A DNA stretch of 59,665 nucleotides from an uncultured Nitrososphaerota archaeon (lineage in GTDB: Archaea; Thermoproteota; Methanomethylicia; Nezhaarchaeales; WYZ-LMO8). Below are positions 1 to 59,665 of this stretch, in pieces (within the stretch, counting starts at the first letter, position 1; each line of letters begins with the position of its first letter). The stretch lies in NCBI GenBank assembly GCA_964586135.1, contig CAZPGS010000002.1, positions 1 through 59,665 on the forward strand, given 5' to 3'. The position numbers and the translations under genes were made by a program. Under the pieces are notes generated by a model. The model ran no database searches. It was not told the DNA's origin and saw only the letters and a list, made by a program, of their open reading frames with translations.

Positions 1-94
1 GGCTGGCGCCTCACGGCGCCGCGCTCCCCGACGGAGGGGGACTTTCCTCAGGTGCGCGATGACACCCGAAGGCTGCCCGACCTCTCCCGGCACC
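1..94 (-). ncRNA. rnpB: RNase P RNA, 5' portion (runs off the left window edge)
   Basis: The reverse complement reads GGGUGCCGGGAGAGGUCGGGCAGCCUUCGGGUGUCAUCGCGCACCUGAGGAAAGUCCCCCUCCGUCGGGG... It contains the universal RNase P RNA CR-I/P4 motif GAGGAAAGUCC after GC-rich helices. No credible ORF is present. A TATA-like CTTAAATAC lies about 22-30 nt upstream. The 5' end is approximate. Confidence 0.7.
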
Positions 95-115
95 CAAGTT
101 AAGAGGTCCTTTCAA

Positions 116-133
116 GTATTTAAGCTTAAAAAG
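116..133. promoter_or_regulatory. AT-rich bidirectional promoter region (TATA-like boxes for rnpB and tiaS)
   Basis: GTATTTAAGCTTAAAAAG is the only AT-rich stretch between the RNase P RNA 5' end (about 94, minus) and the tiaS start (162, plus). CTTAAAAAG ends 28 nt before the tiaS start. The reverse-strand CTTAAATAC begins 22 nt before the rnpB 5' end. Confidence 0.4.
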
Positions 134-161
134 CTCTTGTACAAAGTTTGGAGGCTCGGAG

Positions 162-1502
162 TTGTCGTACGACGTCCTCCACGTGGGAGTGGATAGCGTC
201 GACTCTTGGATGGGCGGCTGTACAACCCACTTCGTCTTCGAGGTCTTGAGAGACGTCGCGAACCGGCTTGACGTCAAATTGCTAGACTACCCTCTGCTGG
301 TGAGGCTAAACCCCAACATCCCTTGGAGGACGCGGGGCAACGGTGCCGTGTGCTTGAGGTTAAAGATCCGGAGCAATGAGATCACGACTTTCGAGAAACT
401 GCTTGAGCTAAAGCTTAGGAGCTACACCGACAAGTCCTACGACTGCGACCCCGTAATAGCCTTGCTCTACGGAGAGGGTCACGAAGGTCTCTCAAACTTC
501 TACGAGAAGGCCCTGACCCGCGTAGTGGCGTTGCAAGAGGCACTAGACCTAGCGAAGAGGCACGACGTCAAAGTAATCAAGACTAGGAGTGGCTTGGGGC
601 TCATAGGGGCACTAGCAGCAATAGGCTCCCTGGCGGAGGGGGACTACACATACGAAGTACTGGCCTATAGAGAAGAGGGAGCTCCTAGGCTCGTAGACCA
701 CGACAGCGTCTGGGCCTTGGAGTTTGAGACGTGGCCTTACACATTCAACAACATCGATCCCGAGACGGGGAGGGTGCTCTTGACCCCTCGCGGTCCCGAC
801 CCTGTCCTCTATGGGATTAGAGGGGAGGACCCTGGGACGCTGATGAGGGCTCTAAGGACTCTTAGGGTCTACACAAAGACCGTGGGCCGCTTGCTGTTCA
901 GAAGCAATCAGGGGACGGACTGCCACTACATGAGTGTGAGGGACATAGAAGAGGTAGAGCCCTACTCCTCAATATCTATCAAGGGGAGGGTGGCGTCTAA
1001 GCCCATAGTCATGAGGGGTGGGCACGTGATCTTCAAGCTATCGAGCGGCGGGAAAGAGATTTACTGTGCTGCCTACAAGCCATCGGGCACCGTGAGGGAT
1101 GTAGCTGAGAGGCTCGTGGTCGGCGATGAGGTCGAGGTGTGCGGAGGGGTGAGGAGGTTTCCGGGCTTAGAAGCTCTATCCCTAAATGTAGAGAGGCTCG
1201 TGGTCTTAAGGGCAGAGGAGGAGGTCGAGGAGGAGAACCCTCCATGTCCGAGGTGCGGGAAGAGGCTTAAGAGCATGGGGAGGTGCGGTGGTTATAAGTG
1301 CAAGAGGTGCGGGTTCAAGAGCGTCGACGCCTGCAAACCACTCTTTAGGCGCTCAAGGAGTAAGGTCGAGGGTGTGTACACGCCCCCGCCTAGGTCGATG
1401 AGGCACTTGGCTAAGCCTCTTAGGAGATACGGCCTCGAGAAAAAAGGGCTTTATGAGGGCGAGGAGATGGAGTTAAGGAGGGCCCTAACACTTGAGCGGT
1501 GA
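162..1502 (+). CDS. tiaS: tRNA(Ile2) 2-agmatinylcytidine synthetase TiaS
   Basis: 446-aa ORF with a TTG start. The N-terminal motif VGVDSVDSWMGGCTTH matches the TiaS/DUF1743 GxDDxDS..GCTT signature. A central OB-like region and a C-terminal zinc ribbon (CPRCGKRLKSMGRCGGYKCKRCG) are present. Confidence 0.85.
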   Translation: MSYDVLHVGVDSVDSWMGGCTTHFVFEVLRDVANRLDVKLLDYPLLVRLNPNIPWRTRGNGAVCLRLKIRSNEITTFEKLLELKLRSYTDKSYDCDPVIALLYGEGHEGLSNFYEKALTRVVALQEALDLAKRHDVKVIKTRSGLGLIGALAAIGSLAEGDYTYEVLAYREEGAPRLVDHDSVWALEFETWPYTFNNIDPETGRVLLTPRGPDPVLYGIRGEDPGTLMRALRTLRVYTKTVGRLLFRSNQGTDCHYMSVRDIEEVEPYSSISIKGRVASKPIVMRGGHVIFKLSSGGKEIYCAAYKPSGTVRDVAERLVVGDEVEVCGGVRRFPGLEALSLNVERLVVLRAEEEVEEENPPCPRCGKRLKSMGRCGGYKCKRCGFKSVDACKPLFRRSRSKVEGVYTPPPRSMRHLAKPLRRYGLEKKGLYEGEEMELRRALTLER

Positions 1503-1533
1503 GGATCTCCCCAAGGACATCGAGCTGACGCGC

Positions 1534-1665
1534 ATGAACAACATAGGAAGGGTCTTCAAGTGCAAGTACTGCGGAGCCATCTTCGTGGGTCTCAACGACG
1601 CTAAGAGGCACAGCGAGAGGCCTGATCCTCAATGCTTAAGCCTAAGGAGGAGGGAGAGGGCCTAA
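1534..1665 (+). CDS. small C2H2-like zinc-finger protein (43 aa; 57 aa if TTG 1492 is used)
   Basis: Below the 60-aa cut-off of the ORF track. Translation is MNNIGRVFKCKYCGAIFVGLNDAKRHSERPDPQCLSLRRRERA. The F-x-C-x2-C-x3-F-x5-x-x2-H pattern resembles a C2H2 finger, followed by a basic tail. It sits in the tiaS/moaD-like intergenic gap. Confidence 0.35.
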   Translation: MNNIGRVFKCKYCGAIFVGLNDAKRHSERPDPQCLSLRRRERA

Positions 1666-1686
1666 GCTAGGCCTAAGAGGGCCTGG

Positions 1687-1965
1687 CTACCCCCCACCAG
1701 CCGGCGGAAATATGGAGATGGTAGAGCCGTCCCTGAGCTTAGCCCTCAACCCTCCGAGAAACATGCAATCTCTCCCGTCCACCAAGACTTTCAAATAACT
1801 CTTCAAGTCCTCTCCTTCAAAAATCAGCTCCTTGACCTCGGGCTTCTGATCGACTAGCGACTCTAGCAGTTGCCCCACAGTAGAGTCTTCAGCAAGTTCC
1901 ATCTCGATACTCTTCCAGCCCATGACATTTCTCAAAAAGCCGTAGACTTCTACCTTGACTTTCAA
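1687..1965 (-). CDS. MoaD/ThiS-family ubiquitin-like small protein (SAMP-like)
   Basis: 92 aa with beta-grasp-like sequence and a C-terminal ...SIFPPAGGG ending typical of the MoaD/ThiS/SAMP family. It is divergently transcribed from the tungstopterin-type AOR gene. Confidence 0.7.
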   Translation of the reverse strand: MKVKVEVYGFLRNVMGWKSIEMELAEDSTVGQLLESLVDQKPEVKELIFEGEDLKSYLKVLVDGRDCMFLGGLRAKLRDGSTISIFPPAGGG

Positions 1966-1995
1966 GAGGGCCCCTTCAACTATCTCCTTAAAAAC

Positions 1996-2004
1996 TTTAA
2001 AAAA
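1996..2004 (+). promoter_or_regulatory. TATA-like box upstream of the AOR::HPS gene
   Basis: TTTAAAAAA lies about 32 nt upstream of the TTG at 2036. That start gives an N-terminus (M)GGYVGRMLEVDL that aligns with AOR-family N-termini. Confidence 0.35.
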
Positions 2005-2035
2005 TTTGAGGGAGAAAAAGCCTTGGGGACCAAGG

Positions 2036-4534
2036 TTGGGCGGCTACGTCGGAAGGATGCTTGAAGTGGACTTAACGAGGGACAATGTAGCGGTCATAGA
2101 CTTAGATTGGGACGTGGCCATGAAGTTCGTGGGTGGTAGGGGCTATGCGGTAAAGCTGCTCTTCGATCTATTGAGGCCGGGTATTGATCCGTTAAGCGAG
2201 GACAACATCTTAATATTCATGACCGGGCCCCTAACCGGTACTAGGGCTCCAGCATCAGGTAGATTCGTGGTATCTTCTAAGTCACCTCTAACGAACACCG
2301 TCTTCGATTCTCACTGCGGAGGGGCTTGGGGTCCTGAGTTGAAGAGAGCCGGCTTCGATGGAGTAATAATCAAGGGGAAGAGCCCTAGACCGGTGTACTT
2401 GTTCGTGAGCCACGGCAAGGCCGAGATACGTGACGCGAGCAGAATGTGGGGCCTCGAAACGGACGCCACAACAGATGCTATTAAGAGAGATATAGGGCTT
2501 GACGACGTCAAGGTCTGTTGTATAGGTCCCGCTGGCGAAAACCGAGTAAAGTTTGCCTGCATAATAAGCGAGAGGCATAGAGCTGCTGGAAGAGGCGGCC
2601 TAGGTGCGGTAATGGGCTCCAAAAACCTGAAGGCTATAGCGGTCAAGGGCACGGGCGAGGTCACGGTCGCAAACCCCAAGGCGTTTAACGAGGAAGCCAA
2701 GAAGGCTCTGGAGGTCTTAAGGGGGAACCCGATAACAGGAGACAGCCTAGGGCGCTACGGGACGGCGTTCCTCGTGCACTTGATGAACAAAGCAGGCGTA
2801 TTGCCATCGTACAACTTCACGCGGGGCTTCTTTGAGGGGGCCGAGGACGTGTGCGGTGAGAGGATCACGGAGACCATGCTCGTGAAGAGAACGGCCTGCT
2901 ACGGCTGTCCGATAGCCTGTGCTCGCCTGATAAAGTACAAGATCGGCGAAGAAGTTGTGTCCTCTGGGCCAGAGTACGAAAGCGTATGGGCCTTAGGGCC
3001 GAATTGCGGAATATGGAATGTAAACGTCATAGTACGAGCAAACGATCTGTGCAATAAGTTGGGCTTGGACACGATTTCGATGGGTAACGTGATAGGGTTC
3101 CTCATGGAGTGCCACGAGAGGGGGCTTTTAAAAGGGCTTGGCGAGGTCGACCTAAAGCTCAATTTCGGCAACTCCGATGCGCTGTTGAAATTAATTGTGG
3201 ACACGGCCTACAAGAGGGGGCTCGGTGCGCTGGCGAGCGAGGGGGTCAGCAGAATAGCGAAGACCCTTGGCGCAGAGGACATGGCCGCTCACGTGAAGGG
3301 GCTCGAGCTACCAGCTTACGATCCGCGAGGGGCCAAGGGGATGGCACTAGCCTACGCCACCTCCAACAGGGGGGGTTGCCACTTGAGGGCTTACGTCGTG
3401 ATGAGCGAGATACTCGGAGTCCCTAGATACATAGACCCCTTATCGTATGAAGGCAAGGCCGAGCTGGTCAAGAGGCTCCAAGATGTCTCGGCGGTGATAG
3501 ACTCGCTTGTGATGTGTAAGTACACCATGTTGGCGCTTTTCTCAACGCTAGCTTACGAGCCGACGCACTACGCAAGGCTCCTGACGACGGCAACGGGCTT
3601 CTACGTCGATGAAGAAGAGTTTTACAAGGTGGGGGAGAGGATTTACAACCTCGAGAGGCTGTTCAACATCAGAGAGGGATTCGGTAGGCCTCACGACGTC
3701 CTACCCCTAAGGTTCTTGAGGGAGCCGCTAAGAGAGGGCCCTGCTAAGGGAGAGGTCGTTGACTTAACGAGACTCCTCGACGCCTACTACATGGTCAGGG
3801 GTTGGAACTACGACGGAGTACCGATGGACAAAAAGCTTCGCCAACTAGGCCTGGAGCCCTTGTACACAGGGCCTAAACTTCAAGTAGCAATAGACGAGAG
3901 GTACTTAAAGGACGGCTTGAGCATAGCAGAGGCCTGCTACAGAGGAGGGGCCGAGATCCTCGAAGTTGGGACGCCCCTCATAAAGTCCGCTGGCCTAGAG
4001 GCCGTGAGAGAGTTTAGGAGGAGGTTCCCCTACGCTACAATAGTCGCTGATTTGAAGACCTTCGATACCGGCTGGTTAGAGGTCGAATTGGCGGCCGAAT
4101 CGGGGGCCGACGTAGTGACAGTGCTGGGGGCAACCGACGACTATACGATCAAAGACGCCGTAGGCGCAGCTAGGAAGTACAATGTCAAAATAATGTGCGA
4201 CCTGATAAATGTTCCAGACCCCCTCACTAGGGCCAAAGAGGTGGAGAGGCTTGGATGCGATATAATATGCGTTCACATGGGCATAAGCGTGCAAATGAGG
4301 GAGAGAGACGTGACCAAGAAGATGGCCATGCTCAAGGAGATAGTCAAGAGCGTCAAGGTCCCTGTGGCTGTAGCGGGCGGCGTAAGGCTTGAGCACGTGG
4401 ACGACTTGGTAAGGTGCGGTTGCAAGATAATAATCGTGGGCTCGGCGATAACTAGGTCTTCCAGCCCCGAAGAGGCCACGAGAAGGTTTATAGCGACAAT
4501 ACGAGGGGCTTACGAGGGGCTCAAGAGCTCTTAG
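2036..4534 (+). CDS. Fusion protein: aldehyde/formaldehyde ferredoxin oxidoreductase (AOR family) N-terminal part plus 3-hexulose-6-phosphate synthase (HPS) C-terminal domain
   Basis: Single uninterrupted frame. The N-terminal roughly 610 aa carry AOR-family hallmarks (GGYVGRMLEVDL, FVGGRGYAVKLL, 4Fe-4S ligands in TACYGCPIAC, and the C-terminal YYMVRGWNYDGVP). From about nt 3875 the sequence KLQVAIDE...ILEVGTPLIK...VADLKTFDTG...GADVVTVLG...ICVHMGISVQ...AVAGGV...IIVGSAIT matches HPS/OMP-decarboxylase-fold HxlA-type enzymes. The longest ORF starts at 1955, but TTG 2036 (or ATG 2057) fits homologs better. Confidence 0.85.
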   Translation: MGGYVGRMLEVDLTRDNVAVIDLDWDVAMKFVGGRGYAVKLLFDLLRPGIDPLSEDNILIFMTGPLTGTRAPASGRFVVSSKSPLTNTVFDSHCGGAWGPELKRAGFDGVIIKGKSPRPVYLFVSHGKAEIRDASRMWGLETDATTDAIKRDIGLDDVKVCCIGPAGENRVKFACIISERHRAAGRGGLGAVMGSKNLKAIAVKGTGEVTVANPKAFNEEAKKALEVLRGNPITGDSLGRYGTAFLVHLMNKAGVLPSYNFTRGFFEGAEDVCGERITETMLVKRTACYGCPIACARLIKYKIGEEVVSSGPEYESVWALGPNCGIWNVNVIVRANDLCNKLGLDTISMGNVIGFLMECHERGLLKGLGEVDLKLNFGNSDALLKLIVDTAYKRGLGALASEGVSRIAKTLGAEDMAAHVKGLELPAYDPRGAKGMALAYATSNRGGCHLRAYVVMSEILGVPRYIDPLSYEGKAELVKRLQDVSAVIDSLVMCKYTMLALFSTLAYEPTHYARLLTTATGFYVDEEEFYKVGERIYNLERLFNIREGFGRPHDVLPLRFLREPLREGPAKGEVVDLTRLLDAYYMVRGWNYDGVPMDKKLRQLGLEPLYTGPKLQVAIDERYLKDGLSIAEACYRGGAEILEVGTPLIKSAGLEAVREFRRRFPYATIVADLKTFDTGWLEVELAAESGADVVTVLGATDDYTIKDAVGAARKYNVKIMCDLINVPDPLTRAKEVERLGCDIICVHMGISVQMRERDVTKKMAMLKEIVKSVKVPVAVAGGVRLEHVDDLVRCGCKIIIVGSAITRSSSPEEATRRFIATIRGAYEGLKSS

Positions 4535-6224
4535 CCGAGCTATCCGAGGCAGTCGACCTCTTGAGCCTGTGCTCCAGGCATGCCTTAACGAAGCCGTAGA
4601 ACAGAGGCGAAGGCCTATTTGGCCTCGACTTGAACTCTGGATGGGCCTGCGTCGCCACGAAGAATGGATGATCCTTAAGCTCGATGAATTCGACCCTTCG
4701 ATTATCAACGCTATACCCCGAGAAGACCATGCCGTAGCTCTGGAGGAGCGACCAGTAAGCAGGGTTTATCTCGTATCGGTGTCTGTGCCTCTCAAATATT
4801 ATCGGCCTGCCATAAAGCTCGTAGACTTTAGTTCCGGGCTCGAGGACCGTGGCTTGGGCTCCCAACCTCATCGTCCCGCCGACCTCTTTGACGTGATATT
4901 GCTCCGGCAACAAGTCCACGACGGGGTGACTAGTGGATGGATCCAGCTCTGTTGTGTTTGCGTCCTTAAGGCCCACGACGTTCCTCACGAACTCCACAAC
5001 AGCTAATTGCATACCAAAGCATATACCCAAAAAGGGGATCTTGTTCTCCCTTGCATACTTAATCACCTTCATCTTACCTTCAGCGCCGCGTGCTCCGAAG
5101 CCCGGCAGGACTACTATGCCGTCGCACGAGCTCAAAATCTCTTGGTACTCTCTTGGTATCTCCTCGCCTTGGTCGAGCGGTGTAGCCTCAAGCCAGGTCA
5201 TGTTAACCTTAGTCTCGAGGGCAGCCCCTGCATGCTTTAAGGCCTCTATTATGCTAATGTAGGAGTCCTTCAACCTCGTGTACTTGCCGCACATGCAAAC
5301 ATTGACTTCATGCTTGTGGAACTTGTGCCTCCTCACCACTTCCTTCCAAGAAGACCAGTCCGCCTTGGCGCCATCCAACATCAATCGCCTACAGATGTAG
5401 TCACCCATCCCTTGTTCGTCTAGTATTATTGGTAGCTCGTATATGCACTCGATGTTGTAAGAAGTGAAGACGGCTTCCTCACGGACGTTGCTGTAAAGCG
5501 CTATCTTCTTCTTAGATTCCTCGTCTAGTGGGTACTTACATCGTGCTACTATTACATCGGGCTGTATGCCAATACGCCTGAGCTCTTGCACGCTATGCTG
5601 GAGGGGCTTCGTCTTGAATTCTCCGGTCACCTCAAGTATTGGCACGAGGGCCACGTGTACGAAGAGGGTGTTCGAAGGGCTCTCCTCAAGCCTCATCTGC
5701 CTGATGGCCTCGAGAAATGGGAGGCCCTCTATGTCCCCCGTAGTGCCCCCACACTCAACAAGGGTCACGTCTGCATGGCTTCTCTGAGCTACAGATCGTA
5801 TTCTCCTCTTCACCTCATCAGTTACGTGCGGTATTATTTGCACGCACTTGCCGAGGTACTTGCCCTTTCTCTCGGCCTCTATGACTGCCATGTAGACCTG
5901 TCCCGTCGTGATGTTGTTGTCCTTTGAGAGGTCTATGTCGAGAAAACGCTCGTAGTGGCCAAGATCTAGGTCTACTTCACCTCCATCTTCTGTCACAAAG
6001 ACCTCGCCATGCATGTATACCCGGCTCTAAGCACGAGGCTTAGAGCCTATGGGTTCATGGTTCCTGCATCGACGTTTATGTCTACCCGGCCCACGGGCCT
6101 ATGGGTCTATCTTTATCGCCGTTACCGAGAAGCCCTTGACTCGTAACATCTTACCTATCGATGCTGTCACGGCTCCTTTGCCTACGCCCGACAGGACACC
6201 TCCCGTAATGAATATGTACTTCAT
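4521..6224 (-). CDS. pyrG: CTP synthase, interrupted by two predicted micro-introns
   Basis: Exons on the minus strand are 6224..6101, 6081..6049 and 6016..4521, totalling 1653 nt (550 aa). Exon 1 encodes [41 protein letters not shown], exon 2 (Y)[10 protein letters not shown](Y), and exon 3 [24 protein letters not shown]... through the glutamine amidotransferase domain (GICFGMQ, HRHRYE). The continuous ORF 4521..6014 alone lacks the universal N-terminal P-loop region. Confidence 0.9.
6017..6048 (-). other. predicted BHB micro-intron 2 of pyrG (32 nt)
   Basis: RNA sequence is A-GGCUCUAAG-CCUCGUG-CUUAGAGCC-GGGU-AU. A 9-bp hairpin is flanked by the 4-bp helix ACCC(exon)/GGGU(intron) and two 3-nt bulges AUA/AUA. 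The outer helix is CAUG/CAUG. Cutting after the second nt of each bulge gives the AAC CCA UAC AUG CAU junction (NPYMH). Confidence 0.75.
6082..6100 (-). other. predicted BHB micro-intron 1 of pyrG (19 nt)
   Basis: RNA sequence is A-GGCC-CGUG-GGCC-GGGU-AG. A GC hairpin is flanked by the 4-bp helix ACCC/GGGU and the 3-nt bulges AUA and AGA. Cutting after the second bulge nt gives the GAC CCA UAC AUA AAC junction (DPYIN). The outer exon-exon helix is weak (relaxed HBh' type). Confidence 0.7.
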
Positions 6225-6323
6225 AATCACTCACACAAAGTGCGTCTGACCTCTGAGGTGAGATAAACCTTGCGCGACATTTGCCTTAACTCATCGCAGC
6301 GAAGACGTAAGTCTGGGCTACGT

Positions 6324-6851
6324 CTACGGGTCTTTCTCTAAAACCTCGATCTTTGCTCTCAGCTTCTCAATCATCTTCTGATTGTCAAAGCTCTGCAACA
6401 TCGCACCGCAGTGGGGACATTTGAACTGCTGGTTCATGGCCCTCTCAAACGGCACCCTATCGTTGCAACCACTTGGACATATGAAAAAGACTTTTTGCTC
6501 TTCGTACCGAAGTCTCTCACGTAACCTGTTTAAGACGAGCTTCTTCCTCTCCTTCACGATCTCCTTTAAGCCCTCTTTGTTTAGAGACCAAAAATAGAGA
6601 AAGTAGCTCTTCTCCTCGTCGACTTCCCTCCTATAGGTCACTATGTGCTTATCGAGGAGGTCATAGAGGATGCGCCTCACTTGGTTGAGCCTCATGCCGG
6701 TCCTCTCGGCTATGAGTTCGTCGACCACCTCGCTCTCATTTAGCAGTACTTTGACTACTTTGACCGCCTCTTCGCCACAGAGCAAGGTGATTAACCTCGT
6801 TATTACGTCCGAAGACTCCTTGTCGTAGCGAAGTGGCGCTCCAGAGTTCAT
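6324..6851 (-). CDS. tfe: transcription factor E (TFE alpha, TFIIE-alpha homolog)
   Basis: 175 aa with an N-terminal winged helix (LNESEVVDELIAERTGMRLNQVRRILYDL) and a C-terminal zinc ribbon (CPSGC...CPHCG), typical of archaeal TFE. Confidence 0.85.
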   Translation of the reverse strand: MNSGAPLRYDKESSDVITRLITLLCGEEAVKVVKVLLNESEVVDELIAERTGMRLNQVRRILYDLLDKHIVTYRREVDEEKSYFLYFWSLNKEGLKEIVKERKKLVLNRLRERLRYEEQKVFFICPSGCNDRVPFERAMNQQFKCPHCGAMLQSFDNQKMIEKLRAKIEVLEKDP

Positions 6852-6918
6852 TACATTCTTACACCTGAGTTATAGAGCATCTAAGCAAGTTTAAAAATAC
6901 TGACTTCGCTACTATTCG

Positions 6919-7452
6919 GTGTGCAAAACCAGGATAATAATACTAAGATACGGCCATAGGCCCACGCGGGATAAAAGGGTCAGCACGCATTTGGCCCTCG
7001 TAGCTCGAGCCTTCGGAGCCCACGAAGCATGGTTTGACACGAAGGATGAGGGCTTAGAGAGGAAGATAGCCCAGGTGAACGAAACTTTCGGCGGAAGATT
7101 CGCCGTAAAGACAGGCATAGACTTGGTGAAGGCGATAGCGAGGGCTAAGAGGGAGGGCTCCTGCGTAGTACACTTGACGATGTACGGCATACCCTTGCCC
7201 CAAGTTATAAAAGAGATCAGGGGCAAGGACAAGCTGTTGGTGCTCGTGGGAGGGCCTAAGGTCCCTAAATACTTCTATGAGGTGGCCGACTACAACGTCT
7301 CCATAACAAATCAACCTCATAGTGAAGTGGCCGCCCTGGCGGTGTTCTTGGACTGGTTCTACGGAGGAAGAGAGTTTAACTTTAAGTTTGAGGGAGGGAG
7401 GATCGAAGTCGAACCCTGTGAGAGGGGCAAAAAGGTCAGGGTATTAAGGTGA
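6919..7452 (+). CDS. trm56: tRNA (cytidine56-2'-O)-methyltransferase aTrm56 (SPOUT)
   Basis: GTG start. LRYGHRPTRDKRVSTHLALVARAFGA and the NQPHSEVAALAVFLD motif match the aTrm56 family. Confidence 0.85.
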   Translation: MCKTRIIILRYGHRPTRDKRVSTHLALVARAFGAHEAWFDTKDEGLERKIAQVNETFGGRFAVKTGIDLVKAIARAKREGSCVVHLTMYGIPLPQVIKEIRGKDKLLVLVGGPKVPKYFYEVADYNVSITNQPHSEVAALAVFLDWFYGGREFNFKFEGGRIEVEPCERGKKVRVLR

Positions 7453-7461
7453 ACAGAAGGT

Positions 7462-8550
7462 TTGGAGAAGGCCGTAATAGTCGGGGTCTTTAAGAAAAGC
7501 GATGACTTCAGGTTGCACGAAGTTGAGGAACTGGCGAAGAACAGCGGGTACCTCATAGTCGACAAGGTCATCCAGATAAGGAGCAACCCGCACTCAGGCT
7601 ACTTGATAGGACCAGGAAAGCTCCAAGAACTCAAAGGCAGGCTGAAGAAGTACGGAATAAGGACTGTGCTCTTCGCCAACGAGCTGAGGCCCGGACAGTA
7701 CTTTAGGTTACAAAAAGAGCTGGGACTCGACGTGAACATACTGGACAGGGTGTTGTTGATCCTCGACGTCTTCGACAAGAGGGCTTCCACTTCAGAGGCT
7801 AAGCTCCAAATTGAGCTCGCGAGGCTGAAGTACACACTACCTTGGGCGCGGGAGCTTGCGAGGCTGAAGGGCTTCGGTAGTGAGAAGATGGGGTTTGGGT
7901 CCCTCGGAGGCTACCCGTACAAAGTCTACATATCGTTTGCCAAGAAGAGGGTTAAAGCAATAGAAGAGAAGTTGGAGAGGCTGAAGAAGAGGCAAGAAGA
8001 AATAGTAGTTCGACGCAAAGAAGTCGACTTGCCCATAGTCGCCTTGACTGGCTATACGCAAGCTGGTAAGACTACCCTCTTCAACCTCCTGACCAAAGAA
8101 AGTAAGGTGACTGGACTGGGGCCTTTTACGACGCTGGAGACATGCGCTAGGAGAGTCGACGCCTACGGCAAGAGCTTCATAATCGTGGACTCTCTCGGCT
8201 TTATCGATGAAATGCCCCAGCTAGTGCTGAATGCCTTTCACGCTACGCTGGTAGAGCTGAAGTTGGCCGACGTAATAACGTTGCTCGTAGACGCCTCAGA
8301 AACGCCTTCGAGCATGGAGAGGAAGCTTAAGACTTCCCTTTCAATTATATCCGAGGTGGCGGGCGACGACAAGCATCTAATCGTAGCTGTCAACAAAATA
8401 GACCTGGTAGGTGATTCCAGACTTGAGAACTCCATTAAGCTCGTAAAAAGGTTGGCTATTCACTGCGATATCGTGCCCGTAAGCGCTAAGAAATCGGTTA
8501 ACGTAAGCTTTCTCTTAAAGAAAATTGTTGAGAAGTTGGAGAAAAGCTAA
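7462..8550 (+). CDS. hflX: GTPase HflX
   Basis: TTG start. It has an HflX N-terminal domain (LFANELRPGQYFRLQKELG, LILDVFDKRASTSEAKLQIELARL) and a G-domain P-loop (GYTQAGKTTLFNLLT) plus NKIDL. Confidence 0.9.
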   Translation: MEKAVIVGVFKKSDDFRLHEVEELAKNSGYLIVDKVIQIRSNPHSGYLIGPGKLQELKGRLKKYGIRTVLFANELRPGQYFRLQKELGLDVNILDRVLLILDVFDKRASTSEAKLQIELARLKYTLPWARELARLKGFGSEKMGFGSLGGYPYKVYISFAKKRVKAIEEKLERLKKRQEEIVVRRKEVDLPIVALTGYTQAGKTTLFNLLTKESKVTGLGPFTTLETCARRVDAYGKSFIIVDSLGFIDEMPQLVLNAFHATLVELKLADVITLLVDASETPSSMERKLKTSLSIISEVAGDDKHLIVAVNKIDLVGDSRLENSIKLVKRLAIHCDIVPVSAKKSVNVSFLLKKIVEKLEKS

Positions 8551-9026
8551 GAATGAGAAGTCTTTTTGCTTGCGCGCTCCTTTATTACGGCTACATCACC
8601 TAAAGTAAGTTGAAATTCATGTGGCTTGGGTGACTCTTGCTCTTGACGGACCTCTTCGTAGAGCTTTATCTTCAACAACTTCTCAAGCTTCTTAGCTAGC
8701 TCCAAAGTAGGGGCCATGCGCCCGCTCTCAAGCCTTCGCACTATTGACTCCTTTTCGCCTATCAGCTTTGCTACATCAGCTTGTGTGAGGCCCATGCTCT
8801 CTCGAGCTTGTCGAATGAGCACGTTGTAGTTACTCACAAGCACGGCGCTCTCAAAGCCCATGCCCGACTCCTTGCGCTTCACGATTCGCTGAGGGCGGGC
8901 CACAGCCCTCGGCTTTACCACTGAACCGTAACGAGAGCACTGAGGGCACACGACAAGCCGAGAGCCCTCGATCCAAACTCTAATAGGCTTGCCAACAATG
9001 GGTCTACCGCAGAGCTCGCACGACAT
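8547..9026 (-). CDS. mbf1: multiprotein bridging factor 1 (aMBF1): zinc ribbon plus HTH
   Basis: N-terminal CELCG...CPQC zinc ribbon and a C-terminal Xre-type HTH (IRQARESMGLTQADVAKLIGEKESIVRRLESG). Confidence 0.85.
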   Translation of the reverse strand: MSCELCGRPIVGKPIRVWIEGSRLVVCPQCSRYGSVVKPRAVARPQRIVKRKESGMGFESAVLVSNYNVLIRQARESMGLTQADVAKLIGEKESIVRRLESGRMAPTLELAKKLEKLLKIKLYEEVRQEQESPKPHEFQLTLGDVAVIKERASKKTSHS

Positions 9027-9091
9027 GGCTTAGACCTCGCTTATGCGGTTACTAGGTAGGTATTAATTCGTGAATTTGAGCTAAATGTGTT

Positions 9092-9616
9092 GTGGCCCCG
9101 TTGAGCGAGAGGTTCCTAGTCGAGCTAGTGAAGATGCGCGCCGACTATCAGTTTGGGCCAGGGGCCGGAGAAGGGCTGGTTTCAAGGGGAATAAGAGTGG
9201 AGGTCTCAAAAAGGACAGGAAAACCGCGATACGTCTACGACTCTGATGGTAGGCTCTTGGCAACAATTAGATGGAGCGACGGGTTCTTAGCTTTGACGCT
9301 TGAAGGGGCTCGCTTACTAAAACAGCACTTAAAGCCGCCAAGGCTTAGAGTAGTGATCAAAAACGACGTCAGAGACTTCGTAAAAGAAGGGAGGAGTGTT
9401 TTCGCAAAGCATGTCATCAAAGTAGATCCTGAAATCCGATGCGGTGATGAGGTCATAGTGGTAGACGAAGAAGACAACTTACTCGCTGTCGGTCGCGCAG
9501 TGCTGTCAAGTTATGAAATGCTAGCATTTAATTCAGGCGTAGCAGTAAAAGTGAGGAGAGGTGTGGGGAGTGAAGATAAGCCCGAGAGAGCTACAGAAGA
9601 TGCTACAAACAGTTAG
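9092..9616 (+). CDS. PUA domain-containing RNA-binding protein
   Basis: 174 aa. The C-terminal half (VIKNDVRDFVKEGRSVFAKHVIKVDPEIRCGDEVIVVDEEDNLLAVGRAVLS...GVAVKVRRG) has the PUA-domain pattern. The exact family is not resolved. Confidence 0.65.
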   Translation: MAPLSERFLVELVKMRADYQFGPGAGEGLVSRGIRVEVSKRTGKPRYVYDSDGRLLATIRWSDGFLALTLEGARLLKQHLKPPRLRVVIKNDVRDFVKEGRSVFAKHVIKVDPEIRCGDEVIVVDEEDNLLAVGRAVLSSYEMLAFNSGVAVKVRRGVGSEDKPERATEDATNS

Positions 9617-9920
9617 GAGAACGGGGCTTTCCATAGAGCAAGTCGAAGGCGTTGAGAGTGTGATCATCAAATTTCGGGACAAGGAGTTGGTAGTCAAAAA
9701 TCCTCACGTCACTAGCCTGAAGGTTGGGGGACAAATAGTCTTTCAAGTAACCGGCGAAATCGAAGAAAGGGCCCTTGTAGTAGAAGAGGTAAGCATATCA
9801 GAAGAGGACGTCCAATTAGTTGCATCTCAAGCGGGTGTGAGTCTCGAGGAGGCCAGGAAGGCGCTAAAAGCTACCAAGGGTGACCTCGCGAGGGCGATAA
9901 TGTACTTGAAAAGTGCGTGA
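9570..9920 (+). CDS. nac: nascent polypeptide-associated complex protein (NAC alpha, with UBA)
   Basis: ISPRELQKMLQ...IEQVEGVESVIIKF.DKELVV.NPHV matches the NAC domain. The C-terminal ISEEDVQLVASQAGVSLEEARKALKATKGDLARAIMYL is a UBA domain. The start is ambiguous (GTG 9561/9570 or ATG 9600). Confidence 0.85.
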   Translation: MKISPRELQKMLQTVRRTGLSIEQVEGVESVIIKFRDKELVVKNPHVTSLKVGGQIVFQVTGEIEERALVVEEVSISEEDVQLVASQAGVSLEEARKALKATKGDLARAIMYLKSA

Positions 9921-9924
9921 AGAC

Positions 9925-10557
9925 TCACTTCCTTACCCGCTTCTTCTTCAACAACCTCAGCCTGAATATGTCTTCGCGGGCTCGCTCATCTAGATATAAT
10001 TCTATGGTCTTTATGTTCCTCTCTATCGTCGGTATCACCACGTTCTCAAGGGCGTTAACCCGCCTCTTGGCCTTTTCGACCTCTTCTGCGATCCTCCTAG
10101 CGACAGCTTGAATCTCAGCAAGCCTTACCACTGAGGCGAACACGTCTTTAAACGCTTTCACAGCTTCGTCCAAGAAGGCCGTCGTGCCCAGCAGATTGTA
10201 CGACGGGATGCCAGCCTCAGCCAGCTGTACGACCTTGAACACTGGAGTTGTGACGCCCATTATGTTCCTGGTCTTGACCTCTATAGCTACTTGAGGCCTC
10301 AGAGAGGCCACCACCTCGTTAAGCTTATAGGCTCCCATGTGAGCTCTGGCTAGGGCTAACTGACTTAGTGCCTTCTCGAGCTTTTCTCTCACCTCGAGCA
10401 TTAAGTTTTGGTACTCTTTAGCTAAGGAGAGTAACTCCATTACCAAGGCATCGCGCTTCTCCTTGAGCAGGGCTAGACCTCTCTCCGCAAGCCTCTTCCT
10501 GCGGCGTAAGCTTATTAGCTCCATCCTCGTTGGCTTTAGCTCCATTCTTGTGCTCAA
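9925..10557 (-). CDS. atpD: A/V-type ATP synthase subunit D
   Basis: 210 aa. KPTRMELISLRRRKRLAERGLALLKEKRDALVMEL is the typical subunit D N-terminus, with coiled-coil sequence throughout. The gene stands alone, with no neighbouring atpA/B. Confidence 0.85.
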   Translation of the reverse strand: MSTRMELKPTRMELISLRRRKRLAERGLALLKEKRDALVMELLSLAKEYQNLMLEVREKLEKALSQLALARAHMGAYKLNEVVASLRPQVAIEVKTRNIMGVTTPVFKVVQLAEAGIPSYNLLGTTAFLDEAVKAFKDVFASVVRLAEIQAVARRIAEEVEKAKRRVNALENVVIPTIERNIKTIELYLDERAREDIFRLRLLKKKRVRK

Positions 10558-10637
10558 CTATCTACACACCATCCTTTTAATCGCGTGAGAAGATTATTTA
10601 AAGTTTAAAGCGCAAGTAGAGATTGTTGGTGTTCTAA

Positions 10638-11720
10638 GTGAGAGCCTCGCTGTGTATAATATACGACGACATCTTCATGAAGCACAATCCCGACCCATAC
10701 CATCCCGAGAGCCCTCGAAGGCTCGCGGAGATAATCAAAGAGCTCAACGGAAGAGGGGTTCTCGCCAAAGTTAAAGTGGAGAGGGCTGTTAAGGCCTCGC
10801 TAAGTGACGTGGTGAGGGTCCATGATGAGGACTACGTCAAGTACGTAGAGAGGGCCATTGCAAGCGGCGCGAGATACGTAGATCCCGACACTCAAGTGTC
10901 AAAGGAGAGCTTCGAGGTGGCCCTTTACGCTGCGGGCTCCAGCATATACGGTTGCGAAAAGGTCTTGAACGATGACTTCGATGTCTGCTTCGTGTTAGAG
11001 AGACCTCCAGGGCATCACGCGGGTAAGGCTGGTGCTGCCTTGGGGGCCCCAACACTAGGCTTCTGCCTCTTCAACAACGTCGCCATAGCAACGAAGCATT
11101 TGATCGAAGAGCGCGGACTGAAAAGGATAGCCATATTCGACTTCGACTGCCATCACGGTAACGGCACGCAAGAAATATTCTATCGAGACGGGTCGGTCCT
11201 TTACATAAGCACTCACCAAGATGGTAGGACGGCTTACCCAGGCACGGGATTTGTTGACGAAGTGGGAGAGGGGGAGGGAAGAGGCTACAACGTCAACGTC
11301 CCACTTCCACCCCTTACAGGCGATGACGTCTACGAAGAGGTCTTAGAGAAAGTTGTGGGTAGACTGCTAAAAGAATACAGGCCAGAAGTCTTGTTGTTGT
11401 CAGCAGGGTTCGACGCGCATAAAGACGATCCGTTGACGTCCATGGGCCTCTCGCTGAACTCGTACGTCAAGATAGCCGAGCTCGTCAAGGGGCTCATGAA
11501 CGAAGGGATCACGAAAAAAGCCGTCTTCGTACTCGAAGGGGGCTACGGCCCAGGGCTTGCATGGGGGGTTTACGACATAATAGCATACTTCATTGGTATG
11601 CCGTTGATAGAGGAGGGCAAGACGACCTCTTCTGAAAGAGTGAAGAGGGAAGGCTTAAAAGTGGTGAGCGAGGTCTACGAGAAGGTTTTGAGGCCCTACT
11701 GGGGGATTGAGGCTTGTTAA
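10638..11720 (+). CDS. histone deacetylase-family protein (AcuC/acetylpolyamine amidohydrolase-like)
   Basis: GTG start. HPESPRRL, ERPPGHHAG, FDFDCHHGNGTQ and LEGGY motifs of the class I/II HDAC superfamily. Confidence 0.85.
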   Translation: MRASLCIIYDDIFMKHNPDPYHPESPRRLAEIIKELNGRGVLAKVKVERAVKASLSDVVRVHDEDYVKYVERAIASGARYVDPDTQVSKESFEVALYAAGSSIYGCEKVLNDDFDVCFVLERPPGHHAGKAGAALGAPTLGFCLFNNVAIATKHLIEERGLKRIAIFDFDCHHGNGTQEIFYRDGSVLYISTHQDGRTAYPGTGFVDEVGEGEGRGYNVNVPLPPLTGDDVYEEVLEKVVGRLLKEYRPEVLLLSAGFDAHKDDPLTSMGLSLNSYVKIAELVKGLMNEGITKKAVFVLEGGYGPGLAWGVYDIIAYFIGMPLIEEGKTTSSERVKREGLKVVSEVYEKVLRPYWGIEAC

Positions 11721-12729
11721 CGGTGGTCGTCGGAGGCTTCTTTGGAGACGAGGGAAAGGCCTCGGCCCCCTAGAAGGGAAGATATGCGCCTATCTCTCAT
11801 TAAAAGATGACGTAAAGGTCGCCGTTAGGACTGGCTCGGTAAACGCCGGCCACACGGTGGTCTACAACAATAAGGAGTACAAACTAAGAATCGTGCCCTG
11901 TGGGTTCGTAAACCCACGTGCTACGCTGTGTATAGCCGCAGGGGCCAACGTGAGGATCGACGTCTTGATGAAGGAGCTGGAGCTCACGAACACCAAGGGC
12001 CGGTTGAAAATAGATCCTCAAGCATCCATAATCGAAGACGAGCACGTAAAGAGGGAGAGGGAAGATCAGTTCCTCATCTCCAAGATAGGCTCGACGGGGC
12101 AGGGGGTCGGGGCAGCAGTAGTCGACAGGGTCAGGAGAGTGGCTAGGCTCGCTCGCGATGTGAAGGAGCTAAGCGAGTACTTGGACGACGTGTCCATGAT
12201 CGTCTGGAGGGCATTGCAACAAGGCCAAAACGTGCTACTCGAGGGCACGCAGGGATACTACCTGTCCCTATACCACGGAACATATCCCTATGTCACGAGC
12301 CGGGACACGACGGCCTCAGCCGTCTGTAGCGAGGTGGGCATAGGCCCCAAAATAGTTGACGAGGTCGTTGTAGTCTTCAAGACTTACGTAACAAGAGTTG
12401 GAGGGGGGCCTCTACCAGGCGAGCTCCCGGAGGAGGAGGCAGAGAAGCTGGGGCTGGTTGAGGTAGCAACGGTGACTGGGAGGAGGAGAAGGGCCGCTCC
12501 CTTCAACTTTGAGCTGGCGAAGAGGGCCGTCATAGCCAACAGCGCAACTCAAGTAGCTCTGACGAGAATTGACGTGCTGTTTCCATCAGCTTCAAGGGTC
12601 AGGAAGTACGATGAGTTGCCGCGTGAGGCGAAGGAATTCGTTGGAAAAGTAGAAGATGAGCTAAAGGTCCCCGTGACCATACTCAGCACAGGCCCTGACG
12701 TCTTTGACACCATAGACCTGAGAGACTAA
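11714..12729 (+). CDS. purA: adenylosuccinate synthetase, interrupted by a predicted 17-nt micro-intron
   Basis: Exons 11714..11756 and 11774..12729 (999 nt). Exon 1 (TTG 11714 or GTG 11723) encodes (M)LTVVVGGFFGDEGK and exon 2 continues GKICAYLS...SVNAGHTV...TGQGVGAAVVDR...GTQG. The spliced junction restores the PurA P-loop GDEGKGK. The longest-ORF start (TTG 11707) yields an out-of-frame N-terminus, MRLVNGGRRRLLWRRGKGLGPLE. Confidence 0.9.
11757..11773 (+). other. predicted BHB micro-intron of purA (17 nt)
   Basis: RNA sequence is A-GGCC-UC-GGCC-CCCU-AG. A GC hairpin is flanked by the 4-bp helix AGGG(exon, 11751..11754)/CCCU(intron, 11768..11771) and the 3-nt bulges AAA and AGA. Cutting after the second nt of each bulge gives GAG GGA AAA GGG AAG (EGKGK). 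The insert contains an in-frame TAG. Confidence 0.7.
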
Positions 12730-14543
12730 GTTACGGTAACGGATTTAGCGAGGTTTCTGGGCTTGTCAGGGTCGCAACCTCGAGCTAAAGCGGCGTAGTA
12801 AGCCAAGAGCTGAAGTGGTATTACGTGGAGCACGGGCGTCAATTGCTTAGGTTCTATTTCTGGGAGGACAAAGGTTCTGTCTGATATCTCCCTGACATCT
12901 TTATCGCCCTCTTCTACGCACGAAACGACGAAAGCACCTCTGGCCTTCATCTCCATTATGTTGCCTATGATCTTGTCGTAGGTCTCATCGCGAGGGCATA
13001 TGAAGATACAAGGATAGCCCTCTTCCACAAGGGCTATGGGCCCATGCTTTGACTCTCCAGCAGGGTAACCCTCGGCATGAATGTAGCTTATCTCTTTCAG
13101 CTTCAAGGCCCCCTCGAGGGCCGTAACTACGTTTATGCCTCTGGCTAGAAAGAATGCATTATTCCTCAAAGCCAAGTCAGCCGCTACGTCTTTAGCCCTT
13201 GGTTCATTGGCTGATGTTGCTTTTTCGATGAGGGTTGCTGAAGATTTCAAGAACTTCTCGGCCACTGAGGCTAAGTCGTAGTTCACTCCCCTAATTCGGG
13301 CCGTCTCTATGCCAATCCTCGTAAGCATTAAGAGCTGCGCTATGAAGGTCTTGGTCGCCGCGACGCCCATTTCCGGACCCGCGTAAAGCCCTACATATAG
13401 TGAGACTAGTCTAGTTATCGACGAACCCATGACATTGGTCAAGGCCAATAATTTGACGTCTTTGTCTCGAAGAGCCCTCAAGACTTGCAAAACATCAGCG
13501 GTTTCCCCGGACTGTGATATCGCCAAAACAGTTGTGTTGGGCGTTATCCTCGTACAGCTGTCGCGAAATTCAGATGCCACGACGGGGTAGGCATCGATGT
13601 CGGCCATCAAGCGCAAAAGGTGCGAGCCGAAGATGCACGCATGGTATGAGGTTCCACAGCCAATGAGGTAGACCCTATCGGACTTGACGAGCTCACTCGC
13701 CAGTCTGAGAATGAAGGCACGCGGCGCGCTCATGACGTTGAGCGCCACTTGGGGTTGTTCGTGTATCTCTTTGACCATGTAGTGCGCGAAGCCTCCTCTA
13801 TCCGCTAGACCGCCTATGCTTTCCTTGTTCAAGGGTTTAAACGGCAGTGGTTGGCCCGATGCCAGGTCCTTAATCGTCACTGCTTGGGGCGTCAAGACCG
13901 CCAGCTCGCCATCGTTCATGATGACGACGTCCTCCACCTCTGGAGGGAGGGCTGGGACGTCGGATGAGCAACACATGAAGTCTCGCGAGATGCCTATGAC
14001 GAGAGGACTCTCCATCCTGACGCAGATTATAGCGTCATCGTGAAACACTGAAATGAGCGCAAAGGCGAAAGACCCTCTCAACAAGAGGGCCGTGTGCCGA
14101 ACGGCCTCTTCTATCGTCAAACCCTCGTTGAGGAACTCTTCAACTAAATGGGCTATGACCTCGCTGTCTGTTCTAGAGCGTAGCTTATGGCCCGCTAAGG
14201 CCAACTTGTCGCGCAATTCTAAATAATTTTCAATGATGCCGTTGTGGACTACGGCTATCTTGCCCTCGCAATCTGTCAGAGGGTGGGCGTTCTCCTTCGA
14301 GGGGGCCCCGTGAGTTGCCCATCGAGTGTGCCCTATCCCACACCTTCCAGGCAATTTACTCATCTCTAGCTTCCTCTCAACTTCCTCTATCTTCCCTTGA
14401 TCCTTTTTCATGAAAACGAGTTTGTTGTAGAGTGTAGCTAGGCCTACAGAGTCGTAGCCCCTGTACTCCAGCTTCTTAAGAGAATCGTAAATTATTCTCG
14501 AAACGTCCCCTCGGAGCGACGTACACCCAAATATTCCGCACAA
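12726..14543 (-). CDS. glmS: glutamine--fructose-6-phosphate aminotransferase (isomerizing)
   Basis: 605 aa with the N-terminal nucleophile MCGIFG, two SIS domains, and a C-terminal PRNLAKSVTV. Confidence 0.95.
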   Translation of the reverse strand: MCGIFGCTSLRGDVSRIIYDSLKKLEYRGYDSVGLATLYNKLVFMKKDQGKIEEVERKLEMSKLPGRCGIGHTRWATHGAPSKENAHPLTDCEGKIAVVHNGIIENYLELRDKLALAGHKLRSRTDSEVIAHLVEEFLNEGLTIEEAVRHTALLLRGSFAFALISVFHDDAIICVRMESPLVIGISRDFMCCSSDVPALPPEVEDVVIMNDGELAVLTPQAVTIKDLASGQPLPFKPLNKESIGGLADRGGFAHYMVKEIHEQPQVALNVMSAPRAFILRLASELVKSDRVYLIGCGTSYHACIFGSHLLRLMADIDAYPVVASEFRDSCTRITPNTTVLAISQSGETADVLQVLRALRDKDVKLLALTNVMGSSITRLVSLYVGLYAGPEMGVAATKTFIAQLLMLTRIGIETARIRGVNYDLASVAEKFLKSSATLIEKATSANEPRAKDVAADLALRNNAFFLARGINVVTALEGALKLKEISYIHAEGYPAGESKHGPIALVEEGYPCIFICPRDETYDKIIGNIMEMKARGAFVVSCVEEGDKDVREISDRTFVLPEIEPKQLTPVLHVIPLQLLAYYAALARGCDPDKPRNLAKSVTVT

Positions 14544-14633
14544 CGAAGACCACCGCTCCTCTTTACATCTAATATTACTACTAACATGTGGCAGATAGCT
14601 TTAACTAACCAGTGCTGAAAATAGGTCTGGGAA

Positions 14634-14885
14634 ATGAGGAAGGACTCGACGTACGTCATTGAGATTAAGAGGGCAATAAGAGACTTCATTAATAACTTAG
14701 ATGCCATGGGTTGCAGCGGCGAGCTTAATTCTGATGGCGTCAAGGCCATAGCTAGGATATTGAAGTTGCTCAATAGGTCGGGTATGAGAAGCGAGGCTAA
14801 GATGTTGGAGAGGCGGTTGAAGAGGAGAGACGACGTCGGGGTCATAATGGGCCTGCTTCTACAATTAGAGGAGAAGCTAAGTTGA
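14634..14885 (+). CDS. hypothetical small protein
   Basis: 83-aa ORF that overlaps the downstream CYTH gene start by 4 nt (operon-like). No recognisable motif. Confidence 0.4.
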   Translation: MRKDSTYVIEIKRAIRDFINNLDAMGCSGELNSDGVKAIARILKLLNRSGMRSEAKMLERRLKRRDDVGVIMGLLLQLEEKLS

Positions 14886-15433
14886 TAGAAGTAGAGGCGA
14901 AAGTGGCCATAAGTGAGGAGGAGAAAGCAAGGATTATAGAGAAGTTAAGGAAGTTGTGTCCTCCTGAGAGGACTCGTGAAAGCAAGGAGGAGGACATCTT
15001 CTTCGTAAGCTCTCACGACTCCTCGTTTGGCACGGATAAGACGCTCAAACTTAGGAGGAGCGATGATGGAGCCAAGCTGATTTTCAAGAGCAGAAAGAGC
15101 GTAGAGGGGTTAAAGGAGAATCTAGAGGTAGAAGTGGGGATAAAGAGGGGAGACGAAGACGACCTCCTGCATCTTCTGAGGTTGCTTGGCTTTAGAGAAA
15201 GCATAGTAGTTAAGAAGAGGAGGTTAAGCTTCTGCGTCGATGAATGTACAGTAAACATAGATGACGTGGAGGGCTTAGGGTCATTCCTTGAAGTAGAAGT
15301 GTTGGCCGACGAATATTGTGTAGACAAGGCTTACAATAAGATAGCGAGTTTGCTGTCGGTCCTAGGGCTCTCGCACAAGAAGCTCATATTCAAGGGCTAC
15401 GCGGAGATGATCGCCGCTCAGGTGGCATCATAG
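14882..15433 (+). CDS. CYTH-domain protein (class IV adenylate cyclase / triphosphatase family)
   Basis: 183 aa. An N-terminal IEVEAKV (ExExK) signature, alternating charged beta strands (LEVEV, FLEVEV) and a size typical of CyaB/ThTPase CYTH proteins. Confidence 0.75.
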   Translation: MIEVEAKVAISEEEKARIIEKLRKLCPPERTRESKEEDIFFVSSHDSSFGTDKTLKLRRSDDGAKLIFKSRKSVEGLKENLEVEVGIKRGDEDDLLHLLRLLGFRESIVVKKRRLSFCVDECTVNIDDVEGLGSFLEVEVLADEYCVDKAYNKIASLLSVLGLSHKKLIFKGYAEMIAAQVAS

Positions 15434-16734
15434 CGAACTTTCGCAGAACCCCTTTGGCCCAAGAACTTTGAAAGTATGAGGTATACGCAATACTCGCCGC
15501 ATACCGAGCAAGCCCTGCTCCTCGAAGGCACTCTTGTATGAATTTTCATGGCGGTTTCCGGGTCAATGGCAAGCTTAAATTGCGCCCCCCAGTCCAGAGA
15601 TGCCCTCGCCTTGGAAATCTCTAAATCCCACTTGAGGGCCTTCTCGCCCAGCCTGACTATGTCTCCGGCATGTGCGGCTATTCTGCTAGCTATTACGCCA
15701 TGTTTTATGTCCTCTGGCAACGGTAGGCCTAAGTGTTCGGAGGGATATACTGCGCACAAGTAGTCGACGCCAGCCGCCACTGCCAACGCCCCTCCTATCG
15801 CTAAAGTTATGTGGTCGTAACCAGGGGCCACGTCGGTCACTAGGGGCCCTAAAGTGTAAAGGGGGGCGTGTCTCGTCAGTATTTTAGCTTGCTTTATGTG
15901 ATGCTCTATTTGATTTAGAGGCATGTGGCCTGGTCCTTCGACTATCACTTGAACGCCTCTCTCCCTGGTCTTCTTGACAAGCTTACTCACTGTAAGGAGC
16001 TCTGTCATCTGCGCCACGTCGTTGGCATCGGCTTGGCAACCGGGCCTCAAGCCGTCTCCTAAGCTTATCGCAAAGTCGTACTCTCTCGCTAGCTCGAGTA
16101 TCAAGTCGTAGTTCTCGAGCAGGGGGTTTTCCTTTTCGTTATGTATGATCCACGCGGCTATTATAGCTCCTCCTCTGCTCACTATGCCTGCTACTCTCGG
16201 ATGCCTCCTAAGGTAGTTAATGGAGTCTCTCGTCACGCCAGCGTGAATGGTCATGAAGTCCACGCCATCTTTTGCGTGCAGCTCTATGGCCTTCATAATG
16301 TCGTCTACGGTCATGTGGACTATCGAGTTGTACTTCTTCAAAGCCATGTGGGCCGCTTCGTATATCGGGACCGTGCCCACGGGCGTTGTCACCTCCCTCA
16401 TTATTGCCCTGCGTATCTCGTCCATCTGATCTGATGTTGAAAGGTCCATCACCGTGTCTGCCCCATACTTGACGGCCAACCTAGCCTTCTCGACCTCCAT
16501 GTTAACGTCTGAGAGGTCCATGGAAGAGCCGACGTTAGCGTTGACCTTTGCCCTTAGTCCTTCGCCTATCCCTATTGGATCCACGTTCTTCCTCGCGACG
16601 TTCCTCGGCACTACTATTCTGCCGCTGGCCACCCCTCTAATTACGAAAGATACTTCTACGTCCTCCTTTAAAGCAACTATCTTGAACTCCTCTAAGACCA
16701 CTCCTCGCTTGGCGGCTTCAACAGTCGTCGTCAA
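15418..16734 (-). CDS. thiC: phosphomethylpyrimidine synthase ThiC
   Basis: 438 aa. VIVEGPGHMPL, LYTLGPLVTDVAPGYDHIT and the C-terminal CSVCGEYC cluster motif. Confidence 0.95.
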   Translation of the reverse strand: MTTTVEAAKRGVVLEEFKIVALKEDVEVSFVIRGVASGRIVVPRNVARKNVDPIGIGEGLRAKVNANVGSSMDLSDVNMEVEKARLAVKYGADTVMDLSTSDQMDEIRRAIMREVTTPVGTVPIYEAAHMALKKYNSIVHMTVDDIMKAIELHAKDGVDFMTIHAGVTRDSINYLRRHPRVAGIVSRGGAIIAAWIIHNEKENPLLENYDLILELAREYDFAISLGDGLRPGCQADANDVAQMTELLTVSKLVKKTRERGVQVIVEGPGHMPLNQIEHHIKQAKILTRHAPLYTLGPLVTDVAPGYDHITLAIGGALAVAAGVDYLCAVYPSEHLGLPLPEDIKHGVIASRIAAHAGDIVRLGEKALKWDLEISKARASLDWGAQFKLAIDPETAMKIHTRVPSRSRACSVCGEYCVYLILSKFLGQRGSAKVRYDAT

Positions 16735-16857
16735 CTAAAACGTCACCACACTAAGAAGCGGCTTTTACGGCTAAAACCTTTCTCACAACGGGCTAACAGC
16801 AATAAATTTTTAGCAAACGTTGCGAACGATAAAATTACAATGGAGAAGTGAGATTAC

Positions 16858-17097
16858 ATGGTCAGAAGTGATCCCTTGAAGTTGTTGATAAAAGCAGTTA
16901 ACAGCGAAGTCATAGTGAGGCTCAAAGACGGACGGAGCTGTCGCGGAATACTTGAAAAGTGCGATCAATGCATGAATTTACTCTTAAACGACGCCGAGGA
17001 GATAGACGAGGACGAGGGGCCCATAGCCAAGTATGGCAAGGTACTCATCAGAGGTAGCAACATTTTGTTCGTAAAGTTGATTAAAAGAGTGACGTAG
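16858..17097 (+). CDS. Sm-like (LSm) archaeal protein
   Basis: 79 aa. The Sm1/Sm2 pattern is present: VIVRLKDGRSCRGILEKCDQCMNLLLNDAEE...GKVLIRGSNILFV. Confidence 0.85.
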   Translation: MVRSDPLKLLIKAVNSEVIVRLKDGRSCRGILEKCDQCMNLLLNDAEEIDEDEGPIAKYGKVLIRGSNILFVKLIKRVT

Positions 17098-17128
17098 AGA
17101 GGCTGTAGACAAAAGCAACGAAGGATGA

Positions 17129-18355
17129 GTGGTCGATTTGCCTGCGGAGACCGATTTCATAACCATAGAAGAGCTCGCGCAAAAGGCCGTGTACGAACAA
17201 GAAGTCGAGATGGTCGAGAGGAAGGGCAAGGGGCACCCTGACACCTTGGCCGACAACGTCTCAGAGGCTGTTTGCCGAGAGCTTTGCAAGTACTACTTAG
17301 AAAACTATGGGACGATATTGCACCACAACGTAGATAAAGCGCTAGTCGTGGGCGGCAGGTCCATTCCAAGATACGGTGGCGGGGTTGTGTGCGAGCCCAT
17401 ATACATAGTGGTGGCTGGGCGCGCCGTGACCCATGTCATGAGGGAAAACTCAATCAACGTGGTACCCATAGGAGCCATAGCTCTCAAGGCCATGAGGGAA
17501 AGCGTGAAGCGGACCTTTAGACACTTGGACCCTGACAGCCACGTTATCTTCGACTACAAGATAAAGCAGGGATCCGTCGATCTCGTCAAGGTCTTCGAGT
17601 TAGGCAAAAGTGTGCCCCTCGCCAACGATACGTCCTTTGGGGTTGGATATGCCCCTCTAACGGAGACTGAAAAACTAGTGCTAGAAGTGGAGAGGACCCT
17701 CAACTCTTCTAGTTACAAGGATAAGAACCCGGCCGTCGGGGAGGACATAAAAGTCTTAGCGCTTAGGAAAGGCGGGAAGGTTGACTTGACTCTAGCCTGC
17801 GCAATGGTAAGCTCCTACATCAAATCACTTGACGATTACTTAAAGGTCAAGGAGGAGGTCAAGGAGGAGGTATTAAAAATAGCGTCAAAATACGACCTTG
17901 AAGTTGACGTAAAAGTAAACACTGCAGACAAGCCCGAGCTCGGAGTCGTGTACTTGACAGTTACGGGAACATCGGCCGAAGCTGGCGACGACGGCAATAC
18001 TGGTAGGGGCAACAGAGCCAACGGGCTCATAACTCCAAACAGGTACATGTCTTTAGAGGCCGTGGCGGGTAAGAACCCTGTGAGCCACATAGGCAAGATC
18101 TACAACATAGTGTCGGCGAACATAGCGAAGAAGGTGCACGAGGAGACCCGCAAGGTCAAAGAGGTCTATGTCTACATGCTAAGCCGCATAGGACGCCCGA
18201 TCAACAAGCCCCTCATTGTCAACGTTAAGGTCATACCACACGAAGGGGTTAACATTAAGACGCTGAAATACGATGTCGAGAGCATCGTTCAAGCGGAGTT
18301 AGAAAACGTGATTAACATCAGAGAACAGCTCCTGAAGAGCCCGCTAGAGTTTTGA
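17129..18355 (+). CDS. mat: archaeal-type S-adenosylmethionine synthetase
   Basis: 408 aa with a GTG start. ERKGKGHPDTLAD and overall length and organisation match the archaeal MAT family. Confidence 0.9.
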   Translation: MVDLPAETDFITIEELAQKAVYEQEVEMVERKGKGHPDTLADNVSEAVCRELCKYYLENYGTILHHNVDKALVVGGRSIPRYGGGVVCEPIYIVVAGRAVTHVMRENSINVVPIGAIALKAMRESVKRTFRHLDPDSHVIFDYKIKQGSVDLVKVFELGKSVPLANDTSFGVGYAPLTETEKLVLEVERTLNSSSYKDKNPAVGEDIKVLALRKGGKVDLTLACAMVSSYIKSLDDYLKVKEEVKEEVLKIASKYDLEVDVKVNTADKPELGVVYLTVTGTSAEAGDDGNTGRGNRANGLITPNRYMSLEAVAGKNPVSHIGKIYNIVSANIAKKVHEETRKVKEVYVYMLSRIGRPINKPLIVNVKVIPHEGVNIKTLKYDVESIVQAELENVINIREQLLKSPLEF

Positions 18356-18599
18356 ACTATTTTTGAATAGCTATCGCTCGCGGCCTTTACACATCCCATC
18401 CTCCACTCGCGGCAACCTTTCCGGGCCCTTAATGCGTTCTCTAGACACGCCACATCGTAAAATCGCCACGAAAAGAGAGAAGGAGGCAAAGTCGCCTTTC
18501 CCACGCCAAGACTCTTTCAACTATAGCGGTGCTTGCCCCAGCTCTCTATTTTCACTTCCAATTCATCGAGGTGATAAGAGGTTCGTGCATAGCGTTCAA

Positions 18600-19985
18600 G
18601 AAAGTACAGACATAGCTACAGCGAGAAAGTCATCGACTTTGTCAAAGAGGTCATGAGAGAATATGGGCCCCGACTCGCTGAAAGCGAGGCCGAGTTGAAG
18701 GCTGGCGAGCACGTATATAAGCTAATGCCCAAGTTTTGCGATGAGGTCCAGAAGGATTGATTCACTTCAAGGCCGAGAGGGTTTACGGGCTACATATGGG
18801 TCGTATTCTTCCTTTGCCTCCTCGGTACAGCACTGTATTTCATGGGCTTTTGGTTTGTAATATTTGTCCTCACCCTCTTCGAATTATCGAGATTTGTCCT
18901 TCACCAATGCCTACACTATGAGGTTGTTGACCTCCTATTCCCGAGGGCCCAAGAGTTCCACATCGTTGATAGGACCTTTCCGTCGGGAACTCCGAAGAAT
19001 AAAATCCTACTCTCCGCCTGCTACGATTCTCCATACGAGTTCCCACTATTGAGTAGGCTGAGGATGAGGCCGCCACTCCTTATACTATCAACAGTAGCGA
19101 TGGTCGTTATCACGGGTTTCTTAGGACTGTTAAGGTACTTTTACGATGTCGATGCGATTCAAAGGCCAATGCTGATCGTAAGCGCGTGCCTTCTCTTCGT
19201 GCTTGCTGCGCTTCGAGGTCCAACAAGGTATTCCTGGCTCAAACGACGATCTCGCTGGCGTTGGAGTTGTTCTTGAAGCTGGGAGATATCTCAGCACGAA
19301 TAGGTTAAAGAATACCGAGGTTTGGATCGTCGTGTTTGCCGGAGAAGGGCACATGCGAGGTTCGAAGAGGTTTGTCAAAAAATACTTCGATAAGCTCAAG
19401 GACTCGATTCTGTTTAACTTTAAGCGCCCCTCTCGTGAGTACTTCTTAGTTGCCACCGAAGAAAGGCTGTTCTTCGCCAAACACCCTCAAAGGGCCGTAG
19501 AGATAGCAAAGAGGGCTTGTGAGAGGGTCGGCGCTAACTTCAAGGTCGGTCCCTTGCCGTTTGCGGGTGGTGATGCGGCGAACTTTTTGAGGAAAGGCCT
19601 TCATGCTGTGACGATGTTTGGCTTACTGTTTGTCCCTAAATGCTCATCCTCATTAGTCTATTTCTATTCGTCGCATCTAGGGATTTCCGCCTCGCGCGCT
19701 ATTAGCGCGGTTCGTGGGCGTTCGAGCCCAACGGCACGGGACTCCCACCTACCTCCGCCCCGCCCAGGCTCGGAGCGCCGCTCCCATCGCCTGAGCGGGC
19801 TCTGAGCAATAAACGGTATCAGAGCTTCAAACTCAACATCTAAACATCAACTACGAAACAGCCCAGACGGTGCTCCATATTGCTGGCACACGCTTGAAGA
19901 TATGCCAGAAAAGCTAAAACCGGCCTCTATCACGAAGGCCGTAGAAATAGCGATCGAGATGGCAAAGTTAGTAGATGAGTCGTAA
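18600..19985 (+). pseudogene. M28-family (Iap-like) membrane-associated metallopeptidase, disrupted
   Basis: Recognisable segments are EKVIDFVKEVMREYGPRLAESEAELKAGEHVY, ILLSACYDS, IPGSNDDLAGVGVVLEAGRYL, GGDAANFLRKGLHAV and WHTLEDMPEKL...VDES*. Lesions are: no start codon in frame, an in-frame TGA at 18758..18760, a frameshift between about 19180 and 19215, and an in-frame TGA at 19803..19805 inside a GC-rich insert. Confidence 0.7.
19681..19807 (+). other. GC-rich structured insert inside the M28 pseudogene (tRNA-like T-arm/hairpins)
   Basis: This stretch is compositionally distinct (very GC-rich) within a roughly 45% GC gene. Hairpins are CGCGC-GCUAUUA-GCGCG (19693..19709), UGGGC-GUUCGA-GCCCA (19715..19730, T-arm-like GUUCGA loop), CAGGC..GGAGC-GCC-GCUCC..GCCUG, and a long-range GAGCCC/GGGCUC pairing. 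Confidence 0.4.
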
Positions 19986-20079
19986 ATGATTCAGTCCACG
20001 TCATAGCCATTCATTTGCCCGAAGCTTCTAAATCTCTTGCCATCGCTATAACAAAAGCGACTGCAAGTGTTCTCGATTA

Positions 20080-22137
20080 TCATTGCCTCGACTTTTCTAG
20101 CTCTCTAGCCCTCTCTTCACGATACCTTTGCAATATGTCCTTCAACCTCTCCTTTAGACTTTGGTCCCTCTTCGCCAGCAGTTCCTCTTTCTTAGCCTTT
20201 ATTATCTCTTTAATGGTCGATGAGGTGTATAGGAAGTCAGAGGCCTTCTCGACCTTGACCTCTTCTATGTCTATTACAGGAATGCAGTTCTCCTTTATGA
20301 CCTCCAGTGCTTCTTTTGGCATCTTATCGATCTTGGTTATTATTGCCTCGGGCCGCATGTTAATTAGGAGCTCGACGCCTTCGACGGTAGAAGAGCTGGG
20401 GTCATGGACCAGCACGATCTCTCCTTTCTTCAAGACGTCATATTTCACGGCCTCCTCCACAGATCTCCTAGTTATGGAGCGTATCTCCTTAATTATCACG
20501 ACAACGCCTTGGGCGAGCTCTCTCACTAAATGCTTGAGCCCCTCAAGCTCCCTTTCCATGATCTCTATTTTAGTCCTCAATTCGCTTATGGTCTTTGCAG
20601 AAGCTTCGAGTCTTCTTTTTATAGCCTCGTCTTGTGTTGTATGAGGCGATTTAAGATAAGCCCTTATGAGCTCCTCTTCGAGCTCTTCTATTTTAGCTTC
20701 TTTTTCCTTTAATTGTTTCAGGAGATTTAGTCGAGACTCCTCGAGATCCTTTATCACCTTGCTTTGTTCCTCGACCTTCTCTCTAAGCCTCGAAAGCTCG
20801 GACCTCAGTCTTTGTATTTCAGGCTCCGCTTGGGTCGTCGCAAAGGATTTGTCAGGCTTGTCGTCAAGTGCTACTCTCTCAAGCACCTCCTTTATCGTAA
20901 GGCCCTTAATGATTAAGGCCTTGGCCCTCTCTATTTGAGGGCGAGATAGGTTGAGCTCCTTTGCCTTAGCTTCAAGTTGCATGAACTTGTTCTTAAAGTT
21001 GAAGTACGCCTTCAGCGCAGCGGCTATGGCGTCCCTCTGATGCGAGTTCTTGACGACGTCTTTGAAGTTAACTACGTTCTCTTGAACTACGCGTCTCTTA
21101 TCCTTCACGCTCAAGTCTCTAGGTGGCGTGTAGACAGTACAACCTAAGATCGATGCTATTTTCTCTACGACTAATGGCACACGCCTTACGTCTGAGGCTA
21201 TGACCACGGGGTTGCCAAACTTAGTGACCGTCCTTATTATAGACATCCTATCGAGGGCTAATCCACTATCTACGAACAGGAGGTTGCCGTGCAGGTCTAA
21301 GATTGCTATGCCCGTGACTATCCCCGGGTCTAGCCCTATTATTATTGGCTTTTCCTCTCGATTATCAAGGCTGGCCTGTTTATCATCAAGAGCGGGGATC
21401 CTCGCCACGATCTTCAGGTTAACGCTGCTCTTCTTTATCAGGTCTCTAAGGGGTCTTAGCAACCTCTTCACGTATGAAGGGGTAGCATTAAGTATGATTG
21501 CGCTTCTCTCAAGACCAAACTTGGATCGTTGAACGTAGCACTCCACATCGCTGCTATCGACATGCTTTTTCAGCTCGTCCAATACTAGGCTCGTCACTTG
21601 CTTTATGGCTGAGCGCTGAGAGCGACTGTACCTTCCTTGGCTCATACCCCCCGGACCAAGGCTCCTCCCTCTCGATATCAAGATCGCCGTCCTAATGGTC
21701 GAGGGCTCGATGATCGTGGTTCCTACTCCCTTTAATGCCAATAAAGCCGAGGCCTCTGCAGCTTGGAGAGGTGAGAGGTGAGAGGCCCTTTCATTTAAGA
21801 CGCCCTCTCTGAAGGCCAGCTCAGCGAGCTTCACGTAGCGATTGCCGACACGGGTCACTTCGATGAGCCTTATCTTGTCTATTACCTTGCTTAGCCGTCT
21901 CTTAATCTCACTTACTGACTCACCTATTTCGAAAATGTTGTCAACGGTTATTGTGTCGACCTTGTACTTCTTTAGGAGACGAGAGACGACTTCCCAATTC
22001 ACGCCCTCTCTACGATCAATTATGGCGCCTTTCTCGTTGATCACTACTAGTGCGTATTCTTGCATGTGTTGGGTCGAAGGTGCCAAGTCTATGCCCATTA
22101 TCATGCGTTGCCCATCGACTTGCTCGCTCAGGTCCAC
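20080..22137 (-). CDS. DUF460-like archaeal protein (RNase H/RuvC-like folds plus long coiled coil)
   Basis: 685 aa. There are two segments with G(I/L)D(L/P) starts (IMGIDLAPS; IIIGLDPGIVTGIAILDL) resembling RNase-H-like nuclease folds, followed by a roughly 150-aa heptad-rich coiled coil. The family assignment is from memory of the DUF460 architecture. Confidence 0.55.
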   Translation of the reverse strand: MDLSEQVDGQRMIMGIDLAPSTQHMQEYALVVINEKGAIIDRREGVNWEVVSRLLKKYKVDTITVDNIFEIGESVSEIKRRLSKVIDKIRLIEVTRVGNRYVKLAELAFREGVLNERASHLSPLQAAEASALLALKGVGTTIIEPSTIRTAILISRGRSLGPGGMSQGRYSRSQRSAIKQVTSLVLDELKKHVDSSDVECYVQRSKFGLERSAIILNATPSYVKRLLRPLRDLIKKSSVNLKIVARIPALDDKQASLDNREEKPIIIGLDPGIVTGIAILDLHGNLLFVDSGLALDRMSIIRTVTKFGNPVVIASDVRRVPLVVEKIASILGCTVYTPPRDLSVKDKRRVVQENVVNFKDVVKNSHQRDAIAAALKAYFNFKNKFMQLEAKAKELNLSRPQIERAKALIIKGLTIKEVLERVALDDKPDKSFATTQAEPEIQRLRSELSRLREKVEEQSKVIKDLEESRLNLLKQLKEKEAKIEELEEELIRAYLKSPHTTQDEAIKRRLEASAKTISELRTKIEIMERELEGLKHLVRELAQGVVVIIKEIRSITRRSVEEAVKYDVLKKGEIVLVHDPSSSTVEGVELLINMRPEAIITKIDKMPKEALEVIKENCIPVIDIEEVKVEKASDFLYTSSTIKEIIKAKKEELLAKRDQSLKERLKDILQRYREERARELEKSRQ

Positions 22138-22198
22138 GAATACATCTACCTCAATACGCGCCGACTACACCCTAGGCGGTTCGCAGACAAGATATTTT

Positions 22199-23071
22199 TT
22201 AAGGCTCGTTCTTAATATCCTTTAACATTTCGTAGGCGTCCACGTTTAAGCCAAACCTTCTGTTAAAGAAGCGTACTAAATTTGTTACGTCTCGCTCTAA
22301 GTATTCTGAGCTCCTAGGATGGTTCTTCGAGGCCCATTGAGGCCAATCTATTATGAGGATGTCGAAATCCGGCTTTATGATCACGTTAAACTCGCTCAGA
22401 TCTGCGTGCACTATGGATGCTTCCTGGTAGGCCTTCTTAATGTTCTCTGCTATCTCCATAAGAACTCGCCAGGGATCAGGCAGGTCCGTGACGACATAGA
22501 GCGGATCGCCTATTATCACGTCCATTACTATTGCGTGCCTGTTGTAAGCTATGGGCCTAGGGACCTTAACGCCCAGAGGATATAGGGTCTCAAGGGCCTC
22601 ACATTCTCTCCTAGCAGCGATGCACGACTGCCTGTACCAAGATGAGGCCTCGCCATAAGTCCTAAGCCTCTTAGTTTGCTTAAAGCTGGACCTCCCGACT
22701 CTGTGAAACTTTATGGCTACCCTGTACCCAGATGGCGATAGACCATCGTAAACATCCGCCTCCTTCCCCACGCCAAGCTTCACACCAACGGCGTCCAGTA
22801 CCCCCTTGTCAACGAAGTACTTGAGGGCAAGGGCATCGCGTCCGTATTGCCTCAAGGCATAGCCCAAGTAGTCTAGCTTTCGACGGGCTACGAAGCCTAT
22901 CTTGTACAATTTGTCTAAGTCATCCAAGAGGGCGTCGACGGGCTTCTTCAGCTGCCTCGCCAAGACGTCGACGGGGATGTATTCATACCTTAAGTGGAGC
23001 CTCTCCATCGCTAATAAGATCTTGTAGTCGTGGTCCTTGAGCATTCTCATGAGGGAAGCTACGACTGACAT
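22199..23071 (-). CDS. rio2: RIO-type serine/threonine kinase Rio2
   Basis: N-terminal winged helix followed by the RIO kinase core: GVGKEADVY, AIKFHRVGRSSFK, IVHADLSEFNVI, IDWPQ. Confidence 0.9.
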   Translation of the reverse strand: MSVVASLMRMLKDHDYKILLAMERLHLRYEYIPVDVLARQLKKPVDALLDDLDKLYKIGFVARRKLDYLGYALRQYGRDALALKYFVDKGVLDAVGVKLGVGKEADVYDGLSPSGYRVAIKFHRVGRSSFKQTKRLRTYGEASSWYRQSCIAARRECEALETLYPLGVKVPRPIAYNRHAIVMDVIIGDPLYVVTDLPDPWRVLMEIAENIKKAYQEASIVHADLSEFNVIIKPDFDILIIDWPQWASKNHPRSSEYLERDVTNLVRFFNRRFGLNVDAYEMLKDIKNEP

Positions 23072-23075
23072 TCTC

Positions 23076-23756
23076 TCAGCGCTTTTCGATCAATACGGCG
23101 TCCAAAATTATTAGCTCGCCCCAGTTCCTACGCCAGGCTATCTCATAGTTTGCTACCTTTATCCTTTCTACCAAGAAAGGAGCGTCCACGACAAAGGTCT
23201 CGTATTCCCCTCCTTCTCCGCAAGGGCTCACACCCCAAGTCTTAGATAATTTCTTCAAGTGCTCGAGGAACCTTTGATCTATTTCTCTACCTAACCACTC
23301 CTGAGTCAGGCCTTCAGCGTAGACGCCAACGACGATTGCTCTGAAGCCTTCACCGATCATTCGATAGACCACGTCAAGGGGGCCTCGCCCCCATAGGGGG
23401 ACTATCAGCTCTAGCCCAGCCTTATCGCATACCTCTTGTAAAATTCTCCTTTGATAATTGCTAGCTATGACGCCCGCGACCACACCCTCTATTCCATGTT
23501 GCTCCCTTAATGCGGTTAAGGTTTTACACAGAACGTCGTACTCCTGGTTCATGGGCGCCTTTACTAAGTCTTGTGTAACTCCCATTGATTTGGCTTGCAA
23601 AGCAGTCCACTTAACGTTGGGGACGTGGAATAGCTTTGACTCAGGGTCTTGAGGCCAAAAAGTTACTAGCCTCTCCACCTTGAGCCCCATGTCTAAGGCT
23701 AAGTGACAAGCATACGCGCTATCCTTGCCCCCGCTCCACAAGCACGCCACCTTCAC
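23076..23756 (-). CDS. PP-loop ATP pyrophosphatase, diphthine-ammonia ligase-like (MJ0570/DUF71 family)
   Basis: 226 aa. SGGKDS PP-loop (LWSGGKDSAYA) and GEGGEYETFVVDAP motif. Confidence 0.8.
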   Translation of the reverse strand: MKVACLWSGGKDSAYACHLALDMGLKVERLVTFWPQDPESKLFHVPNVKWTALQAKSMGVTQDLVKAPMNQEYDVLCKTLTALREQHGIEGVVAGVIASNYQRRILQEVCDKAGLELIVPLWGRGPLDVVYRMIGEGFRAIVVGVYAEGLTQEWLGREIDQRFLEHLKKLSKTWGVSPCGEGGEYETFVVDAPFLVERIKVANYEIAWRRNWGELIILDAVLIEKR

Positions 23757-25675
23757 TTAACATCAACCCTAGATAGCATGAATTGCTCGACCTTCTCCTT
23801 GACGACCTCGCTCACAAGCCTTCCATCTACCTTGCCTCGTAGAATGGACATTACCTTGCCCATCACTATCTTGAAGGCTTTCTCCCCCCTTTCCTTAAGG
23901 AGCTCCGCGTTCTCCTCTATTATGCGATTCACGAGGGCCCGCACTTCATCTAGCGAGACCGCCCTAAGACCTAGTTTCTCCAAAATCTCCGAGGCAGAGG
24001 CCTTGGGGTTCTCGGCCATGGCCTTTAAGACTTCAGGTATAGCTTCCTTGGCTATAAGCCCTTTGCCCAGGGCCTTGAACATCTCTAAGAGGTTGGCCTC
24101 GTCTACTTGATCCAAGGGGACGCCTTCTCTCTTTAAGCTCTTCCATGTGTACTCAAGCGTTGTAGCGACTATCACTGGGCTAACCTCTGGGACGTCTGAG
24201 ATTATCCTCTCAAATAGGTCGAGCCTGTAAGAGTTTATCATCAACACGGCTAGGTCCTTGCTTAGCCCATACTCCTCAACAAATCTCTTGAGCTTCTCTT
24301 CGGGCATCTCTGGCAAGGACCTTGCAAGCCTTTCTAGCCTTTCCTTAGTTATCACGATGGGCCTGACGTCCGTCTCCGGATACATTCGGGAGGCTCCAGG
24401 CCTCGGCCTCATGTAACGTGTAGTGCCATCAGGGTTGGCCGCCCTGGTCTCTTCAGGGACCCCCTTCAGCGCTTCTCTGCACCGCCTCAATACGGCTTGG
24501 AGCGCCTTTACGGCTTTCTCCTCCTCATCAACCACAAAGACCGCTGCATCACTTGAACAGCAATCGAGCCTCTTCTTGAGCTCGTCAACATCAGCATCTG
24601 TTATCCCATAAGCTGGCATTTCGTCTGTGTGGAAGATACCCTTAACCCCGCCCCAGAGAACTGCATAGTCTTTGAGCTCCGTTCCGAACCTCCTCCCCGG
24701 TTGGACCTCCAGTCCTAGCAGGCCAGCGAAGTTCTCGAGCTTTATAGCCATCACTTTGTGGCCTCTTTGAAGGCCCTGTAGAATTATCTTGCTCTTGGTG
24801 CTCTTGAATACGTCACTCACGTCGACGATGTCGCTCTCTACCTCGACCACGCCACGCCTCTTGAGCTCGTCTCTGATCTCTAAGAGCTTGAGCTGCCTCT
24901 GGACCTCTAGCTCTATCACTTTTGATATCAGTTCCAAGTCTTGAAGACCTTTGACCTCTACCTTCCCTCCCTTTGCGAGTGAGATGTTTATGTCTTGCCT
25001 GATAGTCCCGAGGCCTCGCTTGACCTTCCCGAGTATGCGGAAGAGCTGACCGATCTTTAGGGCTACTCTCTGGGCTTGCTCCGGCGTCTTTATCTCGGGA
25101 GCGGTCGAGACCTCGATGAGCGGTATGCCCAGCCTGTCGAGCCTGAACACGACCTTGTCCTCGGAGTCAGATATCTTGCGCGCAGCGTCCTCCTCTAAGC
25201 ATATCGCCTGGATGTGAACAGGTCCTTCGAGGTCTTGTATTACGCTTTCATGGCCTCCTATAGCCACTACCGCCGTACGCTGAAAGCCAGTGGTATTCGA
25301 ACCGTCTATGACCACCTTCCTCATCACTTGGATGACGTCCGGCACCTGTGCCTTAAGCATGAGGGCTATTTGCAGAGCTATGTCTAGGGCTTCTTCGTTG
25401 AGTGCGTGGGGCGGCTCTTCGTCCATCTCAACGAGGCACGTGGTGTCGCTATAAGCTTGGTAGACGTAGACCTTGCCCTTTTCGTACTCAAGCAGGGCTG
25501 CCTCGTCGACGGTTCCTAGCTCGCTACGAGTTGGGCGCAGATACCTAGCGAAGACTATGTCGGGCTCGTCGTCTCTAAGCAGAGTTGGGCACGAGCAGAA
25601 CAGCTTCGACTTGGTATTGAGTTGTTGGTGTATTTCAAGCCCAACCCTTAGGCCTAGCTCTTCGTATTTATTCAC
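23753..25675 (-). CDS. gatE: Glu-tRNA(Gln) amidotransferase subunit E
   Basis: 640 aa. VGLEIHQQLNT.SKLFCSCPT is the typical N-terminus. Its start overlaps the end of upstream gatD, and its own end overlaps the next gene. Confidence 0.95.
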   Translation of the reverse strand: MNKYEELGLRVGLEIHQQLNTKSKLFCSCPTLLRDDEPDIVFARYLRPTRSELGTVDEAALLEYEKGKVYVYQAYSDTTCLVEMDEEPPHALNEEALDIALQIALMLKAQVPDVIQVMRKVVIDGSNTTGFQRTAVVAIGGHESVIQDLEGPVHIQAICLEEDAARKISDSEDKVVFRLDRLGIPLIEVSTAPEIKTPEQAQRVALKIGQLFRILGKVKRGLGTIRQDINISLAKGGKVEVKGLQDLELISKVIELEVQRQLKLLEIRDELKRRGVVEVESDIVDVSDVFKSTKSKIILQGLQRGHKVMAIKLENFAGLLGLEVQPGRRFGTELKDYAVLWGGVKGIFHTDEMPAYGITDADVDELKKRLDCCSSDAAVFVVDEEEKAVKALQAVLRRCREALKGVPEETRAANPDGTTRYMRPRPGASRMYPETDVRPIVITKERLERLARSLPEMPEEKLKRFVEEYGLSKDLAVLMINSYRLDLFERIISDVPEVSPVIVATTLEYTWKSLKREGVPLDQVDEANLLEMFKALGKGLIAKEAIPEVLKAMAENPKASASEILEKLGLRAVSLDEVRALVNRIIEENAELLKERGEKAFKIVMGKVMSILRGKVDGRLVSEVVKEKVEQFMLSRVDVK

Positions 25676-27005
25676 CGGGCATCCCCCGATGCTCAGTCCT
25701 CTGACTCATCTCCCCCGCTATGTTCATTGTCATTAACCTCTTGACCTCCTCCTCGTCCCTGGCATTAGCCAAGCACCACATCATTTTAACGAGGGCTGTC
25801 TCAGGGGGCATGTCTTCACAAGGTATCACGCCCATTCGCAAAAGCTCTACACCAGTCCTATAGACGTTCATGTTGACCCTCCCCCATATGCACTGGGAGG
25901 TCATGGCGACGACTATCCCGCGGTCTACGAGCTTCTTAATGGAGGAGAAGACGTAGCTCGGCGCATGCCCGAGCCCTGTGCCCTCAATTATGACCCCTCT
26001 GTAACCAACGTGGATGGGCCATTCTATTGCCTCAGGGGGTATTCCAGGGTAAACCTTGATCAGAGCGGCTCTAGCATCGAAATTCGCATAGACTTTGAGG
26101 TCCCTCCCGTCCTCGTTGCGAGGCCTTAAGTTCTTAGCGAGGACGATGAGCTCCCTCCCCTTTAACACCCTTGCGACTGGTGTGTCGTTTACCGGCCTGA
26201 AGGCATCTCTTCGACTTGTGTGACACTTCCTAGTCCTTGTGCCTCTCAACACTATCAAGCTCTCATCGCTTATGCTTTCATGCATCACAACAACGACCTC
26301 CGCAAAAGGCGCGCGAGCGGCTACGAGCACTGCTCCTAGCATGTTGAGAGCGGCATCACTTGATGGCCTATCTGACGACCTCTGAGCCCCGACGAGGACC
26401 ACGGGAACGGGTAGTTGCTGCAGAGCAAAGCTAAGCGCAGCAGCCGTGTAACCCATGGTGTCAGTGCCGTGCGCTACTACCACCCCGCTTACGTCATTTT
26501 TAACGATTTCCTCGGCTGTTGCTTTGGCTATCACGGACCAGTACTCTGGCCTCATATCCTCACTGAAGATGTTGAAGAGCGTGCGCATCGATACCGTAGC
26601 TAACTCGCTAAGCTCTGGTATGGCTTCATAAAGGTCTTCGGCTGAAAGCGATGGATAAACGGCCCCGGTCTTGTACTCAACCTTGCTTGCTATGGTACCT
26701 CCTGTGCCTAAGACCGTGACTTTAGGCAACCCAGCCTTTAACTCTAAGACTTTCCTGTCTTCGAATTTAATTGCGTGCTTCTTCGCCACCAATTCGACTT
26801 TGACTTCTGAGAGCCTAAAGCCGATGTTGTAGCCGTTGTCCATCTTTATCATCACGTAATCGTCGCTTAGTATCTCAGTCCTAGGCATTAGGAGGCCCTC
26901 GTAAATCATGGGCCCCTTAATCACACGAACTCTGTCGTATGGCTCTAAGTTCAATTGCTTTAGAGGACCAGGAACGCCAAGTTCTTCAGACAAGTCGATC
27001 ACCAA
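25668..27005 (-). CDS. gatD: Glu-tRNA(Gln) amidotransferase subunit D
   Basis: 445 aa with an asparaginase-like core: GTGGTIASKVEYKTGAV and HGTDTMGYTAAALSF. Confidence 0.95.
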   Translation of the reverse strand: MVIDLSEELGVPGPLKQLNLEPYDRVRVIKGPMIYEGLLMPRTEILSDDYVMIKMDNGYNIGFRLSEVKVELVAKKHAIKFEDRKVLELKAGLPKVTVLGTGGTIASKVEYKTGAVYPSLSAEDLYEAIPELSELATVSMRTLFNIFSEDMRPEYWSVIAKATAEEIVKNDVSGVVVAHGTDTMGYTAAALSFALQQLPVPVVLVGAQRSSDRPSSDAALNMLGAVLVAARAPFAEVVVVMHESISDESLIVLRGTRTRKCHTSRRDAFRPVNDTPVARVLKGRELIVLAKNLRPRNEDGRDLKVYANFDARAALIKVYPGIPPEAIEWPIHVGYRGVIIEGTGLGHAPSYVFSSIKKLVDRGIVVAMTSQCIWGRVNMNVYRTGVELLRMGVIPCEDMPPETALVKMMWCLANARDEEEVKRLMTMNIAGEMSQRTEHRGMPGE

Positions 27006-27135
27006 TTGGCTATCGACTTACAGGGCGACAAGAGGAAAGGGACTACCCCGAGAATTGAGCGTGGTGTAGGGCTACTGGTAAAAATTGTAACGCAAAGACT
27101 GGGACTTCCTTCAAATGAAGCACATGCTCGAAAGG

Positions 27136-27300
27136 CTATGCGGGTTGAGCTGCTTTCTGCTTTGATAAGGCTAAGAACCTCCTCACGTATTCCTTATGGT
27201 TCCTGACACGGGGTACGGGGTTCCTCTTAGGCTTAGGCGGTATTTTAGGCGTTTGGGACCTGACCTTCCCAGCCTTTGTCAGTGAGCCATGTGATGGCAT
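27136..27300 (-). CDS. rps30e: 30S ribosomal protein S30e
   Basis: Not in the ORF track (54 aa). Translation is [54 protein letters not shown]. The [14 protein letters not shown] motif is the eS30 signature. ATG is at 27300 and TAG at 27136..27138. Confidence 0.85.
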
Positions 27301-27365
27301 ATCTCAACCACCGAATTCCTTGTAAAGGGAATGGCGACCCTGATATAAATGTGTTGCTGGAGAGA

Positions 27366-28199
27366 CTAAGTAACAGGTTCCCTGGAGCCGGAAGGGGACC
27401 TCCTAAAGCGCCCGAACTCCTTTAAGCGGCTTAGCGTAATGTCGTCAAAGACAGGACCTTCTTTGCACAGCCTTAACCCATCTATGACGCACGATCCGCA
27501 GACGCCTATTGCGCACTTCACGTATCTCTCGAGTAACATTTGGTGACGTGTTCCTTTATTTAAGAGCATTTCATGTATGATGAACAGCATTTCTTCAGGT
27601 CCGCAAGCGAATGCATAAGAGATGGTTTTAGAGCTCATTAGCTCTCTAGCGACATCGACTACCGTCCCCTTAAACCCCAAGCTTCCGTCATCTGTCGCTA
27701 CTATCAAATTATCTCCAACGAGCTTAGACAACTCATCAATAAAGAGGGCCTCGTCTGCTCTCTTAAAACCGCAGACGACGTAAGGCCTTAGAGGAAGGCT
27801 TACTAAAGCCTCCACGAGGGGGAGCAACGGCGCCACCCCCACACCACCGCCGAGGACGAGCACGTCCCCTTCTCGCGAAAGATCAACGTGCGGTGCGACG
27901 AAGCCTCTGCCGTAAGGCCCCCTGATGAATATTTTATCGCCTGGATTTAACGATGCAAGGGCTTTGGTCCCCTCGCCTTTCACCTTAAACGTAAGCCCCA
28001 AGGTCGAGTCTTCATAGTCATAACTCGATGGAGATAGAGGGAACTCGTCTATGTCTGGAAGCCATACCATGACAAAGCGCCCCGGCCTCATCTTGCGTAT
28101 GGCCTTACGGTCGTTGAGCCGCAAAATTATGGAGAATAGGCCTTCTGCCTCTCTCTTCTTGTCCTTCAAGATCCCTTCAAAGTAGTACCTATCCATCAC
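27366..28199 (-). CDS. pyrK: dihydroorotate dehydrogenase electron-transfer subunit PyrK
   Basis: 277 aa with a ferredoxin-reductase-like fold and a C-terminal 2Fe-2S Cys cluster (CAIGVCGSCV...LCKEGPVF). It lies immediately upstream of pyrD. Confidence 0.85.
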   Translation of the reverse strand: MMDRYYFEGILKDKKREAEGLFSIILRLNDRKAIRKMRPGRFVMVWLPDIDEFPLSPSSYDYEDSTLGLTFKVKGEGTKALASLNPGDKIFIRGPYGRGFVAPHVDLSREGDVLVLGGGVGVAPLLPLVEALVSLPLRPYVVCGFKRADEALFIDELSKLVGDNLIVATDDGSLGFKGTVVDVARELMSSKTISYAFACGPEEMLFIIHEMLLNKGTRHQMLLERYVKCAIGVCGSCVIDGLRLCKEGPVFDDITLSRLKEFGRFRRSPSGSREPVT

Positions 28200-28200
28200 C

Positions 28201-29115
28201 TCAATGCGCCATGCCTATCAAGTCCTTGACATCTCTAAAGCCCTCTTCCTCCATGTATCTTTTTAAGCCATTTACGAGCCCCCTAAATACCTTGAGCCCG
28301 TACCTGTAGACCGCCGTGCCCACCTGGACAGCGGTGGCACCAGCCATAAGGAATTCCACAACATCTTCCCACCTCGATATCCCGCCCACGCCGATTAAGG
28401 GCGCATCAAACTCCTCGTAGAGCTCATACACGACCCTCAAGGCGATGGGCTTAATCGCGGGTCCTGAGAGGCCCCCATATATCGACGATAGCACCGGCCT
28501 TTTGGCGCGTATGTCTATGGCCATAGCCCTTATAGTGTTTACCGCGGTTATGGCTGATGCCCCATGCTTCACGGCGGCCTCGGCGACCTCCATTAAGTTC
28601 GTAGTGAGGCCCAACTTTACGAAAACGGGCAAGGACGTCACAGCAGAGACCGCTTTAACTACTTGGGCCGTGAGCCTAGGGTCTTCGGAGAACTGCCTAG
28701 TCTCGTCGACGTGAGGACATGACAAGTTCAGCTCTAAAGCCTTTGCTAAGCCTTTTTCGGAAATTAGCCAGGCCGCTTTGACGTAGTCCTCTACCTTAGT
28801 GCCAGCGATGCTGAATATCACGGGGATCTTAGTCATCGCCTTTTGGTTCTCGAGGCACTCGGCAAGGTAGTTCTCTACGCCGGGATTGGCTAGGCCTATG
28901 GCATTGAGCAAGCCAAAGCGCAACTCGACTATCACTGGGTTAGGGTTTCCTTCTCTAGGATTCACTGTGAGAGACTTCGTGACGACGGCCGAGGCCCCTG
29001 CTCTATATGCTCTAACCAACATGCTAGGCGTGGTACCAAGCACTCCCGACGCCAACATGATTGGATGCCGGAGCTTGAGCGAGGCCAAGGTGACTTCTAA
29101 GCTCATGACTGCCAC
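28201..29115 (-). CDS. pyrD: dihydroorotate dehydrogenase catalytic subunit (class 1B)
   Basis: 304 aa. Motifs include NPIMLASGV-like (HPIMLASGVLG), NAIGLANPG, LNLSCPH and GGISRWEDVVEFLMAGA. Confidence 0.95.
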   Translation of the reverse strand: MAVMSLEVTLASLKLRHPIMLASGVLGTTPSMLVRAYRAGASAVVTKSLTVNPREGNPNPVIVELRFGLLNAIGLANPGVENYLAECLENQKAMTKIPVIFSIAGTKVEDYVKAAWLISEKGLAKALELNLSCPHVDETRQFSEDPRLTAQVVKAVSAVTSLPVFVKLGLTTNLMEVAEAAVKHGASAITAVNTIRAMAIDIRAKRPVLSSIYGGLSGPAIKPIALRVVYELYEEFDAPLIGVGGISRWEDVVEFLMAGATAVQVGTAVYRYGLKVFRGLVNGLKRYMEEEGFRDVKDLIGMAH

Positions 29116-29192
29116 CTATATGAGTAGAAAACAGTTATATATTGTCATGGTAATCATTTAATTAAATCAAGCGAAACAGGAGAAGGCAAGCC

Positions 29193-30416
29193 ATGAAAGG
29201 CTATGTCGTGAGTAACTTCGTGGGCTTTCTGCTCTGCGACGAGAAGGGGGAAGTAGTCGAAAAGGTGTTGTTTCCCAAAGACCCTGGAGAGCTGGCTAAC
29301 AGGTTCTACTCGTTGAGCAGAGGAGAGGTCGTCGACGAAGTCAGAGAGCTTTGCGAAAAGACTCGAAAGCTTAATTTCGACGTGCTCGTGGTAGAAGATC
29401 CTAAGATCGCGCGAATGCTCGTCGCTTCAGGATTCCAAGAAGTTAGAGTGGAGGGCCCCAATAAAGTGGCCAAGCTCGTGAGGGCCCGTATGTTGGACCT
29501 TGCGGTCAAGCTGGGTTACGCACAAAGCGAAGAAGAGGCCTTGTCAATTCTTCAAAAAGTTGCCTCGGACTTGAGCGCTAGAAAAATAGTCGAAGCGGTC
29601 GAGAAAAGGGATCTCCTCGTCGCTCAAGCCGTTTCGTGCATAGATGAAGTCGAGAAGATGTTGAACGTATTGGCTTCAAGATTAAGGGAGTGGTATGGGG
29701 TTCACTTTCCAGAGCTCGGCAATGTCATCAAAGATCATGAGGATTTCGTAAAAGCGCTAACGATCATAGGTCATAGAGATAACGCGAAGAAGCCTGAGGT
29801 CTTGGAAAAGCTCGGCCCCTTGAGGGACAAGGTAACTAAGGTGTTAGAGGGCAGTCCTTCTCTTGGAGCTAACGTCCTTCAAAAGGACATAGAAATAATG
29901 AAGGAGGTGGCCTCGGCGACCCTGAGGCTCTACGAGCTCAATGAGAAGCTTAGAAAGTACGTTGACGAGGTCATGAGCGAGGTCGCTTCCAATACAAAAG
30001 AGCTCATAGGTCCAGTCTTAGGAGCACGATTAATAGCTCTTGCTGGAGGATTAGAGAGGCTTGCAAAGCTGCCAGCAAGCACCATTCAACTTCTCGGAGC
30101 CGAAAAAGCCCTTTTCAGAGCACTTAGAACAGGAAGCAAGCCGCCTAAGCATGGCATAATTTTCCAGTACCCCGAGGTGTACAGATCGCCCAAGTGGCAG
30201 AGGGGCAAGATAGCCAGAGCACTGGCCGGGAAAATAGCGATAGCTGCTAGAGTGGATTACTTCACAGGAGAGTACATAGCCGATGAGCTTAAGGAAGACT
30301 TGAAGAACAGGATAAAGGAAATAAAGGAGGTTTACAAGGCACCGCCTAAGAAAGTTGCAGAGAAGAGGGCGGAGAAGAGGGCCCCTAAAAAGGCTAAGAG
30401 GACAGGGGGAGAGTAG
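29193..30416 (+). CDS. nop5: C/D box sRNP core protein Nop5 (Nop56/58)
   Basis: 407 aa with the Nop domain (AEKALFRALRTGSKPPKHGIIFQ) and a lysine-rich C-terminal tail. It is followed directly by fibrillarin. Confidence 0.95.
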   Translation: MKGYVVSNFVGFLLCDEKGEVVEKVLFPKDPGELANRFYSLSRGEVVDEVRELCEKTRKLNFDVLVVEDPKIARMLVASGFQEVRVEGPNKVAKLVRARMLDLAVKLGYAQSEEEALSILQKVASDLSARKIVEAVEKRDLLVAQAVSCIDEVEKMLNVLASRLREWYGVHFPELGNVIKDHEDFVKALTIIGHRDNAKKPEVLEKLGPLRDKVTKVLEGSPSLGANVLQKDIEIMKEVASATLRLYELNEKLRKYVDEVMSEVASNTKELIGPVLGARLIALAGGLERLAKLPASTIQLLGAEKALFRALRTGSKPPKHGIIFQYPEVYRSPKWQRGKIARALAGKIAIAARVDYFTGEYIADELKEDLKNRIKEIKEVYKAPPKKVAEKRAEKRAPKKAKRTGGE

Positions 30417-30419
30417 CTC

Positions 30420-31109
30420 ATGAGAGTGAGGCTTCACGAAGACATAAGCGGGGTTTACGTAGTGGAAATGGAAGACGGAAGCACGAGGCTAGCGACTCGC
30501 AACCTAGCCCCTGGCATCAAGGTTTACGGTGAAATGCTCATTAAGTACGAAGACGTGGAGTTAAGGGTATGGGACGCTTATAGGTCTAAGCTCGCGGCGG
30601 CTTTCATGAAGGGTTTAAAGACTTCGCCTCTCGTCGATGGAGCGCGAGTCCTCTACTTAGGAGTTGCGTCTGGGACCACGTGCTCTCACATCTCTGACAT
30701 GATAGGTCATAGAGGTCGCGTTTACGGAGTTGAGTTCTCACCTAGGGTTATGAGGGAATTTCTGGAGAGGGTCGCCAGGTTTAGGAAAAACGTTGTTCCA
30801 ATATTGGCGGACGCCCGCCTACCAGTCGAGTATGCGTACTTAGTAGAAGAAGTCGACGTAATATATCAAGACGTGGCTCAACCATATCAAAGCAAGATCC
30901 TCGTTGACAACGCGGACTTTTACTTAAAGAAAGGCGGTTGGGCCTTCTTGGCGATAAAGGCTAGAAGCATAGACGTCACCAAAGAGCCTTCAGAGGTCTA
31001 TAAGAAGGAGATAGAGACCTTAAAGGACGGTGGCTTTGAGATAGTTAACGTTGTGCACTTGGAGCCCTACGACGTCGACCACGCAATGATACTAGCGCGT
31101 AGGACGTGA
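30420..31109 (+). CDS. flpA: fibrillarin-like rRNA/tRNA 2'-O-methyltransferase
   Basis: 229 aa. [17 protein letters not shown] (SAM motif), VYGVEFSPR and ILADAR motifs. Confidence 0.95.
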
Positions 31110-31570
31110 GCTCGTTGTTAAGCGACGCCTACCGTTTTGGGAGGGACTTCATCGATAGAGTAAGCAGGATATTGTCACGAGAAATAGAGAGGATAAACGA
31201 TCACTTACCTAGAGAGAGCCGAACTTTAAGAGAGCTATTGGAGATGAAAGAGCCAAAGGTATTGACTAGAGCTGGTGATGAGCTCATAATGGACAGGAAA
31301 GAACTTGAGTTTCTCGCCGACATAGTGCCAGCACATCATCACGATAAGTTGAGGTTGCCCATAATCATATTGCGTATGATAGAGATGGGAGGAGGCGTCT
31401 ACATGATATGTGGAGGAGATTTAGAGGCCCAAGTCATAGCTAAAGTCTTGGGCCCGAATGCCGTGCACTATGATGGTAGTAGGGCTTTCCTGTATAAACC
31501 TTATATAGCTATTCTACGAAGTAAGCTTAGGACGACAACAGTCATAGGCTTCGTCTCCAGCATGGAGTGA
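31106..31570 (+). CDS. UPF0216/DUF61-family protein
   Basis: 154 aa. [46 protein letters not shown]....LRLPIII resembles the archaeal DUF61 pattern. Start and stop overlaps with the flanking genes place it in the nop5-flpA operon. Confidence 0.6.
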
Positions 31571-32541
31571 GGAGGCAAGAGGTGCCCCTAGAGAGCGTGA
31601 TAGCGAAGATCGTGGAGTTGCTGTACGAAAAGGGCCTTGAAATGTCAAGGCCTTACATTAATGAAAGGAGCTCTATAAACATAGTCGCTAGAAGCGGGGA
31701 TAAATTGCTCCTAATCAAGGCACTAAATCATGCCAGCGAGTTGAGGAGCTCTTGCGCCGCGGAGATCAAGAAAGCAAGTTACGCCTTAAGAGGTTCACCG
31801 CTTGTCGTCAGCGAAAGGGATGGATCTCATGAAATAGATAAAGAGTCGGTTTATGAGAAGCAAGGGCTCTACATCGTTCACCCCGAAGCTCTGAGGGACT
31901 ACTTTGAAGGAAGGAGACAATATGTGTACCATAAGGGTGGCAGGTTCTACGTAAAGATTAACGGCAAAAAGTTAAGGGAAATTCGAGAGAGCATCGGCTT
32001 ATCGCTGGGCGGATTAGCAAGCCTATTGGGCGTTACAAGGAAGGCAGTTTATGAATATGAGAAGGAGGAAATGGATGCTACGATCGACGTTGCTTCAAAG
32101 CTATATGAAATCCTCAACAGGTATGTGGGTGAGGAGGCCCTGCAAGCATTCAAGCCTATAGACATCCTCGACAAAACGCTTTCTATAGAAGACAAAGGGA
32201 GCCGGAGAAGTGAAGGCAGCAAGTCGAGGCTTCAAGAAGAAGTGGCCCTAAAGCTGTCAAGGTTAGGATTTTCGATATTCCAATTTAGGGAGGCCCCGTT
32301 TAACATCATAGCTAAGAGAAATGGGGAGAGAGGGAGGACGCTACTAATTTTAACGCTAGAGGCTTTTAGCAACAAGTTCAGAGAAGAATTAGAAGTTCTT
32401 CGAGAAGTAGCAGAAGTCGCTAGGGTTAAGAAGCTAGTCGTGACGCGAAGGGCTTCCCTAGAAGAGGGGGTAATAAGCGCTAGGGAGCTTGACGACATGT
32501 CCAGCCCCGAAGAATTAATTGAAGTTGCGTCATTCGGTTAG
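31567..32541 (+). CDS. putative HTH (Xre/cro-C1 type) transcriptional regulator, archaeal ~320-aa family
   Basis: 324 aa with a central HTH: LREIRESIGLSLGGLASLLGVTRKAVYEYEKEE. The architecture matches the conserved archaeal 'putative HTH-type transcriptional regulatory protein' family. Confidence 0.7.
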   Translation: MRRQEVPLESVIAKIVELLYEKGLEMSRPYINERSSINIVARSGDKLLLIKALNHASELRSSCAAEIKKASYALRGSPLVVSERDGSHEIDKESVYEKQGLYIVHPEALRDYFEGRRQYVYHKGGRFYVKINGKKLREIRESIGLSLGGLASLLGVTRKAVYEYEKEEMDATIDVASKLYEILNRYVGEEALQAFKPIDILDKTLSIEDKGSRRSEGSKSRLQEEVALKLSRLGFSIFQFREAPFNIIAKRNGERGRTLLILTLEAFSNKFREELEVLREVAEVARVKKLVVTRRASLEEGVISARELDDMSSPEELIEVASFG

Positions 32542-33696
32542 CAGTTTAATTAAATCTACGATGTCACCACTAAATCTAAACCCCTTGGGATTGAAGTGCG
32601 TTGGAGTGGCATGGAAGCCTTGAGAGAGGAGCTTCTCGATCAGCTTCTGCATCTTTGGTTGCTTTAGCTTGTACTTATGTGAGAGGGCGTCTACGGTGTA
32701 AAAAGTCGGAGGACCATCTGCTTCGCTCGTTATCAACTTTAGGACTCTCTTGAGCGCTTTCTCGCTAGGCAAGTCCAAAGAACTCACTACTTTACTGACC
32801 TCTTCGCAAAATGCCTTGTCAAATATGGGGCCTATCCACAGAGGGCCAGCGATCTCCATGGGAGAGCCGCACTTCTCACATGAGCTTTTCATCAATGCCA
32901 TGTCTTCGAGTTTCACGACGTACCTGTGCAGGCAGTTGCGACAGTGGTATACTAAGCCGATGTTCTCTTGGCCCTCCTTAGAAGAGACCAACTGGGCGAA
33001 GACTCTAATGTAGTGTCTTGTGCTATTGACAATTAATGGCTTTATTGATAACTCGTACTTTCCAGACTCTCTGCATAGCAGGCCTAGTACAAGCCTAACT
33101 GCAAGCTCGTGGCAATACTCAGTCCTCAGGGAAAGGCCCCCGTACCTCCTCAACGCCACATGAGGGTAAACACCACATAGAGGAGGCATGTCTGTGGCGG
33201 TTAGGGCTATTACGCCACCCAAAACCGTTGACCTAATGGCCGAGTCCACGTAAGGTGCAGGCGAGCCGAAGGGGTCTATATCGACGAAGTCGAACCTCTT
33301 TCCCTTGACGTTATACCTCGACAACAAGGAGTTAGCGTTTGAAAGCTTTACTATGACCTTCTTGTGGACTTGATTCAAGAAAGCGTTGATCCTCGCGGTC
33401 CTCACGGCCACCGGGTTGACGTCTGATAACACTGCTTCTTCTACTTCTTCGACTTCTTTGGCATATCTGATGCCTCTGACTCCGCTCGCCGTTAATGGCT
33501 CTGCCACTCGCAAGTCTTTCTTCCCAATAACATTTGCATAAGCCTTTAATACGCAAATAGATAGGTCGCGCGAAAAAGACATGACAGGATTGTAGAATAC
33601 TGCCTTTCTAGCCTCCTCCCCTAAGACTGCTCTATCTGGTAGCAGAAGCTTAACCTTGCCTTCGTATAGGAGCTCGAGAGGCATTTTTATGCTCAT
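32530..33696 (-). CDS. trm1: tRNA (guanine26-N2)-dimethyltransferase Trm1
   Basis: 388 aa. VFYNPVMSFSRDLS, LTASGVRGIRYA, DIDPFGSPAPY and a Cys-rich insertion (CRNC...CEKCG). Confidence 0.9.
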   Translation of the reverse strand: MSIKMPLELLYEGKVKLLLPDRAVLGEEARKAVFYNPVMSFSRDLSICVLKAYANVIGKKDLRVAEPLTASGVRGIRYAKEVEEVEEAVLSDVNPVAVRTARINAFLNQVHKKVIVKLSNANSLLSRYNVKGKRFDFVDIDPFGSPAPYVDSAIRSTVLGGVIALTATDMPPLCGVYPHVALRRYGGLSLRTEYCHELAVRLVLGLLCRESGKYELSIKPLIVNSTRHYIRVFAQLVSSKEGQENIGLVYHCRNCLHRYVVKLEDMALMKSSCEKCGSPMEIAGPLWIGPIFDKAFCEEVSKVVSSLDLPSEKALKRVLKLITSEADGPPTFYTVDALSHKYKLKQPKMQKLIEKLLSQGFHATPTHFNPKGFRFSGDIVDLIKLLTE

Positions 33697-33720
33697 GGCC
33701 TTTAGCTCGCTTGTTTCGCA

Positions 33721-34359
33721 TCAATTACCTAAATTTACTCTCTCCTCGCCGCCACCTCGAAAGCCTATACATATTAGATATATTTCTCTGCTCCTCGGTC
33801 GCGAGGCCTTGGGCTTAAAAACACGCACCCTTTCAAACAATTGTCGTAGCTTCAATAAAATGTCATCGAGCTCGCTTCCTTGAAAAGCCTTTATTACGGC
33901 TACCCCTCCTCTTTTGAGCAACTTATTGGCAAGCTTGATCACGCATTGAATTATGTGTTCGTGCTGCGCCATATCAGTTGTCCATACGCCCGTCAACTTC
34001 GGCGAGGCGTCAGACAATATTACGTCGACTTTGTCAAGCACAATCTTCGCGAGCTCCTCATGTAAGCTCTCGTTACAAACGTCCCCCACCACCGTCTTGA
34101 CGTTAGGCCTTCCAAGCTTTTTAATGGACCTAATGTCTACCCCTATTACAAGGCCGCTAGGACCAGTCGCTTGAGAGGCTACTTGTAGCCATCCTCCAGG
34201 ATAAGCCCCTATGTCCAAAACCACCTGTCCCTCTTTAATTACGTTAAATCTCTCAATTATCTCAATCAGCTTAAAAGCGGCGCGAGACCTAAAGCCCAAA
34301 CTCTTCGCCATCTTGCAATAATGATCCCTTGACCTTTCAATCTTCCATCTTCTCGACAT
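33721..34359 (-). CDS. rlmE: 23S rRNA (uridine-2'-O)-methyltransferase RlmE/FtsJ
   Basis: 212 aa. RSRAAFKLIEI, VLDIGAYPGGWLQV, ILSDASPKLTG and VIKAFQG. Confidence 0.9.
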   Translation of the reverse strand: MSRRWKIERSRDHYCKMAKSLGFRSRAAFKLIEIIERFNVIKEGQVVLDIGAYPGGWLQVASQATGPSGLVIGVDIRSIKKLGRPNVKTVVGDVCNESLHEELAKIVLDKVDVILSDASPKLTGVWTTDMAQHEHIIQCVIKLANKLLKRGGVAVIKAFQGSELDDILLKLRQLFERVRVFKPKASRPRSREIYLICIGFRGGGEERVNLGN

Positions 34360-34369
34360 AGTTATTAGC

Positions 34370-34732
34370 TCACGACTTTAAGAGCCATCGGGTCAGGTCT
34401 TCGCATTTTTCGGGGCTTATTAGTTGTCCACTACCACATCGCGACAAGTTGGCACATGAAAAACAAGGACAGTCGCCTATCGCGTCTAAGCTCATCCTGA
34501 TGTTGCTTGAAACCGCCACGAGCTTAAAGGTCTTCGAGCGACCTCTATACACGGGTTCTCTTACGATGAGCCCCCTCCTCTCTAAGGTCAAGGCTATGCG
34601 AGAACCCTCACGGCTACTGACGTTCAACGCTCTCCACAGATCGCTCTGCAGGACTCCTTCGAGTCCCGCATTGCTTATTATCTTAAGAGCCTTTGAATAT
34701 ATGTCTTCGTCGTCTTTTCGGCTTTGTTTCAC
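34370..34732 (-). CDS. winged-helix DNA-binding protein with a C-terminal Cys cluster (possibly RPC34-like)
   Basis: 120 aa. The wHTH segment is GVLQSDLWRALNVSSREGSRIALTLERRGLIVREPV and the C-terminal cluster is CPCFSCANLSRC...C. It lies directly upstream of tfb on the same strand. The RPC34-like assignment is tentative. Confidence 0.5.
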   Translation of the reverse strand: MKQSRKDDEDIYSKALKIISNAGLEGVLQSDLWRALNVSSREGSRIALTLERRGLIVREPVYRGRSKTFKLVAVSSNIRMSLDAIGDCPCFSCANLSRCGSGQLISPEKCEDLTRWLLKS

Positions 34733-34739
34733 AGCTGAG

Positions 34740-35669
34740 TTATATGGTGACTATCAATTCAAGTTTTCGCATAAGTTCTTGGTACCTGTTACGTATCGTG
34801 ACCTCGGTTACGTTAGCCGAAGCGGCTATGTCTCTCTGCGTGCACTTGACGTGTTGAAGGATGCAGGCTATGTATATGGCTGCAGCAGCAATGCCCATAG
34901 GGCCTCTGCCAGAGGTCAGGCCCCCGCTCCTCGCTTTCTCAAGGATTGTTATAGCGAGTCTCTGGACGTCCTGCGAAAGGTTCAGCTTGTTCACAAGGCG
35001 CGGTATGAAGTTTATTGAGGCCATGGGCGTTATCTTTGCCAAGAGCGTCCTCAACAGAAGCCTATAATTCTTGCCTATTTCTCGTTTTTTGATATTGGAT
35101 ACCTGGGCGACCTCGTCGAGAGTTCTCGGTATCCTATTCTGTCTACATGCCGCGTAAATAGCACCAGCGACCATACTTCCAATGGATCTTCCCTTTATCA
35201 TCTTCGCTTCCACCATCCTTCTATAGAGGACGGCCGCGCTCTCCCTTACGTTTCTCGGAAGGCCGAGTTGAGATGCTATCCTGTCAAGCTCGGATAAGGC
35301 ATGGGTCAGGTTTCTCTCGAAAGTGTTAGACACCCTTGATCTCTGTTGCCACTTCTTCAGCTTGTAGATTTGCATTCTCTTCGCAGGACTTAAGCTCTTC
35401 AACGACTTATCATTTCCAGGCCAATTTATTACAGTCGATAGACCCTTATCGTGGATAGTAAGGGTTAAGGGGGCTCCGGCTCTGGCCCTCTTACCTTGTT
35501 GCTCGGAGTCAAAGGCCCTCCACTCAGGGCCTAGATCTATGAGGCGCTCACTAATTACGAGACCACATCTCGCGCAGGTCATTTCAGCGCGATCGTAGTC
35601 CCTAAAGAACTCCGTGCCCCCGCATTCTGGGCACTTGGGCTCGGTATCATCAGTTAACGGGCCCTTCAT
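34740..35669 (-). CDS. tfb: transcription initiation factor B (TFB/TFIIB)
   Basis: 309 aa with the Zn ribbon CPECGG...CARCGLVISE, the B-reader LGPEWRAF and two cyclin repeats. Confidence 0.95.
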   Translation of the reverse strand: MKGPLTDDTEPKCPECGGTEFFRDYDRAEMTCARCGLVISERLIDLGPEWRAFDSEQQGKRARAGAPLTLTIHDKGLSTVINWPGNDKSLKSLSPAKRMQIYKLKKWQQRSRVSNTFERNLTHALSELDRIASQLGLPRNVRESAAVLYRRMVEAKMIKGRSIGSMVAGAIYAACRQNRIPRTLDEVAQVSNIKKREIGKNYRLLLRTLLAKITPMASINFIPRLVNKLNLSQDVQRLAITILEKARSGGLTSGRGPMGIAAAAIYIACILQHVKCTQRDIAASANVTEVTIRNRYQELMRKLELIVTI

Positions 35670-35944
35670 CTCACATCATCCCCTACGCCCTTCGAAGTAG
35701 AAGTCACGTAAACCTTCTTGATACGCCTTAAATCATCGAGGGCTATTTTGCTCGAGGGTTTTATCAATATATAGGGCGATGAGATGGGCCCTATGACGTC
35801 GTAAACTAAGCCTATGACACGACTCTTGCCGTCGTAAACCGATTCACCTATTTTTGGAATGGCCTTAGAAGAGCTCTTAACCACGAATTTCTTGCTCTTA
35901 GACAGGTGAAGTGCCAATCCTAGAAGAGTCAGGGACCCCCTCAT
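35666..35944 (-). CDS. gar1: H/ACA RNP protein Gar1
   Basis: 92 aa. IGESVYDGKSRVIGLVYDVIGPISSPYILIKP matches the Gar1 core. Its stop overlaps the tfb start by 4 nt. Confidence 0.85.
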   Translation of the reverse strand: MRGSLTLLGLALHLSKSKKFVVKSSSKAIPKIGESVYDGKSRVIGLVYDVIGPISSPYILIKPSSKIALDDLRRIKKVYVTSTSKGVGDDVR

Positions 35945-36054
35945 GACAGGGGATATATCTTCAATAACCCAATATAAATGTTTCTTGAGCGGATCATATG
36001 TTTTTTAGGGCGGGTTAGACTGCTGTCCTTGGAGCTTGAGGGCTCCTCCTCTGG

Positions 36055-36360
36055 CTATTTCTTGAGCTTCTTTCTCTCTTCTGCGATTTTCTTAGCTATC
36101 ATTACGAGGATCTCCCTCTTAGGCCTCACTTTTTTGACCGAGACTCTTAAGGTCTCTTCCCACCACCAACTTGGATGGACCTTTTCCTCGATCATGGGCT
36201 CGAGGTTTAATTTTTGAGAGGCCCCGAATATCTCATCTATCTTTGGAGATGGCACGGCGAGACTCTTAGAAATCTTTCTTCCCTGAGACGCGCTTTTATT
36301 ACTGTCCAAGTAGCAAGAGTAAACGATTACTCGATTCTTGTCCCCTAATATGGCCTTCAC
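36055..36360 (-). CDS. srp19: signal recognition particle protein SRP19
   Basis: 101 aa. [34 protein letters not shown] matches the SRP19 pattern (iYP.Yld...sr.eGRr). Confidence 0.85.
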
Positions 36361-36761
36361 TCCCCTCCACTGAGCAATGTTGCGTTTACGACGCCGTCTT
36401 GACCCGGTCTCGACAGGACCTTAGCGACTCCCTTCTCTGTCTCAATTATAGCGCCCTTAGTTATTACACCTCGTCGAGAGTAGTCTATGCTCGCGGGGTT
36501 CTCTCTGACCCTTAAGATCTTGAGCTTGTACACCTTGTTCGTCACGGGATCTAAGACGTTGGCATAAGCGGCATACTTGAGGCTTACCTTATTATTCCCA
36601 CCTCTGACCCTTTTGATGATCCTGCTCTCCTCTTCCGCTGGCAAGGTTTCGACAGGGCTTCTACCCCTTTCATACTTCCTCTTCTTCCTATGGGGCCTTA
36701 TCTTGCCCCCGCTCGGCTTCTTCAAGTCTCTGCCGTGGTATTGAGACATCGAATAGGTCAC
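36357..36761 (-). CDS. rps8e: 30S ribosomal protein S8e
   Basis: 134 aa. [25 protein letters not shown] and the later ...[17 protein letters not shown] are typical of eS8. Confidence 0.95.
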
Positions 36762-36819
36762 TCCACGTCATTGAGATTATAGTGAAGAAAAATCTAAAGA
36801 GAGAGGTTATAAGTTTTGT

Positions 36820-37860
36820 GTGGACGAAGTGAGGAAAATGGACGGCGAGGTCCTGCTAGCCCACGGCGCTGGCGGAACATTAATGGTCGAGCTCATCAAA
36901 GACATTATCTTGAAGAGCATAAGTCGGAGAAGTGTACTTAATGGTATCGGCCTAGACGAAATGGACGATGGAGCCACGATACCCCTTGGCGACTACGAAA
37001 TAGTGTTAAGCATGGACGGGCACACAGTTGATCCCATATTCTTCCCGGGAGGCGATATTGGGAGGTTGGCGGCGGCGGGAACGATAAACGACCTAGCGGT
37101 TATGGGCGCGAGGCCCTTGGCAATTATGGACTCAATAGTGGTCGAAGAGGGCTTCCTCCTAAGCGACTTAGAGAAGATCATAAAGTCAATGAACGAGACC
37201 GTCGAAGAGGTAGGCGCCGCCATAATTCACGGAGATTTCAAGGTCATGCCCAAGGGCAAGATAGACAAAATAGTCATAAGCACCGCGGGCGTAGGGCTAG
37301 CCGAGAGAGGCAAGGTCTTGAAGGATTCAAATCTAAAGCAGGGAGACAAGGTCATAGTGACCGGCTTTGTCGGCGATCACGGCATAGCACTGGCCTCTGT
37401 TAGAGAGGGGATCGAGTTTGAGGCCGATATAAAGTCAGACGTAGCCCCTGTTTGGGACGTTGTCGAGGCAGCCCTGAGAGTCGGAGGGGTCCACGCCGCT
37501 AAAGATCCTACGAGGGGTGGGCTCTCGATGGCTTTGAATGAGATGGCTTCAAAGTCGGGCCTCTCCATATGGATCAAGGAGAAGGACATACCCATAAGGG
37601 AGGAAGTCAAGGCTGCTTCTGAGGTGCTAGGACTAAACCCTCTCGAGGTCACGTGCGAGGGCATTGCGGTGCTTATAGTTGAGGGCTCTGTAGCTGAAGA
37701 GGTTCTAGAGGCCATAAAAAAGACGAAGCATGGAAAGCATGCTTCTATTATAGGCGAGGTTAAGAAAGAGCCCATGCGCAAGGTCGTGCTCGAAACCGTT
37801 GTGGGCGGCAAAAAGCTATTAGAACCCCCTCTTGGAGAACCGACGCCTAGAGTGTGTTGA
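36820..37860 (+). CDS. hypE: hydrogenase maturation protein HypE
   Basis: 346 aa with an AIR-synthase-like fold (LLAHGAGG, MDGHTVDPIFFPGGDIG). The diagnostic C-terminal ...PTPRVC ends in Cys, like the HypE PRIC motif. Confidence 0.85.
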   Translation: MDEVRKMDGEVLLAHGAGGTLMVELIKDIILKSISRRSVLNGIGLDEMDDGATIPLGDYEIVLSMDGHTVDPIFFPGGDIGRLAAAGTINDLAVMGARPLAIMDSIVVEEGFLLSDLEKIIKSMNETVEEVGAAIIHGDFKVMPKGKIDKIVISTAGVGLAERGKVLKDSNLKQGDKVIVTGFVGDHGIALASVREGIEFEADIKSDVAPVWDVVEAALRVGGVHAAKDPTRGGLSMALNEMASKSGLSIWIKEKDIPIREEVKAASEVLGLNPLEVTCEGIAVLIVEGSVAEEVLEAIKKTKHGKHASIIGEVKKEPMRKVVLETVVGGKKLLEPPLGEPTPRVC

Positions 37861-37863
37861 GGA

Positions 37864-38946
37864 GTGGGGACGAGCAAGACCCCAAGAATAATAATCGACT
37901 CGAGGGTCAAGAAGCTGAAAGAGTCCATGGCTAGGCTAGGCGCTAAAAGCCTCTTGATCTCTCAGCCAGAGAACGTGCAATACGTGACTGGCTTCAAGGC
38001 CGTCGGCAATCCACCTAAAAGCTCTTGGGCACTTATCCTCAGTGATTACGAGGAGGTCTACCTCTTAGTCCCAGCTTTGGAGTACTACGAGGCCGAAGAA
38101 GAAGTCGAAGCAGCAAAAGTCGTCAAGCTCACCAGAGACAAAAACATGGCTGAGGGCCTCCTTGACTTCCTAGCAGAGGTGAGGGCTCCGGGGCCCATTT
38201 ACACGGACTGCTTACAGGACCGTGACCTGATGGAGGCGCTTAAGAAGAAGTTTGGAAGGCCAGGGTCTATGCGAACAGTCCTAGAGAACATGAGGGCCAA
38301 GAAAGACGAATACGAGGTCTCGTGCATAAAGGAGGCCGTAAGAAAAGCCCTGAAGGGTCTAGAGAGAGCACAAGAAGTTCTACGCGAGGGTATGAAAGAG
38401 ACACAATTCATGGCGGAGATAGAGAAAGCGCTGTGGGAGGAGGATATAGAGGGCTTAGCATTTGACACTATCGTGGCCTCAGGTCCGAGGTCTTCGTATC
38501 CTCACGCTAAGCCAACAGCAAAGCGCATAGAGAGGGGAGATAGCGTCGTGATAGACGTAGGAGTAAGGGTTCAAGGTTATTGCTCAGATATCACAAGGAC
38601 GTTTATCGTGGGAGGCAATCAAGAAGCAGAAAGAGCCTTAGAACGCGTGATCAACATACAAAATTCTGTGGCTTTAGACGTAAAAAACGGAGTTAGGGCT
38701 TCTGACCTTAACGCTAAGGCCAAGAAGCTCTTAGAGGAGTTGCATGAATACTTCCTACACGGCCTAGGTCACGGCTTAGGTCTCTCAGTCCATGAGAAGC
38801 CTGCTATATCTTCTTTAAGCGAAGATATATTAGAAAGTGGGAACGTCGTAACCCTAGAGCCCGGCGTGTACGTCAAAGGAAGGTTTGGGGTAAGACACGA
38901 AGACGTGTTCTTAGTTAAAGAAAGCGGTTGCGTGAAGTTGTCATGA
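37864..38946 (+). CDS. pepQ: Xaa-Pro dipeptidase / M24B metallopeptidase
   Basis: 360 aa. Creatinase-like N-domain and pita-bread motifs VVIDVGVRVQGYCSDITRT, HGLGHGLGLSVHE and TLEPGVY. Confidence 0.9.
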   Translation: MGTSKTPRIIIDSRVKKLKESMARLGAKSLLISQPENVQYVTGFKAVGNPPKSSWALILSDYEEVYLLVPALEYYEAEEEVEAAKVVKLTRDKNMAEGLLDFLAEVRAPGPIYTDCLQDRDLMEALKKKFGRPGSMRTVLENMRAKKDEYEVSCIKEAVRKALKGLERAQEVLREGMKETQFMAEIEKALWEEDIEGLAFDTIVASGPRSSYPHAKPTAKRIERGDSVVIDVGVRVQGYCSDITRTFIVGGNQEAERALERVINIQNSVALDVKNGVRASDLNAKAKKLLEELHEYFLHGLGHGLGLSVHEKPAISSLSEDILESGNVVTLEPGVYVKGRFGVRHEDVFLVKESGCVKLS

Positions 38947-38959
38947 AGGTGAAAAACAC

Positions 38960-40537
38960 ATGAGGTTTCACTTAAAGGGCTACATAGTCTTGAGCAAGCA
39001 ACTCGATGAAGAAGTCGTCAAGAGGCTTTTAGAGCTGATAAATGAAGCGAATAGGGTTTTGCTCATTAAGGGTGTGCCTAAGAACAAGGAGAGCGAGGCA
39101 GCTAAGGTGGTCAATTGGTCGGTGAGCGGTGAGAGAGTCCACGTAGAGATCGAGTCTGGCAAGTACGTTAGAGCTCATGACGCGTTATTTAGACTGAAGA
39201 ACTACTTAGGCTCAGCGTTAGGAAAAGAGTTTAGAATAGGCATAAGGGGTTTCGGCGCATTGGCTTACGAAATAGAGGTGCCCCACTTTAAGGGCGACGT
39301 CCAAGAAGTCTTGAAGCTCATAGGCGACAAGGGCTCAGCAGAGAGAACTGGCGAAGGCCTTCTGATAAGGCTCGGAGAGCTGAGCGAGGAGGACCTCGAA
39401 GCGAGGCTTGTCGATAGGCTCGTGAAAAGGGTGTTGGAGGGCGCCATCGAGGTTCCAGCGGAAGAGGCAAAGCTAGTCCCCTTCGGCTTCGTGCTTGAGC
39501 AGTCGAGGCCTAAAGACGTAAGGATGAAGGTCGAGGTCGCTGCAGAAGCTGAGAAGCTGGGATGGATCAAGAGGTTCCCAGCGAAGGGGCAATGGATTTT
39601 CACGGCCCCCATGGTTGGCCTCTTGAAAATTATGAGGGACCTGATAATAGAACACGTCTGCAGACCTCTAAACTTTGAGGAGTGGATGTTTCCCAGGCTC
39701 ATACCAATGAGCGTGCTAGTGAGGCTCTCGAGCTACGTCGAGCACCTTCCAGAAGGCATGTTTTATGTATGCGTGCCACCTAGAGACCCCTCAGCCTTCG
39801 ACCAATACAAGAGGGAGTATGCCCTCAAGAGGGTTATACGTAAGGATTTGCTAAAAGAAATATTGGGCGAGCCCGAGTACGTCCTCGACGCAGTCCAGTG
39901 CCCACCTTTTTACCAATTCTTCAGCGAAGAAACCGTTAGGCCAGAAGACCTTCCCATAAAGGTCTACGAATGCATGGGCGGATGGACGTGGAGGAATGAG
40001 GCTGGTGGGGTCGAGGGACTGGCTAGGACCAACGAGTTCTGGCGCATGGAAATGGTTTACCTAGGTTTTCCAAGCGACGTCGTCAAGATAAGGGACGAGG
40101 TCGTTTCGAGGACCGTAGAACTGGTCGATAAAGTCTTGGACCTTGAATGGAGGGTTGTCGTGGGAGCCCCTTTCTACTTATCGAGCGAGGAGGCCAGCAA
40201 GAGGAGAATCGACATTTCCTCTAGGGAGAAGATACCTACTTTAGATATAGAGTGCTACCTGCCTTACAGAGGGGGAAGAGATGAGGCTGAGTGGTTAGAG
40301 ATAACAGCAGCAAGTGTGCACTACACTCACTACGTCTCGGCCTTTAAAATAAAGGATGTCAGGAATCGAGAGATATGGACTGGTTGCGTGGGCCACGGCT
40401 TGACGAGGTGGGCCACGGCCTTTCTAGCTCGGCACGGCTTTGATCCAGACAATTGGCCAAGTAAAGTTAAGGAGCTCTACGAGAAGTATGGTCCTTATAG
40501 GGTTGTCAGGACGTTGGAGTGGCCCTCGAACAGATAG
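38960..40537 (+). CDS. class II aminoacyl-tRNA synthetase-like protein, closest by pattern to methanogen-type (type-2) seryl-tRNA synthetase
   Basis: 525 aa with a roughly 200-aa N-terminal domain and a class II core: FPRLIP (motif 1 region), WTWRNEAGGVEGLARTNEFWRMEMVYLG (motif 2-like), and TGCVGHGLTRWATAFLARHGFDPDNWP (motif 3-like). Cys/Glu/Cys residues (AVQCPPFY, WRNE, TGCVG) sit where the zinc ligands of type-2 SerRS are expected. The assignment is from memory, not a search. Confidence 0.55.
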   Translation: MRFHLKGYIVLSKQLDEEVVKRLLELINEANRVLLIKGVPKNKESEAAKVVNWSVSGERVHVEIESGKYVRAHDALFRLKNYLGSALGKEFRIGIRGFGALAYEIEVPHFKGDVQEVLKLIGDKGSAERTGEGLLIRLGELSEEDLEARLVDRLVKRVLEGAIEVPAEEAKLVPFGFVLEQSRPKDVRMKVEVAAEAEKLGWIKRFPAKGQWIFTAPMVGLLKIMRDLIIEHVCRPLNFEEWMFPRLIPMSVLVRLSSYVEHLPEGMFYVCVPPRDPSAFDQYKREYALKRVIRKDLLKEILGEPEYVLDAVQCPPFYQFFSEETVRPEDLPIKVYECMGGWTWRNEAGGVEGLARTNEFWRMEMVYLGFPSDVVKIRDEVVSRTVELVDKVLDLEWRVVVGAPFYLSSEEASKRRIDISSREKIPTLDIECYLPYRGGRDEAEWLEITAASVHYTHYVSAFKIKDVRNREIWTGCVGHGLTRWATAFLARHGFDPDNWPSKVKELYEKYGPYRVVRTLEWPSNR

Positions 40538-40613
40538 CCTGAATCGCTAAGAAGCATTATGTCGCGCGTTTATAGCAAATGACGACCGCTAGAGCTAATG
40601 GTTAAGAATAAGG

Positions 40614-40677
40614 GGCGTCAGTCCGCCCATCACACGTCATCGCTCATTGCTCTTAGACCGTCATCTCTTCATCCGCC
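40614..40677 (-). ncRNA. candidate C/D box sRNA
   Basis: Minus-strand RNA is GGCG-GAUGAAGA-...-GCGAUGACG-UGUGAUGGGCGGA-CUGA-CGCC. It has a terminal 4-bp stem GGCG/CGCC, a C-like box AUGAAGA (one mismatch), a C'-like GAUGA, and a D box CUGA 13 nt after C'. The D' box is poor. It lies in a 250-nt gap with no ORF. Confidence 0.3.
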
Positions 40678-40786
40678 GTGAACTAATCAGCCAGGGAGTT
40701 ATATAGGCTTTTACGTAAGCGCGATCAATAACATTAAATTCTGTGCATAGCCGAGAATAACATAGATGCTATCGCGGTGTTGAAGG

Positions 40787-41557
40787 TTGACAGACGAAGT
40801 AGTCGTGGGGGCGATAGCTGACGTTCACTCACCTAAGTACCTAGAAGACTTCAAGAGGGTGTTGAACAACAGCCCTGACGTTGATCTAATGCTCCTCGCC
40901 GGAGACATGATATACAAAGGTCGGGTCGAGGAGTACGAAAACGTCTTGAGCGCCATAAAGAGTAGGTACGACGGTTGTAAGATGATAGCCTGCTTCGGCA
41001 ACGAAGAGTATGACAACAGGATAGAGCAAATAACAAAAAGCTATAACGATGTTACATGGCTGAATGACGAAAGCGTAACGATAAATATTAAAGGGCTCGA
41101 ACTTAGCATTTTTGGAACTAGGGGCTGTCTCGACAGGCCAACGGCGTGGCAGAGAAAGAACATACACAATATAATTCAGATATATGAGCAAAGGCTTAAG
41201 AGGATCAATGAGGCGCTTGCATCCTTAGCCCTCAAGAAAACGAGCTACGTGATCTTGCTATCGCATTACTCCACCACATTTAAGACGCTTGTTGGAGAAC
41301 CTCAATGGGCTTGGCCCGAGCTAGGATCAAGCAGGCTTGAGGAAGGGATGAAAAGGCATGGCCCGAACTTAGTAATTCACGGGCACGCTCATAACAGCAA
41401 GGTTCACGTAGTCACGATTAATGGGACGCAAGTATACAACGTCTCATTCCCTGCTACTAGGAAGCTAACGATCATCAAGTTACAAGGAGTTAAAGGGGTA
41501 GGTGAAGGCAGGAGTATACAGACGAAGCTGACGTCGTTCATGACAGGTAAGCCTTAA
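40787..41557 (+). CDS. calcineurin-like metallophosphoesterase
   Basis: 256 aa. Motifs are DVHSP, LLAGDMIY, GNEEYD, SHY and HGHAHN. Confidence 0.8.
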   Translation: MTDEVVVGAIADVHSPKYLEDFKRVLNNSPDVDLMLLAGDMIYKGRVEEYENVLSAIKSRYDGCKMIACFGNEEYDNRIEQITKSYNDVTWLNDESVTINIKGLELSIFGTRGCLDRPTAWQRKNIHNIIQIYEQRLKRINEALASLALKKTSYVILLSHYSTTFKTLVGEPQWAWPELGSSRLEEGMKRHGPNLVIHGHAHNSKVHVVTINGTQVYNVSFPATRKLTIIKLQGVKGVGEGRSIQTKLTSFMTGKP

Positions 41558-41587
41558 ATTGAGCCTCCACTTTTCACCAAGTAACAA

Positions 41588-41663
41588 GGGGCCGTAGGCT
41601 AGCCTGGTAGACTGCGAGGCTTGGGCCCTCGTGACCCAGGTTCAAATCCTGGCGGCCCCACCA
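41588..41663 (+). tRNA. tRNA-Pro (anticodon UGG), CCA encoded
   Basis: Acceptor GGGGCCG/CGGCCCC, anticodon arm CGAGG-CUUGGGC-CCUCG (UGG), T-arm CCAGG-UUCAAAU-CCUGG, discriminator A then CCA. The D-stem (GGCU/GACU) is weak. No intron is present. Confidence 0.85.
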
Positions 41664-42238
41664 GCTCATTTAATCCTCGTCATTAGCACTTACCCCTCAG
41701 TAACCCTTTTCTATGATAGTCGAGGTGGATGATGTAGTGAGAATATGCTTGACACACAGTCTTATCGGTTAGGCTTATGGTAAAGCTCCGTAAGTCTATT
41801 ACTCCAGACAACGCCTCGAGTTTTTATTGGAAGGCTGAGCTTCTTGAGGCTTCTTGAGCGTGAGGCAGTAGTCGTGAGTTTTTGCACTCTTGAAGGTCAT
41901 CGATGTGAGGCTCTCTACCCGACCTCTAGGCTGAGGTATATCCCTTATTGCCAACCTTTCGCAGTTTTGAGCTTTGTACTCGAAGGTCTCAGAAATTGCA
42001 CAGAACTACCAAAGACCAGCAATGACTATGAGACGGTAACTCAGAAGCGAGCTTGTATCCCTTTGGCAAGTCCTTGAACTCTTTCCACGTGGACCCTCGA
42101 TGAGGTTTGATAGCGTGAGGCACTCAAGTCAAACATCTTCACAGCTTCCTGTCGCTTATCCTCTTGGGTCTTACTTGAAGCATGAGGTCTTACTGAAAGC
42201 CACATTATCGAGGTCGTTGACTTCTCTTCTGAGACACG

Positions 42239-42424
42239 TTAGATCTCTCGAGGCATGCCGACGACCTTTATGTAGACCCTGACCCTCTTATCGTCCTTAG
42301 CAAGTTCCTCCCAAAGCTTGTTCAGCCCTTTTGGCAGGTATACCTTGAACCTCTCGCTTTCTCTCACCACGTTCCTCTCGCCCACATACAACAGCCCCCT
42401 GCCTAAGAGCTCAAGTTCGCTCAT
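42239..42424 (-). CDS. small hypothetical protein, possibly SpoVT/AbrB-like
   Basis: 61 aa. FKVYLPKGLNKLWEELAKDDKRVRVYIKV resembles the swapped-hairpin 'v.IPk.l...l' pattern. It is an isolated ORF in a decayed region downstream of tRNA-Pro. Confidence 0.35.
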   Translation of the reverse strand: MSELELLGRGLLYVGERNVVRESERFKVYLPKGLNKLWEELAKDDKRVRVYIKVVGMPREI

Positions 42425-42987
42425 TAGATCTCTTGCCCCCTATCGAGGAATTAGAAGGTTCTCATATAAACTACTAAAACGTTTTGAGGAACGATTTCTT
42501 TTATTCGTCCCTTACCCTCCTGTTATCTCGTTCTGTAAAAATTTTCAAAACAAGTTCCCTCAAATGCTCAGACTATTCGAAAAATATATCCCCACTTTTT
42601 TGAAAGTAATTTAAACAAGTGTTTAAACGAGAGGCCAGAAACGCGAAACTGTCCTCCGCCCCTGTGCGCACGCGATCAAGAACACAGTGGTGCAAATTCG
42701 TGGGTTCGAAGTTGATTATGCCCTTCTCTCACCCCTCCATCGACTCTAAGCAACTTATTTTGATGGAAGAGCCTTCTCGCCTCATCTCTGAGAAAGTATG
42801 TAAAGCAAATAGGGGTTAATGATTACGAGGGCCACGCTAGTTAACGCCATAGAGCCTAAGTGGAGACGTCGCTTAGTGACTTCGTATGACCTCAGAGGGC
42901 TTGGGGATTTGTAGTGATCAATTTCTAGGCAAGTCTTTTACCCTCATAATCTTAGAAGGCTCGGGCACTCGTTTATCGGCTCCTGCG

Positions 42988-44067
42988 CTAGTGGCTTGGT
43001 ATGACGCCTAAGTTCTTCAGAAAACGCACATAGCAGTCTATAGCCTCTCCGGAGAACTTAAACTCCTCCATGCACTCCTTCACGCGCTTTATCATCTCCT
43101 TGGCCTTCTTATGGAGGAACTTCTCATCGCGATAAGCCTCCCTCACCTTCTCCTCTGACTTCCTCTTTAGCAAAGCGACTTCCTCAATAGTGAAGTTATA
43201 TTCGTCAATTAGCCTCCTGACAGAGGTTCTCGATAACCTCTTCAGCTTCTCATAAGCTAGGTCAAATTTCTTCTTTGAACTAATTCTATGCTTCAAGCCT
43301 ATGCAAGCTCTTATCGCTTGCTCTACTACGTCTAAGTCAAGGCCTTGAAACTCAGGCAATTCTGCTATTTTTGAGAGGAGCCTCGCGACCTTCTTGCTCC
43401 AATTCCAAGCTCTCCTTATCGCCTTGAGCCTCTCTTGCCTCCTCTCTTCTACTAGCCTCTCTAAGTCTTTCGACCTTGGTGCGAGATAACTTGGAAGGCC
43501 TCCTTCTTCCAGCTCCTCCAATACCTCCCTAATGGCCTTCACGGCAAAGCTTGGATGTATTCCTCCATCAACGAGGACTCTATAGCACCTATCCACGAGG
43601 ACTTGCTTAAACCTCCTTGCTCTCTTAGAACCTTTAGTCCTAACCCGACTTTCCAGCTTCAGCTCTCTGAGCACATACCTTAGAGCCGAGGCCAGGAAGG
43701 GGTAACGCAAAGAAAGCCTTTCAACGAAAGGCTCTGCATTCCTCCATCCCTGAGGCTCGCTGTACTTCCTGGCGAGCCTCCTAACCTCTATCCTATAGTT
43801 ATTAGCGTTGTCTTTCCATGCGAGCTTGGCCCTAAGTCTCTCTTCTTCGCTCTCAGCAACCTTGCGTTGCCTCATTGAGGGCTTGTGGTAAATGGATCTC
43901 TCAAGGCTCGTGAGCAACATCGAGTCTTCAACCACTAAACCGCAATTGGTGCAGACAAGGTAACCACTTTGATCTAGAGCAAGAGGTGATTCGCATTCTG
44001 GACACTTCACGGTTTTTTGGTCGCTGAAGTAACACTTAAACCGTGCGCAAGCAATTTTGCTAATCAA
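42988..44067 (-). CDS. hypothetical protein with N-terminal TFIIB-type zinc ribbon
   Basis: 359 aa. CPECESPLALDQSGYLVCTNCGLVVED matches the TFB/TFIIB ribbon. The remainder is helical, Arg/Lys/Glu-rich, and has no recognisable cyclin-repeat motifs. Confidence 0.6.
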   Translation of the reverse strand: MISKIACARFKCYFSDQKTVKCPECESPLALDQSGYLVCTNCGLVVEDSMLLTSLERSIYHKPSMRQRKVAESEEERLRAKLAWKDNANNYRIEVRRLARKYSEPQGWRNAEPFVERLSLRYPFLASALRYVLRELKLESRVRTKGSKRARRFKQVLVDRCYRVLVDGGIHPSFAVKAIREVLEELEEGGLPSYLAPRSKDLERLVEERRQERLKAIRRAWNWSKKVARLLSKIAELPEFQGLDLDVVEQAIRACIGLKHRISSKKKFDLAYEKLKRLSRTSVRRLIDEYNFTIEEVALLKRKSEEKVREAYRDEKFLHKKAKEMIKRVKECMEEFKFSGEAIDCYVRFLKNLGVIPSH

Positions 44068-44299
44068 AGCTGCTTTTCATATCTAATTATCAGACTAACT
44101 TATTGAGCCTGCGAGCTTGAGGCCCCTATCATATTACATAGGGCCTCCTTCGCTTTCTACATCACATTCTTGTCTACAAACCCCTGATGTCACTTTACTT
44201 GCAAATTTGTTTATCAGACTCGCAAGTCCCACGTCGCATATACATTGCCTGCTCATGATTGCCATCAGCTTGCCCCTCTCTTGAAAACAAGTTGTAAGC

Positions 44300-44460
44300 A
44301 CAATTTCATAACTCTTTTTGTAGAGTTATATTATAAATTGTACTTAATTAAGCTTATAGTACTATAGTGTATAATAATCAAATTACTATAGTCTAGACAA
44401 AACTTCATATTATATTGGTTCTACATAAGACATGTACTAAACTCTTTTGGAGATTCGATA
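44300..44460. repeat. extremely AT-rich tract with short palindromes and repeats
   Basis: ACTATAGT occurs at 44361..44368 and 44385..44392. The inverted repeat ATAACTCT/AGAGTTAT lies around 44310..44330. TTATCAGACT is repeated at 44087..44096 and 44211..44220 just upstream. There is no ORF. Confidence 0.6.
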
Positions 44461-44853
44461 CTCGATTAAACGATTAGTTGTTGTCGATCACTGGCTCAAG
44501 ACCTCTCACGCTAACGTTCCCACAAGCTTCGAGCCCCTTCGTCTTAAACCCTACAAAAGTTGCATGGGGTAGAGGGCTGATATCAGCGTCAAGGGGGCTT
44601 GAAAATGCACGATAAGCTACCGATGAAAGCTGTCAACTAAACGTCCAAAAAACGCTTAATCATAGGCGCTACGACGTCGATGGTCACACGCGTTACTGCC
44701 CTTCTCTTCAACGTCCAAGCTCGTTATAACACATCAGAGCGCTAGAGGCGCTGGCCACGAGCCATATAATAAAATCCGCTTTAACTCTAAGAGAACACCT
44801 ATCTTTCTAGGCAAAGACTAGATCACGTGTAGGGCCGACCGCGCTAAAGACGA

Positions 44854-46062
44854 TCAGCGCGCTCCCTTCCGCTTCTTGTCAGCTCCTATAAGAGCTGAGA
44901 GTGTGAAAGGGCGGGCAGAATCGTGAACTTCACGTCGAGCTAAGCTTAGAGGAAAGCGTAAAGCTAATGCAAGTGACTTCAAGAACCCTCTAAGCTTCTT
45001 CATCCCTTTATACGGCTTGTTCTTCCCCGCTTTCGGATAATAAGCATATATTACGATGTCTATCTTATCGTTCGTTATTTCATGAATTAAATCCGTTAAC
45101 ATACAACATAACCTCTTGACCCCCTCCTCCGCGCAAAGCCCTGTCCTTTCTTGGAGGCGCGCTAACGCCGATTTGATGCTTGTCCAACGCGAGCGCTTTT
45201 CGGCCTTCCTCAATTCTCTCTCGAACCACATCGCGTCCCTCTCTATCAGGTCCGCTATGCTCATCGGTGACTTGGAAGCGACCTTCAATACCTTCATCAC
45301 CCTATCTTCCTCCTCCCTCCTCACCTCCATGTTGAAGGACGTCGTGGCGATCTTAGTAACAGGCTCTGGCTGTAGACTAGATGAGCTGAAGCCTGGATCA
45401 GCCTTGAAGCTAAGGCTTAAAGAACTTGGCGTCCTTACGGAGGCTAAGAACTTGTGCCTAGTATACATATAGTAAGCTGAGAGAGCGAAAGGTGCTATTG
45501 CTGGTATTAGCGAAGGTAATAAAAGGAGAAAGGCCTTGAGCTCGACCCCCGCCCTTTCCTTGATCTTAATGGGCTCTCCCTGCCAGTCAATGAGCTCTCT
45601 GAGCTCTTGAGAACCCTTTACGTAGACCTCTACGTGACCGTAAGGTAAGAGGCCGCAGTTTACCAACCCGCCTTCGCTTATCCCCTCGAAGACCAAGCCC
45701 GTCGAGAGGTGAGTCACTTTGTAATAAAGGCCCTTCGGGACTTCGAGAATTAGGTGACCGAGTGCCACCTTGGCCTCATATGTGGTGTTATCCTTAATGT
45801 TGTTGAGGCTATAGAGTTCCACCCCCTTGTATGTTATAGTCAAAAAGGACCGGTCCTCAATTATCGCGTGAGTCTCGTTGTAGAGCCTAGCGCCCACGAA
45901 CTCGACCTTGCTCGTGACGACGTTGTCCTCTTGGTCGTAGACTACTATGAAGCTCTCCGCGTTAGCAGTCGAGGGCATGAGGAGCGGTACCACCAGCGCT
46001 GTCAGTAAGAGCGCTGTCAGTAACGCTCTCGTGACTTTTGTGATTAGCCACTTGGCCGTCAT
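44854..46062 (-). CDS. hypothetical single-pass membrane protein (signal peptide, extracellular domain, TM, cytoplasmic basic domain)
   Basis: 402 aa. The N-terminal signal is LLTALLLTALVVPLLMPSTANA, the central TM is FLLLLPSLIPAIAPFALSAYYMY, and the C-terminal half is charged. Composition resembles the housekeeping block, not the GC-rich block next to it. Confidence 0.6.
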   Translation of the reverse strand: MTAKWLITKVTRALLTALLLTALVVPLLMPSTANAESFIVVYDQEDNVVTSKVEFVGARLYNETHAIIEDRSFLTITYKGVELYSLNNIKDNTTYEAKVALGHLILEVPKGLYYKVTHLSTGLVFEGISEGGLVNCGLLPYGHVEVYVKGSQELRELIDWQGEPIKIKERAGVELKAFLLLLPSLIPAIAPFALSAYYMYTRHKFLASVRTPSSLSLSFKADPGFSSSSLQPEPVTKIATTSFNMEVRREEEDRVMKVLKVASKSPMSIADLIERDAMWFERELRKAEKRSRWTSIKSALARLQERTGLCAEEGVKRLCCMLTDLIHEITNDKIDIVIYAYYPKAGKNKPYKGMKKLRGFLKSLALALRFPLSLARREVHDSARPFTLSALIGADKKRKGAR

Positions 46063-46162
46063 CCGTGGAACCCCTTAAAGCTGTTAGCCCTCCTTAAAGA
46101 CGCCTAAAAAGATGCACGGTTCCTCTCATCCCCCGACGTCTAAGTGCCGATTGGTTGAGTGG

Positions 46163-46588
46163 TTACTGGTAGCTCAAGACCTCTATCGCTATGTTATTCA
46201 TATCCACGCACTCGACGCTCAAGGCATAGGTCTGGCCCCCAGGTAGATCCAAGTCGCTCAGCCACACCTTGTACCTTATTGAGCGCTCATCCGCGCTCAA
46301 GACTATCTCGACGGCCCTGTCCACCGCCATCACATAGCCGACGGGTATCGAGGAGCCGTTTACCGCGAGCACGGGCCCCCTGATCGCTATTGAGGCAGTC
46401 TTCGGGACGTAGACGTTCACGATCACCTTCGAGCCCGGCCTCATGGCCACGGAGCTTATCGCCGTGTGGAGCGCCATGACGTCGGCGCTCGGCGCTACGG
46501 TTTGGCCTGAACTTGCCAGTAGCCCGAGGGCCACCGCGACGCAGGCCGTCGTGATTGAGAAGAGCACGAGTTTGTCCGCCACCTCCAA
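46163..46588 (-). CDS. pilin-like/accessory small protein with N-terminal hydrophobic helix
   Basis: 141 aa. The N-terminus is MEVADKLVLFSITTACVAVALGLLASSG, followed by a beta-rich domain. It is the last gene of the GC-rich pilus gene string. Confidence 0.5.
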   Translation of the reverse strand: MEVADKLVLFSITTACVAVALGLLASSGQTVAPSADVMALHTAISSVAMRPGSKVIVNVYVPKTASIAIRGPVLAVNGSSIPVGYVMAVDRAVEIVLSADERSIRYKVWLSDLDLPGGQTYALSVECVDMNNIAIEVLSYQ

Positions 46589-46602
46589 GCCCCTTCACCT
46601 CA

Positions 46603-47250
46603 TCAAGGCCTCAAGCGGATCCTCAGCCCCCTCTCGTCCATTACCTCTAGCGAGCTCGGTCTCTGGAGGTAATAGAGCTTCAGGGAGTCGCCAGAGGCCT
46701 CCACCTTGACGGGCTTGGGGTCAAAGGTCAGGCTCTGGCCGGTGATCTCGCCGTTCTCGTCGTAGAAGCTGATTGCCACGACGAAGTAGATGCCCTCGGG
46801 GGCGGCTGAGGCGACCGAGGCGCCGAACCTCACGCTACAGGTGTAGTCCACGCCCCTCCCGCCCACGCTCAGCGTGTACTTCACGGAGAGCGAGGCCTCC
46901 GACCAGTAGCCCACGGCCAAGGCGGGGTTGTTGGAGAGGATCATGTAGGAGCTCAGGGGGACGAACCGCCCGTCGAGAGCGTTCAAGTTCTGAGAGAGGG
47001 CCACGCCGACGGTCGGGGCCTTCCCGTTCACGTACGCCGCGAGCGCGTTGAGGGTCGCGTGCCTCAAGGAGGCCTCCGCCGTGCTCAGGTCCACCTTAGC
47101 TATCGGGACGTAGGTGGGCGCGTTCGTCGCTAGGGCGCCAGCCACCATCAGCATGACAAATCCCACGAGCAAGGCCACCACCGTGTAGTTCACGGGGGCC
47201 ACCTTCGTTCTCGCACGCCTTCGCTCGAGGAGTCTTAAAAGGGCGCTCAA
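46603..47250 (-). CDS. pilin-like/accessory protein with N-terminal hydrophobic helix
   Basis: 215 aa from TTG 47250. A TATA-like CTTTTAAG at 47234..47241 lies inside this N-terminus, so GTG 47202 (MAPVNYTVVALLVGFVMLMVAGALA...) may be the real start. Confidence 0.5.
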   Translation of the reverse strand: MSALLRLLERRRARTKVAPVNYTVVALLVGFVMLMVAGALATNAPTYVPIAKVDLSTAEASLRHATLNALAAYVNGKAPTVGVALSQNLNALDGRFVPLSSYMILSNNPALAVGYWSEASLSVKYTLSVGGRGVDYTCSVRFGASVASAAPEGIYFVVAISFYDENGEITGQSLTFDPKPVKVEASGDSLKLYYLQRPSSLEVMDERGLRIRLRP

Positions 47251-47289
47251 GCTTGACCGGGTTCTCTAGGAGCTCCGAGAGACGAGGCC

Positions 47290-47706
47290 TCAGCTCTTCA
47301 CGACGAGGCCCACGTACCTGCGGTTCACGTCGCCGTTGTAGCCGGACAGCACCACGACGGCGGCGACCCCCTCTACATCCTCCCCGACCTTCAGGAGGAG
47401 GTCGCCGTTAGAGCTACACACGGTCAGCTTGAAGGGCCTCGAGCCCACGAACGCCCTCACGTGTTGCGCTAGGAAGACAGAGTCGTTCTTGTAGACGGCT
47501 CTAACGAAGCTCGGGTCCCGTGCCAAGGCTGCTAGGGCGTCGCCTGGAGGTTCGGGGGGTGGGGCTTGGGAGGGCTTGGAGAGCACGCTCATGCACGCCA
47601 CCGCGAAGAAAAGCAGGACGAAGGAGGCTATGAAAGCATCTAGGAGGTGGGCCTGAGCTCTTCTCCCCGCTCTTCTCTCAGCCCTCGCGAGCGCCGCTGC
47701 CCTCAC
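47290..47706 (-). CDS. pilin-like/accessory protein with N-terminal hydrophobic helix
   Basis: 138 aa. An Arg-rich N-terminus is followed by AQAHLLDAFIASFVLLFFAVACMSVL. Its start overlaps the upstream gene stop by 4 nt. Confidence 0.5.
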   Translation of the reverse strand: MRAAALARAERRAGRRAQAHLLDAFIASFVLLFFAVACMSVLSKPSQAPPPEPPGDALAALARDPSFVRAVYKNDSVFLAQHVRAFVGSRPFKLTVCSSNGDLLLKVGEDVEGVAAVVVLSGYNGDVNRRYVGLVVKS

Positions 47707-48353
47707 GAGGAGTACTCCTCCCTCAGCATCACGAGCCCCGCGTAGCCCTTGAGGCGGGGGTCGCTCGGGCCGACCAATTTCGAGCCCACCATCCTCAGCT
47801 TGGACAGGTAGCCGTCGTCGATCGCCCTCGTTTGAGGGCCCGCGCTCGTCCTCACTACCATGAACTCCGAGGGCTCCACCTCATAGCCGGTGGTCACCTT
47901 CAGTTGGGGGTACAGGCCCGGGGCGCTCGCCAGGGGATAGACCCCCGCGGTCGTCACCACGAGCCCTCTAGGGTAGGCGGCCCCGTGCTTCACCCCGTAG
48001 CCGCTAGAGGTTATCGCGACTACCCACTCGTCTGAGTCGGCGCTCACCTTCGTCGGCAGGACCCGCTCCTCGAAGAGCCTCACCTGATGCGCCGCCCCGC
48101 TTGTCTTGATCACGGCTACCACGGCCCTGACCCCCTCCAGCCCGACCCCTATCGTCGCAACCTTTGACGAGGGGTCGTAATTTATCGGTATCTTGAGGAG
48201 GTAACGGTAGGCCACCGCGGCCACGTCCGGGGGCAACATGCTGGAGGCGTAGGCTAGGGCCGAGTAGTAGCCGAGGCCCGCGCAGAGCGCCAAGAAGAAC
48301 AGGAAGACGCCGGTCGCTATCGCGAGGTCGATGTGCTCCTCCACTCCCTCCAC
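47703..48353 (-). CDS. pilin-like/accessory protein with N-terminal hydrophobic helix
   Basis: 216 aa. The N-terminus is ..EEHIDLAIATGVFLFFLALCAGLGYY. An alternative GTG start at 48344 fits the TATA-like box at 48368..48375 better. Confidence 0.5.
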   Translation of the reverse strand: MEGVEEHIDLAIATGVFLFFLALCAGLGYYSALAYASSMLPPDVAAVAYRYLLKIPINYDPSSKVATIGVGLEGVRAVVAVIKTSGAAHQVRLFEERVLPTKVSADSDEWVVAITSSGYGVKHGAAYPRGLVVTTAGVYPLASAPGLYPQLKVTTGYEVEPSEFMVVRTSAGPQTRAIDDGYLSKLRMVGSKLVGPSDPRLKGYAGLVMLREEYSS

Positions 48354-48430
48354 ATGCTAGGAAGGGGTTAAAAAGGCGACGGCACTCGGGGCACCCGGAG
48401 CTACGGTGCCATCGGCGTCGTACTGCCCCC

Positions 48431-50110
48431 TTAGACCCAGCCCATCGCCGCTCCCGTGAACAGCTCAAGCACGACGATCAGGCAACACATGGCGGCGTCC
48501 CTGAAGCCCTCCCCGAGCTTGAAGGAGGATATCTTCCCGGCTATCAGGCCGCATATGACCGCGGAGGTCGCTACCCCCAACATCACTTGGCTCGCTATGT
48601 AGGGCATGTCCTCCGGGGTTATCATTATCGCGAAGGGCATCGAGGCGACCGCTTGCTGCGTCATCGTCATCGCGCCCAGCCTCGCGAGCATGGGCATGAC
48701 GAAGCCCATGAGCGCTATCGCTATCCCGCCCGCCAGCGCGACCCCGAACATGATCATCCACCGGTTGAGGGCGATGTTGCTCCTGTACTCGCTCACGGAG
48801 TCCACGTGCTCCCTGAAGGCCTCAGCGAGGCCGTCGAACGCCTCAGCCCTCGCTCCCAGCTCCTCCAGGTCCCTCATGAGGTCTAAGGCGAGGAGGGCCG
48901 GCTTCGGGAGCAGGTGGGCTGTGTCCTTCAGCGCCCTGTCGAAGCCGCTCAGCCTGGCCTTGTTCACCAAGAGCTTCAGGAACCTATCGAAGAGCCTCCC
49001 GTAAACCCTCGTGGACAGGTACTCCAAGGCCTTGAAGGGGCTGGAGCCCCTTCTCACCTCGTCCGCCAGATCCCTTAGGAAGGCCGGTAGTTTCTCTATC
49101 ACTTCCGTCAGGGCCCTGTCGTGCCTCTTCCACTCCATGTAGGCCGGCACGGCAAAGCCCGCGCACGCCGCGACGACTGCGAGGGCCGAGGCGAACCTTA
49201 TCATCAGAGGTAGCCTGAGGAGGCCCAAACTCACGCACGCTCCCAAGGTCACCCCCAAGGGGAGCCACTTCATCAAGGGCCTGGTGTACACGGGCGAGTA
49301 CTGCTGAGGGGCCACGTCGGGGCACATCGCGTCGGCGATCACTATGAGCATCCCACCCATCGTTAGGAAGACGACCGAGAAGAAGAGGATCATCATCCCG
49401 ATCTGTTGCGAGGCTAGGAGCATGAGCATGGTGTAGACGCTCACGGGCAGGATGCAGAAGATGGAGGTCACGGCGGTTGCCAGAGTGCTCATCCTGTTGC
49501 TCATCGCCTTGAAGGAGGCCTTTAGGGCGTTTAGGGCCTGCACGTGGAGGTCCCTAAACGCCTGGACTGGGGAGCCACCCGTCCTCTCCAAAAAGGCCAT
49601 CGTCGTGAGTAGTTGCCTCCACACCCCGCCTATCGGCCTGTCGGCCTCCTTGGAGAAGACGGTGGGGAGGGGCTCGAGCGTTATGGAGGCGTCCCTGAAC
49701 AGGCGCTTGAGCTCGAAGCTCGCATGGGGGAGGGTGAGCTCCTTCTCCCTCAGGCGATTGGCTATCTGGATCGTCGGGAGGCCGGCCTGCGCGTAGGCGT
49801 CCGCCATCAGGACGGCCCGGTAACTCTCCTCCGCCAGCCTCTTCAGGTGCGACTTGTAGTCCCTGTACGGCTTCGTGTAGAGGAAGAAGACGAGAGTCGA
49901 GAGCGCGAGGATAATCAGGATGGCCTGGAGCGGAGGGTCGGGTGGAGATAGCTGGGGCGCCGAGCGCTTCACGAGGAGGAGCATCGCGAGGGGAAGGGCC
50001 GGGACGAAGGAGTAGGCGAGGGCCTTCTTGAACCTCCTGTAGAGGGCCTCCGGGTTCTGGAAGAGGTAGTAGCGGCAGGCCTCCTCGAAGAGCCTCCTCA
50101 CGTGAGGCAA
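48431..50110 (-). CDS. FlaJ/TadC/PilC-like polytopic membrane platform protein of a type IV filament system
   Basis: 559 aa with at least 7 hydrophobic segments and two soluble helical regions, as in T2SS-F/FlaJ proteins. Its start lies 4 nt after the stop of the secretion ATPase, the canonical ATPase-platform pairing. Confidence 0.7.
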   Translation of the reverse strand: MPHVRRLFEEACRYYLFQNPEALYRRFKKALAYSFVPALPLAMLLLVKRSAPQLSPPDPPLQAILIILALSTLVFFLYTKPYRDYKSHLKRLAEESYRAVLMADAYAQAGLPTIQIANRLREKELTLPHASFELKRLFRDASITLEPLPTVFSKEADRPIGGVWRQLLTTMAFLERTGGSPVQAFRDLHVQALNALKASFKAMSNRMSTLATAVTSIFCILPVSVYTMLMLLASQQIGMMILFFSVVFLTMGGMLIVIADAMCPDVAPQQYSPVYTRPLMKWLPLGVTLGACVSLGLLRLPLMIRFASALAVVAACAGFAVPAYMEWKRHDRALTEVIEKLPAFLRDLADEVRRGSSPFKALEYLSTRVYGRLFDRFLKLLVNKARLSGFDRALKDTAHLLPKPALLALDLMRDLEELGARAEAFDGLAEAFREHVDSVSEYRSNIALNRWMIMFGVALAGGIAIALMGFVMPMLARLGAMTMTQQAVASMPFAIMITPEDMPYIASQVMLGVATSAVICGLIAGKISSFKLGEGFRDAAMCCLIVVLELFTGAAMGWV

Positions 50111-50114
50111 GGCC

Positions 50115-51746
50115 TTAAAAAGAGGGGCGGGCCTCCTGGCAACGCGCTCCTCGGGCCGGCTGCGCGGGCGGCGGGGCCAGCAGGCGCTCCGTCTTCGTGA
50201 ACTCCTCTAGCCTCTCTATGAGGTCCTTCGGGTCGCGGTAAAACTCCGTGAGGGCCCTGAGCCACTCGCCCGGCTCCGCCAGCTTCTCCCGGAGCCCCTT
50301 GACCGCGACCAGGCTCAAGAACCTTGCCCGCAATCTCCAGGAGGCCTCGACCTCGGCCTCACCCTTCAGGCCCCTCTCTGCCACGGCCCTGAGCACGGGC
50401 CTTGGGTCCTCCATCACCACCCTGTCCTCCTCCGGCTTGTACCTCGCCACGGCCACGCACTTGGGCCTGAAGTCCTCGTCCAGCCCCTCCACGAAGTATA
50501 TCGCCTTGACCCTCCTCAGCCTCTGGGTCTTTGTCTGGAAGAGGCCCATGTGCGCTAGGAGCCTCAGCTCCGCCGCGAGGGCCCTCTCCATGCCCAAGTC
50601 CTTGAGCCTGCCGAAGAGCGCCTCGGGAGACTCGGCGTGTATCGAGGCGAGGCCCCCCTGCCCTATCCCGAGGGCCTGCCCGAAGACCCTCGCCTCCTCC
50701 CCCCTTATCTCATTTATAGTTATGTAGTCGCAGTCGTACCTCAGCAGGTGCTTCACGAGGTCCATCATGGTTATCGCGCCCTCGCCGGCTATCCCGAACC
50801 CGGTTCTCTCGTACATGAGCACCTTGCCCGGGTGTGGGACGTCCATCTCGGGTATGTCGCATGCTATCCCTATCCTAGCCTCAGGGGGGAGGAGCATCGC
50901 GACTGCGTTTATCAGGGTCGTCTTCCCGCTACCAAGCCCGCCGAAGCTCACCAAAGCCAGCTTGTGCTCCGAGGCTATCCAGAGGAGGGCCATGGCCTCG
51001 GGGCTTATCACGCCGGTCGCCAGGTAGAGCGGGGGCGTCCAAGGCCTCTTCGGGAACTTCCTTATGACGAAGCTGGAGCTCCTCGCGACCTCCCCCTCCC
51101 CCAAGGTCAGGGCCGCCCTATCCCCCGTCGGCAACACCACGCTCACCTGGGGCCTGAAGCGCGATATCGACCTCCCTCCCCTGTAGGCCAGCAGCCTGAC
51201 CATCTCGTCCAGTTGCTCCTTCGTGAGGTGGACGTTGGTGGGCATCCTCCCGAACCTCCTGTGGGTAACGACGACCGGCCTGTCGGGCGAGTCACAGGCT
51301 ATCCCCTCCAGCTCGTCGTCCATGACCAAGGGGTGTATCGCCTTATAGCCCACGACCTCCCTCTGGATCAAGTAGCGGAGGGCCCTAGTCTCGTAGTCCT
51401 CCTCTCCCAGCCCGAGGGCCTCGAAGACCCTCGCCAGCCCGCCCTCCACGTCCTCCGGCCTCACTATGTACAGCAGGACCTCGTCTATCAGCCTCTGGGC
51501 CTTGTAGAGGGTCTCGTCGTCCACCTTTGGGTCCTCGACTACGTACTTGTAGCCCTCCCTCCCCTCTACTATCGCGACCTTGGCGAAGCCGTCCGGGGAG
51601 TAGAGGGCGCGCTCCACGCCCTCGTAGTCCTGCTGCCTCGGCCTCGTGAGGACTATTCTCGGCCTGAAGCCGGGCGGTAGCTTCGGGGGGGCCTTCTCGG
51701 CCCCTGAGGATCCCGAGGGCCTGCGCCCGAAGGGGTTCAGCCTCAT
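50115..51746 (-). CDS. FlaI/VirB11-type type II/IV secretion ATPase (pilus/archaellum assembly ATPase)
   Basis: 543 aa. Walker A SFGGLGSGKTTLINAV, Asp/Walker B region CDYITINEIRGEEA, His box GGLASIHAESPEALFGRL, and an N-terminal domain with the YKYVVEDP motif as in FlaI/UpsE/AapE-type proteins. Confidence 0.85.
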   Translation of the reverse strand: MRLNPFGRRPSGSSGAEKAPPKLPPGFRPRIVLTRPRQQDYEGVERALYSPDGFAKVAIVEGREGYKYVVEDPKVDDETLYKAQRLIDEVLLYIVRPEDVEGGLARVFEALGLGEEDYETRALRYLIQREVVGYKAIHPLVMDDELEGIACDSPDRPVVVTHRRFGRMPTNVHLTKEQLDEMVRLLAYRGGRSISRFRPQVSVVLPTGDRAALTLGEGEVARSSSFVIRKFPKRPWTPPLYLATGVISPEAMALLWIASEHKLALVSFGGLGSGKTTLINAVAMLLPPEARIGIACDIPEMDVPHPGKVLMYERTGFGIAGEGAITMMDLVKHLLRYDCDYITINEIRGEEARVFGQALGIGQGGLASIHAESPEALFGRLKDLGMERALAAELRLLAHMGLFQTKTQRLRRVKAIYFVEGLDEDFRPKCVAVARYKPEEDRVVMEDPRPVLRAVAERGLKGEAEVEASWRLRARFLSLVAVKGLREKLAEPGEWLRALTEFYRDPKDLIERLEEFTKTERLLAPPPAQPARGARCQEARPSF

Positions 51747-51828
51747 GTAACTGACCCCCTTAAAAAGGCCCGCGGCTAGGAGGTAAAGAAGAGGAAGGGG
51801 GTTTGGGGCTCGCCCGCGCTACGCAACG

Positions 51829-52263
51829 CTAGCCGGAGAGGCACACGACCATTACTGGGTAGGACTTCGTGGCGCCCCCGCTAAAGGTCACCGTCACGAT
51901 AGTGAGGTACTGCTGGCCGGCCACAAGGCTGGGAGCGCCAGAGCCACCCGAGGAGAGGAACCCCGAGAGGCTCCTCTCGCCACCCGGAGGTATTGAGGTA
52001 CCCGTACTGAACGTGCCGACAGGTTGTGTCTGGGAGCCGGCCCCCCTCGGGTAGACCGTCACGGACACGGCCGTTATATCGACGGAGCCCACGTTCCTCA
52101 CGTTCAAGATTACCCTGCCGGTGCTGAAGATGCTTACCCCGCTGATCATGGCGTCGGTAGTTTGGGCCTGTTGCGCTATCATCGGTATTATCTGGGCGGC
52201 CACGAACCCCGCCACGGCTATCGTCGCCACGAAGAGCACCAAGAACTCGGCCGAGAGCTTCAC
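51829..52263 (-). CDS. archaeal type IV pilin-like protein (paralog 2)
   Basis: 144 aa with a GTG start. The N-terminus is MKLSAEFLVLFVATIAVAGFVAAQIIP, followed by a Gly/Ser/Thr/Val-rich beta domain. A TATA-like TTTTAAAAG lies 24 nt upstream. Confidence 0.7.
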   Translation of the reverse strand: MKLSAEFLVLFVATIAVAGFVAAQIIPMIAQQAQTTDAMISGVSIFSTGRVILNVRNVGSVDITAVSVTVYPRGAGSQTQPVGTFSTGTSIPPGGERSLSGFLSSGGSGAPSLVAGQQYLTIVTVTFSGGATKSYPVMVVCLSG

Positions 52264-52332
52264 CCCTCTGCCACCGGTTAAAGGGATTTTAAAAGAGGGA
52301 GGGGTTTTGAGGGCCCTCTCGGCTCGCGCTGT

Positions 52333-52758
52333 TCAGATGCTCCTGACTATGGCGGCCACGTCCTTGGCGACGACCTTGCCGTCGGCGAAGGTGCATTCTA
52401 TCCTGAACGTTATCCTGTCCCCAACGTTGGCCGTGTAGCCCCTGACCTCCAGCTGGACCATGTCGCCAGGCTTGATCGGCTTGGCGACGTCCACGAGACT
52501 ACCGTCAACGTAGGTGACGTCACATTCTTGCTGGGTCTCTCTGACCGTCGCTTTTACGGCCACTCGCACCATGTCTACCGTCGCCAAGTTCTTTATCTTG
52601 ATGTAGGTCCTCTCCCTGAGGCACTGGTCCACCTGCGGCGTGAAGTCCGGCGTCCCGGCCATCGAGGCGCCTATGTAGCCCATGCCCCAGGCGGCGACGG
52701 CGCCGACGACTGCTATTGTCACCACCAGCAGTATCACGGTCTCTATGCTCAGCTTCAC
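52333..52758 (-). CDS. archaeal type IV pilin-like protein (paralog 1)
   Basis: 141 aa. The N-terminus MKLSIETVILLVVTIAVVGAVAAWGMG parallels the neighbouring pilin. A TATA-like CTTTTTAAAG lies 27 nt upstream. Confidence 0.7.
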   Translation of the reverse strand: MKLSIETVILLVVTIAVVGAVAAWGMGYIGASMAGTPDFTPQVDQCLRERTYIKIKNLATVDMVRVAVKATVRETQQECDVTYVDGSLVDVAKPIKPGDMVQLEVRGYTANVGDRITFRIECTFADGKVVAKDVAAIVRSI

Positions 52759-52773
52759 TTCCCGAGCACCTCG

Positions 52774-53172
52774 TCATAGGGCCCCTTTAAAAAGGGGTGA
52801 GGCCCCTGGGAGCCCCGAGGGCTGGAGGCCGGCGCCCACCCCTAAGGGCCCTCCGCAGGAGCTCCGCAGGGAGGGGAGCGAAGCGACCTCCGAGAGCGAC
52901 GAAGCCCTCAGGCCGGCCCTCCCCTCCAGCGACCTCAGCGCCATCCTCTCCTCGTACTTCGAGGAGACCTCCTTGAAGTTCCTCCTTAAGAACATCACGA
53001 CGAGCTCCGGCTTGGTCAGGAGGCTCGGGTAGCCCCTTCACGAAGTTGACGAGGATCTCGTAGAAGGCCTCCCCGAGGCGGCTCCCCAGCTCTCCTCCAG
53101 CCCCTCTCTGATGGCCTCCTCGATGGCCCTCTCCACGTCGCCCTTGGGCGCCAAGGTTCTGCCACTCCTCAC
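52774..53172 (-). pseudogene. small soluble protein gene with two compensating frameshifts (or homopolymer sequencing errors)
   Basis: A GTG at 53172 overlaps the upstream stop (GTGA). The third-position GC pattern supports frame a (..GDVERAIEEAIREGLEE), then frame b (LGSRLGEAFYEILVNFVKG), then frame a again (YPSLLTKPELVVMFLRRNFKEVSSKYEERMALRSLEGR..). Frame a alone hits a TGA. Both switches lie at G-runs (CTGGGGAG, AAGGGGCT). Confidence 0.3.
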
Positions 53173-53498
53173 CCCCCGATCCAGGCGTAAGCGCCGTCCG
53201 AGTTTATGACGACGAGCGTCCCCCCGGCGGACTGGTACCCGGTCTTGGGGATGGGCTCCTCCTCGCTCGCGCCGGAGGAGCTGACGACGACCTTGTCCGC
53301 TTGGATCTCCACGACAGCGCCTCCCACGTAGACGGCCTCGGAGCCCCTGAGGCCGCTCAGGCCGCTCGCCAGCCGCTTCGCCACGTTGTCCGCCTGAACC
53401 CTGAAGACGACGTACAGCTGGGGCTGCATCAATGTCACGAAGCTTGTCACCATAAACACCGCCAGCATTGAGCCGATGAGCGCCGAGATGGTCCTCAT
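53169..53498 (-). CDS. pilin-like small protein
   Basis: 109 aa. The N-terminus MRTISALIGSMLAVFMVTSFVTLMQ has the same M-[KR]-x-[SI] short leader plus hydrophobic helix as the two pilins, followed by a beta-rich C-terminal part. Confidence 0.55.
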   Translation of the reverse strand: MRTISALIGSMLAVFMVTSFVTLMQPQLYVVFRVQADNVAKRLASGLSGLRGSEAVYVGGAVVEIQADKVVVSSSGASEEEPIPKTGYQSAGGTLVVINSDGAYAWIGG

Positions 53499-53594
53499 GT
53501 AGGCCTCCGCTTAAAAAGAGGGAGGGGCCCCTGGGAGCGACGGCCTTGGACTGGCCGGAGCCCGCCCTCGGCTCTCCCTCTTCGGCCTAGGGGC

Positions 53595-53798
53595 TCAGGC
53601 CTCGAAGAAAAGGGAGGCGAGGTCGACGCTGGACAGCAGTATGGCCAGGTTGTTGATCGGTGCGAGGACCACGGGAAGCAGGAAGGCGTACTCCGCTCCC
53701 TCGCCGCCCCCAGGCCTCTCCCCGAGCCTCTTCAATAGGCAGAGGGCGAGGTATATTGTGAGGGCCTCGACGGGCGCGTAGAGCGGCAGGACGACCAA
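53595..53798 (-). CDS. hypothetical small membrane protein
   Basis: 67 aa with a TTG start and two hydrophobic segments. The support is weak because many spurious frames stay open in GC-rich DNA. Confidence 0.25.
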   Translation of the reverse strand: MVVLPLYAPVEALTIYLALCLLKRLGERPGGGEGAEYAFLLPVVLAPINNLAILLSSVDLASLFFEA

Positions 53799-53895
53799 GC
53801 CGCGCTCGAGACCCGTCCCCTAGCGAAAGCACGGCGTGGGTCGTGATCCGCTCAAACACGCTGGACTTTTGCCTCTTTTTAAGCCCACAGACCAC

Positions 53896-54552
53896 ATGCT
53901 GAGGACGACCGAGAAGGCCGTCTTAATCGCGTGTTGCGTCGCGGGCATAGCGATAGCCCTCCCGCTCTGGAACCCCTACGCCAAGGTCTCCACCTTGAGC
54001 TTGGAGTACGTGAGGGGACAGGCCGTCAAGTGGGCCCGTTGCCTAGAAGAGGGGACGCCCTTCGCGTTCGACGTCCCGGTCCTCGTCGAAAGCGAGAGTG
54101 TTGCGATAAGGGTCGACCTCCCCAACGAGCAACCGCTGGTGGTCAGGGCCGTCAAGTCCAAGCTGAAGATACCCTGCCCCGAGGCCTCGAGAGGGATCCT
54201 GCTCTACGGCCCCCCAGCCTCCTGGTCGAGCGAGAGGAGGGCGAAGGTGTATCAGGAGCAGGGCTTCGTGGTGGTGGAGCTGATCCCGAGGGTCCAGATC
54301 ACCGCGACCTCCGAGTCGGGCGCTAGGGTCTACGTGGTGAGGGTGGAGCTGTTCAGGGCGGACCTCTCCCAAATAGAGGCGGGCAAGGCCATCGGGCCCA
54401 AGGGGATTCAGGGGCTCGCCTACACGAGGGGCTACGACTACTCCGGGTCGAGCAGGGTCTACCTCGACAACGTCGAGGTGACCCGGAGCCCGCTCTCCGT
54501 CGTCAAGGGCGACGCCGCGAGGGTGATAATCGCCTACGAGGCGTGGGGCTGA
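53896..54552 (+). CDS. hypothetical N-terminally anchored secreted protein
   Basis: ATG 53896 gives MLRTTEKAVLIACCVAGIAIALPLW... (TM anchor) followed by a beta-rich domain. The longest ORF starts at 53836. A CTTTTTAAG box lies at 53875..53883. This is the only plus-strand gene in the GC-rich block. Confidence 0.55.
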   Translation: MLRTTEKAVLIACCVAGIAIALPLWNPYAKVSTLSLEYVRGQAVKWARCLEEGTPFAFDVPVLVESESVAIRVDLPNEQPLVVRAVKSKLKIPCPEASRGILLYGPPASWSSERRAKVYQEQGFVVVELIPRVQITATSESGARVYVVRVELFRADLSQIEAGKAIGPKGIQGLAYTRGYDYSGSSRVYLDNVEVTRSPLSVVKGDAARVIIAYEAWG

Positions 54553-54949
54553 GCCCCGGAGTTCGGGGGACGGCCGTGCGCGGGATGGGGTCACCCATCA
54601 GGTGCGTATGTCATCAAAGTGACGCGCTCCCATCGCTTTTCATCAGCTTGAGGTCGCCCGAAAGTGGCCCATAGCGATCATGGTCTCACCGCTAGGAGTA
54701 ACACCATTCCGAAAAAGTACATGCGCATTTCGAGGCTACAAGTGGCTAGGGCCTGCGAGCTGAAGGCTACATGTCCAGCCCACCTTTGATGGAGAAAAGG
54801 AGCTTATGTGCAGGGGCTCAAGCACGTGACGCTTCTCTATATAAAAAAGGAGCTAGGAAGGGATGCTGTGAATGCTCTGCTAAAAACGCCTCTCCATATT
54901 GCTCCTCTGTTAGGCTCCGGCGCGGAGGCGGCTAAGGCCTTCCAGTACT

Positions 54950-56656
54950 TCAAGGAGCCTTCACAATGGCTATGACGGCGCCGACTATCGTAGCGACGAT
55001 GGCAACGTACCAGAGCACCTCCGTCATTGGGAGCCGGACGCCGAAGGGCGGCGCCCTTGCCTCGACGACCACCTCAGCGGTCGAAGGCTCGTAGAGGTCA
55101 CTGCCAGCGTAGGAGGCCGTGACCGCGTAGCGGCCGGCCTTCTCGAGCTCAACGGGGACGGAGAAGGAGCCATCCCCGCCCGCCGTCACCTCAATCGTCT
55201 TCGCGGACCCGTCGGGCCTCCTGATAGTTATCGTTATCGGGACCGCCATCGCTGGCTCCACCCTCCCCCTGACCACGACCTCCCCTCCCACGTTCACGAC
55301 AGAGGGCTCTGCCGACAAGGCGATGGCGGTCGCGAAAGTGACCTTGAGGGCGCCAACGTCCTTAAAGGCGACCTCCCTCACCTCCGCGTCCCCGAGCCTC
55401 ACTTTAACGCCCTCCTTGGGGAGGACGGAGAGGGTGGCGTCGTCGAGGGCGAGGGCCTTCAGGGGGAATGGAGGGAGGGCGGCACAGAGCGCGACCGACG
55501 CGTTGGAGAGGGCCTTGAGTGTGTCGGCGGGTGCCGAGGCGCCCTTCTTCACGACCCTAGGCGTGACGAGGGTCATCGTCAAGAGGGTCGCGGGAGAGGT
55601 AGCGCTCCCGGCCTCCTCGAGCGAGAGGCACAACCTCCCTCCCTCCACCACCGAGAAGTCCCTGGCGAGGGCTGTCAGGGCGTGGAACAGGAATTGGACG
55701 TCCACCGCGTAGAAGGGCGGGGGGAAGTAGTGCCGCCCGAAGACGTCGTCAACGATGCAGGCGAAGAGGGCGGCCCTGAAGAAGTCCTCATGCAAGGCCC
55801 TCAGAGAGGCCCTCGCGCGACAGGCCGTCGAGTTCTGAAAGGTGCCCACGTAGAAGGTGATGGGGAGGGGCGCCGAGGGAGGACTGAACACCTCGTCGAA
55901 GAGGGTGAAGACGGCCTCGACGCCGAGGAGCTCCCTGAGCTCCTCGACCACCTCCTCCTTGTCGATGAGCGCGCGGAAGCCTACTGCCAGCTCCCCGCCA
56001 CCTTCGCGCTCGGTCTTGGTGGCGTTTAAGACGTCGACGGCCTTGATGGCGTCGCCCCAGCCGGTGAGGCGGGACCGGAAGAGGGAGGCCACGAGGCTCT
56101 TCAGGAGCTCCTCGTCGGTGACGTCGATCACCTCCAAGAAGGCGGTGAAGTTGCCGGTGGCCCTCACCCATAGAAGGCCCCTCCAGGCAGCCCTCGGCCC
56201 GGTGGCCCGCTCATCGACGACGGAGAGGGAGAGCGACGCTTCTGACGTCCCGACCTGCGCCCTACTCTTGAGGCTTATCGCCGTGGCGTCGCCCAGCTCC
56301 GCCCGCACCTCCGTCCCGCTCGCCTCGAAGGAGTAGGTAGGCGTTTCTCCAGGGCTGAGGGTCAGTAGCGTGCAGACCTCGAGGGAGGCGTTCAGGGAGC
56401 CCGTCGGTTCATCGACTTCGAGAGGGGCATTCAGGGACAGCTTGAGGGGCATTGGCTCAAGCCTTCCGACGACGCGGAGGGCGAGCGCAACGCTCCCGTC
56501 CCTGTACACGTAGAGGGTCCCGCTGACCTCCGTCCTCGCGGCCGCCTCCTCGGGGAGGGCCTCCGCGAGGGCTGGAGGCGCCGGAGAAGTCAGGAGGGCT
56601 AAGAGGGCTAAGACTAGCGCCAGCGCCACAGACGCGGGCCTCGAGCTACCCGGCAC
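54950..56656 (-). CDS. large secreted/cell-surface protein with signal peptide, Ig-like (CARDB/Big-like) repeat and C-terminal TM anchor
   Basis: 568 aa with a GTG start. Signal peptide ASVALALVLALLALLTSPAPPALA, Ig-like segment VNVGGEVVVRGRVEPAMAVPITITIRRPDGSAKTIEVTAGGDGSFSVPVELEKAGRYAVTASYAGSDLYEPS, and C-terminal anchor VLWYVAIVATIVGAVIAIV. Confidence 0.65.
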   Translation of the reverse strand: MPGSSRPASVALALVLALLALLTSPAPPALAEALPEEAAARTEVSGTLYVYRDGSVALALRVVGRLEPMPLKLSLNAPLEVDEPTGSLNASLEVCTLLTLSPGETPTYSFEASGTEVRAELGDATAISLKSRAQVGTSEASLSLSVVDERATGPRAAWRGLLWVRATGNFTAFLEVIDVTDEELLKSLVASLFRSRLTGWGDAIKAVDVLNATKTEREGGGELAVGFRALIDKEEVVEELRELLGVEAVFTLFDEVFSPPSAPLPITFYVGTFQNSTACRARASLRALHEDFFRAALFACIVDDVFGRHYFPPPFYAVDVQFLFHALTALARDFSVVEGGRLCLSLEEAGSATSPATLLTMTLVTPRVVKKGASAPADTLKALSNASVALCAALPPFPLKALALDDATLSVLPKEGVKVRLGDAEVREVAFKDVGALKVTFATAIALSAEPSVVNVGGEVVVRGRVEPAMAVPITITIRRPDGSAKTIEVTAGGDGSFSVPVELEKAGRYAVTASYAGSDLYEPSTAEVVVEARAPPFGVRLPMTEVLWYVAIVATIVGAVIAIVKAP

Positions 56657-56739
56657 TCATCTCACCCCGTGGGCTCGGCTAGTTGAAGGGGCCTTAAAAG
56701 AGGGGCGGCAGAGGGCCTGGCGACAAGCCGAAGTAGCCC

Positions 56740-58752
56740 TCACGCCTTTTCGAGCAGTATGCAACCGAACGGCCCTCTGGCGTAGAGCACGCCGGTGGCC
56801 TCGCTACACCAGGCGATTGCCCAGACCTCGTAGCCGCTCACCGGCAACGAGAGCTCGCCACGGGCGAAGTAGACGGTGCCGTCCGAGTAGGCGGTCTTGG
56901 TGACCTCCCAGATCCGCTCCGCGCCCAGATCCTTGACCACGAGCGTGACCCTAGCGCGGGGGACGGGCGCGTAGTCCGGTGCCCTGTGTTCGTAGACCCT
57001 CAGCTTGAACCCGCTCGAGTCCCTTTGAAGGACGGAGAGGGCAAGCTCCCTGTACTCGGCGGAGTTGCTCTCTAGGGCGAACTCGTCTGTGGCGGGGGTC
57101 ATGGGTATCGAGGACAGCCCATTGACCCTGTGGCCGGTCGGCCTCAAGATTTGAGGGTCGATTGAGTCGCTCTCCGCGTAGCTGTGGTTGCTCGAGTCGA
57201 TGCCGGTCTTCAAGCAGACCCTCCTCGTCTCCAAGTCCAAGCCGTAGTAGAGGTAGGGCCTGTTCTTGACGGGGGAGTTGTCGTCGCACCAGAGGCCGTA
57301 GACCCTTATCACGCAGGAGGAGGGCGAGAGCCAGATCTGGTGCACTTCAGGCCTTATGGAGGCGAGCCTGACGTAGATGGTGAAGTCCTTCGAGCCCCCG
57401 CCGTAGGACACGGTTATCACGACGGGGACGTCAACGTAGTCCACCCCCTGGAGGAGCTTGGCCCTGAACACCTTATCTGATTGGAAGCGGACCCACCCGC
57501 TCCTCAGGTCGTCCTCCGTTATCTCCTTGGTGGCCTCGAAGCTACCGCCGTCGGCGTACAACGCCCTGTTGAACGGGTCGCTAGGGTCGATGGTCCAGAA
57601 GTACTCCTTCGGGAAGGAGGCGCTGACGGTCATCTTCACGCCCGGGCTACCTTGGACCTGCACGTAGACGTTGGGCCTGAAGAAGTCCCCGAAGGCGAGC
57701 TTGGTGGGGCCGCTGGGGTCGCTCGGCTCGGCCCAGCCCCGGGGAAGCAACTCCACGGCCGAGTCCTCGTCCTCCAGTCTCCAGTCCTCGGGGCTGGTGA
57801 AGGGGAGGATCACCCTCGGGTCCGCCGTCAGGTTTACGGCCAGGTCTGGAGTGAAGGTTATCTCGACGCTCTCGAACTGGAAGGCGCAGTCGTTGCGCTG
57901 ATCCCACGGCACGTACTGGTAGAACTTCTCGTCGTAAATACTGAGCTCGGCGTCCGTGTGGGCGAGGAGGCCGAAGTAGATGTAGTACTCGCCCGGCTCG
58001 ATCCCCTCCTCCGAGGTGTTGATCGCTATCTCCGGAGTCCAAGTGGTCCCGGTACTGATCTTCTCACCCACCCTGAGGGTGAACAGGTGCTGCAAGTAGC
58101 CGACGCTCGCGTTTTCCCAGCTCGTGCCACTCGGATAGCCCTCCCACTCTACCTCCGTCACCCAGCCGAGCCCCGGCTCGTACCGCACTTCTCTTATTAT
58201 CCTGATGAGGCACACTTGGAAGTAGACGTCTGCGCGAGCCCGGTAGGGATAGCGGCTAGGAAGAAGCTGAGGGTCATAGGTGGGCTTCGCGACGAAGTCC
58301 TGCACCGCCTTGATGCTCGCCCTCACCCTTATGGAAAAGTTGCCCTCGGGGATCTTGATCGACTCCTTCGTGTAAAAGCCCGCGTAGGTCCACATGTCCT
58401 TCTCGTGGCCGCGTACCCTGACCGTCACGCCCCCTTTGATGCCCTTTAGCGCGGGGCCCCAATCCGTAATCCACCTCAGCTCGCCGTCGTAGTAGAAGCA
58501 GTAGCCCCACGAGCGCCCGACCACGTGGTAGGTCCCGTAGGGCCCTTCGAGCCTCTCCGCATAGCCCATCTCCCACCGCCAGAAGTTCTCGTCGAAGGGA
58601 GGGGCCGTGAGGACGTCGGCCCCAGCTGAGCTGAACGGGGTGAGGGGTTCGAGCAGGAGCGAGAGGGCTAGTGCTAGTAATGCGAAGGTTTCGAAGGCGT
58701 TGGCCCTCCTATTTTCAAAGGTATTGCGTGTGAGAGGCTCCCCGAGGCTCAC
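56740..58752 (-). CDS. large secreted hypothetical protein
   Basis: 670 aa with a GTG start. The N-terminal hydrophobic segment is FETFALLALALSLLLEPL. The body is Trp/Tyr-rich and beta-type with no motif I can name. Confidence 0.6.
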   Translation of the reverse strand: MSLGEPLTRNTFENRRANAFETFALLALALSLLLEPLTPFSSAGADVLTAPPFDENFWRWEMGYAERLEGPYGTYHVVGRSWGYCFYYDGELRWITDWGPALKGIKGGVTVRVRGHEKDMWTYAGFYTKESIKIPEGNFSIRVRASIKAVQDFVAKPTYDPQLLPSRYPYRARADVYFQVCLIRIIREVRYEPGLGWVTEVEWEGYPSGTSWENASVGYLQHLFTLRVGEKISTGTTWTPEIAINTSEEGIEPGEYYIYFGLLAHTDAELSIYDEKFYQYVPWDQRNDCAFQFESVEITFTPDLAVNLTADPRVILPFTSPEDWRLEDEDSAVELLPRGWAEPSDPSGPTKLAFGDFFRPNVYVQVQGSPGVKMTVSASFPKEYFWTIDPSDPFNRALYADGGSFEATKEITEDDLRSGWVRFQSDKVFRAKLLQGVDYVDVPVVITVSYGGGSKDFTIYVRLASIRPEVHQIWLSPSSCVIRVYGLWCDDNSPVKNRPYLYYGLDLETRRVCLKTGIDSSNHSYAESDSIDPQILRPTGHRVNGLSSIPMTPATDEFALESNSAEYRELALSVLQRDSSGFKLRVYEHRAPDYAPVPRARVTLVVKDLGAERIWEVTKTAYSDGTVYFARGELSLPVSGYEVWAIAWCSEATGVLYARGPFGCILLEKA

Positions 58753-59433
58753 GTGGGGCTGTGCTTAAAAGGGGGCTGAATGTCAAGGGGAAGACTTAGA
58801 GCGAGGTCGCGGCCTGCGCTTGATGGTTATGAAGTGATGTTCGTCGCCCGACCTTCGACGGGAGGACGTGGAGAAAGCCCCACTGATTATGGTCGGCATC
58901 GTCACCATAAGCTCGGCGCTAGCTTAGCGCTAGCTAAAAATGGCGACTCCCGTAGGAAGTTGCATGGCGATTGCCTTCGCCGAGCAACTAGCCAATTGAA
59001 GAGGCCGTCCCTTTAGCTATTAGATAAGAACGTGGAGTCACGCTATAGAGTAGTAGGCTTGTCAGAGATCGAAGAGGCTTGAAGGCGGAGGCCTTGAAAT
59101 AGGGGTCTCAGAGAGTGATCACCGTGTCGGTTGCGCAACACACAACCGAGATGGCTCTATCGAGCGATCCTTAACGCAGTTCAGAGCTTAAGGCCCTTGA
59201 TGCTACAAGGGCCCGAGAAAGTTGACGGCCACACGTCCTTCGTCATGATCTCTGGCTCTCATGTTGTGCGCTTGAATTAGGTCTTGCCACTCAAGGTTGA
59301 GAGGAGACATTGTTGAAGTAGCATTTAAGCACGTTTATACTTTTGGACCGCCTATCGTGGTGGACTTAGCCCTGACGAGACACAACCATCAAGTCTCAGT
59401 AAAAATGTGATGCGAGGTGAAACGGATATGCAA

Positions 59434-59506
59434 AGCCCCGGGCGGGATTCGAACCCGCGACTTGCGGCTTACAAGGCCGCCGCCATAACCGCTAGGCAAC
59501 CGGGGC
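59434..59506 (-). tRNA. tRNA-Thr (anticodon UGU)
   Basis: The reverse complement is GCCCCGG-UU-GCCU-AGCGGUUA-UGGC-G-GCGGC-CUUGUAA-GCCGC-AAGUC-GCGGG-UUCGAAU-CCCGC-CCGGGGC-U. It forms a cloverleaf of 73 nt with no intron and no encoded CCA. Confidence 0.9.
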
Positions 59507-59618
59507 TTAAAGTACCAATTTCGGGAGACCATAAAAGCGTTAATGTCCTCAGCGATCTCAGCCTCTCGAAGCAAGCTTTTATTTCGGGCTTTGCTCTTTT
59601 TCTAATCGCTTAATCAGA

Positions 59619-59665
59619 GCCGGGTTCGCCTAGTCTGGTAGGGCGCGGGCTTGCTAAGCCCGTTC
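59619..59665 (+). tRNA. tRNA-Ser (anticodon GCU), truncated by the right window edge
   Basis: GCCGGGU-UC-GCCU-AGUCUGGUA-GGGC-G-CGGGC-UUGCUAA-GCCCG-UUC... The acceptor, D-arm and anticodon arm (GCU) are present. The sequence ends where the long variable arm should begin. Confidence 0.75.

Follow-up and report, generated by a model that had tools for sequence, protein, structure and literature searches.

Described filament systems and the secretion machinery

[quoted passage not shown] A further described group of archaeal T4P, subclade or subsystem 4A of the Desulfurococcales type, combines an ATPase and a TadC-like platform protein with three to four components of untraceable origin, and the accessory genes downstream of its platform gene have been proposed to represent a minor pilin set, often accompanied by an adhesin (Makarova et al. 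2016, PMC4858521; preprint 10.64898/2026.04.22.720090). The window analyzed here, a stretch of 59,665 nucleotides, contains a whole pilus locus within a GC-rich block (46163..58752). Like that of P. calidifontis, the locus belongs to a hyperthermophile of the Thermoproteota and has one ATPase and platform without FlaF/FlaG, but its 13 genes include four small post-platform proteins and two large surface proteins, and it lacks the KaiC-like gene, which the relatives L027/L028 share with P. calidifontis. Its layout corresponds to the published description of subsystem 4A, as does that of the Thermoprotei MAGs L008, L009 and L019, in which an ATPase, a platform and four small helix proteins are again present, there with native composition; a pair of platform genes is, however, frequent in subsystem 4A, in contrast to the one long gene found here.

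The secretion ATPase (50115..51746; all genes are on the minus strand unless stated otherwise) was recognized by PF00437 (E 7.6e-17) and has intact catalytic motifs, with a Walker A box GGLGSGKTT at residue 269, a Walker B-like ITINEIRGEE and the His-box H370. Its best solved relative is GspE of A. fulgidus (2OAP; 204 bits over residues 50-515), which agrees with it in catalytic motifs and in the order of domains but, coming from a euryarchaeon, is only distantly paralogous; FlaI and CpaF scored 119 and 95 bits. The protein had been called a FlaI-type ATPase from the sequence alone, and of this label the secretion ATPase stands, while the enzyme is nearer to GspE than to FlaI. The platform protein (48431..50110; likely start at 50101) matches T2SSF (PF00482) in two stretches and contains nine hydrophobic segments. 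Because no other polytopic membrane protein occurs among the screened window ORFs of at least 109 aa, none of these codes for a prepilin peptidase.

Bacterial Tad/Flp and archaeal Epd pili share several traits with the locus: the ATPase matches CpaF/TadA at 95-107 bits, the platform gene is followed by a series of small single-helix proteins in the manner of TadE/F/G, and some distant relatives of the last of these proteins (g141b) start with M-E-T-x-E-Y, recalling the 'EY' motif of Flp. On the other hand, the TadA score of 107 bits stays well below the cut-off of 373, Flp and Epd lack the globular beta domain present in the pilins of the window, and the locus has no dedicated peptidase gene, which sets it apart from Tad/Epd.

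An archaellum as a rotary motility organelle would agree with FlaI as the top NCBIfam match of the ATPase, with the resemblance of a pilin model to FlaG (5TUH) and with the KaiC/FlaH-like genes in L027/L028, but we give it next to no probability: the FlaI score of 161 bits falls far short of the cut-off (550), FlaI was outscored by 2OAP, the families of FlaH, FlaX, FlaF, FlaG and archaellin found no match in the block with Pfam and NCBIfam, and the window lacks a KaiC-like gene. UpsF likewise scored 49 bits against a cut-off of 400, which bears out the earlier statement that this is not an archaellum, Ups or Aap locus. A bindosome- or secretion-like TFF device for the display or export of the large proteins g670 and g568 or of further surface proteins would do without an adhesive pilus, and so would a remnant that serves another role. 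The co-location of large surface proteins fits such a device, as does the argument that binding proteins frequently functionalise TFF machineries (preprint 10.64898/2026.04.22.720090), and BasE is the second-best NCBIfam match of the ATPase. Nevertheless, the BasE score of 149 bits lies far below its cut-off of 1000, so that identity as a bindosome was rejected, substrate-binding-protein and ABC-transporter domains are absent from the block, and the pilin family is homologous to the subunit of a real filament (8FK7), which leaves this alternative improbable.

Pilins, small proteins and surface proteins

The best candidate for a major pilin is g144 (51829..52263), which starts with M-K-L-S-A-E. 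Its AF2 model (pLDDT 83.9) shows a helix at the N-terminus (residues 4-31) that precedes a seven-stranded beta sandwich, and the top Foldseek match over the full length was 8FK7_A (E 9.4e-8, 24% identity); the family profile gave 8fk7 as its sole significant PDB match (E 4.8e-5). Only for the g144 family was a solved structure matched by both fold and profile, and motifs such as VNVRNxG and AGxxY occur both in it and in the P. calidifontis pilin, although their identity amounts to only 24% and the deposited chain has about seven more N-terminal residues than g144. The paralog g141a (52333..52758) starts with M-K-L-S-I-E and is also without a leader. The small pilin-like protein g109 (53169..53498) has a short canonical class III-type N-terminus (MRT/ISALIG; MRA/VSA in homologs).

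Directly after the platform gene follow g216 (47703..48353; one N-terminal helix, ..EEHIDLAIATG), g138 (47290..47706; sharing 4 nt with the end of g216), g215 (46603..47250; ..NYT plus helix, likely start near 47202) and g141b (46163..46588), the last GC-rich gene, and these four are conserved across the wider clade. Each of the small block proteins has exactly one N-terminal hydrophobic segment, and none matched a Pfam or NCBIfam family. Class III signal peptides, expected for the small proteins in the sequence-only reading, were recognized in g109 and in g138, which carries the canonical motif RRA/QAHLLDA (KRA/Q, DKA/Q or KRG/E in homologs), whereas g144, g141a, g216, g215 and g141b are essentially without a leader. 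A literature search yielded no experimental precedent for leaderless pilins. We regard g216 as a candidate minor pilin or assembly component.

Further upstream, a frameshifted pseudogene (52760..53130) is homologous to a soluble protein of 155 aa, which is intact in L027, and is itself broken in all population variants. The ORF of p238 opens at 53836 on the plus strand, with a likely start ATG at 53896 (53896..54552; 218 aa, one N-terminal helix). It lies on a segment of 763 bp (53830..54592), which is bounded by short imperfect inverted repeats and inverted relative to L035, L027 and L007. With a GC3 of 0.86, an upstream motif of its own and identities of 85%, 72% and 59% to its homologs in L035, L027 and L007, p238 is a real plus-strand gene. 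The large protein g568 (54950..56656) is predicted to be a cell-surface protein, as it combines a signal peptide and a C-terminal membrane anchor with an Ig-like domain at residues 447-530 (Big_3_5). The second one, g670 (56740..58752; 670 aa), appears secreted or anchored, with an N-terminal hydrophobic helix and an all-beta multidomain build; it has no Pfam or NCBIfam match and only seven database relatives, and its low-confidence AF2 model (pLDDT 60.5) shows beta-sandwich domains with uninformative Foldseek matches (TM about 0.1). We treat it as a candidate adhesin or accessory surface protein.

The gene list given earlier was confirmed in full, from the pair of large secreted proteins, the pilin-like gene of 109 aa and the broken gene to the two paralogous pilins, the ATPase, the platform and the four single-helix proteins, as was the absence of a prepilin peptidase from the window among the screened ORFs; only the placement of every real gene on the minus strand fails with p238.

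The sequence CCYTTTTTAAG precedes ten genes in sense orientation, 12-37 nt upstream of the gene starts. One of the ten sites was placed at 50115..50120 on the minus strand, the other nine at 58765, 56694, 53877 (plus strand), 53511, 52787, 52289, 51760, 48368 and 47235. Within the block, TTTTAA is confined to such gene-upstream sites.

Composition and chromosomal site

The GC content in 1-kb windows is 0.60-0.67 across 46001-59000, compared to 0.43-0.57 in the rest of the window. A 200-bp profile rises at about 46.15-46.3 kb, falls at about 58.7-58.9 kb and dips only once inside the block, to 0.49-0.53 in the intergenic region at 54.6-54.95 kb. All 13 block genes have GC3 values of 0.78-0.90, versus 0.49-0.71 in 38 other window ORFs. 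The jump in G+C from about 46.1 kb was thus correctly seen by eye, as were the many long antisense ORFs, e.g., 347 aa opposite the ATPase (50637-51680, plus strand) and 322 aa opposite g670 (57481-58449, plus strand). Codon usage of the block keeps the host dialect, with AGG for 0.70 of the Arg and ATA for 0.55 of the Ile codons, and the rank order of codons matches that of the host, only more extreme. Because this dialect is kept, any donor would be a related hyperthermophile. Expression-linked codon bias does not account for the shift, because the highly expressed ribosomal protein S8e gene outside the block has a GC3 of only 0.63.

As noted before, tRNA genes occur on both sides (tRNA-Pro, 41588-41663; tRNA-Thr(TGT), 59433..59507). 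The tRNA-Thr gene is a conserved flank that adjoins the locus in L007, L027, L028 and L001, and the order DUF488, tRNA-Ser, tRNA-Thr and locus is common to L007, L027/L028, L039 and L035. At the other border, g141b is followed by g402, g359 and g61 in L029, L033, L034 and L037. Both g402 (44854..46062), a membrane protein (GC3 0.61), and g359 (42988..44067) are of native composition. The latter contains a TFIIB zinc ribbon (PF08271, E 5.5e-8) without detectable cyclin repeats, while the canonical TFB is encoded at 34740-35669, and g359 is a candidate dedicated regulator. In L029/L034, g670 lies downstream of g359. The supposedly decayed AT-rich DNA next to the block (44.1-44.85 kb) turned out to be intergenic and conserved, with about 95% identity in L037.

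The locus therefore lies at the same place in relatives with both borders, largely as in a native locus, and the relatives with the locus at this site include a Nezhaarchaeales MAG. A GC jump with the same borders occurs in L035 and L037, both with about 90% nucleotide identity to the window; in L029/L034 the jump is smaller (0.57-0.62 vs. 0.41-0.48), and L027/L039 lack it. Between the window and L035, flank and locus alike are about 90% identical across the border. We found no att-like repeats at the tRNA flanks (longest shared word 11 nt) and no integrase remnant or mobile-element domain.

Divergence and origin of the alleles

In each of three comparisons, transversion distances at fourfold sites in the locus exceeded those of adjacent genes by a factor of 3-7: 367/1191 vs. 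82/996 in the flank for L035/37 against L039/27 (Fisher p 1.9e-41; L035 and L037 pooled as one lineage under the assumption of a single genome), 220/682 vs. 30/212 for the window against L029 (p 1e-7), and 63/957 vs. 3/299 for the window against L037 (p 3.8e-5). The locus is also mosaic, with 28/239 fourfold transversions in the ATPase versus 1/174 in g216 and g138 (p 2e-6). The amino-acid identity of the ATPase between L037 and L039 is 0.82, compared to an average of 0.88 for ten flanking housekeeping proteins (L035 vs. L039). G-C exchanges make up 35% of the fourfold differences in the ATPase versus 4% in the flanks, a pattern that in-situ drift from AT to GC is unable to generate. Of the horizontal acquisition proposed in the sequence-only reading, the inserted island is contradicted by the site shared with relatives, whereas an allele history different from that of the flanks is supported by the excess of transversions.

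A foreign pilus island recently inserted between tRNA genes would account for the abrupt GC and GC3 step, the tRNA genes on either side and the excess divergence of the block. However, the block is not an inserted island, because at least five related lineages carry the orthologous locus at this very site, where both borders are conserved; the equal identity of flank and locus to L035, the absence of att repeat, integrase and mobile-element domains, the host-lineage codon dialect and the nearest ATPase relatives, all from the same archaeal group, point the same way. Synteny has already largely refuted this reading, and we consider it very unlikely. Alternatively, GC3 of a vertically inherited locus may have been raised in place without foreign alleles, either by gene conversion with a GC bias among members of the population or by selection, e.g., against AT-rich promoter- or terminator-like sequence in a block using its own TTTTAA signals. 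The restriction of TTTTAA to gene-upstream sites, the host-like codon rank order and the elevation of GC to differing degrees in two diverged lineages at the same border favor this, and in many prokaryotes genes that recombine show a raised GC3 (PMC4450053). The elevated GC in L029 could likewise indicate a locus-bound process rather than import, and a locus-specific mutation rate could in principle lie behind the excess divergence. Yet the effect of biased conversion in prokaryotes is, as we interpret it, a few GC3 points rather than about 25 (PMC4450053), the S8e gene argues against a rise via expression, and the 3-7-fold transversion excess, especially of G-C exchanges, and the mosaic stay unexplained; such a rise in place is therefore rather doubtful, though less so than the other alternatives.

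We consider it probable that an uncultured thermophilic archaeon from a hot spring, a relative of Nezhaarchaeales, has here its resident type IV pilus (TFF) locus, whose alleles were repeatedly swapped by orthologous replacement or gene conversion with GC-richer relatives. No GC-rich donor lineage was found; all ATPase relatives at 77-83% identity come from loci with a GC of 0.53-0.59. Bacterial hypervariable loci for surface structures (pilin, flagellin, O-antigen) are swapped by homologous recombination at conserved flanks. The locus resembles these in its conserved chromosomal site, atypical composition, mosaicism and alleles that diverge far more than the flanks, but here the host is an archaeon and the whole machine including ATPase and platform is anomalous, not the exposed subunit alone.

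From the genes alone, we infer that the hexameric ATPase and the polytopic platform would extract pilin subunits from the membrane, which would polymerise via their N-terminal helices to a non-rotating filament, mainly of g144 and/or g141a. These main pilins appear to have lost their leader and probably join the assembly without cleavage, while a prepilin peptidase for g109 and g138 would be encoded elsewhere. The four post-platform proteins together with g109 and p238 may serve as minor pilins or assembly components, and g670 and g568 as surface or adhesin-like accessories. The alleles of the locus are strongly GC-enriched in this lineage and far older than the genes that flank it, most likely by repeated orthologous replacement or gene conversion with alleles of related GC-richer hyperthermophilic archaea, to which GC-biased gene conversion may contribute. 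Within this best reading, the pilus locus may equally be a recombination hot spot that draws on GC-richer relatives.

Composition and gene content of the locus

The window belongs to a contig of 167 kb from a hot-spring metagenome (JGI 3300022546, Ga0212122_1000008), and nearly identical DNA was present in five other assemblies. Locus L001 is this DNA in reverse and extends 2 kb farther than the window; subtracting an L001 position from 61747 gives the window coordinate. In 1-kb windows, the GC content was 0.60–0.67 from 46 to 59 kb versus 0.43–0.57 in the rest of the window, and at 200-bp resolution it rose at about 46.15–46.3 kb and fell at about 58.7–58.9 kb. All genes of this block showed a GC content at third codon positions (GC3) of 0.78–0.90 versus 0.49–0.71 in 38 other ORFs. 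The computed profiles of both measures thus confirmed the compositional jump seen in the sequence-only reading, and the long antisense ORFs described there were found as stated. GC1, GC2 and amino acid use were also shifted relative to the rest of the window (Ala 11.2% vs. 7.7%, Lys 3.6% vs. 7.3%). The codon dialect of the host group was retained, with AGG representing 0.70 of the Arg codons, and ATA still represented 0.55 of the Ile codons, while other A-ending codons dropped three- to five-fold. We rejected expression-linked codon bias as the cause of the high GC3, because the gene for ribosomal protein S8e showed a GC3 of only 0.63; the values of the gene pair at 29193–31109 were 0.57–0.58. 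An Rfam search of the window returned two tRNAs and nothing else.

The gene inventory proposed earlier, named here by protein lengths in amino acids, was recovered as listed: two large proteins (g670 and g568), the pilin-like g109, a broken small gene, the pilin paralogs g141a and g144, an ATPase, a platform protein as well as four small proteins (g216, g138, g215 and g141b). Not all genes are on the minus strand: the plus-strand gene p238 (53896–54552) had been left out; it has a GC3 of 0.86 and homologs in L035 (85% identity), L027 (72%) and L007 (59%). It lies in a 763-bp segment (53830–54592) which is inverted relative to L035 (90% nucleotide identity), L027 and L007, where p238 has the same direction as the ATPase gene. 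The breakpoints are marked by the short imperfect inverted repeats GTGGGTCGTGATCC and GATGGGTGACCCC. Because all six population contigs carry p238 in the orientation of the window, the inversion looks fixed rather than like a switch. The broken small gene noticed before (52760–53130, minus strand) carries two frameshifts and is homologous to a soluble protein of 155 aa; L027 encodes this protein intact, along with a 107-aa paralog of it. It was broken in every population variant, with contigs differing by indels of 1–3 nt near 52840. Several assemblies break exactly at this pseudogene: L035 ends there, and L029 and L037 begin there. Elsewhere in the window, a class II aminoacyl-tRNA synthetase (38960–40537, plus strand) carries an N-terminal tRNA_bind_4 domain (PF18490), which we take to be a domain of methanogen-type seryl-tRNA synthetases.

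Class of the filament machine and its pilins

The ATPase matched PF00437 with 61 bits (cut-off 24.9) and has intact nucleotide-binding motifs (Walker A, Walker B-like and His box). The platform protein matched PF00482 in two stretches with 29.2 bits (cut-off 25.2) and contains nine hydrophobic segments. The locus therefore combines the parts by which type IV filament (TFF) machines are recognised, namely a GspE/PilB/FlaI-family ATPase, an adjacent platform protein of the GspF/PilC/TadC/FlaJ family and a pilin consisting of a helix and a globular domain. The best solved relative of the ATPase is GspE of A. fulgidus (2OAP, 204 bits), followed by FlaI (119) and CpaF (95), and all its NCBIfam scores remained well under the cut-offs (FlaI 161 vs. 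550, BasE 149 vs. 1000, TadA 107 vs. 373). The platform protein matched UpsF weakly (48.8 bits, cut-off 400) and found no match when searched by sequence against the PDB.

These scores, and the lack of matches to FlaH/FlaF/FlaG/FlaX, FlaCDE or archaellins, agree with the earlier statement that the machine is not an archaellum; even at E ≤ 10, the small proteins matched no archaellum accessory or archaellin family. The earlier view that it does not resemble Ups systems also held, as the UpsF and BasE scores speak against an Ups pilus or bindosome (subsystem 4I). A Tad/Flp system is contradicted by the TadA score, the beta-sandwich domain of the pilins and the lack of a peptidase in the screened ORFs. 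Searches of the small proteins in Pfam, even at E ≤ 10, and in NCBIfam gave nothing meaningful and no Pilin_N or Class_IIIsignal match. A domain search of the block detected no Fe-S domain proteins, whereas the Aap pilus of Sulfolobales, characterised by AapE/AapF and the pilins AapA/AapB, includes the Fe-S protein AapX. Because the platform is the only multi-segment membrane protein among the screened window ORFs of at least 109 aa, no prepilin peptidase is encoded among them, as had been claimed; its gene may lie at another place in the genome. Judged by its protein families, the machine is an archaeal type IV pilus, representing a new variant among the known ones.

Archaeal type IV pili are highly diverse, and few have been examined. 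The AlphaFold model of g144 (pLDDT 83.9) shows a 28-residue N-terminal helix (residues 4–31) followed by a seven-strand sandwich and matches the Pyrobaculum calidifontis pilin 8FK7 by fold as well as by profile, with FlaG as the third Foldseek match. Searched against the PDB, the profile of the g144 family gave 8FK7 as its only significant match (E 4.8e-5). The family is small: a word search found 13 relatives, and only about 100 clusters occur in 1.84 billion representatives. The solved 'flagellar-like' pilus has reportedly been put forward as a step toward the archaellum. The 8FK7 filament is a non-supercoiling pilus, and its locus lacks FlaF/FlaG but contains a KaiC-like gene (PMC10334743). 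The likeness to this P. calidifontis type lies in the homologous pilin; further hallmarks of the type are ten-stranded packing, an extended N-terminal helix and a KaiC-like ATPase in the locus. The window has no KaiC-like gene, but such genes occur downstream of the locus in the relatives L027 and L028, where KaiC-like ATPase genes take the place of the window's g141b and the neighbouring g402. In this L027/L028 lineage, the homologs of g138 and g215 are moreover separated by two additional genes, of 171 and 324 aa. The regions of L027 in which it differs in these two ways are 14722–16346 and 17239–18665.

The four small proteins encoded after the platform gene occur in the same order in three Thermoprotei MAGs (L008, L009 and L019; ATPase identity 37–42%). 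Makarova et al. (PMC4858521) described 3–4 additional components in the Desulfurococcales subclade 4A and proposed them as a minor pilin set, and a preprint (10.64898/2026.04.22.720090) places the accessory genes of subsystem 4A 3' of the platform gene. The gene layout of our locus agrees with these published descriptions. The marks of subclade 4A are an ATPase in clade 4A, pilins of arCOG11238 or arCOG06117 and 3–4 extra components after the platform gene. Of the two large proteins, g568 combines a signal peptide with an Ig-like Big_3_5 domain and an anchor at the C-terminus, and g670 is all-beta with several beta-sandwich domains, although its model is too weak to assign it (pLDDT 60.5; Foldseek TM about 0.1). 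The beta-sandwich of the pilin family is also repeated up to 30–36 times in giant metagenome proteins (P0044, 4886 aa; P0047, 4587 aa; P0051, P0054 and P0055), indicating that the pilin head domain doubles as an adhesin-type repeat.

Class III signal peptides on the small proteins, on which the earlier interpretation depended, were present in only part of them. Judged by eye against the pattern [KR]-[GAS] ahead of the helix, canonical class III-type sites (marked by a slash) occur in g109 (MRT/ISALIG; homologs MRA/VSA) and g138 (RRA/QAHLLDA; homologs KRA/Q, DKA/Q and KRG/E). The pilins g144 and g141a carry no such leader but begin with M-K-L-S-[AI]-E, a start shared by all 13 database homologs, and g216, g215 and g141b are nearly leaderless as well. 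In L027 and L007, the pilin genes have an in-frame stop just 5' of the start and a GAGGTG ribosome-binding site before a GTG start codon. The wider family is mixed, containing leaderless members (MQIT.., MRES.., MSAEF..) and canonical ones (KKG/LSTSIETV, RRG/LTAIETA, KRG/ISPL). In the alignment, the leaderless start coincides with the N-terminus that the canonical members have after maturation, so this clade appears to have lost its leader. The prepilin peptidase is regarded as a core component common to all TFF machines, and a literature search on leaderless archaeal pilins and Nezhaarchaeota pili returned nothing relevant.

Position and allele history of the locus

The block had been read as a horizontally acquired island, yet an orthologous locus occupies the same site in relatives. 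Among those with a name, the closest is L007, a Candidatus Nezhaarchaeales MAG with 77% ATPase identity, and remoter ones are MAGs of Thermoprotei, Culexmicrobium and Methanomethylicota. In L007, L027, L028 and the window's contig, the locus follows immediately after the succession DUF488, tRNA-Ser and tRNA-Thr, and the DUF488-side flank likewise precedes it in L035 and L039. The opposite border, where g141b meets the native-composition genes g402, g359 and g61, is common to the window, L029, L033, L034 and L037, and L033 runs on into the tRNA-Pro region like the window; a metagenome scan with g359 patterns, which were too degenerate, gave two loci only, one of them L033. We found no att-like repeats between the borders (longest common word 11 nt) and no integrase or mobile-element remnants, including in the small ORFs at 41.8–42.8 kb and 58.8–59.0 kb. 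The shared site and borders and the lack of att repeats and mobility genes argue against site-specific integration. The locus is thus resident, and its shared position is what the sequence-only reading itself had named as grounds for refutation. A circular or episomal element was suggested by L029, where a g670-like gene is linked to the g61 end as expected for an excised circle, but was ruled out by the longer contig L034, where the g670-like gene is followed by a chromosomal NfeD-type protease; in addition, L033 of the same sample extends as far as tRNA-Pro.

The g670 gene itself is mobile within the neighbourhood (L029 12067–13415; L034 10001–11932; L027 894–1556). It sits 3' of g359 and g61 rather than beside tRNA-Thr in L029 and L034, L027 has an extra fragment of its C-terminus 5' of the full gene, and L007 lacks g670 and g568 between tRNA-Thr and p238. 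Between the tRNAs and DUF488 lies an enoyl-CoA hydratase-like gene, which encodes 128 aa just past the window end (L001 1046–1432) and 236 aa in L035 (8002–8712). Being shorter in the window's contig and missing at that position in L027, it is probably decaying.

The GC contrast recurs in relatives to different degrees. L035 and L037, with about 90% nucleotide identity to the window, have the same borders and a GC content of 0.60–0.69 in the locus and 0.41–0.57 in the flank. The corresponding values are 0.57–0.62 and 0.41–0.48 in L029/L034 (ATPase identity 83%) and 0.51–0.60 and 0.47–0.59 in L027/L039 (82%), and the distant relatives L008, L009 and L019 show no contrast. We measured divergence by transversions at fourfold-degenerate sites, using only codons for the same residue. 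With L035 and L037 pooled as one lineage, their comparison with L039/L027 gave 82/996 in the flank and 367/1191 in the locus (corrected distances 0.090 and 0.479; Fisher p 1.9e-41). The window differed from L029 at 30/212 and 220/682 sites (0.166 and 0.518; p 1e-7) and from L037 at 3/299 and 63/957 sites (0.010 and 0.071; p 3.8e-5). Between L035/L037 and L039/L027, amino acid identity was 0.88 in ten flanking housekeeping genes and just 0.82 in the ATPase.

This divergence could alternatively stem from a mutational process bound to the locus, and no GC-richer donor lineage was found among the relatives. G↔C changes make up 35% of the fourfold differences in the ATPase gene versus 4% in the flanks, an excess which a simple in-place push from AT to GC cannot produce. 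The locus is also a mosaic, as the window and L037 differ at 28/239 sites in the ATPase gene versus 1/174 in g216 and g138 (p 2e-6). The four ATPase lineages are roughly equidistant (amino acid identity 0.79–0.83), and only 37 SNPs occur among the six near-identical population contigs. Taken together, the excess transversions, the mosaicism, the G↔C share and the host codon dialect favour the reading that alleles of related, GC-richer hyperthermophiles have repeatedly entered the locus, by orthologous replacement or by gene conversion. GC-biased gene conversion (gBGC) is a possible contributor to the enrichment, because recombining genes are richer in GC3 in many prokaryotes (PMC4450053). In place of an acquired island, the data favour a resident locus whose GC-rich and hyperdivergent alleles have been exchanged.

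A motif per gene and the meaning of the locus

The hexamer TTTTAA occurs 11 times in the block, at 10 sites, versus 0.55 ± 0.75 expected. These sites, which hold every TTTTAA of the 12.8 kb, all lie 12–37 nt 5' of a gene start in sense orientation (58765, 56694, 53877 on the plus strand, 53511, 52787, 52289, 51760, 50115, 48368 and 47235). Their consensus CCYTTTTTAAG is conserved in relatives and absent from the native genes of the window. The copy of p238 lies inside the inverted segment, which fits gene-autonomous signals. A TATA box usually lies at about −26, and the spacing of 12–14 nt to six start codons is too short for this geometry, which led us to reject a standard TATA box. The gene g359 (42988–44067, minus strand), which adjoins the pilus locus in four lineages, encodes a TFIIB zinc ribbon with no detectable cyclin repeats. 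The second TFIIB-ribbon protein of the window (34740–35669, minus strand) is a canonical TFB with a zinc ribbon and two TFIIB repeats. TFIIB homologs linked to type IV pilus loci were mentioned by Makarova et al. (PMC4858521), and our guess is that g359 regulates the pilus locus. The motif at each gene beside a TFIIB-ribbon protein suggests a dedicated transcription-unit design. The AT-rich stretch 5' of g359 (44100–44850, GC down to 0.27), previously taken for decayed DNA, is conserved, with about 95% identity in L037, and can still be aligned with L029; Rfam found nothing in it. An intergenic region with a regulatory role is more likely here than decay.

Read jointly, these results raise the possibility, which we consider rather doubtful, that the leaderless pilins skip the prepilin peptidase and that the whole machine locus is a hot spot of allele exchange between lineages. 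The main subunit would then be polymerised without a class III leader, thereby bypassing the peptidase. The exchange hot spot would comprise the whole machine locus beyond the exposed subunit, and the GC3 excess of 25 points would be a footprint of gBGC in an archaeon.

The island-like GC jump marks a resident locus with a distinct allele history here, which calls for caution in composition-based island calling. As a clean natural case separating composition, synonymous divergence and synteny, the locus could serve to study how recombination drives GC evolution in archaea. It also connects an uncultured Nezhaarchaeales-like lineage with the sole solved 'flagellar-like' pilus. The leaderless main pilins and the CCYTTTTTAAG motif at each gene best deserve follow-up; if truly leaderless, the major pilins would challenge the class III signal peptidase as an obligatory core of every TFF machine.
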